A DNA stretch of 64,000 bases, taken from Rhizophagus irregularis (taxonomy: Eukaryota). The notes under the pieces are model-generated. The model did not search any database and was not told where the DNA came from. It saw only the letters and a list, made by a program, of their open reading frames with translations. Where the stretch lies: the NCBI RefSeq assembly GCF_026210795.1, contig NC_089433.1:248001-312000 (forward strand). The letters are read 5' to 3'. Made by a program: the position numbers and the translations under genes. Shown one piece after another: positions 1 to 64,000 of this stretch; within the stretch, counting starts at the first letter, position 1, and every line of letters starts with the position of its first letter.

Positions 1-251
1 TATTTTATACATTTCTTAAATAATTCTTTTTTTTTTTATAATTATCCAATTATTTAAACGAGTAGCAAAATATTTTACACATTCCTTAGTTTGTAATTTT
101 AAAAAATTTTGATTTTGATCGATCGGCTTAAAATTATTCCGGATAAACAATACACAATTTCTGTACTATCGTAAACTTTGATCAACATTAAATTGATTTA
201 CAGCTTGCTTAATTATTTTTTACCTTCTCTTCCAAAATATAGTAAAAAAAA

Positions 252-1777
252 ATGTTATCGCAGTTTTTACTAGATTAAGTGAAAATTATATTGAAATTTT
301 AAATGATGATGAATATTATGATATAACAATTGAAGTTGGTAAGGATCCAAATGTAAAAATATTCCGTGCACACATGATTATCCTGTGTTACCGCTCTCCA
401 TTTTTACGACGAACTTTAATTTCAAATAAAAAGAATAACGATGGTATTTTGGCTCATATTAAGTTATCAGATATCTCACCAGAAATCTTTCAAATTATTC
501 TAAAGTAAGTAAGTAAGTCAAATTTATACTAACTTTTATTAGCAATTAAATATTTTATATTTAATAAAATTTTTTATATTATTAGATATATTTATGGTGG
601 TATAATTTTTTTTAATGAACAAGAAACTTTAGAAATTTTGAAAGTATTGATTGCTGCTGACAAACTTCACCTTCAAGAATTAGTTGACTATTTACAGAAA
701 TATTTAATTGAAAATAAAGTTGAATTAATGAAACAAAATTTTGGACTTGTTTATCAAACAAGTTTTTAATCTGATTCTTTATTAGATCTTCAACAATTTT
801 GTATAGATTGTATGACTAAACATCCTCAAAAAATGTTCAAGTCACTTGATTTTACTTCACTTTCTGAAAAATCTTTGGTTTCACTTATTAAAAGGGATGA
901 TTTACAAATGAAAGAAGTTGAAATTTGGGATCATGTTTTAAAATGAGGACTTACGCAAAATTCTTCTCTTATTTCAGATCCTGATACTTGGACAGATGAT
1001 GATTATGAAATGATGAAAAATACTTTACAACCCTGTTTACCGTTAATTAGATTTTTTAGTTTATCATCTGAAGAATTTGCACAAAAAGTTCGTCCATACA
1101 AAAAACTCTTAGGACGCCAACTTTATGAGAATTTGTTAAATTCATATTTGGATCCTAACATTGAACCAAGTGATAATATTTTACTTCCCAGATACAAGAA
1201 TGTTGATGGAGTTATTGATTCAAAAATTGTTAATTTAAATATTGTTTCTTTGGTTTCAAGATGGGTAGATAAAATAGATATTAAAAGTAAATTTGCTTAT
1301 ACGAGAGAATTATATTTATCATATAAATTTAATTTATTATTAAGAGGAAGTCAAGATGGATTTACTCCTAAGAGGTTTCATGAATTATGTGATAATATAT
1401 CTCATACTATTACATTCATTAAAGTAAGAGGAACAGAAGAAATTATTGGAGGATATAATCCTTTGATTTGGAAAAGTTTGAATAATGAATATGGTGAAAC
1501 AAAAGATAGTTTTATATTTTCTTTTAAAAGTAAGGATAACTTCAAAGTTCCAATTTTGAGCCATGTAAATCCAAAGGATATAAATGGAGCGTTATTTTAT
1601 CATACTAGAAGTGGTCCTACGTTTGGTCGTGATCTTTATATAGGCGTAAAAGGAGTTGATTCAGATGAATATCATCGTAATTATTGTAGAAAATATAGGT
1701 ATGAAAAAGAGATAAGGAATACAGAAGATCTATTCTCAATAGAAGACTATGAAGTATTTCAAATTGTAAAAAGTTAA
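252..1777 (+). pseudogene. BTB-BACK-TLDc protein pseudogene, paralog of 5928-7443
   Basis: ATG 252, exon1 252-504, GT-AG intron 505-585, exon2 586-1777. In-frame premature stops TAA 767-769 (CAA in paralog) and TGA 944-946 (TGG in paralog). TLDc motifs LLRGSQDGF, IGGYNPL, DYEVFQI. Confidence 0.9.
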
Positions 1778-2112
1778 GCTATATAATTTGTATTTAATTT
1801 TGTTCTTAAAGCTAGTTGTACTTTGTAATTACAGATAGAATTATATAAGATTTTTGTAAACGTACATTATAATAAATTCTGGGCCTGGGTATAATGACTC
1901 AAGTTCCAATTTAATCAACTTAAACTTATAAATAATTAATTATTACTTATTTGGTAAATATTTTTTTTTTGTTTTTTATTGATTAATTGATTTAGAAAGT
2001 GATAAATACATATATACTGTATATATATATATATTAATTATCAATAGTAAAAAAAAATATAATAGTTGAAAAAACTTCAAAAGTAAAATTTCATGATTGT
2101 TAATACTAGTAG

Positions 2113-2235
2113 ATGTCAACAAAATGGCTTGTCAGCAAAATAGGGATTCGTTGAAATGGTTTCAGAAAAATGTGATGTCGGCGAAATGGCAAGTCGGCAA
2201 AATTACATCAAACAGTTGTCGGTAAAATGGGTGAA
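2113..2235. repeat. Degenerate ~15-bp GTCGGCRAAATGG-type minisatellite, probably a MITE remnant
   Basis: Units gtcaacaaaatgg / gtcggcgaaatgg / gtcggtaaaatgg. The reverse-complement pattern recurs at ~50290-50390 and weakly at ~62860-62920. Confidence 0.5.
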
Positions 2236-2239
2236 TATG

Positions 2240-2615
2240 TAAGTTCATCTACCACTATCAATAATTTTAATAAGTCAGGACCTTGTAAAATATTCAATTC
2301 AATATTTTCACAGTAAATAAACCTAATAATATAATTTACACAATAAATTTGATATTTCAATTTCGAAAAATATTTCTATTACATTGTCATTATAATTACA
2401 TAAGAATGATATTAAATAATTAAAGATTTGATTCTTCTAAAAATAAATTTCCATCTCTTTTCTCAGCCCATTCGTTATAAGATGCAGTACGAAAATCTTT
2501 AATACTTTGTTCTTCTCCAGCAGTCCAGCATAAATAATAACGTCATATCCAATTTCTGTTCAAAAAAATTTTCATAGTCTCTATATACTAACTCTGCCCA
2601 AAATTTCTAAGTCAT
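2240..2615 (-). pseudogene. Truncated, indel-ridden BTB gene fragment (exon1 and start of exon2)
   Basis: Reverse strand matches the KFWAEL...GYDVIIYAG...NEWAEKRDGKFIF and FIYC.NIEL..LQGPD segments of the 3383-4845 family, with deletions and stops. Confidence 0.8.
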
Positions 2616-3382
2616 TGTTTACTTTTAAGAAAAGCAAAGTTTTATGTTGATTGTTTAACTTTAAATTTCTACAATTACTGCCAAAATTTTGAAGTGTCAT
2701 GAATATTGATCAAAAATTGGGTTTGGATTTTATTATTTGGTGGATGACAAAGTCTTAGAATGTTGTACCTCAAGTGTCGATTCACGCCAGGTGATAACTG
2801 ACGTGCGTCTAGGAATAGAGAAGTTCAAATTGAGTCGGTTCGTTCCATACGTCAGTTCCAAACCGGGTTTGATATGTACTGACTTGGTTCTTAACCAAAG
2901 TGACAAAAACCGATTATGGAACCGAACTGGTTTTTTGGCCCAACTTGGTTTTTCAATAGTATCAGTACCGAACCGAGTGAGCCGTCCGTGCGTGAAAATT
3001 TGTGACCTTAGAATAACAGATTGATTAGAATAACTCACGAAACTACTTCATTCAAAATTACTTATAAATTACGAGTTTTTTTAATATATGATTTCATAAA
3101 TCAATTAAGTATAAAATTTCACAATATATATAATTTATTGTACTATACGAATTTATTTATAGAATAAAAGCAATGTCATTAATAAAAAACGTGTTTGTTA
3201 TGGAAGTGCGATATGCGTCATGTATTTGACTCACGTTCAGTTATCATCTGACACAAATTAATCGACACCTGGAGGTACAACATATATATTAAAAAAAATT
3301 GTTTTTAAAAAAATATATGCATTCAATATCTATATAATAATAATAAATTCTTTATTTATGGAAAAATTTTTTTTAATAGAAT

Positions 3383-4845
3383 TTATTTTTTAATTACTTG
3401 AAATACTTCATAATCTTCTACTTCAAAATTTTCTGGAATTCCTATCTTTGGATAGTCATCACCATAACCACGATCTTTATTAGACCAATTATTATTATCA
3501 CAGTATATATTACCCATAGTTGGACCGTAATTATAATTACAAAAAACAGCACGATTTTGTTTCTTAACATAACTGACTTTTGAAGTAGAAATATTTTTTC
3601 CATTCGTAGAATTAAAAATAAAGCTATCTGCTGTAGTCTCCCATTGATAACGACTTCCATTCCAATCAAGTGGATTATAACCTCCAATTAATTGTGTTGA
3701 ATTTTTAATTTTTGCTATCCAAATAGTAGCTCCTTTATTATCACAATTTTTATGAAAAGATTTAGTATCAACTCCATCTTGACTTGAGCGATATAATAGC
3801 TTAAAATCGTAAGGAACATTTTTTCTATAATGTGATGAATCTTTTTTATCAATCCACGAAGCAAATAGAGGAATATGATTTGACTCAATCAATGTTGAAT
3901 CTAATCTTTGTTTTCTTGAAGGTGGTAAATTAGTTTTAGGTTTCACATTAGGAACTATATAATATTCCAAAAGATCATGAATTAAATCTTGTGGTAAGAT
4001 GTCTTTGTAACAATAAACTTTGTAAAAGAAATCAGTAGGTTCAATATCATAGAATCGAATTAAAGGAATAAATCTGTATAATTCTCTTTCAATTCTTATA
4101 ATATCATCTTTATTCCATTTTGTTGGATCATTCTGCATATTTTGTTGGGCAAAACACCATTTTAATAAATACTCCCAAATTTCAATGTCATTCATAATTA
4201 AGTCGTCCCTTTTTAATAATAATTCCAATAAAGGAGCTTTTAAATTGATAAAATTTTCAGAACTGAATAAAATTTTAGGTTCTTCACAAATTTTTTCAAG
4301 GCAAAAATTCCATAAATCCGTAAATGTTTCATGTTGATAAATAATTTCAAGAATTCCGGTTGGATTTTGTTGTAAAAATTCAGTTTTATGTTCAATCAAA
4401 AATTCTTGAATGTGGGAAACTAATGAATTGATATTTAGCTCATCCACAGCTACCAATAACTCCAATACATCAGGACCTTGTAAAGTCTTCAATTCAATAT
4501 TTCCACAATAAATGAACCTAACAATATGATTAATAGTTAAATATTTTATAAATTTAGATGATTAATAAATTTATTAAATAACATATCTTACCTAAGAATG
4601 ATATTAAATAATTTTGGTGAAATATTTGATTTTTTAAAAATAAATTTTCCATCTCTTTTCTCAGCCCATTCATTAGAAAATGCAGTACGAAAATATTGAG
4701 ACCTAGCACATAAAACATTTGAATGAGCATGAATTTCTTTAATATTTTGTTCTTCTCCAACATAAATAATAACGTCATATCCAGTTTCTGTTTCAAAAAG
4801 TTTTTCATAATCGCTAGATAACTCTGCCCAAAATTTCGAAGACAT
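3383..4845 (-). CDS. BTB/POZ-BACK-TLDc domain protein (~462 aa, 2 exons)
   Basis: Exon1 4845-4592, intron 4591-4518 (GTAAG...TAG), exon2 4517-3383; spliced frame is continuous. BTB motif YDVIIYVGE...AHSNVLCARSQYF; TLDc motifs LLYRSSQDG, IGGYNPL, EDYEVFQV. Confidence 0.92.
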
Positions 4846-5927
4846 TGTTTATTGTAAATAGTAAGAAAAGCAGTAAATTTAAAGTTTATAGTCGAAGCCT
4901 TAATTATATTATATTATGACGATCGTGTAACCTAAATTCCTAATAAAAATAATTTCCTGCGTATTTGTCAACTTTATAACATTGATCAAAGATCATGATT
5001 ATCATATTTAATCAATTTTTTAAAAGATTAAAACTGAAATAACAAGCATATGGAAAAACATAAATTTCATAAAAACCATTTTCTGTTGTACCTAAGCAAA
5101 ACAATTTGTCAATTTTTAACCTTATTATTAATTAAAAATTTTATCCCTCTAACTGTAATTTTTCTAAAATTATTAATAAATTTCAGGCAAATACAGTATA
5201 GCCAGAATGATAAATGAATATTTTATGTACGTACTAGTGATTTAATACACAATTTAATTAACAAAAGAAATGGGTGAATTTTTTCCGCATGTTTTTTAGT
5301 ATATACACAGTTATTTCTACTTAAGGAATAAAGTTAAAAATTCTATAATATCCATTAACATACCTCTGATAATTTCTTAAATAAAATTAAAATGTGATTG
5401 TGAAATGTAAACTACAATTTTAATTTACCGTTCTCTTTTTGCGTTATATAATAATAATTTTATGATAAAAAAATATATTGTTCATAAAATTTGTACTATT
5501 CTGAAATTGTATTTTACAATTCAATTTTTTGATTGATATTAAGACTAGAATGGTAAAAAAAAAATATTTTATACATTTCTTGATTTATATTTAAATAATT
5601 CCAATTATTTAAACGAGTAGCAAAATATTTTACACATTCCTTAGTTGGTAATTTAAATCTAATTATTAAATATAAATTATCAAATTTTGATTTTGCTTGC
5701 AATATCATTAAAAGCTATGATCGATCGCTTACTGGCTGAATCAAACGATGATTAACCATAAAAGAATTTGTACAAATTGCAATAATAGTCGGCTTAAAAT
5801 TATTTCAGCCAAACCGGATAAACAATACACAATTTCCATTTATATCTGTACTATCGTAACATTAAATTGATTTACAGCTTACTTAATTATTTTTTACCTT
5901 CTCTTCCAAAATATAGTAAAAAAAAAA

Positions 5928-7443
5928 ATGTTAACGCAGTTTTTTACTAGATTAAGTGAAAATTATATTGAAATTTTAAATGATGATGAATATTATGATA
6001 TAACAATTGAAGTTGGTAAGGATCCAAATGTAAAAATATTCCGTGCGCACATGATTATCCTGTGTTACCGCTCTCCATTTTTACGACGAACTTTAATTTC
6101 AAATAAAAAGAATAACGATAGTATTTTGACTCATATTAATTTATCAGATATTTCACCTGAAATCTTTCAAATTATTTTAGAGTAAGTCAAATTTATAACT
6201 TTTATTAATAATTTAATATTTTATATTTAATACAATTTTTTTATAACGTAGATATATTTACGGTGGTATAATTTCTTTTAATGAGCAAGAAACTTTAAAA
6301 ATTTTAAATGTATTGGTTGCTGCTGACCAACTTCAACTTCAAGAACTAGTTGATTATTTACAGAAATATTTAATTGAAAATAAAGTTGAATTAATGAAAC
6401 AAAATTTTGGACTTGTTTATCAAACAAGTTTTCAATCTGATTCTTTATTAGATCTTCAACAATTTTGTATAGATTGTATGACTAAACATCCTCAAAAAAT
6501 GTTCAAGTCACTTGATTTTACTTCACTTTCTGAAAAATCTTTGGTTTCACTTATTAAAAGGGATGATTTACAAATGAAAGAAGTTGAAATTTGGGATCAT
6601 GTTTTAAAATGGGGACTTACGCAAAATTCTTCTCTTATTTCAGATCCTGATACTTGGACGGATGATGATTATGAAATGATGAAAAATACTTTACAACTTT
6701 GTTTACCTTTAATTAGATTTTTTAGTTTATCATCTGAAGAATTTTTACAAAAAGTTCATCCATATAAAAAACTTTTGAAACCTCAACTTTATGATGAATT
6801 ATTTAAATCTTATTTGAACCCTAATATTGAACCAAGCAAAGATATACTACTTCCTAGATACAGGAATGTTGATGGAATTATTGATTCAAAAATTGTTAAT
6901 TTAAATATTGTTTCTCTAATTTCAAGGTGGATAGATAAATTGGATATTAAAAGTAAATTTGCTTATGTGAGAGAATTATACTTACCATATAAATTTAAAT
7001 TATTATTAAGAGGAAGTCAAGATGGTTTCACTCCTAAAAAATTTCATGAATTATGTGATAATTTACCTTGTACTGTTATATTTATCAAAGTAAAAGGAAC
7101 GGATGAAATTATTGGAGGATATAATCCTTTGATTTGGAAATGTTTGAATGATGAATATGGTGAAACAAAGGATAGTTTTATATTTTCTTTTAAAAGTAAG
7201 AATAATTTTAAAGATCCAATTTTGAGTCATGTAAATCATGAGAATATAAATAGAGCTATATTTTATCATACTCAATGTGGTCCTACATTTGGTCGTGATC
7301 TTTATATAGGCGTAAAAGGAGTTGATTCAGATGAATATCATCGTAATTATTGTGGAAAATATAGGTATGAAAAAGAGATAAGGAATACAGAAGATGTATT
7401 CTCAATAGAAGACTATGAAGTATTTCAAATTGTAAAAAGTTAA
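5928..7443 (+). CDS. BTB/POZ-BACK-TLDc domain protein (~481 aa, 2 exons)
   Basis: Exon1 5928-6181, intron 6182-6251, exon2 6252-7443. Motifs YYDITIEVG...FRAHMIILCYRSPFL and a TLDc C-terminus. Head-to-head with 3383-4845. Confidence 0.92.
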
Positions 7444-7851
7444 GCTGTATTTAATCTTGTTCTTAAAGTTGTTATGAGATTAATTGTAAACGTACATGAA
7501 TTTTGATGGTACGTATAAAATAAATTCTTATGGAGTTTTATAATAACTCAGTTTTCAATTTAAAAATTAAAGCATAGGCGTTACTGTATGTAATTTTATG
7601 AGGTATACTGGCCAAAATTAATTCTTTGATTGAATAATTCTCGTAAAAATAGATTTATTTGGTCTTATTTTTTAAAGAAAAAGTAGCTGATTACTAAAAG
7701 ATAACTGGCAGGTAAATAAAAAATTTTCTGATTCATCAATTATTCTGTAGGTTATAATTCGCCATAAATGTAAAATACAAATATAAAATAACCAAATTTA
7801 TTAGCCCGATAATGAGAAATGAATGATTGTAATTTGTCTAATTTATAAATA

Positions 7852-7942
7852 TACTGATGTTGATAAAGTTAGACAAAAAATTAAAGAAATGATTAACAAA
7901 GAAGAATGGAATACAGATGAATGTTTAGAATTGAAGGAGTAG
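7852..7942 (+). pseudogene. Orphan fragment of the last exon of a TRP-like channel gene
   Basis: Translates TDVDKVRQKIKEMINKEEWNTDECLELKE*, versus ADVDKVRRKIKEMINEGEWNTGEFLELKQ in the last exon of 29923-33937. Confidence 0.75.
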
Positions 7943-8011
7943 TTTACTCTACATATTTTTTTTATTTTTGAACAGGTTATTAAGTGAAACTGAGCTACTA
8001 AAGCTCAAAAA

Positions 8012-8975
8012 TATCAATAGTGAAGAATACAAAATAATTTACGACTGCAGTGTTTCATCATCTTCCCAACGTTTAAGATCCTTCTTGGTTATAAGCTCGC
8101 AAGTGTCCTCCATAACCTCATATATCTTATCTGGGTTGAAAAAAATAGTTCGTGAGACCTTCAATCAAACTAGATCCCATGTACTTCATATTATGTCCCA
8201 TATCGTCCCAACAAAACATGTGACTATGATTATCCAATATCCAGATTGAAAATCCAGCAGAATGATCAATACATACAGCATGAGGATCAATAATACCGAA
8301 TGTTTTAGCAAAATACTTAATATTATCTTCATTCAATAAGTTTGTCAGACCTGACAGATCTTTTTTACTCGTATGAAATGAAATCCAAAGTGATCATTCT
8401 TCAAGAGGGAAAGTAGCGCTGGCAATTTCAACAAGGAGGTACTACATCTCTCGTTCTCACATGAATTAAGTGAACTCTCATTCGGATATCGGACCTCACC
8501 AGAATTAGATACTGTACATCCACGGGTTCACTTCCACACAATTCCCAATGTCCCATTTTTCCAGCTTCTCCTACATACGTAAATCTTGAGAGAAAAGAGA
8601 TCGATTGGTTTTCCACCAATTCTCAATCATCTTTTTTCTGTCTTGATCCTTGGGAACCATGATTGATGCTTCAAACAATGCTTTAATGATCCTGTAATAA
8701 CTTTGGTTCCAGACAAGTTTATCACTGATGGAGATTCTCTGCACTCAAGATGGTCGTCCATAATGTAATTAAATATTTGTATAAAGATTTTCAAAAATAT
8801 TATAAATAAATCTTGTTATAAAAAATCTGGACTAGATGCTTGAAGAGAAAGGTCTGGTCTATTTCCAGAAGAATGCCAAAAATGGGGAAATACCCAAAAA
8901 GAAAGAACTTAATTTTGCTGATAGATTTGGAAAAACTGAAAAATGGTTTGATGCTCAGAATTTTAGAACTTTTTT
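8012..8975 (-). pseudogene. Decayed second copy of the deaminase-like / SUKH-like dual-frame locus
   Basis: Reverse complement aligns with ~17690-18567 (WDIGNCVEVNPW, PPC*NC, IWILDNHSHMFCWDDMGHNMKYMGSSLIEGLTN). Carries frameshifts, stops and a ~60-bp AT-rich insert near 8770-8830. Confidence 0.9.
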
Positions 8976-9606
8976 GATATAATGTGATAAATACAGTATG
9001 TACTATAAATATTTGGGAGCAATAATAAAAATTGATGAAAAATATTGAAATAATATTTATTTGCGTGATTATTTAGTCATGAAAAATTTATTAAGGAGGA
9101 AAAATTGATTTCATAAATATTTGAGAGCAAAAATTGATGAAAAAAAATTGAAATAATATTTATTTTACGAGAGAAAAATATTTTATTCATGAAAAAATTT
9201 TTAAGGAGAAAAAATATTATTTAATCATGAAAAAATTTTTAAGGAGGAAAAAATTTTTTAAGGAGGAATGAGAGAGGAGTATGGTATCGTAATTTATATT
9301 GTATTTATTCACTTGTCACCTAAATTTGTACTAGTTTTTTACTATGAGTTTCATATATACACAATATATATACAGTGATTACATTTATTCTTCTGAAACA
9401 TATAAGTGACCTTCTTATATGTATATGAAATAATTGACGTAATTATTTGGTAATAATTGTTTATTAAACAATAAACGGCTGCGCCATTTTATCAGTACTT
9501 TTCCCAGTACATAGGACACGGAGGAGGTGACACAGCAGAATAATTAGATAAATATGTAACAGCTTAATTTCTCGATTTTACAATTTTTTAAATACTTTAA
9601 TTGTCT

Positions 9607-11214
9607 CTAGCAGGAAAAAGAAGATTTTTCTTAATGATTGACAGTTAAAACTAAAATTTTAGTTAGCAAAAAAGGTAAAAAAATATATAGTTATAATATT
9701 ATATGGAGAATTAAAAAATTAACTAACGAAGTAGACAAAAAAGAAGATAATGCTTCTAGCGAAACACGAATGTACTAACGAAAATGAATTCAAAATTTTA
9801 TTGAGAAGTATTATAATTGGTTTACTAATTTTTTGTGAAAATAGTGAAATAATTCTAGGTATAAACGAAAATATTAAAAAATTATTATTTGATTTTAGCA
9901 ATAATTTTAGTAATAGAAAAAAGATAGATAGCGATTTTTACTTAGAATTATTATTTATAGAAAATTTTTTAGACTACAACGAGATTAGGATAATAGATAG
10001 TGATGAAAAAGAATATAGAATATTAAATACTTTAAGAAAAGAAACGAGGGAAATTTTAAAGGATAAAACTGTGGTACATACGATTAAATATAATTTCAAA
10101 ATAGTGGATGAAGGGCTTTTAACGAACGAATATAATTTATTCTGGAACAATAGAATAATAACAGGAGGCTTTAGGGGCTGGAGGAAAAAGTCACGAACGC
10201 TATTTGGAAAAATGAAATACTTAATAGCGAAAATTTAAATGATCTATTTATGTACAATTACAAAAAAGAATTCGATTGGAAGACAACTTTAGAATTTGTT
10301 AGTAATAGAATTAATTTTACACAAAGACAATGCAGTAACAAAGATACGAAAGAAAGATCTTATAGGATTAAGAATTTGTTGAAAGAACAACCGACTTACA
10401 AAATATTATATAAAAGAAATACTAACAAAATAGAAAATGAAATATGTATAAGATGTGGGAAAAATGAAGAAGAAGATTGGAACATATTTGGATCTGCGAA
10501 GATAACGAATTCTCGATTGATGAAATTGTACAAGAATCAATATATCGTTTTGAACAAAATTTAAAGAAATGTAATCAAAATGAAGAAGTAGATATTTTGA
10601 GGAATTATAATTTTGACTTTATTAGAATTTTAGAAAGCCCATCGATAATTTTGAGAGGTAAAAATAAGAAGTGGAATTAATTAGAGGAGTCTACAACGAA
10701 AATTTCAATAGTTTATCGAACAAAAAAGAGGAGAAATCATTGATAAAAAGACTTTGGATGTTTACGTATGACGAAATTAAAAATCGGTTATGGATACCAC
10801 TGTGCGAAGAAATTAAAAGATTAGAAGAAAAAGCAAATATACAAAAATTAGACCTTAGAAAAAAGAGAGAAAGACAGGAAGATAAAACGGAAGATCAAAT
10901 TAAACGAGATAAAAAAACAAAAACAGAAGAAAATTTAGAAAAATTAAACAAAAAAAGATTCAATAAAAAAATTAGTTTAGTAACGTTAGGAAAGTTAACG
11001 GGATCTATAGTGGATGGTAATAGTATAGCAAATGCATGGGAGTGATGATGGGACACAATACATTTTAGTATAGTTCTAGTTATAGTATTTTGTTTCGAAA
11101 ATTACTTAGTTATAGGGTTTTGAGAATTTTTTTTCGAAAAGCTTTAAGTGTTTTAATAATTTAATTATGTAATTTGTATCAATTAATAAAACGCGTTACT
11201 ATTTAAAAAAAAAA
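9607..11214 (+). mobile_element. 5'-truncated non-LTR retrotransposon (LINE) with poly(A) tail and 17-bp TSD
   Basis: Frameshifted ORF pieces (9750-11045) include a C-terminal CCHC knuckle CIRCGKNEEEDW(E)HIWIC. AATAAA and a poly(A) run at 11185-11217. Direct repeat AAATACTTTAATTGTCT at 9590-9606 and 11215-11231. Confidence 0.88.
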
Positions 11215-11597
11215 AAATACTTTAATTGTCTACTTGTGAATCTAAATTATTATTGATCACTGATCTAAAAACTATTTTATAAATTTGTTGAATTTTACTA
11301 ATATTTTCATCTGTTTTTGTATTATTTTTATCTTTAAAATTAAATTTTCATTATTTAGATAGATCAGTTAATTATAGGGTTATTCTTAATTTATTATCGG
11401 TAACTCTAAGTATTTTATAAAATTATGTAATATTAGGATTCTAAATAATTAATAAAATGCGTTACTAATTGTTTTTTTAAAAAAATTAATTTATAAGAAA
11501 TAAAGTAAATTTTGTTGGTAATAAATAAATAGATGAAGTGATCAGTTAAAATAAAAGAACATTTTATTTTTAAAGTCGGGATAACATCTTATAATAA

Positions 11598-14500
11598 TCA
11601 CGAAAAGAGGTGAGGATTTGTATTAGAAATGTCCGTCAACCTTTGATACTCCAAGATAACATCCTGATCAACCATGAAAGCTGATTTATCAAGGTGAGAT
11701 ATTTCTAAATTATCCCAGGAAGAATATCTACTAAGAGCAACATAAGCTTGACCGGGTGAAAAGATGTTCCCATCCAATGCTAAGCATACCCTTGCTAAGG
11801 TCAAACCCTGGGCTTTGTGAACGGTAAGGGCGAAACAATTTTTGCATACGATTGCAATTGTTTCCATTTATCTTAAAATAATGGGTTTGCTTATAAATGT
11901 CAATGTTGAGATGAAGTCCAACAACTCAGCAGAAACCATGAACGTGATAATCGTGATTTATGAGTGTACAGAGTCTCATTTTGCAAGGTGAGCAAGAAAT
12001 CCGGAAAGAGATGTAAAAATTTTCATGACATGATGCATCAGGTGTTGACTTGAAATCCGATCACTCCTTGCTGGAACATTCAACAGGAGCTGCTGGTAGA
12101 AGTACAATTCACCATCTTCAACCCTAAGAAAACGATGCCTGGTTATTATTTCTTTTGATCGTTTAAAAACATAATTATTCAGATCATCACGGAATGCTTG
12201 ACGAGTGGTAGCAGGTGGCGAAGGTGTGATTAAATACCTCTGAAAGTATTGAAAGTACGTGAGGTTCTCAAACTCCTGGAGGTGAGGACGAGCCATGTAC
12301 TTCATGATTGTATAAGGGTTGTCATCATCATCATCTATCATGTAGACAGGAAGTATCGTACGAGTCCTTGTGGCAGGAGGATCAGTCATGAGAAACTTTA
12401 CGGTAACAGAAGAGCTGCAAATATCGTGACCTAGGAGCAAACACATGAGTTCTATTGATCCAAGGCGACGCGCTATGACATGCTCCCTCAAGAGATCATT
12501 CTCATAGATATTGAATACATGTGATGGTTCTCTTTTCGTAATGTACTTTCCCTATAAAAAAATTGGATACGTTTTTTATAAAGTTTTCATACGATTTTTT
12601 TCCTTAGAAATAACGTATCATAATAAGATACGGAAAAATGCAAAATTCCGTATCACTAAAAATATGGTTTGAATACGGAATTTGCACGGGATTCATATGG
12701 AATTTACATGATTTGATCACTGATTTTATCACGAAATTTATACGATTTGGTCACTGAATTTACTATTTGTATTACAGTTTACTATAATTGTATTTTCATA
12801 AATCTAATTTTACTTTATTAAATTAAATAAAAAATAAAAAATAAACAAAATACAAATATATTATGAAAATTCCCTCCTTATTAAAACCACCTATTGCAAC
12901 CAAAATTATCTATAAGTTCAGGTTCATTTGGAGTCAAATAACCTAAAAAAACAAAAAAAAAAAGAAACATAAGAACGTCTAACTTAATTGGAAACAAAAC
13001 CCCCCCTCATATAGTATCTGCAATCATCCAAGTCACCAAAGGTTAGCATTCCTACAAAAAAAGAAAGAGAACTCCAGAATGTCTGACCTACATAAAAGAA
13101 AAGAATTATGAAGTGTCTGATGAAAAAGAAACCAAAACAACAAAATAAATCCAAAACTGACCTACAAAAAAAGAAGACTCCGAAGCAACAAAACTGTAAT
13201 AACCTATAAAAGAAAAGAATCTGAACCCAACTTACAAAAAAAAAAAGAAAATTTGAACTGACCTAAAAAAAGAAAAAAATCCTGAACCATCCTACAAAAA
13301 GGAAAGGACTCCCAAACTGATCTACAAAAAAGAAAAAAGAAAACTGAATCTTCTCACAAAAAAAATCTGCTGGCCTATGAAATAAAAAAAGGGATAAATA
13401 TAAATATAAATAAAAAAAGAAAAGGGAATAAAGAATAAATCAAAAAAAAATATTTTTTTAAAAAGAGGGGTAACGAAGTTAGGAAAGTTAAAAAAAATTT
13501 TTTTTTAAAGGGAGGACGTCAAAGTTAGAATTTATAAAGAGGAAATAGAAATAGAAAGAAGAAAATTTTAGAAAAAATAACAAAAATAAGACGAGAAAAG
13601 AGAGGAAGATCAAACTCATCAAAGTAAGGGTTTATATAAAAAAACAAAAAACGTATCATAACAAATCAATAAACAATCACGTGATCTCGTGTTATGATAC
13701 GGGATTTTTGTAAAATTATCTTCTAATAATATTGGATACGGAATCTATAGAAACGTACATAGAATGTATATAAAACGTATCCTTTCCGTTTACATATTTC
13801 TTATAGGGTTTGTCATGTATCTGGCGAATCCCTTATCGGTTATGTATTGGACGTTGATATGCGCATCCCAAAGCAAAATGTATCGCAGGGTGGTAAGGTA
13901 CGACCCAAGAATCAGCTTCGGTCAAACACTTATATACGTATCGGGATTCACCTGTAACATAATGGGTTTTTTCGCTATAGGGACGTGGAAAGCCTTTCTT
14001 GCATGTTTGCCCTGGAGGTGCGGGTCCCTGACATTTTGAGCTGCAGGTGTGTATTTGATTCGCCAAAACAGCAGCGTAAAGTTCCAGTTCATAAAGAGAA
14101 TCGAGCATAGTTGATCGTATGACATCATTCGCAATCATTTCATCAATTACCGGAGGTTCATATTTAATCAGACTCACGATAATGGCCGTCGTGGATCTCA
14201 TGCTTTGATTGATGGAATTGGTTTTATTAGAAAGATTTCTAATATTTGGATCGTGATTAACTTCAACCCAAAACTCCTGCTGGGGTTCTCGGTCTCCAAG
14301 GTTTTCCTCGACATAAAACTCCAATGCATAGCTTCCATTAACATTTCTGACAGTTTTGGTAGTGATGCCTGCCAAGATAACACTCAAACCCAATGGAGGC
14401 ATCGTATCAAAGTCTATCCCATCGATCACCTTAATAGAGGTCGCATTGATCTTATTATTTTATCAATCAAATAATAAAGATAATGTTTAGCAATTCAGTA

Positions 14501-14950
14501 AAAGAAAAATAACATTAATTATTATAAAAACTTACCGTATACCATCCTGCACAGGCTACAAATTTCCCCCCTTAAACATATCACATCCCTCTTTTCAAAA
14601 TCTTCAGGAAATAAAATAAAGTCATTGGTAGAAATAAAATTCTTGAGGAACTACAAATACCAATAGAAATATCATTGGAAAGCGCGTAGCAGGATTGATA
14701 GCTCCTGCTAAATATCCATATTGAAAGGATTCTGCCGTGTTCGTAGAACTAGACTCATTCAATGTATGTCAATCTGAGGCTCGATATTCTTGTCAGAAGG
14801 AATAAATGCTTTTATCTTCAAATAAATTATTTTCGTCGCATCATTCGTGTCCAACCTCGACACAGCCGTAATCTCTTTAACCGTATATTCTTGCGTAAGT
14901 TTTTCGTTGGAATCATGTATGTAGCAAATGGTAGAAATCTTAGATGGCAT
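11598..14950 (-). mobile_element. Internally deleted Helitron-type element: accessory gene, Rep remnants and PIF1 helicase C-terminus
   Basis: PIF1 motifs FALTVHKAQGLTL...GQAYVALSR (11598-11867). Rep-like QIHTCSSKC...CKKGFPRP...VVPYHP and the tyrosine motif RYMTKYITK, which is split by an insertion. Element ends not determined. Confidence 0.85.
12550..13808. mobile_element. Non-autonomous TIR transposon (CMC/CACTA-like), 1259 bp, 3-bp TSD
   Basis: Ends CCCTATAA...TTATAGGG, with TTT on both sides (12547-12549, 13809-13811). Many subterminal GATACG/CGTATC motifs. Removing the element plus one TSD restores the Helitron Rep frame. Superfamily inferred from the CCC start and 3-bp TSD. Confidence 0.85.
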
Positions 14951-15548
14951 TTCTTTTTGTAAAAGAAAAAATTTTTTTTTTTGTATAATATTTTCGTTAA
15001 TAAACACTGAAAATAAAAAAAAAATTAAATGGAAGAAGGGAGTTTTTTATACCTATTTTACAATGTTAACTATATTATTTTTTTTCAAATTAATTCTAAT
15101 TAAAAAAATTCTTTCAATCCACATTCTCAAAAAAAATTTTCGTGAGGCTTCAATCAATATTATCAAAAAAAAAAAATTTCACGAGGCTTCAACAATTTTT
15201 TTTTTTCACTTCGCCATAATTTATACTTCTTTATCCGGACATAAAATACAATTTTTTTTCGCAAGAATCATCAATTAACTATCATTCTTTGCTATAGCTC
15301 ATATATTTCGCAAGTTAAAAAGCCGGTCTAAAAAAAATTTTTTTTGACACGTAATATTGTTTCAGATCTCAAGTGTTTGATTATGCAAAAAAAATTCTTA
15401 ATATTTCTTAATATGGAAACGAAATGATAAAAATTTACAAGATAAAAGCTAGTTTTTGAAAAAAAAAGCCATAATCGTATGGGACAATAGGTTAATATAA
15501 TAATTCATTCAATAAATCATATATAAGCCACTTAATTTCACATTCACA

Positions 15549-15985
15549 AGGGCAAAACAAATTAAATCTACTATGTAACATATTTTATCTATTATTACAA
15601 AAAAAATGGAAAAAAAGTAGTATATAATGATTCATTAGGCACCAGACAGTCCAGACACGTTAAAAAAAAGTGATCAAACAATTTGAAAGTTCGGATCGTT
15701 GACCAGGTCACACAATTTCATCAGCCAATAATTATCAATTCAAACCCGATCAAAATCCCGAACGATCAGTAATCATTTATCATTTGGTCATTTCCAATCA
15801 TTTGATTTTGATTGGCTAATATTTATCACATAAATAATCATGTGACAAATAATGAATGTAGTGTAGGCAAAAATCATAATGCTGGCCAAAATTACATTCA
15901 AATGACCAAGGTCATTTGTCATTTGTCATTTGAATCATTTGGTCATTTCAAGTCATTTGCCCTATGGAGGGAGGGTAGGGCGAAA
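15549..15985. repeat. Small element with TCATTTG microsatellite and terminal hairpin, possible non-autonomous Helentron/MITE
   Basis: AGGGCAAA at 15549 is inverted to TTTGCCCT at 15956. Stem-loop TTTGCCCTA...TAGGGCGAAA at 15956-15985. Many TCATTTG units. Confidence 0.4.
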
Positions 15986-17100
15986 TAATATATAATCTAA
16001 ACAGAACTTATAATAAATCAATACCTTAAACAAATGTGTAGAACACTAATTACCTCCTATTATTTATCCTACGATAATTATGTACTAAATTTGTGTTAAT
16101 CACTTGTCACATGCTAAATTTGTATCAGTTTTATACGGACGACAACAATGATATGTAAAAGAGAAAGGTATAAGAAGATAAATTTTTAAAAGACTATGAA
16201 GTAATTATTTCAAATCATAAAGAATATTTATTTATGATAGTAAATGAATGTATTTTTATTACAAAAGAATTTTTATTTTAATAAATGAATTACGATAAAT
16301 GATAAATTTTGCAAAATCACTATAGCATTATAGAATTTTTTAATTTTCGGATATTTCAATTTTTTTTTTAGAAATATAGCTTTTTATATAAACAAAATGA
16401 TTACAATAATTACAATAAGTAAAATATTAAAAGAAGCGAAGATGATACTGCGAAAAAAAATAAATGAATTCAATGTTTATATGTATACTTTACCCGAAAA
16501 TAGTATTTTCTTATGAAAATTTGTTAAATTTCAATATCATTATGTTAAAAGAAAATATCATAATTATGGTCATTAACTTGAAAAACCTAATGTTTTAATT
16601 TTGAAAGTTTAACTAAATTAAAGCTCTTTTATTGGAATTATTATTAGTAAGTAGTGACTCAATTTCTATAAGTAAATTTATATGTTAAAATGTCTTTTAC
16701 CAATAATTATTTAATTGTATGTGTGTGAACCACTAATAATAAAAATTATTACTGGGAAGTGTATATAAAATGGTGACCTGGGTGCGCATGAAATCAATTT
16801 TATAATTTTAAATATATTACTTTTGTCAACGGATAGGAACAAGGATAGGAAGGGATATCACGGATATAAAGAGGTAGAATATTTATAATTCAGGTTATTA
16901 TTGTTCTCGAATATTTGGAATTAGCAAAGATATTTAGAATTAGCAAAGAATAAAATCTACCGATCGGCAAAGACGCAAATCATAGCGAGCACTTTTTCAC
17001 GTCATATCTTAGTCCTAGAATATACTTTATAAGTTCTTTACCATTTGGTGACAATGATATAATCAATTAAGCAGCCAATCGCCAAGCCCCTTGGTGCAAT

Positions 17101-17154
17101 AATCTTGACTCATCTTTTCTCTTTATGAGTATTACATTGGTTGAGTCAAGATTC
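17101..17154. promoter_or_regulatory. Perfect 12-bp inverted repeat carrying two TGACTCA (AP-1/Gcn4-type) sites
   Basis: AATCTTGACTCA at 17101-17112 and TGAGTCAAGATT at 17143-17154, with TGAGTTA between them. Lies just upstream of a predicted 5'-UTR splice donor at 17190. Confidence 0.5.
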
Positions 17155-17325
17155 ATATATCAGACAGCGAACTAACTAAAAACTTTCAGGTATGTCTTTT
17201 CCCCCAATAAGAAAAGTAGTATGTCTTTCCCCCCAATAAGAAAATCGTGGACTGAAGACTCGGTAACCTTAGTTTTGTTCGTAAAGGAAGAAAGTTCATT
17301 AATAATTTAATTTTTCTCTTTAGAT

Positions 17326-18540
17326 ATGGAAATGTATCGAGAAACTAGCGAATCTCGACAACACGACGCTACAAATTTACAACAAGGTTCTCTTACCGTA
17401 CAAGTATGTCTCAACAAAGTTTATTTTCTTTTTTAGCCAGGTCACGCATAGATATTGATCCTTGATGTTCTTCTACATTAGAAACAATCAAACACTTTTT
17501 CCAAGAAAATCCAAGAACAACAAGCCACTACCAATAATAGTAAAAATCGATGGGACCACAATAGTGATAGGCACAATATGGGACTATTTATATACAGCAA
17601 ACTTCCAGCCAAAATATTTATTCTTATCGCGATTCTCACTTTGTGTGTTCCTTTTTATGGGATTGACTTTTCTCAAAAAAACTTTAAAATTCCGAGCATC
17701 AAACAACCAATTTTCAATTTTTTCAAATATATCAGCAAAATTAAGTTCTTTCCTTTTGGGTATTTCCTCATTTTTAGTGTTGTTCTTTTTGAAAAAAGAC
17801 CGGACCTTTCTCCTCAAGCATCAGAACCAAATTGCATTATGGATGACGATCTTGAGTGCGGGGAAACGATGTCCATCGGTGATAAACGTGTCCTGGAAAC
17901 AAAGTTATTACAAGATCATCAAAGCATCGTTTGGAGCATCAATCACGGCTCCCAAGGATCGGGACAGAAAAGAGATGATCAAGAATCGATGGAGAAACAA
18001 TCGATCTCTTTTCTCCCGAGATTTATGTACGGAGAAGAAGCTGGAAACATGGGACATTGGGAATTGCGCGGAAGTGAACCCGTGGACGCACCTAATTCTG
18101 GTGAGGCCCGATATCCGATTGAGAGCCCACTCAATTTATGTGAAATCGAGAAAAGTAGCACTTCCCTGTCAAAATTGCCAGCTCTACTTTCCCTCTTGAA
18201 GAATGACCGCTTTGGATTTCATATAATTACGAGTAAAAAAGATCTGTCAGATTTGTCAGACTTATTGTACGAAGACAATATTAAGTATTTCGCTAAAACA
18301 TTTGGTATTATTGATCCTCGTGCTGTATGTATTGACCATTCTGGACTTTCCATCTGGATATTGGATAATCATGGTCACATGTTTTGTTGGGACGAGATGG
18401 GACATAATATGGATTACATGGGATCTAGTTTGATTGAAGGTCTCACGAACAATTTTTTCAACCCAGATAAGATATATAGGGTTACGGAGGATACTTGCGA
18501 GCTTAATCGTTGGGTAGATGATGAGACACTGTGGCCATAA
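17326..18540 (+). CDS. Predicted 378-aa protein with C-terminal SUKH-like (immunity-type) domain (frame B)
   Basis: Exon 17326-17403 (MEMYRE...LTVQ, donor GTATGT), 78-nt intron, acceptor TAG 17479-17481, then exon 17482-18540 in frame with the 320-aa ORF. The C-terminal IWILDNHGHMFCWDEMGHNMDYMGSSLIEGLTN resembles the SUKH-3/US22 pattern (by eye). Confidence 0.65.
17465..18199 (+). CDS. Predicted zinc-dependent deaminase-fold protein (YwqJ-like, CAE type), overlapping frame A
   Basis: 244-codon ORF from ATG 17465 with FGASI...WDIGNCAEVNPW (CAE at 18065-18073)...PCQNC (18164-18178), matching the [HC]xE...PCxxC deaminase signature. Confidence 0.7.
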   Translation: MFFYIRNNQTLFPRKSKNNKPLPIIVKIDGTTIVIGTIWDYLYTANFQPKYLFLSRFSLCVFLFMGLTFLKKTLKFRASNNQFSIFSNISAKLSSFLLGISSFLVLFFLKKDRTFLLKHQNQIALWMTILSAGKRCPSVINVSWKQSYYKIIKASFGASITAPKDRDRKEMIKNRWRNNRSLFSRDLCTEKKLETWDIGNCAEVNPWTHLILVRPDIRLRAHSIYVKSRKVALPCQNCQLYFPS

Positions 18541-18592
18541 ATTATTTTATATTCTTTACTATTGATAGCATGTATGACTTTGGGCTTTACTG

Positions 18593-19790
18593 AATTCTTG
18601 AACGTGAGAAATTAACGAATTAATATTTAGTTCTAACAATATGATTAATAGTTAAATATTTTTTACAAATTATATGATAAAATTTATTAAACATTAATAT
18701 TTTACCTAAGAATGATATTAAATGATTTTGGTAAAATATTTGATTTCATTTTCCATCTCTTTTCTCATTAGGAAATGCAGTACGAAAAAATTGAGACCTA
18801 GCACATAAATATTTGAATGAGCACGAATTTCTTTGACATTTTGATCATTAGTATCTGCATAAATAAAACGTCATAATCGTCATATCCTATAGTAAGTCCT
18901 GATTCTCTTTTAAGCTAGCTGGTCAACTCCGCCAAAGTTTTAATTAAAGATAAAGGAAAGGAAATGGTTAATTCTTTGGACATTTTTGTATAAATAGACC
19001 ATTATTTGTACTGAATCTTTTTTACATTGTAGTTTTATTATTGTAAAAAATGGTTGAATTTTTAAAACAGTTACTATTGTTAATTTCTATAACGATAAAA
19101 CATTATCCTAATGGATCCACTTATCTGTTGCTTCTATTTCTTTTTTTTCTTTGGAATAGTGTAATTCTTAAGCAAGTTAATATAGAAACTGTTATCAATT
19201 ACCTTTTTTCGGATTTAATTTCTTTTTTTTTCTGATACGTCATAAATTCTTTATTTTTTTTTTCTCACATTTTTGAATTACAAATTTTTTTTAACTATAT
19301 TATGTTGAAACAGAGGGAAATGATGCAATTCTTGAATCGATATGGAGGCATGAAAATATAGCATTGTATGACGGGCGCAACAAATTAGGAAACTGTTGGA
19401 GAATGAAGGTTTTATTTACATTTTCATAATCGTTGGATAATTATATTTTGAAATCATTTTTTGTTGTAAATGAGAATAGGAAAAAAAAAGAGCAAAAATT
19501 TTAGTTGCAGCCGAAACCTTATTTATATTGTTTTACGTTGATCGTGTTTCCATAAATTTCTATAATGATATTTTCTTCACGCCAATTAAAATTTAAATGA
19601 TCCAGATTATCTAATTCTACCTAAAACCTCAAAGAAACTAACCAAAGTCATTGGAAGTAACTTCAATAAATTAAGTCAAAACTACGCATGTACGGTGCAC
19701 GTTTAGGTCAAAAGCGAATAAATTTTCATTTGTTGATAAAATTTGTCATATTAATGGTTTCATCAACCTTCTAACTCTAGATGTTTGTCA
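18593..19790 (-). pseudogene. Disrupted tandem copy of the 20418-21898 BTB gene 5' part and its promoter
   Basis: 18593-18890 and 19421-19456 match the exon2 start, intron and exon1 of 20418-21898, with deletions and a ~530-bp unrelated insert. 19457-19790 matches its upstream region (~21899-22250). Confidence 0.8.
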
Positions 19791-20417
19791 AGCTGCAATA
19801 ATTTTATTGAGTTCGAAATTCCCATAATTCCAGCGTTTTTGATACTTACCTCCTGGTTGGCTGTTTTTAAGACGTTTCTCATTCACATTCTTTTCATTCA
19901 CTTCTCTATTTTCGTCATTTATTCGATTTGTGAAATAATCGTTGAAGCGTTGTGAATTTCATAATCACTTTACTTTTTTCCGCTAAACGAACAATTTCAT
20001 TTTCCGATCGCGAAATATTCTGTCTCTTTCCTACTAATAACTGATTTTGCTGTTTCTTTCAATTAAACAGCATATTTCTTATACTGAAATGATGTATTTT
20101 TCTATTAAAAGAAACGCATTTTTTTATTAAAGAACGATGAAATTTACACCAAACTTACATGGCACAATTGACATAAGTTTATACCTATCCTTTAATAATA
20201 TCATCATGCTAACTATTTTATTACTTGAAAAATAAATATTTTAAGATATTTATTTACTTTATTAACAAATTAAATATGTTTATATACAGTTTCTTAAAAT
20301 TTAATAAACTGAAGTTGTTTTACTTATTAGGTTCGCAGAAAACTTATTATTGATAGTGAAATATTTTTTTCAGAAGACATATAATGAAAAAAAAACAATT
20401 TCAATTTCATCTTAAAT

Positions 20418-21898
20418 TTACTTTTTAATTACTTGAAATACTTCATAATCTTCTACTTCAAAATTTTTTGGAATTCCTATGCTTGGATAGACTTCTCCAT
20501 AACCACGATCTTCATTAGACCAATTAATATTATTAAGACAGTATATATTACCCATAGTTGGACCGAAATTATACTGACATAAAACAGCACGATCTTGTTT
20601 CTTAACATAACTTACTTTTGAAGTAGAAATATTTCCTCCATTGATAAAATTAAAAATAAAGCTATCTGCTGTAGCCACCCAACGAGGTTGTCTAGTATCC
20701 CAATTAAGTGGATTATACCCTCCTATTAATTGTGTTGAATTTTTAATTTTTGCTATCCAAATAGTAGCTCCTTTATCATCACAATTTTTATGAAAAGAAT
20801 TAGTATCAACTCCATCTTGACTTGAGCGATATAATAACTTAAAATCATAGGGATTATTTTTTCTATTATAATGTGAAGTATCTTTTTTATCAATCCACGA
20901 AGCAAAAAGAGGAAGATGATTCGATTTAATTAAAGTTGAATCGAGTGGATATTTTAAATTTGGCTTTCTTGAAGGTGGTAAATTAACTTTTGATTTTATG
21001 TCAGGAACTATATGATATTCCAAAAGATCATGAATTAAATCTTGTGGTAAGATGTCTTTGTAACAATAAACTTTGTAAAAGAAATCAGTAGGTTCAATAT
21101 CATAGAATCGAATTAATGGAATAAATCTGTATAATTCTCTTTCAATTCTTGTAATATCATCTTTATTCCATTTTGTTGGATCATTCTGCATATTTTGTTG
21201 GGCAAAACACCATTTTAATAAATACTCCCAAATTTCAATTTCATCCATAATTAGGTCATCCCTTTTTAATAATAATTCCAATAAAGGAGCTTTTAAATTA
21301 ATAAAATTTTCAGAACTGAATAAAATTTTAGGTTCTTCACAAATTTTTTCAAGGCAAAAATTCCATAAATCCGTAAATGTTTCATGTTGATAAATAATTT
21401 CAAGAATTCCGGTTGGATTTTGTTGTAAAAATTCGGTTTGATGTTCAATCAAAAATTCTTGAACATGAGAAATTAACGGATTGATATTTAGTTCATCCAC
21501 AGCTATCAATAATTTTAATACTTCAGAGCCTTGTAAATTCTTCAATTCAATATTTCCACAATAAATGAACCTAACAATATGATTAATAGTTAAATATTTT
21601 TTACAAATTTATATGATAAAATTTATTAAACAATAATATCTTACCTAAGAATGATATTAAATAATTGAAGTGAAATATTTGATTTTCTAAAAATAAATTT
21701 TCCATCTCTTTTCTCAGCCCATTCGTTAGAAAATGCAGTACGAAAATATTGAGACCTAGCACATAAAATATTTGAATGAGCATGAATTTCTTTAACATTT
21801 TGATCATCTCCAGCATAAATAATAACGTCATATCCTATTTCTGTTTCAAAAAGTTTTTCATAATCGTTGGATAATTCTGCCCAAAATTTTGAAATCAT
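20418..21898 (-). CDS. BTB/POZ-BACK-TLDc domain protein (~468 aa, 2 exons)
   Basis: Exon1 21898-21645, intron 21644-21571, exon2 21570-20418. Intact frame and family motifs. Confidence 0.92.
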
Positions 21899-22324
21899 TT
21901 TTTTTGTTGTAAATGAAAAAAAGGAAAAAAAAAAATGGCAAAAATTTGAGTTGCAACCGAAACCTTATTTATATTGTTTTACGTTGATCGTGTTTCCATA
22001 AATTTCTATAATTGGAAGCAATGATATTTTCTTCACGGCCAATTAAGATTTAAATGATCCAGATTATCTAATTCTACCCCAAACCTCAAGAAACTAACCA
22101 AAGTCATTGTGAGTACTGCCAATTAATTAAGTCAAAACTACACATGTACGGTGTACATTTGGGTCAAAAGCGAATAAATTTTTATTTGCTGATCGTCATA
22201 TTAAAAATTAGACGTATTAACGGTTTCCTTGACCTTCTAACTCTAGATGCTTGAAATTTTCTCTAAATAAAATATGTGTATATCGGTATTAACGTCGACA
22301 TAATTTTTTTAAGCCACAATAATT

Positions 22325-23060
22325 AAATTTATTTTAAATTTATATTAAAAACAAATATTATTACTAACACTTACCTAAAATTAAATAGGATAATATACTG
22401 GATAATTATAAAAGAATTCAGTTAACAAAAAATATTATATAAAATATATAACAATAGGAAATAATGATGCTATATATGATATTAATCATTTTTTTTAAAT
22501 AAAAAATTTAGAATTATATTAATACTACATAAATATGCAATAATAAAATTTAATAAATAATTTTTAACTATTAAAAATAAAATATCACCAAATAATTTTT
22601 AAAAGTTAGATAGTTTAAAAATATATTAATATTATATAACATATATGCATGTAATATTAAAGTTTAAATTATATGTAGAAATTATATTGAGTATGTAACT
22701 ATTTAATTACTAATTAAATAGCTTATAACCCACTCGGCTAAAAAAGATTACAAAATATTTTATTATTTTTTAAATAAAGTTATGTAAATATTGTATAAAT
22801 ATGTAATAATAAAATTTTTATTAAATAAATAACTTGCAAATATTTAATAATAGAATTAAATGAATAACTTACTTCCTATATTATTAAATAATTTTTTAAT
22901 AAAGAATTTAGCTAGTTTAATTGTATGTAAATATTATGTAAATATGTAATAATAGAATTAAACAACCCATACTATAAAAATAATTTTCTTAAATAATTTA
23001 GTTAGTTTAAATTATATATAAATATTATACTGTATAAATATGAATAATAGAATTAAATAG
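22325..23060 (-). pseudogene. Decayed relic of a microexon/intron array related to 39.0-39.9 kb
   Basis: Minus strand shows TAG-GAA-GTAAGT (exon 22875-22873), TAG-CCGA-GTGGGT (22737-22734) and TTTTAG-GTAAGTG (~22369-22380). Intron text resembles 39000-39880. No kinase exons follow. Confidence 0.6.
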
Positions 23061-24664
23061 ATAAAGTGAAAAAGAACGTGAGAGTTTATATTTAAAAAGA
23101 TTCATTGAACATAATACAAGATTTCCCACATCTCATAATTAATTGCATGAATTTTTTGGATTATAGTAATTAGAAAATTTAGTATGTTTAAAGTTTGTTA
23201 AATATAATTTACACTCTTGGTCATTCAAATACATAAAATTGATTAAAATGTTTAAAATTTATAGAAATATAGAAATCATAATTATGAACGAGCACCAACA
23301 TTATATAGTATTTAGGACTTACCTTTCTTATAACAAATATCAACAATAACTTTCCAAATATGAAACGTCATTAATGGTAATAAACTAAGGAACCCAATAA
23401 TTTTCTTTATTTCACATTCACCAAAAATATTTAGACATTCGCTATAATAAAATTTATTATAGTGATTTCTCTACCCTTAAATTGTAAGTGAATATTACAT
23501 AAGTTATTTACAAATGATTTTATTTAACAAATTATCTCGTTTAATATATTTACTTTCATATTCCTTGGAGCTACTTGAAACTCATTACAAATTTTTTAGA
23601 ATAATTTTAATCTATTAAATATTCATACTATATACTTTTTTACCTTTACATTACTGTGAGCTATTATTAAATAATAAGTATCGCATTTCTTTATTAATCA
23701 TCTTATTATAAAACATAGATTACATTAATTTAGAAATACTTAGAGGTAAACAATTATAAAAATTGAATAACCCTATAACTAACAAGTCTATTCTAAAAAA
23801 CGAATACTATGCTAAATAAATAATCTACTTACTAAACGCAACCTGTAATAAATACAATAAAATATATAAAAATTATTTGTAAAAGTTAACAAAGTTTTGC
23901 CTACTTATAAAAATTTTACTAACGTTTTATGTATATACTCTATGCATAATATTGATATTATTCTGAATCCGATACTATATCACCCCTTGTAATCGCTTTC
24001 TTCTTTTTACGTTTTTTCTTATTACTATCTTTCGTCTCATCTGAATCATCCGAACTTAAATTATCATCTTTTGGTTTTATTGAAATTAGTGGCCTTAAAG
24101 GTAGTCTTTTACTAAAATCTTCATTTAAATTTGTAAATTCTTTAACCACCTCCTTATTACTTCCAATATGTGATGCCGGTTTACTCGACGATGTAGGCAC
24201 TGGCGTTGATGTTGATTCAATTTCTAATTGGTCCATCGCATCGAAATATAACTCTTTATTCACTTGAAAGTCGTCCGACTGTTGTGTAGATGAATTATTT
24301 CTTGATGCAAAATGCACTTTTTTTGAACTTATATTTTTTGTTCTTGCCAAATAATTCTTATTGACTTTCCCATTTAAAAACTGATTTGCAATTAAGTATG
24401 ATTTACATACATAGTACTATGCTAAAATTTACCCTTCGTACTACATAAACTTTCTATTGAACGTCATACAGAAGATCATTATTCATTGCGCCACTTTGTT
24501 GAATAAATCAAGTTAAACAAAAAAGGTATAACTATACTTTAAAAGTTAATTCATTGACGCTATCGTTACGACGTTACGTAAACAAACTTTACGTTAATTA
24601 TAAAATAAAAAAAAATTTTTTTTTATTTATTTTTTTTTTGTTCGACTTAAATGACTATATAATC

Positions 24665-25345
24665 ATGACTATACAACCTGAAAATTTACTTGTTTGTTCT
24701 ACAGCGGGAAAAATATATGCTATCAGTAAGATAGATGGCTCTCAAATATGGAAGACCGAACTTAGTGGAGTACATGACGGTGTTGGTTCATTATTTGTAT
24801 CCGGTGATAAAGTTTATGTTGGAATGAATGGTTGTTTAATCGCTTTAAACTTGATTAAAGGAACGGAAATTTGGAGAAACTCACTGTCAGGGATGGGATA
24901 TAATGAAATATCATTACTTGTTGTTAACATAAACTCTGAAGGAGAAGTAACATCTCATGAAGCTCAATCTTCTATCGTTATAGTTGCTTCTCACGGAAAA
25001 GTATATGGAATAAATTCAGAATCAGGAGATATACTTTGGAAAAATAAATTGAAAAATGGTGGTTATGAATTGCCTTCTTTAATAATAGATTCACCTGATA
25101 AAGTTCTTGTTGGATGTGGAAAGTTGGTTTATAAAATTAATATTTATGATGGAAAAACTATCTGGCAAAAGAAAGTTTCTACTTGTTTACTTGGTTGTTC
25201 TCATGTTACTATGGCCACTCATCAAAGTAGTTTACAAAATGCATTTACATACACTGGATTTTGTAATAATCCTATCGCTCAACATTCTAGAAAGGAAAAA
25301 GAAAATAATAAATACGAAATTGCTTACGGTACAAATATTATATAA
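24665..25345 (+). CDS. Intronless PQQ-like (BamB-type) beta-propeller repeat protein, 226 aa
   Basis: First ATG at 24665. Four repeats ending in G..IW[KRQ]: GKIYAISKIDGSQIWK, GCLIALNLIKGTEIWR, GKVYGINSESGDILWK, LVYKINIYDGKTIWQ. Confidence 0.85.
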   Translation: MTIQPENLLVCSTAGKIYAISKIDGSQIWKTELSGVHDGVGSLFVSGDKVYVGMNGCLIALNLIKGTEIWRNSLSGMGYNEISLLVVNINSEGEVTSHEAQSSIVIVASHGKVYGINSESGDILWKNKLKNGGYELPSLIIDSPDKVLVGCGKLVYKINIYDGKTIWQKKVSTCLLGCSHVTMATHQSSLQNAFTYTGFCNNPIAQHSRKEKENNKYEIAYGTNII

Positions 25346-26400
25346 TGTATTGTTAATTAGTGGGGATTATTTTATAAACGTAAATTGTGTTAGTAGAAAA
25401 TATTTGATGTATATTAAATGAGAATTTCAAATTTTATATTTTATGTAAAATATCAAATTATATTTATTATATTGATTTAAAGTTCCCTTTAGTATTATTT
25501 TTTATTAAAAAAAAATAAAGGATAATTTTTTTTTAAAAAAAAAATTCAATATTTTATATATTGCGAATAATACGCTGATGCAATTATTACCATATTTGAG
25601 AGATTGACTTTTCGCCAGTATATGAACGGGATCTTGTAAAATTTTAAATATATTACTATGAAGTATTCTTACGTCATCATGTTGATTTGTTATACAATCT
25701 CGTATGAAAAAGTTATGCTGTAAAGGAAAATCCGAAAATGTTTAAAATCAGATTATTAAATTTTTTTTTTTTTACAAAATTCTTTCCTACCTGCCTGATT
25801 GCTGGTTTTTTTTAACATTAATAAAGTTAAATTGTTTACAACATAAGTTTGTGTGGTAATAAAGGAAACAAATTCAAACTTAATAAAATAATTTAACTAG
25901 GAAACGTAAGTCCAGTAAAATGCGATTTCATTAGGTGGCGATCACGTGGTGGACAGAGAATTCACGTGATCGATTTTTTTTTCATAGTGCGTAGACATAT
26001 ATTGTCCTTCGCTTCGCTCCAGACAATTATTGTAGCTTAAAAAAATTATGTTGATGTTAATACGATATATACATATTTTATTTGGAAAGAAAATGACAAA
26101 CATCTAGGACTAGAAGGTCGAAGAAACCGTTAATACGAATTTAATCGACAAATAAAAATTTATTCTCTCTTGACCCAAGCGTACACCGTACATGCGTAAT
26201 TTTGACTTAATTTTTTGACAGTACTTCCATGACTTTGGTTAGTTTCTTTGAGGTTTGGTAGACGTAAAGAAAATATCATTGCTTCCAATTATAGAAATTT
26301 ATGGAAATACGATCAACGTAAAACAATATAAATAAGGTTTGACTGCAACTCAAAAATTTTTGCCGTTTTTTTTTCCTTTTTCTCATTTACAACAAAAAAA

Positions 26401-27871
26401 ATGATTTCAAAATTTTGGGCAGAATTATCCAACGATTATGAGAAATTTTTTGAAACAGAAATAGGATATGACGTTATTATTTATGCAGGAGATGATCAAA
26501 ATGTCAAAGAAATTCATGCTCATTCAAATATTTTATGTGCTAGGTCTCAATATTTTCGTACTGAATTTTCTAACGAATTGGCTGAGAAAAGAGACGGAAA
26601 ATTTATTTTTAGAAAACAAAATATTTCTCCGCAATTATTTAATATCATTCTTAGGTAAGATATTATTGTATTTTATCATATAAATTTGTAAAAATATTTA
26701 AATAATTAATCATGTTATTAGGTTCATTTATTGTGGAAATATTGAATTGAAGAATTTACAAGGCTCTGAAGTATTAAAATTATTGATAGCTGTGGATGAA
26801 CTGAATATCAATTCGTTAATTTCTCATATCCAAGAATTTTTGATTGAACATCAAACCGAATTTTTACAACAAAATCCAACCGGAATTCTTGAAATTATTT
26901 ATCAACATGAAGCATTTACGGATTTATGGAATTTTTGCCTTGAAAAAATTTGTGAAGAACCTAAAATTTTATTCAGTTCTGAAAATTTTATTAATTTAAA
27001 AGCTCCTTTATTGGAATTATTATTAAAAAAGGATGACTTAATTATGGATGAAATTGAAATTTGGGAGTATTTATTAAAATGGTGTTTTGCTCAACAAAAT
27101 ATGCAGAATGATCCAACAAAATGGAATAAAGATGATATTATAAGAGTTGAAAGAGAATTATATAGATTTATTCCTTTAATTCGATTCTATGATATTGAAC
27201 CTACTGATTTTTTTTACAAAGTTTATTGTTACAAAGACATCTTACCACAAGATTTAATTCATGATCTTTTGGAATATCATATAGTTCCTGACATAAAATC
27301 AAAAGTTAATTTACCACCTTCAAGAAAGCCAAATTTAAAATATCCACTTGATTCAACTTTAATTAAATCGAACCATCTTCCTCTTTTTGCTTCGTGGATT
27401 GATAAAAAAGATACTTCACATTATAATAGAAAAAATAATCCCTATGATTTCAAGTTATTATATCGCTCAAGTCAAGATGGATTTGATACTAAATCATTTC
27501 ACAAAAATTGTGACAATAAAGGAGCTACTATTTGGATAGCAAAAATTAAAAATTTAAAACAATTAATTGGAGGGTATAATCCACTTAATTGGAATGAAAG
27601 TCGTTCTTGGTATGCTACAGCAGACAGTTTTATTTTTAATTTTATCAATGGAGGAAATATTTCTACTTCAAAAGTAAGTTATGTTAAGAAACAAGATCAT
27701 GCTGTTTTATGTCAGTCTAATTACGGTCCATCTATGGGTAATATATACTGTCATAATAATAATTGGTCTAATGAAGATCATGGCTATGGCGATAATATCT
27801 ATCCAAACATAGGAATTCCAAAAAATTTTGAAGTAGAAGATTATGAAGTATTTCAAGTAATTAAAAAGTAA
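26401..27871 (+). CDS. BTB/POZ-BACK-TLDc domain protein (~467 aa, 2 exons), inverted duplicate of 20418-21898
   Basis: Exon1 26401-26654, intron 26655-26721, exon2 26722-27871; intact frame. Confidence 0.92.
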
Positions 27872-29922
27872 ATTTAAGATGAAATTGAAATTATTTTTTT
27901 AATTATATCTTCTGAAAAAATATTTCACTACCAATAATCACAGTTTTCTGCGAACCTAATAAGTAAACAACTTTATTAAATTAAGTTCAAGATGCATAAA
28001 CATATTTAAATTTGTTAATAAAGTAAATAAATTTTATCTTTAATAATATCATTATGCTAACTATTTTGTTATTTGAAAAAAATATAATATTTTAAGGATA
28101 GGCAGGGTATAAACTTATGCCAACTTTACCATGTAGGTTTGATGTAAATTTCATCACTTTTTAATATAAAAAATGCGTCTCTTTTAATAAAAAAAATACA
28201 TCATTTCAGTATAAGAAATATGCTGTTTAATTGAAAGATACATCAAAATCAGTTATTAGTAGGAAAAAGGACAGAATATTTCGCGATCGGAATGAAATTG
28301 TTCGTTTAGCAGAAAAAAGTAAAGTGATTATGGAATTCACAACGCTCAATGATAATTTCATAAATCAAATGAACGACAAAAATAGAGAAGTAAATGAAAA
28401 GAATATGAATGAGAAACGTCTCGAAAACAGGCCACCAGGAGATAAGTACCCAAAACGTGAAGCAGACAAACAATTTAAAGAAAAGTTAATTAACTTATGT
28501 TGAGGTCACGTGATTTAACGTAAAAAATTTTCCAACGAAAAGAAGGAGTCATATTGTTATTTTAGTTGTTTCTATAATGATTTTGTTGGATCAAGAAAGT
28601 ACTACATTGGAAATTTTAGGGATACGTTCATGATATCAAAATCCAAGTTTTCACTCGGAATCGACATTCTTTCTTTTTTAGAAGAATGCTATTGGTGCAA
28701 CGTATTATCGCGTAGTGGATTGGACCAAGACTTCATGGACGTTATTACTAATTTTTGTTTTTTAGGATGGTGAATTAAGCCTAAATGGAAATCTTTAAGA
28801 GCTGGGTTTCTGATAGAATTTGGTTAACGAATACATAATTACAATGGCTCTCAAACTATACGGATAAGTAACATGAAATTGAAAGTGGAAGCTTGGACAA
28901 AGTCTTTTTATTATTTTGTTAATTTTCATTTTGGTTATCCTTTTAGCAGAGTTTTTCTAGTGACGAGAATTAGTTTTTATTTAATATGTTGATTTTTTAT
29001 TTTTGGATTTTGAGTGCATCTATGTATTTTGATAAATTAATATATGTAATCTATATTATGGTTTACAGGTATTAATAAAGAAATGCGTTGCTAATTTTTT
29101 TTTTAAAAAAAATATTAAAATCAGTTATTACATTAAAAAGTGCATTTGCACGTTATAGAAAACAAAAAAAAAGTTACTGACTATATTTATGTGTACTTAT
29201 TATAATATTTCTTTGTTAAATATGATACTAATTATCATTCTTTATAAAAAAAGTTAATAGTAAAAATAGTAAATAAATGTACAACTGAACGTTTGACGAA
29301 TTGATTTAATTTGTAAAGTTATAAAAAAATAGATTGGATAGTTAATTTGATGTATTACTTATGGGGATGAGAACCAGCTCGCTCGGTCTGCTCTGGTTTT
29401 GAACCGATACTATTGAGTTGATCTGGCTCAAATTGGATGAACGTTCCATAATCCGATTTGATCAGCTCGACAAAAATTTATCAGAACTGATCAGAACCAA
29501 AAGTACCAAACCGAACAGGAACACTAACTCGAATTGTTCAACCACGAACTTTTCCCGAGTAAATCTATCTATTAAAGATTTTTAGCATTTAAAGAACGAA
29601 AAAATCATTATTTAATTAGCTGGATAAGCATTAATTTTTTTCTATACCCTTTTTTACTGATTTTTTTTAGTAATTAAATAATAGCATTATTAGTTTTTGT
29701 TTGGGTTCAGAAATTTCCTTGACAATAATATTGGTAAAATTTTTACAAAAATAATTTTTTGTTTTTTATTTAATAAACAAATAAAAATAAAATAATAGCA
29801 AATATAACTCATAAAATAAAACCTATAAAATATGAATATAAAATAAAAATAATTGGTAAACTCAATAAAATATATATATATATATAACAAAATACTAGCC
29901 ATAATATGACTAATTCAACTTT

Positions 29923-32900
29923 CTACTGCTGCTGTGATAATTTACTACGCAAATCACGTATTTCTTCTAATATATTTTTTAAAGTAGTTTCATCAACAGG
30001 ATTATGTTGAATATTGAGTCGGTTTAATAAATCCTGCTTTAATTCCAAAAATTCACCTGTATTCCATTCTCCTTCATTAATCATTTCTTTGATTTTTCGC
30101 CGAACTTTATCAACATCAGCATAATAGTATCTTAAAAATAAATTTATATAAAAAATTAATAAAAAATTAATTTTGCATAAAAACATAATAAAATAATCAA
30201 ATTTACATACATTACTTCAGGAAACCATTCATGCCAACGCCTTTGATGTGGTAATAAATAAAGTAATTCTATTTCAGCTAGAATCTTTGAAAAAGTCAAA
30301 AAATTTTAGTAATTTACAATGATTTAACTAAATAATGATGATAATATACAGTACCTCTGCTTTCTGTACTAAATATGAGGCTTTATTATTATCTTTTTCA
30401 ATTGCATTATTAAGTAATCCAATAAGCAAATTCATAAGATATACAACAACCAATAATGAAAATAGAACAATTAGTATTACAAGTGATGGGTTGTCTTTAT
30501 ATGTCCAATTTGATAATGCACTTGAATCTCCTATAATAAAATATATATTTTATTAAATTACTAATTAACAAATATAATAATTAGAAAGAATTCCTATTTA
30601 CCTATTAAGAATAAATACATTGCAAAAATAGCAGTCCCAAAATCTACAAACATGTTTGTATTTCCATCGGGTGGTTGAATGAAATATTGATTTTGATTAA
30701 CAGTTCCATCAGCAAATAATTGATAATAAGCGGGGGCTATATTCCAAGGGTTATTTGGATCATCATTATTTGTATTTTTTTTTTCAAAAGAAAAATTAGA
30801 TGTGGGTGATAATAAAATGTAAAATGTATGCGCAAAACTAATTATAATAATAAATAAAACTACTAAAAAAGAAGCAATTTGTTTTCCAACACTAATCATA
30901 ATTGCAAAATATACACCAAAAGATTCAAATACTCTAAAAAATAACAAAAACTTTATATCTAAAAATAAGCATGAAAAAGAAATTAAGTGAATATTTCTAT
31001 TATTTGTTTGAATCCAATAAATAGAAGTACCAATTGGAAAAAAGAATGCAATTATATCTATAATATTAGATAATAATTAATAATTTTTATAATAATAATG
31101 TTAGGTACTAATTACAATACATTCATATTACCAAATATATTCCAAAAATTACGGAACCATCTAATAGGATTATAAATAAACTGACGTATTTCAAAACTAA
31201 GATGAATAAATCCAAGTATAATAGAGGCAATTAAAAGTTGGTTTTGAGTATCTTCATCAATATATTGTTGAGGAATTGTTGCAGCAGCAGTAAAGCATCC
31301 AAGAAAAGCCATATATACAATCCAAATTAATGCATAGTAGTATTTTCCATAGTTATTCCATTTAAAATCAATTAATGTCTCTCCATTCCAAGTCTTATAT
31401 ATATCTTTATTTATTGTTTCGACAAATGGACTATACTGAGGTTTAATTAACTCTTTAAACCAATTATATTTTTGTGGATAGTTAACAAATTTAATATATG
31501 GATTCATAAATATAATTGTTGGTGTTGTTGTATGTTTAAAAAGTTCTGAAGAAATGTGATAAAAAATGTCATTAAGATGTCATTAACATTCAATAACAAA
31601 AAATAAATAGAAAACATATTACCTTCTTTAGCTTTAACAAAAAAATGGTATATATAAAATATAGGTAAAAGGGGCAAAATTATTAAGATTTGAATAGAAA
31701 TTAGCATCAAGTACATAATTATATGTTTATCACCAATTTCACTCATTAATAGGTTATATTTACACCACCGAATAGATTTAGTTAAATTAATTATTTGAGG
31801 ATATTCAGAAGAGGAATAGAGATGTAAATTGATATTCTTATATTCTATACTGTAAAAAGAAGAATCTGTGATCATTGTTGTTTCTGATGAATATCTTGAA
31901 ATATAATCTGGATAGCTTTTATTCAATAATGCCATTGTAGAAGTAATAATACTTAAATACATCCTATTATTTCCTAAATCTTCTATAAAATAATTAATAC
32001 ACTTTTTATAAATATCTTCTATTAAATCTAATTTATGTTCTTCAATTGCAAATGTTAATAATTCAACACCATACTTCAAAAGTCTCTCCTTATTATCTTT
32101 TATATATGTTTCCCATTTATCATAATGTTTTAAACTATCATAATTTGATAAAGGTAAAGTAGGTTTTGAAAATATTTCTTTATAATTTTTCAATTGTTCT
32201 ATAATATTATCTTTGTTTTCGATTTTTAAATAATAATATTTGTCTGTAGAAATGAATTCTTTGTTGATCTTCATATAATAATAATAGTTTAAAGAAATAG
32301 ATTTGTTATTTTCATTAAAATTATAAATAAAAAGACCTATTGTTGTCAATATAATGATATCACTGTCATTAAATAACTTAAATCCAAGTACATATTGACC
32401 TGCATTAATATTTTCTTCTCTTGTACAAATTGGATCCTGACTATTAACTGTATTATTTCCAAAAACTTCTAGTCTAATTATTCCCTTATCTAATTTAAGC
32501 TTCCATTCAATTAAATTTTGAGTCAATGTCACTTCGTTATACTTAATATGATCTATTTCTTGGAATAAAGCATGTATAGTATCCATATATCTATTATTGA
32601 AGATAATATTTAAGAGATCAACTGTTTTATATGTTTCTTTCTTGTTCTTAAAATCATCATCAACATACCAGTTTTCAATAATTTCATTAGGAATTTCGAA
32701 TTTTGAACTGTTTTTTGCTAAAATTTCTTCATGTTTGATCTTTATAATATGTCCATCTCGAATTCCAAATACATATTTGGTCGTAGTTCGAATTTTATTT
32801 AGTAAACTTCTGGCCTGACATTTTTTCGATAATTGTCCTTTCTCTTTTAACCGGTCTAAACATTTATCCCAATAAAGTTCTTTAATGATACTGCCACTCA

Positions 32901-33937
32901 ATAAAGGAATCAATGAAGGGATTAAACAAGTACGATTCATAAAATTATGTAGTTGAATAACTAATTGAAATTAATTTAATATGAATAATGGTATTGCATA
33001 AATTTTTATAATTTTTAACTCTAAATACTGTACTTACCATCATTAATATTATTAATATCCAAAGAAACAAAAGGAATTTTAAAGTCAATCGAATAAACAA
33101 TAATTTTATTATTTATTCTTATATAAATAAAGTTCTCATCATTTCCAATGATGATATTCTGTAAAAGACAAATGATAAATTAATTGTACGATCCTATTTG
33201 AAAATATTTTGTAATTAACTATCATATTTTATTACCTTGTCGTATGAAATATAATTTTTCAACTCGTAACTTATAAGTTCTATCTTGTCTTTTTTAAATA
33301 TTCTTATACTTTTTCGAGTAATAAGATTATATTCATAAATAGAATTATTTGAAAATAAATAAAGCTTATCATATTTTGATATGCTAATAAAGTCAAAACC
33401 CTCCGGTATTTTGTAAATTCTTTTACAATTTAATTTGTTATTTTTAGTTTGCGTGGAATAAATAAAAATAAAATTATCTTTTACTTCACGTAAAATAAAT
33501 TCACCTTTTAAGGTAAAGGTATAATAATTATAATTATAGTTAACGCCACAATCCAAAATAATTTTCTGTTTACTATTCATGTCGCATATTTCTAATAAAA
33601 TAAAATTAAACCGTAATTAAATATATGCAAATATTAATCGTTTGAATTGATAAAATAATTATGATTTACCCAAATATTCATTATAGTCGATATACGCAAG
33701 TTTCTTATCATTGGAAACAAATATTTGGTATAAAATTTTATCGGAATCTAATTTGATAAACAATTCCGGTTTAAATGGACACTCATTAATATTCCAACCG
33801 GCAATTGAATGATCATAATTACTATATGTAACGAGGTATTCTTCATTTGGCGATATTTCTATTTTAGTAATAGGTTCACTGTTATGTGGCTTATCAATAT
33901 CGTTACCAATATCAATTTCTACCGCAATGTTACTCAT
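29923..33937 (-). pseudogene. Multi-exon TRP-like ion-transport protein with beta-rich N-terminus; one frameshift
   Basis: Exons from ATG 33937 (33937-33670, 33591-33236, 33158-33038, ...). Membrane region LFFRVFESFGVYFAIM...SFAHTFYILL...NLLIGLLSNAI. The frame changes near 31510-31640: the expected TTPTIIFMNPY lies in another frame, so this is a pseudogene or an assembly indel. Confidence 0.8.
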
Positions 33938-34600
33938 TTTTTTTTAAAAAAATAAAATAGCAAACTTTATTATAAAAGAAAGTAGTGTTTTACAAACTGG
34001 CTATCATTAGTTACGGCAAAATATGAAATACGTATGTACAGTATAAATACCTATTATAATGGAAAAATAATTAGCCGCAACGTGATCCGGACCCGGCTCA
34101 GGCGTAAATCGTCGTGGAATTCCAGGAGATTTTCTGCGATTAAACCGGGTCCGGATGATCGGCAATCAGGAATTCGGCTCTAATTACACCATTATAAAAA
34201 AATAATAAGAGAAATGATCATCGATTTATAAGCATAATCTGACATCATAAGTCCAAGCGTTGGCGTTAAAAAAAAAAGTTAGCCTTATATGACAAGGTTT
34301 AATGTAGTGATGTAAATTTAAGGAATTTATTATCTTAATTTGTTTACATTGAATAAAATAATTGGTTCTCTCTTTGTTAACCAAATATGAAATATGCATA
34401 ATTCAATAGTTCATGTATTTTTTAAAAAATATTATTTTTAATGTGTTCGCGCCTGATCTACGCTTAATAGTTAAGACCACTTGATCGGCAAATTCATTCT
34501 AATTACTAACGTATGGGAGAATTAATTTTGATCACCCTTTCACTAATACTTATAAATGATAGGTAATTAACTTTATAGGAATAACAATAGATCAGTATAA

Positions 34601-37600
34601 TCTATATCTATATAATAAATAAATAAATTTTAATATAGAAAAATAAATTTTTTATAATAGTGGATCGGTAACTGACATTTTTCAATAAGTAATTAACTAT
34701 CTTTAGCAATAATGATAGATACCTATAACGGATGTTTTTTTTTGAGATGTATTTTTCAATTATATAGATTAATATAGATTTTTTTAACAATAGAAAATTA
34801 TGATGGTATTTTTTTTTTATATCTTTTATATCAATAAATTATTTAAAAAGTTTTTACTTCAAATCACCGGGGGTAATCATCACCGTTGGCCAGAATTATC
34901 AATTTTTACCGGCACTATATTTTTTTAATCCTGGTCGATCGTCATAATTTCAGTCACCGGTGATCATCACCCCAGTGATAACTAGTAAAATTCTATTTAA
35001 AATTAATAATGTATTTGTAAACACATAAATAAATAATAAATTCTACAATACTACAACGTGTAATAATAAATTTCCATATATAACACATCTACAGATCTAC
35101 TTATCTAAAAAATTTGGTTGACGTTTGGATTAGTCTCCGTATAAATAATTTGAATTGTGTAACTTGAAATCCCATGCCATATAATTAAAACCCGTGACAG
35201 GCGTGACATGCCTCCGCCTGATCTATTTATGATCAAAAACTATTCGATTCCAATAAAATAATCCAATTTTTTTTTTGATTATTAATTTTTTTTGTCCGAT
35301 TTTTTTTTTCAAATATTTTTAACTCCTTTTTTTTAAAAAAAATTTTTCAAACCGAAAAAATTTTTTCTCCCTTTCTTTCAGTTTAGTTTTTTTTCAACCT
35401 GAGAAATTTTTTTTTCTCATTCTTTTCCCGTTTAGGTTTGATTTTTTTTCCCAAACTGAAAAAATTATATTTTTTTTTATTAAATAATCCCCATTCTTTT
35501 GGTCTTTTAAGACCAAATTTTTTTTTCACTCTTTTGGATCGGATTATTGTCCTTTTTTTCAGAATTTTTTTCGTACTTATTTTTTTCGGAAGTTTCCCTT
35601 TTTTAAACTGATTTCTTTCTTTACCCTTTTTCTTCCCCCAAATTTTTTTTAAAATTTTTTTCTTTTTCTTTCAATTTTTTATTATTATTAAATAAAAAAT
35701 AAAATATTATATTAAATATATTTACAAAATTATTGTTTTTTTTAAAAAATCACCATAACATATCAGATATAGGAAAATTGACTAGTGTTCCGAATGATAC
35801 GAGTCAACCCGGGTTAATTTGACCCGACTCGACTTTTAAATCAGATCGGTACTAACGATTTTTAATGACCCGTGACCCGCATGACCCGCATGACCCGACC
35901 CGCCGGGTCGGGTTATAAATTTCCTTGACCCGGGTTTGACCCGGATCGACCCGGATGTTTTTAATTCTGGGAAAATTATAATTTTGGCCAAAATTAAGCC
36001 AAGAATTAGTTTTAACAAATATTAACATAGCTTAATCAGAAAAATAAAAAAATTAACCTTTGTCTTTTGAGAATAATATTTTTCTGATAGCTTTAGAATT
36101 CCAATTTATCTTTGATTTGAATATCTGCTAATTATTTTGCCTAATTCTTTGACTTTTATTATATTAAACCAGGTTCAAAATTCGTATTTTTAATTTTATT
36201 TTATTTAATTAGTCTAGGAGAAAATAAGAGCTAGTGTTACATGTTTTGTATAACCATTCATGATACAAATTTCAGGTGGCTACTAGTGGTTAATCACTAA
36301 GTTGCCTTTTTTTCAAATAAAAAAAATTAATTTTGTTATTATTATAAGAAAATCTCACATAATATAAGTTAGTACCCATTTTACTTAAATGTTCGGGTCT
36401 AACCCGGGTTACACGAGTTAAATTATACTCGGTCGAGTCAAGGGTCGGGTTACGAAAATATGAGACCCGAATAAATACGAGTCTTATATTTTTTTATTCA
36501 GATCGGGTCGAATATTTCCTCAAAACCCGACCCGACTTGACCCGGTAGGAGCACTAAAATTGACCAACGTTGATAGAAAGATGAGTAAGGTTTTTTCAAT
36601 TAAATTGAACACTGGATAAATAGTTTGATTTTTCAAATTCATAAAAATCAATCAATTAATTTAATTAATTATAAAATATGTAAAATATCGATTTTTTTTT
36701 GAAGAAATTGTTGATTTAATAATAGATTGTTATAACCAAATCCATATCCGAAATTCTCTAAATAACTACCAGATTTTTTGAATAAAGATTTTAATTCTGG
36801 TTTAGTACCAAAAGAATAATAATAAATGAAATGAATGGATTCTATAAATACATTTAATTATTCAAATATTCTTTTTAAGTTGGTTATAAGTTTAAGATTG
36901 ACGTAATATAAAATAAGAAATAATTATAAAGTTTATGATTATTAAAAAATTAATCAAAAAAATGAGGGTGAATGAAAAAAATGAAAAGAATGGAGGGGGA
37001 CGAAATGGCGCAAAGGGAATAAAAAAATGAAAGGAACGAAGGGTAGTGTAAAGAGAAGTGGGAATGGAAAAAAAATGAAAATGACAAAGGATAGTGTAAA
37101 GGAACGAAAAAGATGAAGTGGGAATGGAATAAAAATGAAAGATACGAAGGGTATTGTAAAGGAATGAAAAAGACGAAGGAACGAAGAGGAAATGAAAAAC
37201 AATGGAAAAAATGAAGGAAGGGAAGAATAAAAAGAGCAAAAGAGATGAAGAGGCAAAAAGAAAACAAAAAAATGGAGAAGGGACGAAATGAGATAAACAG
37301 GGGACCAAGTAAAAACAAAACTCATAAAACTAAAAGAAGAAGTAAAGTTAGTAGGAAACGGAAATTACATGTAATAAATAAACAAAAACAAAAAAATAAA
37401 AAACATACCTTAGTGAAGAACCGAAAGACCTAAAAAGAATGAATTCAAAATATAAAATGATCAGCTCATTAATTAGCCAATAAAATTTAATGTACAAATT
37501 TAATAATGAAGTGATATCACCGGGTAAATTATACAGGTTCAATCACCCTAGGTGAAAAATTATTAAATTGCAAACGTCAAATCATTATTAATATAAGCTA

Positions 37601-37762
37601 TATAATAGTAAATATAATTTATATCATTCTAATATTATAAATATAATTTAATAATAAAAAACTACTGTAACCATCTTTAATTTACTTAGTATTACATTAT
37701 AATACTAATTTTTTTATTTAAACAAACTCTGGTCCCGGTGCGAAGCAACGGGTGACTGCTAG
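34601..37762 (+). mobile_element. Non-autonomous Helitron (~3.16 kb)
   Basis: 5' A|TCTATATCTATATAATAAA at 34601. 3' hairpin CCCGGTGCGAAGCAACGGG followed by CTAG|T at 37759-37762. Inserted in an A|T target with no TSD. The 5' end is less certain than the 3' end. Confidence 0.75.
35783..36556. mobile_element. hAT-type MITE (774 bp) with 8-bp TSD, nested in the Helitron
   Basis: TIR TAGTGTTCC...GGAGCACTA. TSD AAATTGAC at 35775-35782 and 36557-36564. Dense subterminal GACCCG/CGGGTC repeats. Confidence 0.88.
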
Positions 37763-37883
37763 TAAAATATATAAAAAATTTTATAATCATTTATACTTTA
37801 TTAAGCTATAATAAATGTTCAAACAAAATATACTATTATTTAATTTAATTATACTCCTGTTACCGCTTAAATTACTGTTTATT

Positions 37884-37934
37884 ATTTACGGCTAACTACA
37901 CTTTTTTAAAATAAAAATGTAGTTAGCCGTAAAT
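37884..37934. repeat. Perfect 17-bp-arm hairpin within an AGCCG/CGGCT-rich small element
   Basis: ATTTACGGCTAACTACA at 37884-37900 and TGTAGTTAGCCGTAAAT at 37918-37934. The related end motif CGGCT(CT)AATTACACCATTAT occurs at ~38020 and ~34176. Confidence 0.7.
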
Positions 37935-38244
37935 ATCTAGCCGTAAATAGAACAAATTATTCAAGATCGATGGCTGGTGTTGTTAGCCGAAAATTTACTG
38001 CGCCTTCGGCTGAATCTTTCGGCTAATTACACCATTATGACTAAAAAACGACTCTCGCGAATTAAAGATTTTGTTTGTCACACATAAAATATTAAGTGCT
38101 TGTGATCAAACATAATTGCACATAATGCATATAATGCATCCTACCTGCGTTTTGTATAATTTTTAAATAACTATATATACCCACATTAATAAGGCGTTTA
38201 ACAGAGAAAATATATAAGGAATTTCGATATAATTACATAGTGTA

Positions 38245-41136
38245 ATGGCTCATAGTAATGATAAAGGTAAAAATATATATCAAGAATATTTAATGCAACT
38301 TAGAATTCAATCCTAAACAAATTTGCAATATAATGAAAATAGTTTCAAGTAGTACCAAGGAATCTGGAGGTAAATATAATATGTTAAACAAATTGATAGT
38401 TTCTTAATTTTATTTTACAGTGATATTCACATATTATTTAATCTAACTATATTCTTGTTTACTTAAAAATTATTTTAATAATTTAGCTTGTAAGTCAATA
38501 GGTTATCTTATAATTTAAATATTTATTGAATTACTTGATAAATTATTTATTTTTTCTTAATGTCTATATAACTAAATAATTCATTTAATGATTAATAAAT
38601 GCTATAGTTAGTAAGTTATTGTTTATATATTTTTTAATGTAAAATTACATTGTAGTATCCAAATAATTAAATTTTATTAACAACTATTTAATAATCTAGG
38701 GAGTAAGTTATAAATCATTTAGCCAAAACTATTATAGTTATTAAAATTAACATATAATTCAAAATTATTATATTATTTATTTAAATAATTAGAGTGTAAG
38801 TGATATGATATATTTAAACAGTTTAAATTGTTCATATTTCAGATTTATACATCTAATAATTAATAATAATATTTACAGGGTGTAAGTTACTATATATCAT
38901 ATCATATATGTTCTGTTATTTATATATAATATAAATTAACCAAATACTTAAAAATATTTGGTAGATTGTAAGTTATTAGTCATTTATTTAATTCTACTAT
39001 TATTTATAACATTTACATCATATAATTTAAACTAACTAAACTTTTTATTTAAAATAATTTATTAATAATATAGGGGGTGGGTTATTTAATTTAATTATTC
39101 TAAATTTATGTAATATTTACATATAATTTATACTACTAATTAAATTCTTTATTTAATAATATAGTTTGTAAGTGATTTATTTAATTTATTTATATAATGT
39201 TTACTTATGTTTAAACTAAACTTTTATTTAATAATGATGATAATCATATAGTTCGTAAGTGATTTATTTAACTTTATTATTATATACTTATATGATATTT
39301 GCATGCATTTTATATATTTTATACTAAATTAAATTCTTTATTTAAAAATTATTTAATACAGGAAGTAAGTTATTATTTAATTCAATTACTACATACTTAG
39401 ATATTATAATACAAACTAATCAAATTCTTTATTTAAATTTATTTAATAATATAGAGGGTACGTTGTTTATTTAATTTTATTATTTTTGTTTTGTGCAATA
39501 TTTATGATAATTTAGCTAAGATTTTTTTATTTAAAAATTACCTAATAATTTATTTAAGCTCGTGAGTTATAAATATTTCAATTATTTATTTAGATACTTA
39601 GTTTAATTTTAATTAACTGAATTCTTTATTTAAATAAATATTTGGTAATTTAGTTATTTTTATTAATGGTGACAAAAGTAGTGGATTATTTAAACCCGCA
39701 GTAAAATCATTAGATGATCGTGATGATGGCAGTAAGTTATAAATAATGATTATTATATATTATAATATAAAAACTAAGTTTTACATTCAATTATATTTCT
39801 ATTTAAATTTAGAGTAAGTGTGAATATTATTTTTTGTTTTTAATTTTAATATAACTTTTTAAAATACAACTTAATTATTTAATTATAAGATTTGAAGGAA
39901 GTAGAAATGCAGATACATTTATTCTTGAAAGCAATTTAAAATGGATTCCTTATGATAAATTTAAAAATGTTGAACGTATTGGTGATGGAGGATTTGGAAT
40001 TATATACAAAGCTATTTGGTCATTAAAAAGCGGAGATAAAGAAGTGATTCTTAAAAGTTCAAAATCAAATTTGGACAAATCTTTAATAAATGAAGTATGA
40101 TAATACAATATTTATTTTTTAAATTTAATTATAATTTATTTCTAACTAATATATTTAATTTGTATTTTTTAGTTGATATATCTTGCAAATTGTTTGGAAT
40201 CAACGGAAATTATTAATTTATACGGATACACAAAAAATCCAGATACTTTGAATTATATGGCAGTAATGAAATATGCAAATAAAGGTAAATTAAGAAGGAA
40301 TTTAGCAAAAGTAATTGAAATGAATTGGAAACAAAGATTATGTATATTATATAAAATTATTTCTGGGCTTCATGAAATCCATAATCAAAATCTTATTCAT
40401 TGTGTTTTAAGTGATGCTAATATTTTAGTTCATAAAGGTGAAGAGGATAAAGAGAATACTTTTTTTATTGGTGGGTTTGGATTATGTCAACCAGTATCTT
40501 TTAAAAAAGGGGATATTTTTGGTGTTATGCCATTTGTGGCACCTGAATTATTTAAAGGTAAACCTTATTCTCAAGCTAGTGATATATATAGTTTTTCTAT
40601 GATTATGTGGGAATTTACATCTGGAGTACCACCATTTGATAGAGAATTTGAACTTGATTTTATTTTAAGTATTTGTGGAGGTAAACTTCCTGAAATTATT
40701 GAAAATACTCCACAATGTTATGTAGATTTAATGAAAAGATGTTGGAATACTGATCCATTAAAAAGGCCATCTGCATCAGAAGTTAGGGGTATTATTGGAA
40801 GCTGGATTTTCCATTATTCTGATAATACTAATGATGAGTTAATAAGCAATGATATTATGGAATTTATAAATGCACCAGTTGGATATGCAACTGAATCTCT
40901 TCCACAATTTCTTAGTAAAAAAGAATTGGAAGAAATTCTTGAAAATAAATATTTAGAACCAAGTGTAAGTATAGATCTGAATGAAATGCTAGATTTGGAT
41001 GATTTGGATGATTATACAATTAAAGATACGAAGTCACTAGGTAGGTAGTATAGTGTTCAAAAAAAGCAAATTATTTATGTGAAATTAATTTTATTCTTTT
41101 ATAAATCATTTAATTATTAAAACAGATGAGGATTAA
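38245..41136 (+). CDS. TKL-like pseudokinase (~415 aa) with twelve 3-nt microexons and one 1-nt exon
   Basis: Model: 38245-38266, 38343-38369, 3-nt exons at 38487, 38608, 38700, 38793, 38879, 38965, 39074, 39165, 39252, 39362, 39455 and 39559, then 39654-39731, 39813, 39890-40094, 40173-41040, 41126-41136. Total 1248 nt with no internal stop. Kinase fold WIPY...IGDGGFG...VILK...APE...SDIYSF. The first exon and start codon are less certain (alternative in-frame ATG 38333). Confidence 0.8.
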
Positions 41137-42414
41137 CTTATCATTTGCGTTTTGTTTAAAATGGTTTAGTTATATCATGCATTAAACAGAACATGCATTT
41201 TATTTTATTCTTTTGAATTATTTAAACACTAAGGCTAGAGTAGTAAAATATTTTACGAGTTTCTTAGTTTGTAATTTAAATAGTTTCTTTTCTATAACTT
41301 ATCGATTATTAATTATGTATCCCTTTTTTTACTCGGAATTATTTAAACACTATAGCTAGAGTACTAAATATTTTACAAATTTCTTAGTTTGTAATTTAAA
41401 TAATCTCAATTATTAAATATATTATCAAATTTGAACCTTTATTTGAAATGGAAATTTGATTTTATTTATAATATTATTAATGTTAAAAGATACAAAGTAT
41501 GTATTAGAACCAAAATTTTTTAATATTATGAATTTAACAAAATAATGTAACATATAAAGCCATTATTTTAACATTCCTTTAACAAAAATCATCTCATGGT
41601 AATTTCAATAATTTCTAGTGTGGTAAAAACAAAGATAGAGTTTTCAAGAATCATGACACAATCATATTCTGCTTTCAGTTGTAAAAATAAAACATAAATT
41701 ATTGAAAAAAAATTATACATAATCATTAAATATATATTATAGTAGAAGCTTTAATTTTTACAAGAATATAGGTATAAACTATCCAATTTTATTTCTAAAT
41801 TTTAAGAGTTTTTCGTATAAACTTAAAGGGCATAGGATTATAAATTAGTGCAGTATTATCAATAGTACTTTTTTTAATATCATACTTTGAACTTTATAAA
41901 GCATTAAATAAAACAATACTAAAGAAAAGAAGAAAAAATCTAAAATGAAAAAAAAAATTAGAACAGACTTTTTCTTTTTTTAGCTACATCACTTATTAAG
42001 ATTATATAAATTATAATAATTGATATTTTTTTTTTAACGGTTAAATATGACTATAAATTAATCCTTTAGTAAGTTTTACAGTTTAGTTATACTTTTTAAT
42101 ACTCTTACCATAATAATGGCATGATCTTGCGTGACTGACGCAATAACTATTATTTATAAATTTCTGTGAGCATCTGCAGTGACGTTATTGACGTAGCTTT
42201 GTTACGGCAGTTACGTCGGTAAAGTATGCACCTCTATCTGCAGTCTTTAGCATTAGTTCCTATCCCACAATTTTAACAAAAAAAAGATATAAATATAATT
42301 ACTATTAATTTACCTAATATGAAAATTAAATCAATTTTTTGAAAATATTATAAATTGAATTTTGCGCCCGTTTATTTGCGGCAAGATTTCTTTATAACAA
42401 TAAAGACCTTTAGC

Positions 42415-42860
42415 TAAATAGAATTGAATTAAAGGAATAAACCTGTGTAATTCTATCTTGATTCTTGTAATATTTTCTTTATTTCATCTTTGTTGCATCA
42501 CTCATTATATTTCCGAATAAAATACTATTTAATGATGATTTTAATAAAGGAGATTTTATATTAATAAATTTTAGAGTTGAATAAGTTGAATAGAATTTTA
42601 GGCTTTTTATGACAAAATGTCCATAAATTCATATATAATTCATGTTCCCTATAAAAAATTTACTGGGAAAAACTCCGATAAACGATCATTTTTCTAATTT
42701 GTATTCCAAGAAAACTCCGACATGTGATCAATTTTATTTTTTGAAAATTTTAGTTTTTAACCATCTATCTATTTTCTCAATATATTAAAAAAATGGAGAT
42801 GAAAATAGTGAGGCTTAGCACATAAAATATTTGATCGAATATGAAATTCTTTAACGTCAT
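42415..42860 (-). pseudogene. Highly degenerate BTB-BACK gene relic
   Basis: Reverse strand resembles the ...ITRI..EL.RFIPLI.FY and NILCA segments of the BTB genes, with many indels. Confidence 0.6.
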
Positions 42861-44566
42861 ACTCATCGGGAAATTTTTTTAGGAGATATATCGCCGATCA
42901 ACGGATTCTTCGATTAGAATCGATATGGTTAAATTAACAATAATTATCAATATTGTTAAATAACGATAATTAACTTTATACAGTTCTTATAATTTAAATA
43001 GAGTATTTTTTATGGTTAAATAACGTCAAATTATTTTATTATTTACAGATTGCTTTATTCATTAATAATAAATAATTACACTATTAATAAATAATTACAC
43101 TATTAATAAAATATACTGTATGATTCGATATATACTAAAATTTACACTAAAGTCTACTATACTAAAAATCTAAAATCTATACTAATCTAATTACGTTCAA
43201 AACTGATTGTATCCATTATCCCTAACTCAGTATCTAAAAACTACAAAAAGAGATGAAAATTAACACATTTTTGTAAATTATGAAACTTACCGAATCCATA
43301 TCACAAGTCTGAAACTTTGAAAATTTAAAATAAGTTTCGAAAACTTCAAAACTACCAGTATCTAACGCAGCTGGAAGCAAAAGCCTTATATTATTTTATG
43401 AAGATCGCATTACTGTAACTTTCTATTATTTACTGCGGATTTGCGTTTACATATGTTGTAGTATGTATATTTTGTGGATAAAATAATATTGATGGTTTTA
43501 TGATTTAGATAAAATCTTTTATAATTTACTGCATTTGACAATAATTTAGTAAGTAATGCGCTTCATTAAGTAATGGTATTAACTTTTGCTAACAATTGTA
43601 TTAAGACGTTAGGATTGTAGATATTTATCACGTTTTTACGAATTTTTTTTTTCATTGTACCACTATTATCTATCATAATGCCAAGTAAAATGACTCTTTT
43701 ACAAAAAGTTACTTTTGTTTTTTACTTATTTGAAATATTTATAGTCTGTCGCCAAGTTTTGCTAGGAAACCTATTTTAGGAAACCTTTTACGTTGATTTA
43801 AGATTTTATAAAAGTATTAATTATAATCTTTGATCATATACATTATTAAACTTTTAAAAAATAATGTTCGAGCCCGTGATACGGTTGCGTGATTTGGAAT
43901 AAATGATCTGCAACAATAGTTATTTCATCGCTTTAATTTTTGAATTTTTGGTTAATGGAACAAAAGTTTGGAGAAGCTATCTGTCGTGAATGATGTACAT
44001 ACAATGGACGTCATTATTCGCTACTAACTCAATTCTGAAGGAGAAAGCGGGGACTAAAATCTCTATTGTTGCCTTTACGGAAAAATATAGAGTAGAATCA
44101 GGAGATATATCGAATCACATTTTTTAAATGTTGGATATGAAATTCTCTCCAGTATTGTGATTTATAGTTTATATGATAATATTGAAAAAACAACTGTACA
44201 AAATTATTATTTATAATTCTGGAAAAGAAATTCCTGGATAAGTACAATAAGTACTTGAGGTGAATTAATGTAAAAAAGAGAGAATATTATACACTTTAGC
44301 AATAGATAACAAAAATTTAAACAAATTTACCTGTACATACTGCGGCACTATGATCGTACCACAATTGTTAGTTGTTTCCTTGTATAGGTTTGTAACGATT
44401 GTAACGTGATACTAAACAACAATAATGAAAATTGTGCAACTTGTGCGATGTTGATCCTTGAATAAATTATATAATGAGACTTTTGTAGAGCGCACAACTT
44501 TTTCGAAAAAAAAAAAATATTTATATATATGAACAAATAAAAAAAAATTTTGTTCTGGTGATAAAT

Positions 44567-46629
44567 ATGGCCTCATTAAATGAATGGATTGACCTGAAAA
44601 TAAAGGATGGTGACATAAATTATTTTGAGTATGATGAATTTACTAATATAGAAAAAGTTGGTGAAGGAGCATTTGGAATTGTGAATAGAGCTGATTGGAA
44701 AAGTGGTGAGATCAAGGTAGCATTAAAAGTTCTTACAAGACATTCTACAGTTGGTGAAAATAATATGAAAAAGTTTCTTAAAGAGGTAACGGAAGTTTTT
44801 AAATTTAACTATTATATGGGATAAGTACTAATTTAATGATCTTGCTTTAGTTAAATAATTTAAGAAAAGTTTGTTTTCATCCAAACATAAATCAATTTTT
44901 TGGAATTACAAAAGGTCAGTATTTCATTAATTTATAAAATAATAACATTTTTAATTAATTATCTTTATTTTCTTAGAACCGATATCAAATAATTATATGA
45001 TGGTATTACAATATGCTAATCAGGGGAATTTAAGAGAGTATTTAAAGAATAAATTTAATTCATTAGAGTGGAATGATAAAATTCAATTATCTTTAGATAT
45101 TACACGTGGGTTAAAATGCTTACATTCAAGAAAAATAATTCATAGAGATCTGGTAAATTTATATTAATTCTGTTTAAATTCAATTTTTGATTAAATATTA
45201 ATACATTTTAATAATTTACGTATATAGCATGCAAAAAACATATTAGTTCACAAAGATAAACCAATGATTGCGGACCTTGGATTATCTAAACAGTTGAGTG
45301 CTGATACTACATCAAGTTCAACAGTTTATGGAATGCCAGCATATATTGATCCACAATGCTATAAAAATGAAAATTATATAAGAGATAAAAAATCAGATAT
45401 TTACAGTTTAGGAGTTCTTTTATGGGAAATAACAAGTGGATGTCCACCTTTTTCAAAAAGCCCAGTTCACATTGTAAACATTAAGGTTGCTAGTGGTATT
45501 AGGGAACAACCGATAATTAATACTCCTTTAGCCTATGTGAATCTTTATAAAAAATGTTGGGATGATAACCCAGATTTAAGACCAACTGTTGATGAAGTCT
45601 TTGATATATTGGAAAGGATTTCTCTACAGGATTTACAGGATAACACTATTACTAATAATGAAATTAATCCTAATATTATAAAAGATTTAAATAAATTAAT
45701 TTTAAATTCTAATAATTCGGATTTGACTAATCAAGATGATTCACAATCATCACAATTAATAGTATCAACTAATATCGATTTATCACAACAAATAAGTAAG
45801 TAAAAATTATAACTATTATCACAATTTTATTTTAGAAACTTATTTGACGTTTATATTATTAGGTACACCATTATCATCCGTTTTACCTAGCATTAATGAA
45901 GATGAAATTGGATTAAATAATACTTTAAACGAAATTATAATTGCTTATATAAATTATAATAACAAGGGAGAGACAAGAAATTTTAATTTTGATAAGGTAT
46001 TAAGAAAATATGAGTCAAAATCAAAAGAAATTTTTAATTATCTTTTGAGTAATCCGAATATACAGCATCATAAAGTGATGGTTGGTAAATTTTACAATGA
46101 AGGATTTGGATGTAGTAAAGATGATTATAACAAAGCTCTTGAATGGTACATTGAAGCAAGTCAGCAAAATGACATAAATGGTCATTATGAAGTCGGTCAT
46201 TTCTATTTCAGTGAGGGTAATTATGTAAAAACATTTGAATATATTAATCTTGCTATTAATAATGGATTAAATATAGCTTTACGTTTTCTCGCATATTGTT
46301 ATAAATTTGGTTATGCGGGATTGGAAACTGATTATATTAAAGCATTTGAATTATATAAAACATTATCTGAGAAAGGATTTATACCTTCTCAATACGAATT
46401 AGCTAAATGTTATAATAATAGTATTGGTACTCAAGAAGATAAAAATGAGGCTTTAAAATGGTATAAATTATATCAAAAAAATGATGGAGAATGTGATGTA
46501 ACGTCCACAATCGTGGATATTGAAAATGAACTGGTAAATATAATTTTACATTTTTCTTTTATTTTGAGATTTATAATAGAAAAAAATCTATATTAACTTA
46601 ATTTAATTTTATAGGAACAAAATAAATAA
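44567..46629 (+). CDS. TKL-type protein kinase with C-terminal Sel1-like repeats (6 exons)
   Basis: ATG 44567. Motifs VGEGAFG, VALK, IIHRDL/HAKNIL, IADLG, YIDPQ, SDIYSLG spread across GT-AG introns. C-terminal KALEWY, KAFELY and EALKWY repeats. Confidence 0.9.
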
Positions 46630-47951
46630 ATTTGAATATGTAATTTAATTTACTCAACATATTTATTGTCTAATCGTTAATATATTATATGAAGTTAAAT
46701 ATTGTTATTGTAGTAATTAAAAGAAATCTTGATTGTTTATAAATTAAGAGATATTTTATAATTAGTTAATCAAAAATTATATCATTATTTTTTGTAAAAT
46801 TTGTATATCTACAAGTCTTTTAATTAAAAAAAAAAAGTCTCATAAAAATAAATATTCAGTATTTGTTTATAAATTCTTTTTAATTTTTAATTTTTTAAAG
46901 AAATTGATTATAAGTAAATATGTATATTACTTTTATAGTAAGAGAATATCTTTGAAATTAAAACGATTAAATCGCTAAAGTTGAATATTTATCGACATAT
47001 ATACCGTATCACTAACGTAAACCTAAAATTGAATAATTTAGCGATAACAATTTGATGGTATTGAATATCATGTCGTGTGGTTGACTGTCTTCGTCCAAGT
47101 GTGGGGGAACGAAAATGAGGCTTTGTGGTAATAATTGATTTATACACCTAAATTTTCTCCGGAAACTCACATAAAAGAAGCCGAAGTGTTGTCTAAGAAG
47201 TAATTATCCGGACGAAGCGATTAAAGACAATATTTATAACAACGTCTATTCACCGTTCAGATATTTCCATCAATCATGTACTAAATTATGGTAGGTTATG
47301 TACGGGTAAAATTATTACTCGCAATTTAGTTCCAAATTTACGAATCTTATAGAGGCCATTGGTCGTTAGCCCTACTTATGGACCAGGATGACCTTTACTA
47401 GGTGTTTAAAAAACCCTTTATTTGTTTAATTTCCACATAATCATACTTATTTGATTCTCATATAATCATACTGAATTATAAAGTCATATATAACTAATGC
47501 TTTAGTATATTTTTGTCTTTCAAAAGCTCTATCTAAACAACGTATGGAATAACGCTATAATTGATACATGTCATTAGTGTATGACGAAACTTTGATCATT
47601 TACAACCAATTCAAGTGGCTTTATACAACCTTCGAAAATAAATTTTAAATAAATAAGAAATCATTTTAATATTCTTAATATTCTTCTACTATTAGTATGT
47701 ACCTGATATATAGTCATCAAAACTTTAATTTTCATTTAATATGTATTAATGATCCTTTAATATAAATTTAATGATGTGATTATTTTATCTTTTATTTAAA
47801 AATTGTTATTAACAAAAATGTCTTACTTTACAATCACAATTGCCGTTATTATAATTACTGATGCTAACGTTGATTTAAAGAATACCGTAATTTTATTGAA
47901 AAATATATACATATTCAAATCCTTTCCAAATTTATTATACTGCATGTATAA

Positions 47952-49569
47952 TTACTTTTTCCCAACAATAGGAGAATCTTCTTTACTAGCATATTCAGTC
48001 CAACTACCATCATAAACTGCCAATTTTTCTGCTCCAATTTTTTCTAAGGCTAAATATAACATCGTAGCTGTAACACCACTACCACAACTTAATACAATAG
48101 GTTTATTTAAATCAATATGTTTTGATTCAAATAATTTTTTTAATTCATCATCTTTTAATAATGTTGTTTTTGTATTTGGATCAATTATTGAATTAAATGG
48201 TACTGAAAATGAATGTGGCATGTGACCACTTGATAATCCTATAAGTAATATTAAAAATTAAGTAAATGATCATATAAATAAATATTATTCTTAATAAAAA
48301 TAAATTTACGTACCTGCTCTTGGTTCCGGAGCTGTTCCTTCAAATCTAATAATGTAAAACAATTTTTTTTTTAAAAAAAAAAAAAATTACTCCACTTAAA
48401 TAGAATGTTTTATACATTTTACCTTGCTTCAGGCCTTGCATCGAGAACTTGTTCAAAATCTGGTGAATCAGGTCCTTTATTTATATTGTTCCTAATATCT
48501 TCATAATTTCTAACAAGTTCTTCATTTAATGTTGGAGTTTTATATACTTTTGGCTAAAGTAAAATAAAATAGAAAAAAAATTTATTAATATAAAAATATA
48601 TATACATATATATATATAATATATTAATCGAAATAAAATTTGTTTTATATTTACCGTAAATGAAACTGGACCACTTTCTATTTCCCTTTTTTCAGCTATC
48701 CATTTAGGTAATCCCCCGTCAATAACGGATATTTTTTCGTGGCCAAAGACCTTCAAGACAAAAAAAATTTTTTTTAACCTCTAATTATATTTTAACGGTA
48801 AAAAGAAATTGTAAAACATACCCTGAAAGTCCAATATACCCTTGTAGAAGAAAATAATCCGATAGAATCATAGACAACAATATGATCTTTTTCAGAAATT
48901 CCCAACTCACCTACAATATTTATATATATATACAAAATATTTGGTTTTAAAAAATTATAAATTATTAAGTAATAAAAATTAAAATTCGCCAACAAAAAAA
49001 AAAATGATTACAAACCTATTGCCTTGGCGAAATTTTCAGAACTTGGTAACATATGAGGTAAATCTGTATTTTTATCCTTAATTTCATCGATTCCAAAAAA
49101 TCTTGCATTCTAAATAAAAATCATTTATTAATAATATCCGAAATTCCTAATCATAAAAATATATACTGTATATATATATATATATATTTTTGCATGTATA
49201 ATAATAATTTTAACTTTTGTTTTATTTGTTACCTTTATTCTTTTTTCCAAATATTCTTTGTAAGGATCTCTATTAGCATTTGGCATATGCCAAGAACCAT
49301 CAAGAGGTATGATTGATTCATGATTTTGTGCAACCCATTCGGTTGAAACGATATTCGGAACAGTAGAAAAAGAAGACATCGCTATATATATATATATATA
49401 TGTGAAAAAATAAGAGTTAATTTTACAAAAAAAAAATATAAAAAAATAGGATTTTACCTTTCCTAAAACCAAAAACTAATGGTTTGTGAGAATTAATCAA
49501 CTTATTAAAATGGTTAGATAAAGAATAAGTATTTTTTATAATAAACCGATGAGAACGAAGGACGTTCAT
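47952..49569 (-). CDS. TUM1: 3-mercaptopyruvate/thiosulfate sulfurtransferase (tandem rhodanese), multi-exon
   Basis: Motifs VSTEWV, LDGSWHMP, DLPHMLPS, VVYDSIG, DGGLPKW, LDARPEARF, SGHMPHS, active-site loop SCGSGVTA and YDGSWTEY. Confidence 0.93.
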
Positions 49570-52302
49570 TTTCTTTATTTACAGGAAAAAAAAATGATAG
49601 ACTAAAAAAAAAATGTTTAAATTAAGGATCGACTGATCAACTTTAATTTAATATATCCTAATGGGTCAATTTCAATTCCGACAAAAAAAACTGCGCCAAT
49701 GCATATATCTCATAAAAATTTCGCAATTTTAGGCAGAATTATAAATGATCGGCGCTACTGGTTCCCATATTAAGTAATGCCAGCCATACTGGTAGTTGAT
49801 TTGACATGTATTAGGCCGTTTTGACGAGATCCATTAAGGCGTCGAATTTTAAAAGGCTTATCATAATATTTTAAATTTTGAACTATAAACTAATAAAACA
49901 ATTAATGCCAGTAAGATAATAGCTTTATTGTTGAGGTTAAAATAATAATATACTTTATTACTTATCCGTACTTTCGTCTAAACATTAAATGTCTGGGAAG
50001 AATTCCTTCAGAATGTATGATGTGTAATGATAATGAAGCGAGAGGCAGTTGTAAAGTAATGAATTGGATTAAATTCGATGAAATAAATAGTGGTGATAAA
50101 ATTAATAAATGTTAAATGAGAATTATAATAGAAAGTTTATAAAAAATCGTATGTAAAAGAGTCAAGAGCTTTCTAGTATAATGAAAGCAATGTTCTTAAT
50201 ACGTAAAAATTAGATCTACTCATTTCTAGTTGATCGGTTCGTAATCAACCCATTTCTATGTAAGAGTCTGATTCGTTTAATCAACATTTACTACCGACAA
50301 ACGTTTTACCGACAAGTTTATTTTGTCGACAAACATTCACCGATAGTCATTTCGCCGACAGCCATTTCACCTGAGTTTATTTTGACAGCAGTGTAAAACT
50401 ATTTTAAAAAGATTTAAATTATTTATTTTTGCTCATCACAAGCTAAAATGACTGATAGTATGTGATAATAATTAATAAAAATTTAAAAAATTTGAGGTTA
50501 CGGCGAAATGATCTGTCGATACAATATCTGCCTTATGTATTTTATTATACGATCTATTGTTATTATTAGAAAAAAAATTTAGAAAAAATTTCTGAAAGAT
50601 TTTGTTATATCTATAAAGATCTATTGGCATTATTAGAAAATTTTATTTATACTATATCTGTCTTATGTACTATACCTATTATTAGAAAAAAAAAAATTTT
50701 AAAAAAAAAATTTCTAATTTGTAATTTTCATTCCGTAATATTTTTGTTGGCTGGATTATATAATAGTTGTTGCTTATGGCGAAGGTAATTGGCCATGTGT
50801 TGTTTGTGTAGCAAGCGGGGAATTTTTTTTTTTTGATTAAGTAATTTATACAAAAAAATTTTGATTTTCTTTGAAATATTAATTATATCTATTGGCGTTA
50901 TTAAAAAAAAATGTTTCAAAATGTTTTTCTATAAGATTTTATATAAAAAAATGTCTTGCAACATTTCTTATATTATTGTTGATAAATAAACATAGCGAAC
51001 CATTTTTTTTATGTGTTTTAATATAAAAAATGGTTTGCAATATTTCATAAAATTTTGCTAGAGTTATCCTATAATAATAATTAGAATTAATAATTAATAT
51101 GATATCATAAAATTTGAATCCTTATTGGCTGAGATATGTCAATTTGAAGTTCTAATGGCAGTGTTCAATAACTTTCATTTAAAAAATCTTTAAAAGCATG
51201 TTAAGCTCCCCCATGAAAATGACCTCTTGTTCCTTATAATTATTAAAGATTTCACTAATAAAATAGTTTTTCTCTTATAATATATTTAAAAAGAATAATA
51301 GTACTTTAATATATTTTTCATATAAATTTAAAATATAGAAACCAAATAAAATAAATATAATTCCAAGCTTTCTATAACCTAATTTGAATAAATTTTTATA
51401 AAGATATTTTTGAGCGTAGAATTAACTAAATCATGAAATTAGTTGAGTTATTATAATATTTTAATCGAGTGCGATCAAAATTTCTTATCCAATAAAAAAA
51501 TTAAGCACAGGGAATGACATCAATTTTATTCTAAATAAAGAAAAAAATTTACTTATAAAAGAACATAACTATGTTCATTCTCTTCCTATTTATCACCCAG
51601 TAAAAAAAGTTGATCCGTTTTTTATATTCCATCTTTTTTTCCGTAAAATACTCATATTTCTAAACTTACATCACGGAATTTATCGAATTATTTTCATTCT
51701 CCGTGAATGAATCCGTGAAAGGCTGGAGTTTTTACAAAAATGACGGATAAAATTTTTTTAGGGTCATATTTGCAAAAAATAGAGTCATATTTTTGGATAC
51801 AAAATGAGAAATATTAAACCAAAAGTATAATAACAAGAATAAGGTTGAAAATGCGATTAACGATATAATTGATATAATTGATCAATTTATCCATCTTTAT
51901 TCGCTTTATCTGGTAATTTTATTAATTGTCTCAAAACGCTTGCGTATTGATCGGGACCCGAGCAGATCGGCAACATTCAGGGCCAGCAATGCATAATTCT
52001 GGTCAGAATTATTCAAAAAAAAGAAAATTTACATGATAATTCTGGCGAACCTCCCAATTATTTAATAATGAGTAACTTTAAATCTTTAATAATGTATAGT
52101 ATACTTTTGTAATACTACAGCTTGCAGCTCTCACAAGAACTTTTCTTTGTACTTTTGTTCAAAAATAATAATAGCTTCTTGATTAGCTCGGAACCAAATA
52201 TTCTGAGAACAAAATTAATCATTAGAAGCTCAAGAGTTATAAAAGAAAATCTGTTTTTTACAATAAAAAAAAAATTTTTTTTTTTTAATAATTCTAATTA
52301 AT

Positions 52303-52626
52303 ATGCAAACTACTATTTTCAACATCAACTTTTCGATCTTCGATAAAAAATTTATCCCTGAATTTATTACACAAAATGAACATTCTCATACTGTTGACAT
52401 TGGCCAGAAACTAGATGGTAACGAATTTTGGCCTAAACAATATAAATCACCTAATAAGGTCAAAAAGGTCTTCTCCAAGTCTCTTAAAATTTTGAAACGT
52501 AAATTCACTTGTAAAATTTGCGAAAGTAAAAATACAGTTATAGCCGAAGAATCAATGATTTCAAAAATTGCTTATCGTAAGAAAACTTCAACCGACAAGA
52601 GTATAGCAGAAATTATTGATTTTTGA
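52303..52626 (+). CDS. Small hypothetical protein (107 aa)
   Basis: ATG after an A/T-rich leader, normal amino-acid composition, one CxxC; no family recognised. Confidence 0.45.
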   Translation: MQTTIFNINFSIFDKKFIPEFITQNEHSHTVDIGQKLDGNEFWPKQYKSPNKVKKVFSKSLKILKRKFTCKICESKNTVIAEESMISKIAYRKKTSTDKSIAEIIDF

Positions 52627-53394
52627 TAATTACTTGTTGATAGAGAAATTCCAGAATGTTTACGGCTTTATTCTGTTTATGGCGGGATGAAAGTGATTCT
52701 TTTATAACGAACTCCTAATATTTCAATGTTTCTGAAGTTGTTAAATGAAAATTTTTTAAAATTCTATGATTTTAGTGTTTCTAAATCAAAACTAATGTAT
52801 CATTGTTAATAATTATATATACTTGTATACTTTTGTAAAAAAAAAAAATATGTAAAATATAAAATTATTCAAATTTCAGCTATATAGTGTGATTAATAAA
52901 TATTGTATGATTGATAATTTAACTTTATTGTTTTAATACGTGAATGGAGTAGTTTACAATATCTATTTGCAATATCCTTGCTTACAAAGAAATTTTTGAT
53001 GTTTTGTCTAATTTTTTTTTGATCTCGCGCTTAAATATAACTAAAGCCATTTATAATCTCATATAAATCCGCTTCGCTGTGATACAACAGTATAAGCAAG
53101 TACTGTATACCAAGATTTTATACATAATAAGTTGCTCATGCCCAAGCTTGTGAAAAGTAAAAATAGTAAATATGTTAAAAATAGCAAACTTCGCAAATTA
53201 TCATGATATTGCCTATAAAATTAATAATTTTGGAGAAATTTATGTTCAATACTAAAGTTTTCCAATGCTGAATCTATATAATATAATAAAAAAATTCATG
53301 TCGATCTTCTAACGTTTAGATTAGCCTGTATAAATCATCTTTGAATTGTGTAATGCATGATTCATCTGCGCCTAACAGTACTACTAATTATATA

Positions 53395-53740
53395 CTAGCA
53401 GTTACCCGTTGCTTCGCACTGGGACTAATGAGTTTGTTTAAATAGGCCAAGAACAATTTGGTATTACAGTCAAACCTTTATATAATGATATGTCGGGACA
53501 TATATGAAATTTTTAGAAAATATCGTTATATCAATGGTATACCGATATTTATATGTCCTCACATATAGTGGGAAAATAAAATTTTATCGGTATATCAAGT
53601 TTTTAATAGTATATCGATATATCGAATATCGGTATATCGAGGTTAGACTGTATAATGTAATACTAAGTAAATTAAAAATGGTTACAGTTTTTTGATTAGT
53701 AGAATGATATAAATTATATTTAGAATGATATAATTATAGT
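53395..53740 (-). mobile_element. 3' end of a Helitron of the same family as 34601-37762
   Basis: Reverse complement of the hairpin plus CTAG terminus and adjacent sequence at ~37600-37762. Confidence 0.85.
53467..53650. mobile_element. Tc1/mariner(pogo)-type MITE, 184 bp, TA TSD
   Basis: TA|CAGTCAAACCT...AGGTTAGACTG|TA. The empty site is present in the 37.7-kb Helitron copy. Confidence 0.88.
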
Positions 53741-54550
53741 GCATTAGAGTAATTAGTAAATATCTGACATGAATACTTATGAAAAGAGTACATAGTTATA
53801 ATAAGTATTTGTAATCAATAAATGGGCTAATTAATTTTTTTAATTTCAGTAATAAAATAGCAATGATTAGCAATTTGTATTAATGCTATAATTTACTGAT
53901 TAATGAATTTTAACCATAATAATATAGATCAAATATTTCAGGAGCAGACAGACCACCCATTACACAATTCAAATTATTTATACAAGATAATCTAAATGTT
54001 ACAGAATTTTTTTAATTATATAGATGAACAGTATTTATGTATTTATGATATTAATTTAACTTACTTTAATATGTGCTATATAATGAAAAAATTATATGAT
54101 ATATCATATGAAACAGAGATCAAAAATATATTTTATTATGTGTGTCTACTAATTTTATTACAGATTACAAATAAAATTGTAAAATCATACGAAATTATAA
54201 TATTATAGATAATTTTAATTTTATAATAGCTTTTTTAAAATATTTTTTTTTGGTAATTTGATAATAAAGTTACGATAATTTCAAATGATTAACATTCATA
54301 GTACGATTTAATGATTTATTATATAATAAAATGATCGGCATTCATAGTACTAATGATAAAATGATGATATAAATAAATGGTAATGATCGGTATTCATGAT
54401 ATTGGTTTACCGATCCAAAAATTTAAACAGATAATAAATCAATAATACAGACAAATAAACATTATATCATTATACAATTTTAAAATTTTTTATATGACTA
54501 ATCTAAATATGACCCATTTTTTTTAAATAATAGATAAAAGGGTTTAAAAT

Positions 54551-55895
54551 TTGAATGCACCTGCACCCACTCACGTGACATGATTTTAAAATTTTATTGG
54601 TGATAATCAATCTATTTTTTATTTTTTACTTTGTTTAGGAACGTTTTTTAATTACTCTTTTTTTGTAGGAATACCCTGAAGATGAAATGGACCCCTAAAA
54701 ATAAAAGGTGTGTTTTTTTCAATTTTTTTTCCCATTCATTTCGTTCAAGAACAACGTCCCTAACATTCTTTCGTAATTTTTTTTTTATAGGAACACTCCC
54801 TGGAGACTCTTAAAGACAAAAGGTAAAATTCTTTTTCATTTATATTTGTTAATTTCGTTTAAGAACATTCCTAACATTCTTCAATAATTTTTTTTATAGG
54901 AACACCTCCTGGTGACTCTTGGAGATGAAAGGTAAGTTTTCTTTTTTTGTTTCTTTTATTAATTTCATTTAAGAACATTTCCTAACATTCTTTGAATAAT
55001 TTTTTTTATAGGAACGCCCCTGGTGACTCTTGGAGGCGAAAAGTAAGTTTCTTTTTGTTTCTTTTGTTAATTTCATTCAACTAAGGATGTTCCTAACATT
55101 CTTTCAATAATTTTTTTTGTAGGAACGTCCCCTAGATAAAAGATAAGTTTTCTTTTTTCGTCTCTTTTGTTAATTCCATTTAAGAATGTTTCTAATGTTC
55201 TTTCAATAATTTTTTTTATAGGAACGCCCCTGGTGACTCTTGGAGACGAAAAGTAAGTTTCTTTTGTTTCTTTTGTTAATTTCATTCAAGGACGTTCCTA
55301 ACGTTCTTTCAATAATTTTTTTTGTAGGAACATCCCCTAGATGAAAGATAAGTTTTATTTTTTCGTCTCTTTTGTTAATTCCGTTTAAGAATGTTTCCAA
55401 TATTCTTTCAATATTTTTTTTTTATAGAAATGTCTCCTGGAAACTCTTGGAGACGAAAAGTAAATTTCTTTTCATTTCTTTTGTTAATTTCATTCAAGAA
55501 TGTTCTATTAATGTTCTTTTAATAATTTTTTTATAGGAATGCCTCCCAGAGACTCTTGGAGACAAAAGATTTTTTGTATTCTTTTGCTAATTTTGTTTAA
55601 GAATGTTTCCTAACATTCTTTTGATGGTTTTATAGGAACACCACCTGGAGATGAAATGGACTCCTGGAAACAATTAATAAATTTTAACAACAGAAAAAGG
55701 TAATAGAAAACAATAAGACTTATATAGTTATATCAGTTTATTAACTGTTTCAAAAAAAACTTTAAAAAAGCCTTTTCATTTAAAAAAATTAAATAATGAA
55801 TAAGATTATTTGATGAATAAATAAACGATAACACTGATCAGCCAATCAAATTTAAAATATTATAAATCACGTGATAGGGTGCAGTGTGCGTTCAA
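54551..55895. mobile_element. TIR-bounded element filled with a ~110-118-bp tandem repeat (about 8 units, ~54730-55670)
   Basis: TTGAATGCACCTGCACCC..TCACGTGA at 54551 is inverted to TCACGTGATAGGGTGCAGTGTGCGTTCAA at ~55868-55895. Internal units read ttcctaacattctttcaataa...ataggaacgcccctggtgactcttggaga. No TSD resolved. Confidence 0.65.
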
Positions 55896-56760
55896 GGTAT
55901 TATTTTTATTTTTATTTTAAGATGATTTGATCAGCAAATGCTAATTACTAAAGTATAAAAAAAATAATTTTAGTTCCCTATTACTGGCGTTTTGCTAATA
56001 CTAATTAGTATTAATCTCACTTTTTTAATCAATTAATATTTATCTCATTTGTTATTTTTTCAGTACAATTATTATTATTTGGTTAAATTGAAGTTTACAG
56101 ATTTTTGCGAGATTATATATTTTTTTTTAGTTGATTTAAAATTTTTCTTATACTTTTTTTCATTATAACATATAGAAAAAATTTTTGTAAATATATTTAT
56201 TCAAAATAATCTTATTTAATGAAGCAAATATTAAAATTTAAGCCTCACATTTTCGATTTTAAAGAAAAAATCACTGTATTTATTTTTAATGAAGTGATAC
56301 AAATAAAAAAACAATAACAATAAATAAAAAAGTTAAGTAAATTACAATGATCAAGAAGAAAGATGCTAATAAAAAATGAAGTAACAATGGAGTAATGGAA
56401 AGTAATAGAAGAAGAAAGGGAGTAAAAAAGAGTAATGAGAAATGATAGGAAACAAAAAGGAAAAATAGGACATGATGGATGATGAAAAAGAGTGATGAGA
56501 GATGAAAAGAAGTAATGGGAAGATAAAGAGGAGTGATGAGAGACGAAAAGGAGACGAAGAGAGTGATTGGAGACAAAAAGGAGTGATGGGAAACGAAGAG
56601 GAGTGGTGAGAGATGAAAAGGAGCGATGAGAGACAAAAAGAAATGATAGGAAGTAAACAGGAGGAAAAAAGAAATAATGGAAAATGAAAAGATGTAATAG
56701 AAAATAATGGGAGACGAATAATGAGAAGTAATATGAGGTGAAAAATAATGAGACTTTACT

Positions 56761-57215
56761 TTGAATCAATGTCAATTTCCAGTATGTGTTGCATTCTCAA
56801 TAACAATTAATAAATCACAAGGGCAAACTCTGAGCAGGGTTGGTGTTTACCTACCTGAACCTGTCTTTACACATGAGCAATTATATGTTAAGGTTTTTAT
56901 AGATAATGGTGAGAACTGCAAGACAAGAAACATTGAATACTGTGAAATATTTCATTCTATAAATAGATTTCACATTTAAAAATAACATTTTGTATGTATA
57001 ACAATATTTCATATGTAATATTTTATATATAACATTCATACACAATTCACTTTTATTAGTATAAATATGTAAATTATATAAATTTATTAGATTATTTTTA
57101 TCATACTGTAAATAATATTATTAAAATACTAAGCCTATTTCTAAAATATAGCTATACCATTGTTACTTTTCTTGACAAGTTTTATCCCCGGCGCAGCGCG
57201 ACGGGTTACACCTAG
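56761..57215 (+). mobile_element. 3' part of a Helitron with PIF1 helicase remnant
   Basis: [39 protein letters not shown]. Terminal hairpin CCCGGCGCAGCGCGACGGG and CTAG|T at 57212-57215. Confidence 0.88.
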
Positions 57216-58140
57216 TATGACAATAAAAAAAAATGATTATCTGAAAATCAAATAATTTATATTTCATGAATATTTTTTTTTTTTTACAAAATTAAGCGCC
57301 CAATATGAGAATCTTGTTTGCGTGGCCGGAATTATATAATAAAATGCAAAATAATATGTTTTTTTTCATATATAATTCACAGTGATCCATAAAATTACGT
57401 CTATATTCGTAAAATCTGATTTTTTTTTCTTTAGATAATGAAATTCCATAATGGCATGATAATAATCTAACATGAAAAAAGAATTTTAAGTTTAAGAAGT
57501 TTGAAAAAAAGAAACTCCTCAGTTCGTTATATGCTGAATGTAATCTATACTTACTTTAGTCAAATACCGAACCATTTCTAGGAAAATTTCAAGGGTAACA
57601 TGAGAGAAGCTGCAAAAAAAAAGTGGTCTTAGTATGGTTAAAAATCATACTAATAATTCCTATGATAGGAGAAAGGTAAGCTAACCCTCCTCAAGGAAAG
57701 CCAGTTTCTCCTTAATGTTCCTTACTAGTCCGTTACTATCCATTATTACTATACTAAACTAAATAAAAGACAAAAAAAAATACAAATAATGACAAATAAC
57801 CTATACTAAACTAAATAAAAAACAAAGAAAAAATACAAATAACGACAAATAACAAAAATAAAATACAACAAAAATACAACATATATTCATATAATGGATA
57901 ATCTGTGGTACCCCTAGTAAGGCGACAATTATCATAGAAAGTAAGTTGCTGGTTGTCAACTTACCACTATAGCGAAGAAATTCAATATTATCAATATCCG
58001 TTCAAATTTATTTTCAATTTTTAAATACGTTATACGCTGAATGTAAAGTCTAAATAAACCGTCAGAAAATATCCAAAAAAATTTATATTTCATTATCAGA
58101 ATATATGACATTATTATCAATATATAAAAAATAAACTAGA

Positions 58141-58670
58141 AAACACTTCATACCATGATACTTATTTTTTTTAGCGAAATATCAAAAATTTTAGGAAAGG
58201 TCTTAAGCCCTTTTCTTTACGTCTTCCTTTAGGTATGTGGGTTGTTGTGTGTAGGTTTGTGTGTGGGTTTGTGCGTAGGTGGTGTATGTTTTTGTATTTC
58301 CTTGCTCTTTCCCTTCCCGATCATAAATATTAAAAAGAAGTAAATAAGAAGTAAATAAGAATAAACTAAAAGACACTTTATACCATGATATTTTTGTTTT
58401 TTAGCGAAAATATCAAAATTTTAGGAGAGGTGATCGTAAATATTAAAAGGAAGTAAATAGAATAAACTAAAAGACACCTTATATCATAATACTTTTTTTT
58501 TTTAGCGAAAATATCAAAAGTTTTGATAGAGGTGATCGTAAATATTAAAAGGAAGTAAATAGAATAAACCAAAAGGCACTTTATACCATGATACTTTTTT
58601 TTTTTAGCGAAAATATCAAAGGTTTTGAGAGGGGTGTTCGTAAATATTGAAAAGAAGTAAATAAGTAAGT
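58141..58670. repeat. ~100-bp tandem repeat, about 4 units, the first interrupted by a GT-rich insert
   Basis: Recurring cacttYataYcatRatactttttttttagcgaaaatatcaaaa...gatcgtaaatattaaaaggaagtaaata. Confidence 0.8.
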
Positions 58671-61167
58671 GTATTTTTAAAAAGAAGTTTGAAGTTTGAG
58701 AGAGCTTTTGAGGTATATTTATATCTTTTGAGATTTATCAGCGTAGTACTATAAAAAAAAGTAAAAAAAAACCAGTATCAGTAAAGGTTTATGCAAAAAA
58801 AAAATAATAACCAGTATTGTGATTGCAATCTACCTCTTTATGGCAAGCTTTGGATGAGTCATTATGAAGAAAAAGATGGATGGATAGATAAATTAATTAT
58901 TGAGTTTCAATTAAACTATTAAACTATTATATGTATACTGAGATAAACATGCATGATCTTGATATTGATCATCTTTATTGATATTTTCGACAACCGGATC
59001 AATGGCGCAAGCCACACATCGGACTTTATTAATTCTCAATTGCGACTAAACAATCAGAAATATATATATAGGGGTCAGGTGATGAAAAAAAATTTTTTAA
59101 TTTAAAAATAACAAAAAAGAATGTTTATTTAATTAAAAACGTCGAAATTAATGTTTTAGTAAACGTCGAATTTGACTTTTTTTTTAATTCAAAAATAACA
59201 AAGTAGTATACAATAAAATAAAATGTATCGTTATAGTATTTACAAGAATTCCTTAATTCCAAATAAGATGTTATAAATAATTCTAATTGTTTATTAAAAG
59301 TTTTTGTATATTAAATATTTAAAAATGAAAAATATACTGTATAATATAAATATGATGACAAAATATTTGACAACAATCCAATATTAAAGAAAATTAATGT
59401 CTAAAATTAACCGTTCATTGCTAAATAATTTATTAAAAAATAAACTGCTATCAAATTTAAGTTCACATTGGCAAAAAAAACTTTAGATAGATTATTTCAA
59501 GTAAAATTTACGCGTTTAATAAAAATAAAAGACGAATTCACTACACACCAAAATTCTTAGTCGAATATACCTGAAACTACCAATATGACTAACAGGTAGT
59601 TTCTTTTCACTCATATTTTCATAATAAATTATTTATAACTTCATTAGTTCATCTGGAATAAATTTCTCGTATATACAGTACACTCATTGTGCGAGAATAG
59701 TATATTCGTACAAATTAAAGAATTTGATTGAAAATTATTTCTGAATTTTCATACCTAACCTAATAAATTACAAATTGAATAAACCTTTGTCAAAACTTGC
59801 AGCTGCCGATGATTATACTTATAATTATTTCCGGTTTAACGTGACGTGTCCTTTTACCTTTTATATGTTATTTAGTATCTTTAGTATCTGAAGAAATATC
59901 AATAATAATTATGCAATTATAGTTTATTTATAGCTTAATAAAAAAATATCAGCATGATGAAAAAGCACGATCCTATTTGGTCTTTCAAAAATATTAGTAG
60001 TATAGTACTTAATAACAAGAAAAAATTAATTAGTAATAAAATAATCAACATATTGATAAGCAAGCTTATTAAATAATAATCAAGAGATTATTTTTAGTTT
60101 ATTTTGCAACGCATCTATATAATTCTCTTAACGTTAATTCTCTAATTTCTAATTCCGATTCCAATTATAATATTAATAATTCCCTAAACTTGTTGCAAAA
60201 GTATTTCGTATTTCAATTTCAAGTACACATCTCCAAATTATTGGATTAATTCATTTATTTGCGATTTTTCGAGTCACGTCTGATATCTGACGCGCGTCAC
60301 CTTATCGCACAATAAAGTTTCTATAGTAAACACTTATTTTATTAATGAAATTACTTCTTTAATATTCTATAAGTAAACTTACTGTATATATCACAATGAA
60401 TTACACATATTATAAAATTTTATACTTATTTGTAAAATTATATATTGTAAATCTACTTGAAATACTTGTAATTTCTAAATAATTTTAATGAAGTGTTTTT
60501 CATGAGTTTGAGTCTAATCAATCTAATATTTAGGTAATTAATTTATTACAATAAGCACAAAGGCTCATGAAATGGGTTGGAATTGACATTAAAAAAAGAT
60601 TATTTGATGCCCGAATCTGGTCATAAGACTTTTGATGTTGAACAAATTTCTGAAGAACGGACTGAGTCGAACCGGAAGCTTCTAAAAAGGATACCCGTGT
60701 GTTAATTGTTTGGTTATAACTTAATGTTATGTGACAAATGACGCGCGTCAGGACGTCAGGTTGTTCAGGGGATCACATTTTTTATTGTAAAACCTTTTGT
60801 GATTGGCCGTTATTCTAATACACCAATTGTTATAAATATATAAATTTGGCCGGAATTATGTTTAATTCTGGCCAAAATTGAAATTTCAATCGCATTTTTT
60901 TTCATGTGTATTCTTAAGACAATTATAAATTATGTCCTTGAATTATTATAATACTTTGTATAATAAAATTTAAAAATCCGCAGGATATTCGTAATTTGTC
61001 ACATGACTTTAAAAAAAATGAATGACAAATCTACAGTAACTGTTTCTAGAAATTCATGGTACACAAACTACACAATCGACATGAAATTATTTAAATAAAG
61101 CTACGGGTTTCATTCCTTTCAAACTTAAAATTTTTTCCTTTTTTTTTATTTTTATATTAAAAATAAC

Positions 61168-62652
61168 ATGTCTTCAAAATTTTTGGCAGAATTATCTAGC
61201 GACTACGAAAAACTTTTTGAAACTGAAATTGGATATGATGTTATTATTCATGCTGGAGAAGGACAAAATTCGAAGGAAATTCATGCTCATTCAAATATTT
61301 TGTGTATTAGGTCTCAATATTTCCGTTCTGCATTTTCTAATGAATGGGCTGAGAAAAGAGATGGAAAATTTATTTTTAAAAAACCAAATATTTCACCTCA
61401 ATTATTTAATATTATTCTTAGGTATGATAATAATTTTAATAATTTATGATAAATTTTTTTTATTCTCATGATTCAAATCTTTCTAATTGTTATATTTATT
61501 AGGTTCATTTATTGTGGAAATATTGAATTAAAGAATTTACAAGGTCCTGATGTATTGGAGTTGTTGATAGCTGTGGATGAGCTAAATATCAATTCGTTAG
61601 TTTCCCACATTCAAGAATTTTTGATTGAACATAAAACTGAATTTTTACAACAAAATCCAACTGGAATTCTTGAAACAATTTATCAACATGAAACATTTAC
61701 GGATTTATGGAATTTTTGTCTTGAAAAAATTTGTGAAGAACCTAAAATTTTATTCAGCTCTGATAAATTTATTAATTTAAAAGCTCCTTTATTAGAATTA
61801 TTACTAAAAAGAGATGACTTATATATGGATGAAATTGAAATTTGGGAGAATTTATTAAAATGGTGTTTTGCTCAACAAAATATTAAGGTTGATTCAACAA
61901 AATGGAGTAAAGAAGATATTATTAGAGTTGAAAGAGAATTATACAGATTTATTCCTTTAATTCGATTTTATGATATTGAACCTGCAGATTTCTTTTACAA
62001 AGTTTATTGCTACAAAGACGTCTTACCGCAAGATTTAATTCATGATCTTTTGGAATACCACATTGTTCCTAACATAAAACCTAAAACTAATTTACCACCT
62101 TCAAGAAAACCAAATTTAAAGTATCATCTTGATTCAACCTTGATTGAATCAAAACATATTCCTATTTTTGCTTCATGGGTTGAGAGAAAAAATTCTTCAC
62201 ATTATAATATGAAAAATATTCCATATGATTTGAAATTATTATATCGTTCAGATCGGGATGGAACTGACACTAAAACTTTTCATATAAATTGTGACAATAA
62301 AGGAGCTACTATTTGGGTAGCAAAAATTAAAGATTCTACACAAATAATTGGAGGGTATAATCCACTTGATTGGGATGAAGTTTCATATTGGAAAACTACA
62401 GGAGATAGCTTTATTTTTAATTTTACTGATGGAAAAAATATATCTACTTCAAAAGTAAGCTATGTTAATAATCGGGAGTATGCTGTTTTTTGTCATGATA
62501 CTTATGGACCAACCATGGGCAATTTGCACTGCAACCTGAATGGTTGGTCTAATGTTAATCGGGGTGATGGAGATCGTTATCCTAATATAGGAATTCCAGA
62601 AAATAATTTCAAAGTAGAATATTATGAAGTATTTCAAGTAATTAATAAATAA
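61168..62652 (+). CDS. BTB/POZ-BACK-TLDc domain protein (~467 aa, 2 exons)
   Basis: Exon1 61168-61421, intron 61422-61502, exon2 61503-62652; intact frame and family motifs. Confidence 0.92.
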
Positions 62653-63150
62653 AAATCAAATGTAGAAAATTCATTAATGGATAATTAACAAAATTTTATA
62701 TTTTATTGAATTCATTCGAAAAAAAATTATGAGGCCACTATTAATAAAAACACTGCAATACTTTCAAGAAATACGTGTTACTAACAAAAAAATTCCCTAT
62801 TTTATATGAAGATATATATAAAAATATTTATAAAATTTTTATATTTAATTTTATATGTATGTCGGTGAACGTTGGTCTGTGAAATGATTGAATGATTGCG
62901 GTAAAGTAATTATCGGTTAGTTAAACGCGATCCAATATTTTTTTTCTATATCCTTGTATAAAAATACGATGCTACATTCTGGATATGGATTTACATTTCT
63001 TTTTTTAAAAAAGTTCTAACCTTACATTTCGTAGTTCACCGAAAAAAAAAAATCAATAATAAATAGCCACATTTTCTTTGTTAACCAAATTTAGTATTGC
63101 ACAATTTTTTCTCCTCCTATTTTTAAAATTTTTAAAATTTTTAATATTCA

Positions 63151-64000
63151 ATGGAAGAACCTTTAGATTTAGGAGATTTGACCGTTGGGAAGAAAATTAT
63201 TGCAGAAAATTTTGCAAATTGGACTAGTGGGAATAAAATAATTGATAATTTCATTCAAGAAAAGCAATTAAAATTCGAAGGTGGTGCATTATTTGAATGG
63301 ATAACCATATAATGAGTTTATTGATATTAAAGAAATAAAAGATAATTGTTTAACTACAGCAATATATAAGACTGGTCCATTAAATTATGATATAAACGAA
63401 AAGGAATGGATAAAAGTATCATATGACAAAGTTGTATTAAGATATTTATATGACTTACAAAATATTACTGACGGACTTATAAATAAGGTATTGAATTTCT
63501 CTATTAATTCTATTAATTGATTAAAATACAAATATTTATTTATTTTTTTTTTTATTATTGATAGATCGAATCATATTTAGGAAAATATTTTAGTTATGGA
63601 ATAGGAATATCACAAAATCCAGATACAAAAGTTTATATTTTGGTCTTTAACATTAAATATCTTAAACGTTATTGTGTTAAATGTGGTTATAAACATCCAA
63701 AGAAAAGTGAAAAATTGTGTTTTCGATGCAAATTTAATCTTAAAATTGATTTTATAAGCAGAACTAGTGGAAATAAGAAAATTGATGAATTCATTCAAAA
63801 AATGCAATTAAAAATTAATAAATATAATAACACAATGTTTGAATGGATACCATACAATGAGTTTTTTGAGATTAAAGAGGTGGATGGGAAAGGTAGATTT
63901 GTTACAGCAATATGGAAGGAAGGTTTATTACATTTTGATGATAATGAAAATAAATTGATAAGAAAGTCATATGAAAAAGTTTGTTTAAAATATTTATATA
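63151..64000 (+). pseudogene. 5' part of a kinase-associated repeat gene (WTSGNK.ID.FIQ...FEWIPYNEF repeats), frameshifted, runs off the window
   Basis: ATG 63151. An extra A near 63304 breaks WIPYNEF. Intron ~63488-63563, then a second repeat with CVKC...CFRC and TSGNKKIDEFIQ...FEWIPYNEF. Confidence 0.75.

What the first reader, a model, noticed from the sequence alone, without database searches (positions are those of the whole stretch)
17190..17481. Possible splice/start-site switch choosing antidote versus toxin frame
Seen: exon 17324-17403 (ATG 17326) spliced in phase 0 to the acceptor at 17481 enters frame B (SUKH-like). The first ATG of frame A (17465) lies inside that 78-nt intron. 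Two nearer acceptors (17436, 17440) give quick stops just upstream of ATG 17465. The upstream UTR donor region is tandemly duplicated (gtatgtcttt.cccccaataagaaaa at 17190 and 17219). Inference: full splicing yields only the immunity-like protein, while intron retention, alternative acceptors or an intronic TSS would permit the deaminase. This loosely parallels S. pombe wtf drivers, whose poison transcript starts in intron 1.
Basis: inference. Interest (0 to 1): 0.7.

Follow-up and report, generated by a model that had tools for sequence, protein, structure and literature searches.

The report
Fungal toxin hidden inside antidote gene
A gene of the root-symbiotic fungus Rhizophagus irregularis holds two long reading frames in the same DNA: the annotated one ends in a predicted antidote-type domain, and the unannotated one encodes a likely nucleic-acid-mutating enzyme, so one ordinary spliced message would make both poison and antidote.

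Summary
The coordinates are right; the proposed switch is in the wrong place. Removing intron 17404-17481 does not remove frame A: it stays open across that junction and through exon 17324-17403, where it is the best-conserved frame in 5 of 5 comparisons. Twelve metagenome loci match both frames; two lack both introns and keep both frames open. Homologs place the intron-1 donor at 17263 and the frame-A start at ATG 17221, inside the duplicated GTATGT unit. The duplicate is therefore the start-codon region of the deaminase, and its first copy makes an overlapping uORF. The nearer acceptors occur in 0 of 4 homologous introns, an open intronic frame-A ATG in 1 of 4. Frame A (279 aa) has a CAE..PCxxC deaminase motif; frame B ends in a SUKH/US22-like fold. 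Best reading: a dual-coding deaminase toxin/SUKH antidote gene read from one mRNA, likely by leaky scanning. A splice switch, if any, would be donor choice in intron 1. No RNA junction was seen, toxicity and binding are untested, and one DNA-like run has a 1-nt deletion that breaks the 17221 start.

The parts
17101..17153 (.). 12-bp perfect inverted repeat whose arms hold TGACTCA-type (bZIP-like, label recalled) sites; likely promoter region
   Evidence: TTACTCA sites lie upstream of the first ATG in L003 and L008, none found in L001, L004, L006, L007
17190..17244 (+). Tandem 26-nt duplication (spacing 29). Each copy holds an ATG (17192, 17221) and begins with a consensus-like donor GTATGT (17190, 17219)
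   Evidence: not duplicated in any of 6 aligned homologs
17192..17239 (+). 15-codon uORF from the first copy, out of frame and overlapping ATG 17221 when donor 17263 is used; in frame with frame A if donor 17219 is used (274 aa)
17221..17262 (+). Likely first 14 codons of frame A (deaminase); ATG aligns with the frame-A ATG of 5 of 6 homologs
   Evidence: run X1 lacks one C at 17229, which breaks this start
17263..17323 (+). Intron 1 (61 nt, G|GTAACC..TTTAG), orthologous to intron 1 of L003, L006, L007, L008, L012 (61-103 nt)
   Evidence: absent at exactly this place from L001 and L004; no RNA junction seen in this species
17324..17403 (+). Exon 2 (80 nt), dual coding: frame B starts at ATG 17326; frame A runs through without a stop
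17404..17481 (+). Intron 2 (78 nt); holds YAGs at 17436, 17440, 17451 and ATG 17465, none conserved
   Evidence: annotation P0001 uses it
17482..18199 (+). Frame A, rest of the unannotated 279-aa deaminase-like protein; GNCAE at 18059-18073, PCQNC at 18164-18178
17482..18540 (+). Frame B, rest of the annotated 378-aa protein; SUKH/US22-like domain at about 18166-18537, starting on top of the deaminase CxxC codons
17643..17777 (+). Possible third intron (135 nt) used in annotation P0013; removal keeps both frames and deletes most of a hydrophobic insert that homologs lack
8012..8988 (-). Second copy, 5'-truncated and frameshifted in both frames (about 84% identical); the source of the RNA reads seen over the coding region

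Best explanation
This locus holds two long overlapping frames on one strand, a likely zinc-dependent nucleic-acid deaminase toxin (frame A, 279 aa) and a protein ending in a predicted SUKH antidote domain (frame B, 378 aa), and both would be translated from the same fully spliced mRNA, likely by leaky scanning between neighbouring start codons. Shown: both frames stay open across both splice junctions here and in homologs; the exon structure and the frame-A ATG are conserved; the motifs and the predicted B fold. Inferred: translation of both frames, deaminase activity, neutralisation by the SUKH domain. In 6 homologs with exon 1 the antidote ATG comes first, mostly in a strong context, so antidote would be in excess. 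In this copy the exon-1 antidote frame is closed by a stop, the antidote starts at 17326, and the second frame-A ATG of homologs is a leucine codon; the duplicated start region adds an overlapping uORF and two GTATGT donors that would each lower toxin output. The long N-terminal part of frame B would mainly serve to bring ribosomes, in frame, through the toxin gene to the SUKH domain, tying antidote to toxin in a eukaryote that has no operons.
For: Frame A is a family: 30 hits at E<=0.001 among 1.84 billion representatives, named members from Ambispora and Rhizophagus. 12 of 16 motif-matched metagenome loci hit both frames by tblastn; they were picked by a frame-A motif only, so frame B is an unselected result. 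In 7 sequences both frames are open over 628-858 nt while the third frame has 14-30 stops; synonymous recoding of B leaves A open in 0-1 of 2000 trials. Window versus L001: in the overlap mismatches fall on A's third position (0.50) more than B's third (0.28), reversed in the B-only part (0.36 vs 0.56; Fisher p=0.0001); L001-L004 p=0.012. Frame A is open over exon 1+2 in 6 of 6 and most conserved in exon 2 in 5 of 5 pairs. The G. cerebriforme frame-B protein can encode both catalytic motifs 35 codons apart and the exon-2 motif in the +1 frame; 0 of 300 shuffles can. Deaminase: all 4 PDB profile hits are cytidine deaminases aligned on CAE and PCxxC, PF00383 in 3 of 19 members, best E 0.0033, atlas lead YwqJ 0.86. 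SUKH: top structural rows RhsPI immunity Z 6.0, SMI1/KNR4 5.8, Syd 5.0; herpesvirus US22-family proteins fill the viral list. YwqJ-clade deaminases are paired with SUKH3 immunity genes in bacteria (PMC3239186 Table 1).
Against: No RNA evidence for this copy: 0 reads at 99% identity or more in 4 raw RNA runs; 26 of 26 checked differences belong to the broken second copy; no splice joint in 4 contig runs. Run X1 lacks one C at 17229, leaving no frame-A product from donor 17263. The codon-position test was not significant in 4 of 6 DNA pairs (p 0.06-0.25) nor on proteins alone (p 0.5). The deaminase call rests on weak scores: PDB E 0.4-0.7, no Pfam hit for the window protein, and the frame-A model (pLDDT 69.5) found no deaminase by fold search. 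SUKH Z-scores are under 8. Six of 12 homologous loci are broken, and L011 and L013 have rearranged or frameshifted 5' ends. No signal peptide or delivery route was tested.
Confidence: 0.55

Rival explanations
1. In this copy a splice switch does choose the product, but at intron 1: donor 17190 removes both frame-A ATGs (antidote only), donor 17219 puts ATG 17192 in frame A (274-aa deaminase first), donor 17263 is the ancestral form.
For: The three outcomes are computed. CAG|GTATGT at 17190 matches the usual fungal donor consensus (recalled) better than TCG|GTAACC. The 17219 route still works in the X1 allele.
Against: No junction was observed. Homologs have no GT before their frame-A ATG, so this cannot be the family's mechanism. 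The duplication looks recent and could be neutral.
Confidence: 0.2
2. The family is dual coding, but this copy's deaminase is silenced or decaying and the gene now works as an antidote-only gene, or not at all.
For: Lost second frame-A ATG, uORF over the first, 1-nt deletion in run X1, a hydrophobic insert absent from homologs, no reads in 4 RNA runs, a pseudogene next door and 6 of 12 broken homologs.
Against: Frame A is open for 279 codons with intact motifs; the CAE motif is encodable in 8 of 8 frame-B proteins tested and the strict PCxNC pattern in 6 of 8; a 9-nt strain indel keeps both frames; the insert may be an intron.
Confidence: 0.15
3. One reading: the deaminase starts at intronic ATG 17465 and needs intron-2 retention, near acceptors or an intronic start site.
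For: ATG 17465 is open into frame A. L006 and protein P0025 also have an in-frame intronic ATG near the acceptor. One 151-nt contig of depth 2 in run X7 spans 17395-17540 unspliced, but the run may be DNA.
Against: Frame-A conservation extends 41 codons upstream of the intron. Near YAGs in 0 of 4 homologous introns; intronic frame-A ATGs are absent or closed by a stop in 3 of 4. Intron 2 is absent from genomic L008. A retained transcript has several upstream ATGs.
Confidence: 0.05
4. The two proteins are not a toxin/antidote pair, or frame A is entered by ribosomal frameshifting from frame B; the deaminase may be a mutator or editor in genome defence with the SUKH domain as a regulator.
For: No binding test could be run. 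Fungal deaminases have been proposed as mutators of selfish elements or heterokaryon-defence factors (PMC3239186, for the OTT_1508 clade). An earlier AI note reports a frameshifted two-frame deaminase in other fungi (unchecked).
Against: Frame A has its own conserved ATGs, so no frameshift is needed. The deaminase-then-SUKH order copies bacterial toxin/immunity pairs.
Confidence: 0.05

Closest known systems
Bacterial polymorphic toxin pair: YwqJ-clade deaminase (PF14431) with SUKH-3 immunity protein
   Same: Gx[CH]xE and CxxC motifs, protein ending just after the CxxC helix, SUKH-type partner encoded directly downstream (PMC3239186 Table 1). B. subtilis YwqJ is an ssDNA cytidine deaminase toxin (bioRxiv 10.64898/2026.09.29.755374, abstract and section 5).
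   Different: Spliced eukaryotic gene; partner frame extended over almost the whole toxin frame; no LXG/RHS delivery domain seen; no PF14431 hit; conserved insert histidine not found.
S. pombe wtf meiotic drivers
   Same: One locus is read as a likely poison and antidote.
   Different: wtf uses two promoters and one reading frame, poison from exons 2-6 and antidote from exons 1-6 (PMC9762604). Here the proteins are unrelated, in different frames, and both fit one mRNA. No drive is shown.
Dual-coding eukaryotic mRNAs such as POLG/POLGARF and XLalphas/ALEX
   Same: Two frames on one mRNA, with leaky scanning (search listing only).
   Different: Overlap here spans about 210-290 codons, survives at about 40% protein identity, and joins two recognisable conflict-system domains.
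SUKH superfamily, US22 (SUKH-5) and SUKH-3 groups
   Same: Predicted alpha+beta domain with a beta-meander; structural neighbours SMI1/KNR4, Syd, US22.
   Different: No Pfam SUKH hit; sits behind about 250 residues that are co-encoded with the deaminase.

Membership tests
Zinc-dependent deaminase superfamily | [HC]xE plus PCxxC zinc/catalytic motifs | tested here: met
   GNCAE and PCQNC; C, E nearly invariant in 19 aligned members; aligned to cytidine deaminases
Zinc-dependent deaminase superfamily | Deaminase fold by structure | tested here: inconclusive
   Model pLDDT 69.5 has hairpin, helix after CAE, strand, CxxC helix, but fold searches were filled by the long helix
Zinc-dependent deaminase superfamily | Deaminase activity | not testable with these tools
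   needs an assay
YwqJ clade | Gx[CH]xE in helix 2; truncation after helix 3 | tested here: met
   GNCAE; ORF ends 6 codons after CxxC
YwqJ clade | Conserved histidine in the strand-2/helix-2 insert | tested here: not met
   insert present, no conserved H in alignment A4
YwqJ clade | Profile match to PF14431 | tested here: inconclusive
   0 of 19 and 0 of 25 members; atlas lead 0.86 to a cluster with PF14431 on 11% of members
SUKH superfamily | SUKH fold | tested here: met
   RhsPI Z 6.0 rmsd 3.6 over 89; SMI1/KNR4 Z 5.8 rmsd 3.8 over 88; Syd Z 5.0 rmsd 4.5 over 90; US22 proteins, best E 0.003; atlas US22 0.90. Scores moderate but concordant
Toxin-antidote pair | Antidote binds and neutralises toxin | not testable with these tools
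wtf-type drivers | Poison and antidote in one frame from alternative promoters | tested here: not met
   different frames, unrelated proteins, both on the spliced mRNA
wtf-type drivers | Biased transmission | not testable with these tools
   no segregation data

The most novel reading that the evidence does not exclude
Arbuscular mycorrhizal fungi carry a widespread, so far unannotated selfish or self/non-self system: a bacterial-type DNA-deaminase toxin and its SUKH immunity protein folded into one spliced mRNA by overprinting the antidote frame across the whole toxin gene, so that the toxin cannot be expressed without its antidote; it acts between nuclei or anastomosing hyphae in the shared cytoplasm, and lineages retune the toxin dose by moving start codons and splice donors.
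Probability: 0.3. Interest if true: 0.9.

Novelty: new variant of a known kind. Interest (0 to 1): 0.75.

Why it matters
Long dual-coding regions are rare in nuclear genes, and this one is conserved across a fungal gene family whose second protein gene finders miss. It shows one way a eukaryote could keep a bacterial toxin/immunity pair coupled without an operon. It also gives named, testable candidates for nuclear competition, vegetative incompatibility or endogenous mutagenesis in the multinucleate fungi that colonise most land plants, an open question with few molecular leads. Both proteins are small enough to test in yeast or E. coli.

Tried and rejected
No whole genome is held, so copy number and genome-wide splice-site strengths could not be measured. 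No listed holder run was on record as RNA. Four raw RNA runs gave reads only from the broken second copy and flanking repeats; whether those strains carry the intact copy is unknown. X1 proved DNA-like (even depth through introns, no joints); X6, X7, X9 gave short pieces of depth 2-3 only. Word-indexed protein searches found nothing for frame A and 2 hits with the profile. The first metagenome scan with frame-B patterns found 0 confirmed of 263. The frame-A motif pattern found 0 matches in viral and 0 in prokaryote genomes, an exact-match test that says little about origin. Four of the 16 motif matches (L002, L014-L016, 48-51% GC) were dropped as chance. Of the 12 homologs, 6 (L003, L006-L010) were left out as broken. 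My first idea, that acceptors 17436/17440 are used by upstream donors to skip exon 2, was dropped: they are not conserved and frame A needs exon 2. The protein-only codon-position test was null. The protein tree did not place the window row with support (16 of 19 rows, 3 short rows left out), so the ancestral order of the two ATGs is not established. The complex prediction could not be run (no verdict). Fold search of frame A found no deaminase; a second look could not be run. In alignments A4/A5 the tool read a first CTG/TTG codon as M, so residue 1 of the frame-B model is not natural. Literature: no description of this locus or architecture in searches (open-licence library only); no supplements were read, and annotation supplements with UTR or CAGE data may bear on the donor choice.

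Full report
Observation. Joining 17403 to 17482 gives a 378-aa protein identical to an annotated Rhizophagus irregularis protein, with 8 cluster members from several strains. Frame A from the intronic ATG 17465 is open for 244 codons and is not in the protein collection. The 26-nt repeat is real.

What the two frames are. Frame A belongs to a family: 30 relatives at E<=0.001, among them named proteins of Ambispora leptoticha, R. diaphanus and R. irregularis, sharing GNC[AS]E and PCxNC. A profile of 19 members hits only cytidine deaminases in the PDB, weakly (4 of 4 hits, E 0.4-0.7, aligned on both motifs), and PF00383 in 3 of 19 members. The motif pattern fits the YwqJ clade as tabulated in PMC3239186 (passages seen), except for the insert histidine. 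The structure search was uninformative. The last 124 residues of frame B fold with pLDDT 77 and match RhsPI immunity, SMI1/KNR4 and Syd (Z 6.0, 5.8, 5.0) and many US22-family proteins, all but the first being founding SUKH members in PMC3113570 (passages). SUKH proteins are the broadest immunity class of polymorphic toxins (PMC3482391, passages).

Dual coding is a family trait. A frame-A motif pattern matched 16 metagenome loci; 12 hit both frames by tblastn and 4 are chance. Their taxa are not given; low GC and the named relatives suggest Glomeromycotina (inference). In the window and 6 loci both frames are open over 628-858 nt, the third frame has 14-30 stops, frame A has 4-14 stops as soon as it ends, and synonymous recoding of B leaves A open in 0-1 of 2000 trials. 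Mismatches shift to A's third codon position in the overlap in the window-L001 (p=0.0001) and L001-L004 (p=0.012) pairs; four other pairs were not significant. The G. cerebriforme frame-B protein, 47% identical, can encode all three frame-A motifs in place (0 of 300 shuffles).

Why the proposed switch fails. Homologous deaminases read straight across intron 2 (motif LLPY[KR] then NN). With exons fixed by alignment, frame A is open over the last 14 codons of exon 1 and all of exon 2 in 6 of 6 sequences, and is the most conserved frame of exon 2 in 5 of 5 pairs (9-14 of 27 residues, against 6-9 for B). L001 and L004 lack both introns at the exact positions, have 51-71 nt before the first ATG and 177-212 nt after the stop, and keep both frames; they look like transcripts, though intron loss is not excluded. 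L008 has intron 1 but no intron 2. Of four homologous second introns none has near acceptors like 17436/17440, and only L006 has an open frame-A ATG.

The 5' end re-read. Alignment puts the donor of intron 1 at 17263, matching GTAA donors of four genomic homologs, and ATG 17221 on the frame-A ATG of 5 of 6 homologs. The model 17221-17262, 17324-17403, 17482-18199 gives 279 aa. In L001, L003, L004, L006, L008 and L012 a frame-B ATG comes first in exon 1, followed by one or two frame-A ATGs. In the window exon-1 frame B has a stop, B starts at 17326, and the second frame-A ATG is a leucine codon. The duplicated unit is thus the deaminase start region. Its first copy gives a 15-codon uORF over ATG 17221; donor 17190 would give antidote only; donor 17219 would give a 274-aa deaminase from ATG 17192. 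Run X1 lacks one C at 17229, which leaves only the 17219 route.

Expression. Not shown. Four raw RNA runs (24-32% of each read) gave no read at 99% identity or more; 26 of 26 checked differences match the broken copy at 8012-8988. Four contig runs gave no splice joint.

Mechanism. Most likely one spliced mRNA yields both proteins by leaky scanning, with antidote in excess; frame B is kept open across the toxin gene so that the SUKH domain is made from the same message. Open frames, exon structure and motifs are shown; translation, enzyme activity, neutralisation and biological target are inferred.

Comparison and novelty. It works like a bacterial YwqJ-type deaminase/SUKH pair (YwqJ is an ssDNA cytidine deaminase toxin: bioRxiv 10.64898/2026.09.29.755374, abstract and section 5) but is not shown to be a YwqJ member. 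It differs from wtf, which uses two promoters and one frame (PMC9762604, passages). Eight searches of the open library found no account of this locus or layout; one Gigaspora preprint mentioned toxin-antitoxins only for the endobacterium (passages). One earlier AI note concerns a different two-frame fungal deaminase (unchecked). Verdict: the splice switch as written is not supported, but the locus is a real, conserved, unannotated dual-coding deaminase/SUKH gene: new variant of a known kind, interest 0.75.

Noticed in passing
window 8012-8988 (-): Broken second copy is transcribed (depth up to about 80 in two runs) while the intact copy has no reads; 18 of its changes sit at the 31 CpG sites, a methylation-decay pattern.
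   Followed up: partly
Allele or assembly error in the window.
   Followed up: partly
L011 exon 2; L013: The exon-2 ATG that starts frame B in the window runs into the deaminase frame in these loci, through an apparent deletion (L011) or frameshift (L013), while frame B stays open for over 350 codons.
   Followed up: partly
L001, L004, L005, L011, L012, L013 at the CxxC codons: Frame B has an ATG (or near-cognate) on top of the deaminase CxxC, at the start of the SUKH domain, like the overlapping start of a bacterial immunity gene; the window has CTG. May be a by-product of frame-A codons.
   Followed up: no
L011 end of frame A: The CxxC helix segment is tandemly duplicated, in both frames.
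   Followed up: no
proteins P0017, P0035, P0037, P0043, P0011: Public gene predictions that switch between the deaminase and SUKH frames, a sign that the family is mis-annotated as chimeras.
   Followed up: partly
window 17172-17189: CTAAC followed by TTTCAG also reads as a branch point and acceptor directly before the first repeat copy.
   Followed up: no
window 3386-4561, 6247-7440, 20421-21608, 26702-27868, 61453-62649: Several BACK/TLDc-type genes surround the locus (two confirmed by Pfam); their upstream repeats match 18593-18800.
   Followed up: partly
window 11979-14459 (-): ORF fragments that look Helitron-like by recall, between the two copies; no Pfam hit at E 0.001.
   Followed up: partly
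ESM Atlas: Unnamed ascomycete clusters (52-102 members) score 0.91-0.92 to frame A; whether they also overlap a SUKH frame is unknown.
   Followed up: no

Follow-up and report, generated by a model that had tools for sequence, protein, structure and literature searches.

Twelve consecutive 3-nt exons are spliced in order in front of a predicted pseudokinase domain of Rhizophagus irregularis

An AT-rich stretch of 64,000 nt of Rhizophagus irregularis DNA, in the following called the window, contains from 38487 to 39561 the pattern AG-NNN-GT twelve times in a row. This raises the questions whether the triplets are indeed exons of only three nucleotides, and whether an array of such exons serves to diversify a short peptide. 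A re-reading of the sequence agreed with the preliminary description in the positions of the units, in the triplets (in order CTT, TTA, GGA, AGT, GGT, ATT, GGG, TTT, TTC, GAA, AGG and CTC), in the donors (GTAAGT in nine of the twelve cases, otherwise GTGGGT, GTACGT and GTGAGT) and in the length of the eleven inner introns, which is 83–118 nt. Of 17 matches to HAG-NNN-GTRVGT in the whole window, 12 lie within the 1.1 kb of the array; 100 shuffles yielded 2.4 matches on average and at most 7. This excess and the RNA reads described below ruled out a chance pattern or a plain satellite. At 38420-38432 an acceptor-like CAG is followed by text that resembles the start of the later introns; it was unused in the RNA seen and is possibly the trace of a lost unit.

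The gene structure was determined using five RNA runs (X2, X5, X22, X23 and X24). X2 and X5 were taken as RNA because GT..AG joints were present, and X22, X23 and X24 are raw poly(A) reads from two samples of one study, with about a quarter of each run covered. All exons are on the + strand. The first coding exon (38245..38266) carries the ATG, encodes MAHSNDK and ends in phase 1; its GT..AG joint to 38343 was found in all five runs, it is supported by the N-terminus of the gene model P0121, and the transcript extends upstream of it to at least 38160. RNA joints define the 27-nt exon 2 (38343..38369, phase 1-1), the 78-nt exon behind the array (39654..39731, phase 1-1) and the exon for the kinase N-lobe (39890..40094). 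The main kinase exon with the PF07714 domain (40173..41040) has its 5′ joint in RNA, and the last coding exon (41126..41136), which ends with DED-stop, was placed by comparison of the C-termini of the public models P0001 and P0121 with the sequence. In addition, the frame requires an exon of a single nucleotide, an A at 39813, which was seen in X5 as a joint 39731>39890 with one A and in X2 as a joint 39813>39890, and which is absent from both public gene models. This 1-nt exon and the ATG exon had been omitted from the preliminary description, and both are present in RNA.

Every junction of the whole chain is GT..AG, and the coding chain of 1249 nt is open. It was verified that phase 1 is the only open phase of the 78-nt exon, and full inclusion of the twelve units reads AFRKWYWVFRKAL in this phase. 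The array thereby encodes 12 of about 415 residues; these 12 residues are missing from P0001 and P0121, the two public models of the gene, in which the array has been left out. A phase-0 reading, LLGSGIGFFERL, disagrees with the flanking exons and the reads and was rejected for this gene. It is tempting because the paralog models P0019, P0024, P0029, P0072 and P0108 show similar G/L/I runs; judged from the predicted proteins, these models probably read their arrays out of phase. The N-termini of the paralogs P0065, P0067, P0093, P0100 and P0108 contain repeats of 9 residues in tandem that are similar to the 27-nt exon 2, and therefore larger phase 1-1 exons may be copied in this kinase family as well.

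Nine reads crossed from 38369 into the 78-nt exon; as mates are possible, they represent perhaps four to five molecules. Two of the nine, both from X24, contained the full 36-nt insert with all twelve units. Six others, two each from X22, X23 and X24, contained an insert of 27 nt, for which units 1–5 plus 9–12 are the sole possible reading, and the ninth came without its insert letters, so that rarer forms are possible. Units 1–5 (38487, 38608, 38700, 38793 and 38879, spanning 38487..38881) and units 9–12 (39252, 39362, 39455 and 39559, spanning 39252..39561) are thus present in both mature forms, and units 6–8 (38965, 39074 and 39165, spanning 38965..39167) are present in the full form and missing from the short form. 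The preliminary description had pointed to transcripts from 38343-38369 to 39654-39731 as the place to look, and a full insert and an ordered subset were found there, with no empty join of 38369 to the 78-nt exon among the listed joints of the X22, X23 and X24 reads. The letters between the joints bore out that the units are phase-1 exons: the twelve triplets are real 3-base exons that are spliced in order. In contrast to the expectation that skipping would recode the peptide, the observed loss of units 6–8 deletes YWV cleanly and recodes nothing, and the short form encodes AFRKWFRKAL. Three reads from X24 depart exon 2 at 38365 and appear to continue into a paralog's own spliced array.

Splicing intermediates were also found. 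In three further raw reads, units 1–3 were joined and intron 3 was retained. Record 1 of X2 (1262 nt, depth 14) runs from exon 1 via exon 2 into the joined units 1–5, retains intron 5, continues with the joined units 6–8, retains intron 8, continues with the joined units 9–11 and the retained later introns, and ends with spliced kinase exons. Nine of the 13 array introns had been removed and introns 5, 8, 11 and 12 were retained in this contig, which may merge molecules; its unit 10 was deduced from a one-letter mismatch and a joint. Partly spliced RNA thus contained blocks of three to five units whose joining was complete while neighbouring introns were still retained. Expression was low: on the 5′ exons the mean read depth stayed below 10.

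The two forms could also stem from two DNA alleles, with all units always included and the 27-nt form transcribed in another nucleus type or from a near-identical paralog that lacks units 6–8. Diverged versions of the gene occur in other isolates (P0002, P0122, P0123 and P0011), the short form was read from RNA alone, and no raw read fell on 38763-38974 in about a quarter of X22, X23 and X24. However, the listed reads showed no exon difference save one site that fits a paralog, and full and short forms were both present within one run. Furthermore, there is no likeness between introns 5 and 8 (z 0.6), which speaks against a deletion allele that arose by recombination, and the X2 precursor retained precisely the introns on either side of units 6–8. 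An origin from two alleles is therefore regarded as very unlikely, and alternative splicing of one gene as the likely source of both forms.

A metagenome collection was scanned for the pattern. Nine of its 64 parts were covered, and they yielded 110 loci, i.e., 52 GTAA/TAAG simple repeats, 29 uniform or other loci and 29 varied loci. A GC content of 24.5% or less was found in 21 of the 110, all of which contain microexon runs at the level of DNA, and in 20 of these 21 an intron-plus-3-base unit is repeated, with up to 18 units. Their introns are 70–125-nt repeats of the same general type as those of the window; compared with the introns of the window array they reached mean z values of 1.0–3.0, in contrast to 0.5 for the other introns of the gene. 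Kinase-family sequence lies behind the array in six loci, with strong tblastn matches in L002, L009 and L032, a weak one in L023, and recognition by translation in L056 and L094. None was found behind the array of L028, L096 passes abruptly into other sequence, and the remaining loci end at or just past the array. Eight loci have flanking exons that establish phase 1. The GC content and an identity of about 50% to Rhizophagus kinases suggest that the low-GC loci belong to Glomeromycotina. For the statistics, the 20 low-GC loci with a repeated unit and the window were used, and arrays of higher GC were handled apart. L050 was excluded because its introns are not copies. This contig (3930 nt, GC 21%) carries across its whole length about 30 or more microexon-like units, mostly of 3 nt, between unrelated introns, and to judge by its sequence it is a different, non-repeat kind of array.

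In this set, phase-1 stop codons were absent from all 164 adjacent unit pairs, while 6.3 were expected from order shuffles (P=0.0003; the pairs are not independent). The result was similar without the window (0/153, P=0.0014) and after pruning of related arrays to 12 loci (0/117, P=0.003); for the window array alone it was not significant (P=0.19). In pairs that would be formed by skipping, stops occurred in 16 of 254 cases (Fisher P=0.0004), namely in 7/139 after skipping one unit and in 9/115 after skipping two. Phase 2 contained 29 stops in 164 pairs, and phase 0 none in 189 units, so that the stop test alone does not fix the phase. Triplets starting with TA are lacking altogether; a possible reason is that AG-TA would look like a donor. 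Adjacent pairs are free of stops and skip pairs are not, and selection therefore preserves an open frame for the in-order product.

These results bear on the proposal that the array is a generator of diversity by splicing. The two forms in the reads are in line with it, but free skipping was not observed. If units were combined freely, one gene would yield a large peptide repertoire, as has been proposed for the nank genes of truffles. The window array could indeed encode 2782 distinct open peptides, its read depth is low, one crossing read is without a listed insert, and for the Tuber arrays extensive alternative splicing is described in the texts that cite them. Yet 1294 of the 4096 possible subsets contain a stop, stops have not been purged from the skip pairs, and one and the same short form made up six of the eight listed reads in three runs; if units were skipped independently, the probability of three identical short molecules would be 0.003 or less. 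Free combination thus appears quite unlikely, and splicing probably varies the peptide by a few block choices, not by 2^12 patterns.

A second source of variation was revealed by the comparison of units with their surroundings. For 56 unit pairs, which were picked on flank identity and are not independent, the identity was 0.93 for the flanks and 0.55 for the triplets. Within single loci the respective values for introns and triplets were 0.93 and 0.42 (L056) and 0.93 and 0.58 (L096); the intron baseline is inflated, because gapped alignment of AT-rich introns gives values of 0.67–0.74 even with shuffles. The stop pattern and the faster divergence of the triplets indicate that most diversity likely arises in the DNA, between gene copies.

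In the window copy itself, the tandem amplification that had been proposed is only partly visible from the sequence. The mean pairwise identity of the array introns is 0.75, compared to 0.72 in shuffles, and a clear likeness is limited to the introns behind units 6–10 (z>4 in eight of ten pairs). A decayed paralog of the 5′ part of the gene lies on the opposite strand (23660..22370, -). Its exon 1 homolog has ATA for ATG, it contains an exon 2 homolog and related introns, and remnants of units comprise 3 nt at 22875, 4 nt at 22737 and none at 22374; no kinase was seen behind it. At 54734-55621 a tandem unit of about 110 nt consists of an intron-like part and an exon-like part of 19–32 nt, which lies between TAG and a donor-like site and has lengths that break the frame. 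The window also contains, on both strands, a family of related genes with at least six members (197-7443, 20418-27871 and 61085-62652), which we take to be of the BTB-TLDc type, a Sel1 kinase gene at 44489-46596 and an ion-channel-like gene at 30594-33943.

The encoded protein matches the PF07714 profile with 127.7 bits (cut-off 23.1, E 7e-37), and the Pfam matches of P0121 are PF07714 and PF00069, thus kinase families only. The closest solved kinases include EGFR, TAK1, Roco4, CTR1 and MLKs. HRD reads HCV and DFG reads GGF, so that both catalytic Asp residues are lost, which are both kept in 112 of 114 scored homologs, and the domain is predicted to be an inactive pseudokinase. The array-bearing relatives L002, L009 and L032 retain the HRD-loop Asp by reading, and loss of catalytic function thus does not characterise the family as a whole. 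P0001, a Rhizophagus irregularis record, matches the main kinase exon with 100% identity, and 723 relatives were found at an E of 1e-40 or less. Records from other assemblies of R. irregularis and from R. diaphanus share the N-terminal exons and have a kinase identity of 65–70%; they may be either alleles or paralogs. When the N-terminal region was used as a query, the matches were limited to P0002, P0003 and P0128, none of which contains the array residues.

The N-terminus with the array is of low complexity and polar by reading, a secretion signal is not evident by eye, and the predicted fold of the array-less model P0121 has a mean pLDDT of 37, which is too low for use. Both peptides of the window are amphipathic, with hydrophobic moments of 0.73 and 0.69 (values without a background comparison), and the observed skipping of units 6–8 ranks 9 of 67 open block skips by hydrophobic moment. 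For the window peptides this character is a weak hint to a function. The peptides of the relatives' arrays range from acidic to hydrophobic to helix-like, and a general amphipathic membrane role is therefore excluded.

It has to be considered that the array may have grown neutrally, i.e., that a unit that keeps the frame spread by slippage or unequal crossing-over in a tolerant linker, that selection only removes stops, and that the skipping of units 6–8 is noise. The low-complexity N-terminus, the peptides of relatives that share nothing, the decayed copy in the same window and a kinase that is degenerate and weakly expressed would all fit. However, triplets that outpace the adjoining introns in divergence are not expected from drift alone, all twelve units have working splice sites in spite of old introns, and the chain of 1249 nt has remained open, so that neutral growth is considered unlikely. 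The reading that we favour, and hold to be somewhat probable, is that the in-order 3-base exons encode a segment for specificity or membrane targeting that evolves fast and precedes a kinase predicted to be inactive, with forms of 12 and 9 residues that likely result from alternative splicing.

The following mechanism would be in accord with the favoured reading. Each intron of 83–118 nt would be recognised singly, and adjoining introns would be taken out in succession. Removal would be slow for the introns that follow unit 5 and unit 8, and donor 5 would often be joined to the acceptor of unit 9. The array would have arisen by head-to-tail copying of an intron-plus-3-base unit that always keeps the frame. 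The introns would supply the sequence likeness for unequal crossing-over, by which units could be gained, lost or swapped, while the triplets would be free to differ and selection would favour altered triplets. Most variety would thus exist between gene copies and alleles, and splicing would add a few block variants. Both forms of the window copy are predicted to be basic-aromatic amphipathic stretches, which would suit binding to a membrane or a partner, and the pseudokinase would act as a scaffold or decoy.

Short exons and tandem exon copies are known from animals. The micro-exon genes of Schistosoma encode secreted proteins with largely longer microexons that preserve the frame and vary by splicing. 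Dscam contains tandem exon copies, and one of many domain-sized exons is picked. The R. irregularis array shares short frame-preserving exons and probable splice variation with the former and tandem copies with the latter. In contrast to Schistosoma, its units are 3 nt long, contribute the 12 residues mentioned above and come without an evident secretion signal, and in contrast to Dscam the units are additive, with nine or twelve included together, and not mutually exclusive.

Much closer is a precedent from fungi, although a pure 3-nt array had been thought to be undescribed in this kingdom. According to passages in PMC4986451, PMC13449251 and PMC3689799, which cite Iotti et al. (2012) as the source, the nank genes of Tuber melanosporum contain multiple or tens of codon-sized exons, whose alternative splicing diversifies these genes, and thus alternatively spliced arrays of such exons in fungi were already known. 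As far as these passages go, both systems have in common runs of 3-nt exons, an expanded family, a mycorrhizal fungus, alternative splicing (probable in R. irregularis, and of small extent at this depth) and the reading as a diversification device; in R. irregularis twelve consecutive 3-nt exons reach the mRNA as a 36-nt insert, and the family of the host gene is expanded. The differences are that the host encodes a tyrosine-kinase-like pseudokinase and not an NLR (NACHT-ankyrin), that the species belongs to the Glomeromycotina and not to the ascomycetes, that the array lies near the N-terminus, and that two forms were seen at low depth in contrast to the splicing called 'extensive' in Tuber. 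In addition, if 'codon-sized' is taken to mean that one exon equals one codon, the arrays differ in phase, as the units straddle codons (phase 1) in the window and in the eight anchored loci. New are thus the Glomeromycotina as a mycorrhizal lineage, the kinase host, the codon-straddling phase and the isoforms at the level of reads. Among the metagenome loci of higher GC, L012 (1157-6911, GC 50%) contains a hydrolase-NACHT-ankyrin NLR-like gene followed by >30 units of an 83-nt intron and three varied bases; this array is open in two phases, its triplets are 0.32 alike compared to 0.87 for its introns, and from its sequence it looks like an array of the nank type. L039, L052, L109, L017, L005 and L093 contain intron-like repeats with 3-nt spacers, and in L017 ankyrin-like sequence follows the array by reading.

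In Coprinopsis cinerea, exons of 1–3 nt are spliced and missed by annotators, with 27 three-nt exons in 26 genes (10.1101/2024.05.10.593147). Annotation likewise missed such exons in P0001 and P0121, but about one per gene in Coprinopsis contrasts with twelve in a row from a repeated unit. A section of PMC6123716 names PF07714 the most frequent motif in the set of expanded R. irregularis genes, and that section does not mention a microexon-built N-terminus alongside this expansion. The window gene is a Pfam member with 723 relatives, and it differs from the expanded family in the loss of both catalytic Asp residues. No report on microexon arrays in arbuscular mycorrhizal fungi was found in a literature search with thin coverage of subscription papers and annotation supplements.

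It is tempting to speculate, and is put forward as a tentative possibility, that arbuscular mycorrhizal fungi possess a large variable family of kinase or pseudokinase receptors or decoys, in which a specificity segment written with three bases per exon serves self/non-self or partner recognition, in convergence with the NLR design of truffles. The repeated intron would then be a recombination handle, and the triplets would be driven apart by selection. The codon-straddling phase would allow any gained, lost or skipped unit to recode its neighbour, block skipping would add variants within one cell, and the family would be hidden from current gene models.

Taken together, the reads prove the accurate splicing of twelve 3-base exons in a row, and the intermediates show the order of assembly, which makes the array a ready test case for how the spliceosome handles adjacent introns that are three bases apart. 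The N-termini of a kinase family that is expanded in the main plant-symbiotic fungus are mis-annotated, and the missed part is the most variable one. The truffle design is extended to a distant lineage, another protein class and a different phase, and its recurrence across lineages suggests that a repeat of an intron plus three bases was invented more than once as a module for diversification. Provided that specificity resides in the segment, these genes would be candidates for self/non-self or partner recognition in mycorrhizal fungi.

Follow-up and report, generated by a model that had tools for sequence, protein, structure and literature searches.

A one-nucleotide exon at the end of an array of codon-sized exons in a Rhizophagus irregularis kinase gene

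Introduction

The question raised by the kinase locus studied here is how a reading frame that is left with one unpaired base at an exon end, and resumed with another one base at the start of the kinase-coding exons, is carried across the intervening sequence, and whether a single nucleotide, A39813, is genuinely spliced as an exon in order to do so. The locus lies in a 64,000-nucleotide stretch of Rhizophagus irregularis DNA (NC_089433.1, positions 248,001 to 312,000), which is termed the window; positions are those of the window. The kinase repertoire of R. irregularis is reported to be expanded (2,533 genes; PMC10234402), and the window gene, which has PF07714/PF00069 matches and a main kinase exon 100% identical to R. 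irregularis OCT59_024639, is one of this set. A preliminary description, made from the sequence, proposed the one-nucleotide exon on the basis of frame logic, but left out both the twelve 3-nt exons that lie upstream of it and the layout that recurs across the kinase family.

Results

Sequence and frame at A39813

The motif TTTAG-A-GTAAGT occupies 39808-39819, with A39813 being the only base between two complete introns, the first ending with an AG acceptor and the second beginning with a GT donor. The motif, its coordinates, the lengths of the two introns (Table 1), and the spare A both at the end of the upstream exon and at the start of the exon at 39890 were borne out on the sequence. When A39813 is included the computed frame is open through the kinase, whereas without it a stop follows residue 70. 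The claim that only inclusion of A39813 restores the frame was, however, too strong, because the frame can also be restored, by computation, with an AAG acceptor ending at 39897 or with a donor shifted by 4 nt. The argument from frame was thus right in that microexon splicing at this site is real, as the RNA described below demonstrates, but frame by itself was insufficient, with two other splice choices also open. Nor is the motif alone proof, RNA being needed: the 12-mer pattern has two matches in the window (0.07 expected by chance), the second of which, at 6176, is the ordinary coding-exon end of a BTB-type gene.

The DNA thus permits rival splice choices, and public gene models have taken them. 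The sequence of POG69926.1 is the outcome of an acceptor at 39897, and the OCT59_024639 and GBC19314.1 records translate intron 39732-39812 as coding sequence from an internal ATG. A39813 is missed by three public records of the OCT59_024639 locus, and the checked records of the gene miss all 13 of its microexons.

Table 1. Positions of the features of the kinase gene and of a related decayed copy in the window
Feature	Position	Strand	Remarks
Exon 1, coding part	38245..38266	+	Start codon at 38245; phase 1 at the 3' end; joint 38264(+2)->38341(+2), GT..AG, in X2, X3 and X8
Exon 2	38343..38369	+	Symmetric (phase 1), 27 nt; joined in X2 and X8; also in P0123
Twelve 3-nt exons	38487..39561	+	Phase 1; regularly spaced AG-NNN-GT units; spliced in RNA contigs
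Exon of 78 nt	39654..39731	+	Phase 1 is the only open frame; one spare A at the 3' end; in pieces from X3 and X8
Intron upstream of one-nucleotide exon	39732..39812	+	81 nt, GTAAGT..TAG; retained in X2 and X5
Single-nucleotide exon (A)	39813..39813	+	Middle base of a Lys codon; phase 1 to phase 2; RNA joints in X3, X8 and X2
Intron downstream of one-nucleotide exon	39814..39889	+	76 nt, GTAAGT..AAG; removed in X2, X3 and X8
First kinase exon (N-lobe)	39890..40094	+	Starts with one spare A
Main kinase exon	40173..41040	+	PF07714 (1.6e-29) and PF00069
Last coding exon	41126..41136	+	Three codons plus stop, deduced from the P0003/P0123 C terminus; beyond the RNA-aligned stretch
Decayed paralogous 5' half	22290..23700	-	70-78% identity by blastn; exon 1, exon 2 and array-type introns

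RNA evidence at the one-nucleotide exon

RNA contigs from four runs (X2, X3, X5 and X8), each from a different study, were aligned to 38150-40350. The runs were picked from 24 listed, one per study, for word shares fitting the exons; their records carry no RNA label, and they were taken as RNA from their GT..AG joints. A GT..AG joint between 40094 and 40173 is present in every one of the four, which thus contain spliced RNA. The remaining introns, where spliced, also have canonical joints.

The preliminary description had proposed a search of RNA for joints with three A's (A39813 included) or two (A39813 skipped), and for partially spliced intermediates. In both X3 (study P3, depth 19.1) and X8 (study P5, depth 3.6), the joint of 39731 with 39890 contains a single A and no other letter, i.e. 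the three-A form is present in two studies, and the proposed splitting of a Lys codon over three exons is supported by spliced contigs. In the joints listed for the four runs the two-A form is absent, a result to be read in the light of contigs dropping rare forms and giving no read counts; neither is there, among the joints listed, an acceptor other than 39890 for the kinase exon, with 39890 being used in three runs. An intermediate was found in X2 (study P2), in which 39813 is joined to 39890, so that 39814-39889 is removed, and 39732-39812 is still present. A39813 is therefore a real one-nucleotide exon in spliced RNA.

The variation seen at the one-nucleotide exon is retention of the upstream intron, in two of the four runs. 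At this site X2 and X5 have only intron-retaining forms, which by computation stop at residue 38 or 57. In X2, a single long contig (depth 14.2) still has five introns, 39732-39812 among them; the X5 contig (study P4), spanning 39454-39813, also keeps 39732-39812, with no joint listed at that spot. The raw poly(A) reads of X22-X24 (likeness 90) have a depth of mostly 0-5 over the array and the one-nucleotide exon and are mostly derived from paralogues; in the raw-read alignment of X22-X24 and X1, in which the gene is barely covered, no joint of OCT59_024639 is among the 15 of 89 joints listed.

The X1 contigs run through introns and are DNA-like. Their summed depth over the array introns (38888-39660) is 63,505, as against about 20 for unique pieces; this is not a copy number, but hints at very many similar introns in the X1 data set. 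Separately, a 169-nt contig from X2/X5 matches two pieces of array introns (39468-39486 and 39886), in the opposite order to that of the window and separated by other letters, and is probably a paralogous intron.

The array of 3-nt exons

The twelve 3-nt exons start at 38487, 38608, 38700, 38793, 38879, 38965, 39074, 39165, 39252, 39362, 39455 and 39559, and are separated by introns of 83-118 nt. Between the ATG and the 78-nt exon every intron, those of the array included, is phase 1, and each array residue is consequently built from two exons, by one base from one and two bases from the next. The array contributes 12 residues, of which 4 are basic and 5 aromatic. The pattern HAGNNNGTRAGT has 15 matches in the window, as against 1.31 expected, and matches 10 of the 12 exons. 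By blastn the array has about 66% self-similarity, and TRF finds no long-period repeat in it.

Each of the twelve exons is spliced in at least one contig, none of those listed holding all twelve together: exons 1-4 are joined in the X2 contig, exons 1-5 and 9-12 in X8 contigs, exons 6-12 at a loose contig end from X3, and X5 has the joint from exon 6 to exon 7. In an X8 contig exon 5 is followed by exon 9, i.e. exons 6-8 are skipped, with the frame kept and 0 other letters over 235 nt; the absence of exons 6-8 was seen in this one contig, of depth 3.6, and may reflect an allele, while X2 and X3 have all three. As each residue takes bases from two exons, skipping alters the identity as well as the length of the peptide. 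By computation, 2802 of the 4096 possible exon subsets are open, and encode 2782 distinct peptides, a figure that describes capacity rather than observed diversity.

The full gene model has a frame open through the kinase and, with the last exon as deduced from P0123 added, would have 415 residues. The N terminus encoded by exon 1 is identical to that of P0123/POG69926.1. A protein search with the N terminus gave five proteins, and the stretch encoded by the array is absent from the four compared (P0003, P0004, P0005 and P0011). A second ATG, at 38258, opens an overlapping phase-0 frame of about 40 codons that runs (38258-39700, + strand) through the array into the 78-nt exon. There are no phase-0 stops among the 85 array triplets of all loci. 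The phase-0 reading ends at a stop inside the 78-nt exon, never reaches the kinase and was rejected as the main frame.

Related kinase loci

A scan of soil-metagenome DNA with a 27-protein alignment gave 233 kinase loci, of which 80 were kept, mostly on contigs of 1-4 kb; these were read from the DNA sequence, and their microexons are predictions. Predicted chains of at least two microexons occur in 22 of the 80 loci (L015 duplicates L013), and 87 of the 94 chain exons, the window being counted in, are 3 nt long. On the reverse strand of the metagenome loci and the window there are no adjacent microexon pairs. In phase 1, none of the 64 junction codons in 21 arrays is a stop, as against a mean of 4.0 in pooled shuffles (P 0.007) and 3.2 in within-array shuffles (P 0.014), whereas the phase-2 reading has 12 stops as against a shuffle mean of 9.7. 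The absence of phase-1 stops is the pattern expected of phase-1 coding exons, and such avoidance at adjacent junctions points to a coding constraint.

With a scripted anchor, a candidate microexon was placed before the kinase in 29 of the 80 loci and none in 20, with the anchor absent in 31, two of which (L011 and L014) were assigned manually. Most of the 20 loci lacking a candidate are on incomplete contigs, and several have a CxxC-type exon instead. The last predicted microexon is 1 nt in L002, L003, L008 and L010, as it is in the window, 4 nt in L009, L011, L014 and L018, and 3 nt in 16 distinct loci; six loci (L017, L021, L026, L037, L061 and L070) are left out of these classes. In all nine cases with a 1-nt or 4-nt last exon the following acceptor leaves one spare base, while with a 3-nt last exon the family-equivalent acceptor leaves two, a correspondence which argues for a role as frame adaptor. 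In two of the 16 three-nt loci, L029 and L059, there is in addition an open AG upstream, in a different phase; a third, L053, has a stop further in, and the 1-nt locus L010 has one directly after the acceptor.

In a tree of 41 rows the 1-nt loci and the Rhizophagus proteins form one clade (99/97) and the 4-nt loci its sister clade (99/95), with the 3-nt loci outside both. The last-exon classes thus follow clades, and the phase match reflects few events rather than 25 independent cases; what is more useful is that, within the phase-2 clade, the two predicted last-exon lengths are both of the form 3n+1. The introns flanking the one-nucleotide exon align across four loci and the window. Judged by eye, the distance from the last phase-1 junction to a conserved Ser codon is 11 nt in both the 4-nt (L011, L014 and L018) and the 1-nt (L002, L003, L008 and L010) types, much as though the intron had shifted by one codon; L009 is an exception.

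The array of L065 is a recent tandem repeat of an intron-plus-codon unit (period 87, 5.4 copies, 82% matches). L037 has insertions at about 60-730 and 1390-1565, beside and inside its array, the second having inverted ends and splitting an array intron. The CxxC-exon kinases L061 and L063 are nested among 3-nt-array genes in the tree, and in L061 the CxxC exon is preceded by a candidate exon of 3 nt.

Among the 120 of 724 homologous proteins listed, 18, including P0003, start with NLE/ILE, where intron sequence is read, or with SK, where the donor is read through; such starts would be consistent with a gene predictor working around a missed one-nucleotide exon. The N termini of P0066, P0067, P0097, P0102 and P0111 have acidic repeats of 8-9 residues that look like the 27-nt exon 2 copied in tandem, and some paralogues may also have arrays of 24-27-nt exons.

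The kinase domain of the window copy

The kinase domain passes the curated profile cut-offs (103.4 bits versus 23.1 and 92.4 versus 31.7 for PF07714 and PF00069, respectively). The Asp of the HxD motif belongs to the catalytic loop and that of the DxG motif binds Mg. In the window copy these motifs read HCV and GFG; with both aspartates gone, its product is likely a pseudokinase. The HxD Asp is kept in 111 of the 120 (of 724) homologues listed, 6 of which have no pattern match, and the DxG Asp in 111 of 114 among those listed; the HxD motif is also kept in most of the metagenome loci. Most relatives are likely active kinases.

Neighbouring features

In the decayed relative of the 5' half of the gene, AG is followed directly by GTAAGT, leaving 0 nt at the site of the one-nucleotide exon; no kinase exon follows, but a BTB-type gene. 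At least six near-identical genes, which we take to resemble BTB-BACK-TLDc genes, lie at 197-7443, 20418-27871 and 61085-62652. Two further genes are present in the window, one ion-channel-like (29.9-33.9 kb, - strand) and the other a second kinase/Sel1-like gene (44.5-46.6 kb).

Discussion

Taken as a whole, we consider it probable that the one-nucleotide exon closes the 12-exon array as an obligatory frame adaptor and that the 3-nt exons vary a short peptide in front of the kinase. The parts of this proposal differ in strength: that A39813 is an obligatory phase adaptor is held with considerable confidence, whereas selection for peptide diversification as the purpose of the array falls a little short of an even chance. 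Since the array is phase 1 and the kinase exon phase 2 in the Rhizophagus clade, their coupling would need an exon of 3n+1 nucleotides, which has a length of 1 nt in the window gene and 4 nt in the loci of the sister clade. Recognition of the introns, which are short and AT-rich and have consensus donors, would be by intron definition, and their removal one by one. It may be that the intron downstream of A39813 leaves first, whereupon the single A would become the 5' end of a 206-nt exon, and would never be present as a free exon. Array growth could have proceeded by tandem duplication of an intron-plus-codon unit, and the variable peptide has a putative role in tuning partner binding or membrane attachment.

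The extension of this scheme to the family, i.e. codon-level combinatorial splicing in many AM-fungal kinases by means of an N-terminal array of one-codon exons and a 1-nt or 4-nt adaptor exon, is advanced tentatively. If correct, thousands of recognition or targeting peptides could derive from one gene, representing unannotated diversity in a largely clonal symbiont, and the kinase arrays of AM fungi would be convergent with truffle NLRs.

A different view, which leaves the one-nucleotide exon obligatory, is that an intron-plus-codon unit has multiplied in tandem in a largely neutral way, selection only keeping the frame open and skips being splicing noise. The recent near-identical duplications in L065, the decayed array copy within the window, the mobile-element-like insertions and degenerate donors of L037, and the skip having been seen in just one contig are all consistent with neutrality. 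By contrast, the avoidance of stops at junctions implies coding constraint, and arrays persist in both kinase clades, although both observations are silent on selection for diversity itself. On balance, largely neutral expansion appears somewhat unlikely.

It is also conceivable, if unlikely, that gene output is set by intron retention around the microexons, including that of 39732-39812, rather than by exon skipping. The retention of this intron in X2 and X5, the lack of retention in X3 and X8, and the early stops of the retained forms fit with this proposal. Part-spliced nuclear RNA is, however, to be expected near microexons, and contigs give no ratios; in plants, the flanking introns of 50 of 69 constitutive microexons are reported to be spliced late (PMC8831610).

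The preliminary description suggested that skipping of A39813 could act as an on/off switch, and regulated skipping would indeed turn the kinase off by a frameshift, given the stop that follows residue 70 when the base is omitted. This finds no support in the listed joints of the four runs, where the two-A form is absent; in addition, consensus splice sites are present on both sides of the exon, the window copy has neither the catalytic nor the Mg-binding Asp, and the literature presents the one-nucleotide exons of APC11 and CYP621A as constitutive or required (PMC4674806, PMC12940212), so that a skipping switch seems very improbable. That the one-nucleotide exon is dispensable, the main mRNA using the 39897 acceptor, the 4-nt-shifted donor or the intronic ATG, is hardly tenable, since, although all three alternatives are open and two are found in NCBI records, the listed joints into the kinase exon are all at 39890 (three runs) with one A between, in contradiction of such a main form.

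With one-nucleotide exons known from a handful of genes, the window provides an RNA-supported case that recurs, by prediction, across a kinase family. As the records miss all the microexons of the gene, database entries for many AM-fungal kinases may have incorrect N termini. OCT59_024639 is also a compact natural test of the spliceosome on serial 1-nt and 3-nt exons, and of splicing as a source of signalling diversity in AM fungi. Microexons are unmentioned in the text of the genome paper on exons, splicing, isoforms and kinases (PMC10234402), and a literature search, covering titles and the starts of abstracts, with subscription papers and supplements outside its scope, gave no paper on microexon arrays in AM fungi. 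Within the searches made, codon-sized exon arrays in fungi were otherwise found in print only for the truffle nank genes.

Comparison with known systems

The Schistosoma MEGs are described as encoding secreted proteins, with exons of 3-81 bp and introns of 0.2-5 kb (bioRxiv 10.1101/2023.06.21.545858). The Rhizophagus-type arrays resemble them in that short symmetric exons follow one another and can be omitted without loss of frame, but differ in that nearly all the exons are 3 nt, the introns are about 70-120 nt and the domain encoded is an intracellular kinase. The window gene, with introns of 76-118 nt, a kinase domain and no hydrophobic, signal-like N terminus (by eye), is thus not of the MEG type.

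One-nucleotide exons have been reported in Arabidopsis APC11 (PMC4674806), plant VPS55 (PMC8831610) and Fusarium CYP621A, the last being termed, in 2026, the first case in a fungal gene (PMC12940212). In these, as here, one base lies between two GT-AG introns, is essential for the frame, was missed by annotation and is seen in RNA. By contrast, the published exons are isolated ones in conserved genes, whereas A39813 closes an array and recurs in a multigene family, with a predicted 4-nt counterpart in the sister clade.

The closest parallel to the array itself is in the Tuber nank genes, for which alternative splicing of codon-sized microexons is described (PMC4986451, PMC3689799, PMC10197012). 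As with nank, several consecutive 3-nt exons are spliced into mRNA, the organism is a fungal symbiont, the signalling family is expanded and diversity by splicing is proposed. The differences are that nank genes encode NLRs in Ascomycota, while the Rhizophagus host gene, in Glomeromycotina, encodes a protein kinase; that the Rhizophagus array is N-terminal to the kinase and, in one clade, ends in a 1-nt or 4-nt phase adaptor; and that isoform diversity in the Rhizophagus gene comes from one contig. Only kinase families were matched by the window gene, with no NACHT or ankyrin domains, making it nank-like at most and not a member of that family. Thus, two known kinds of microexon, the one-nucleotide exon and the codon-sized array, are here combined within a large kinase family.
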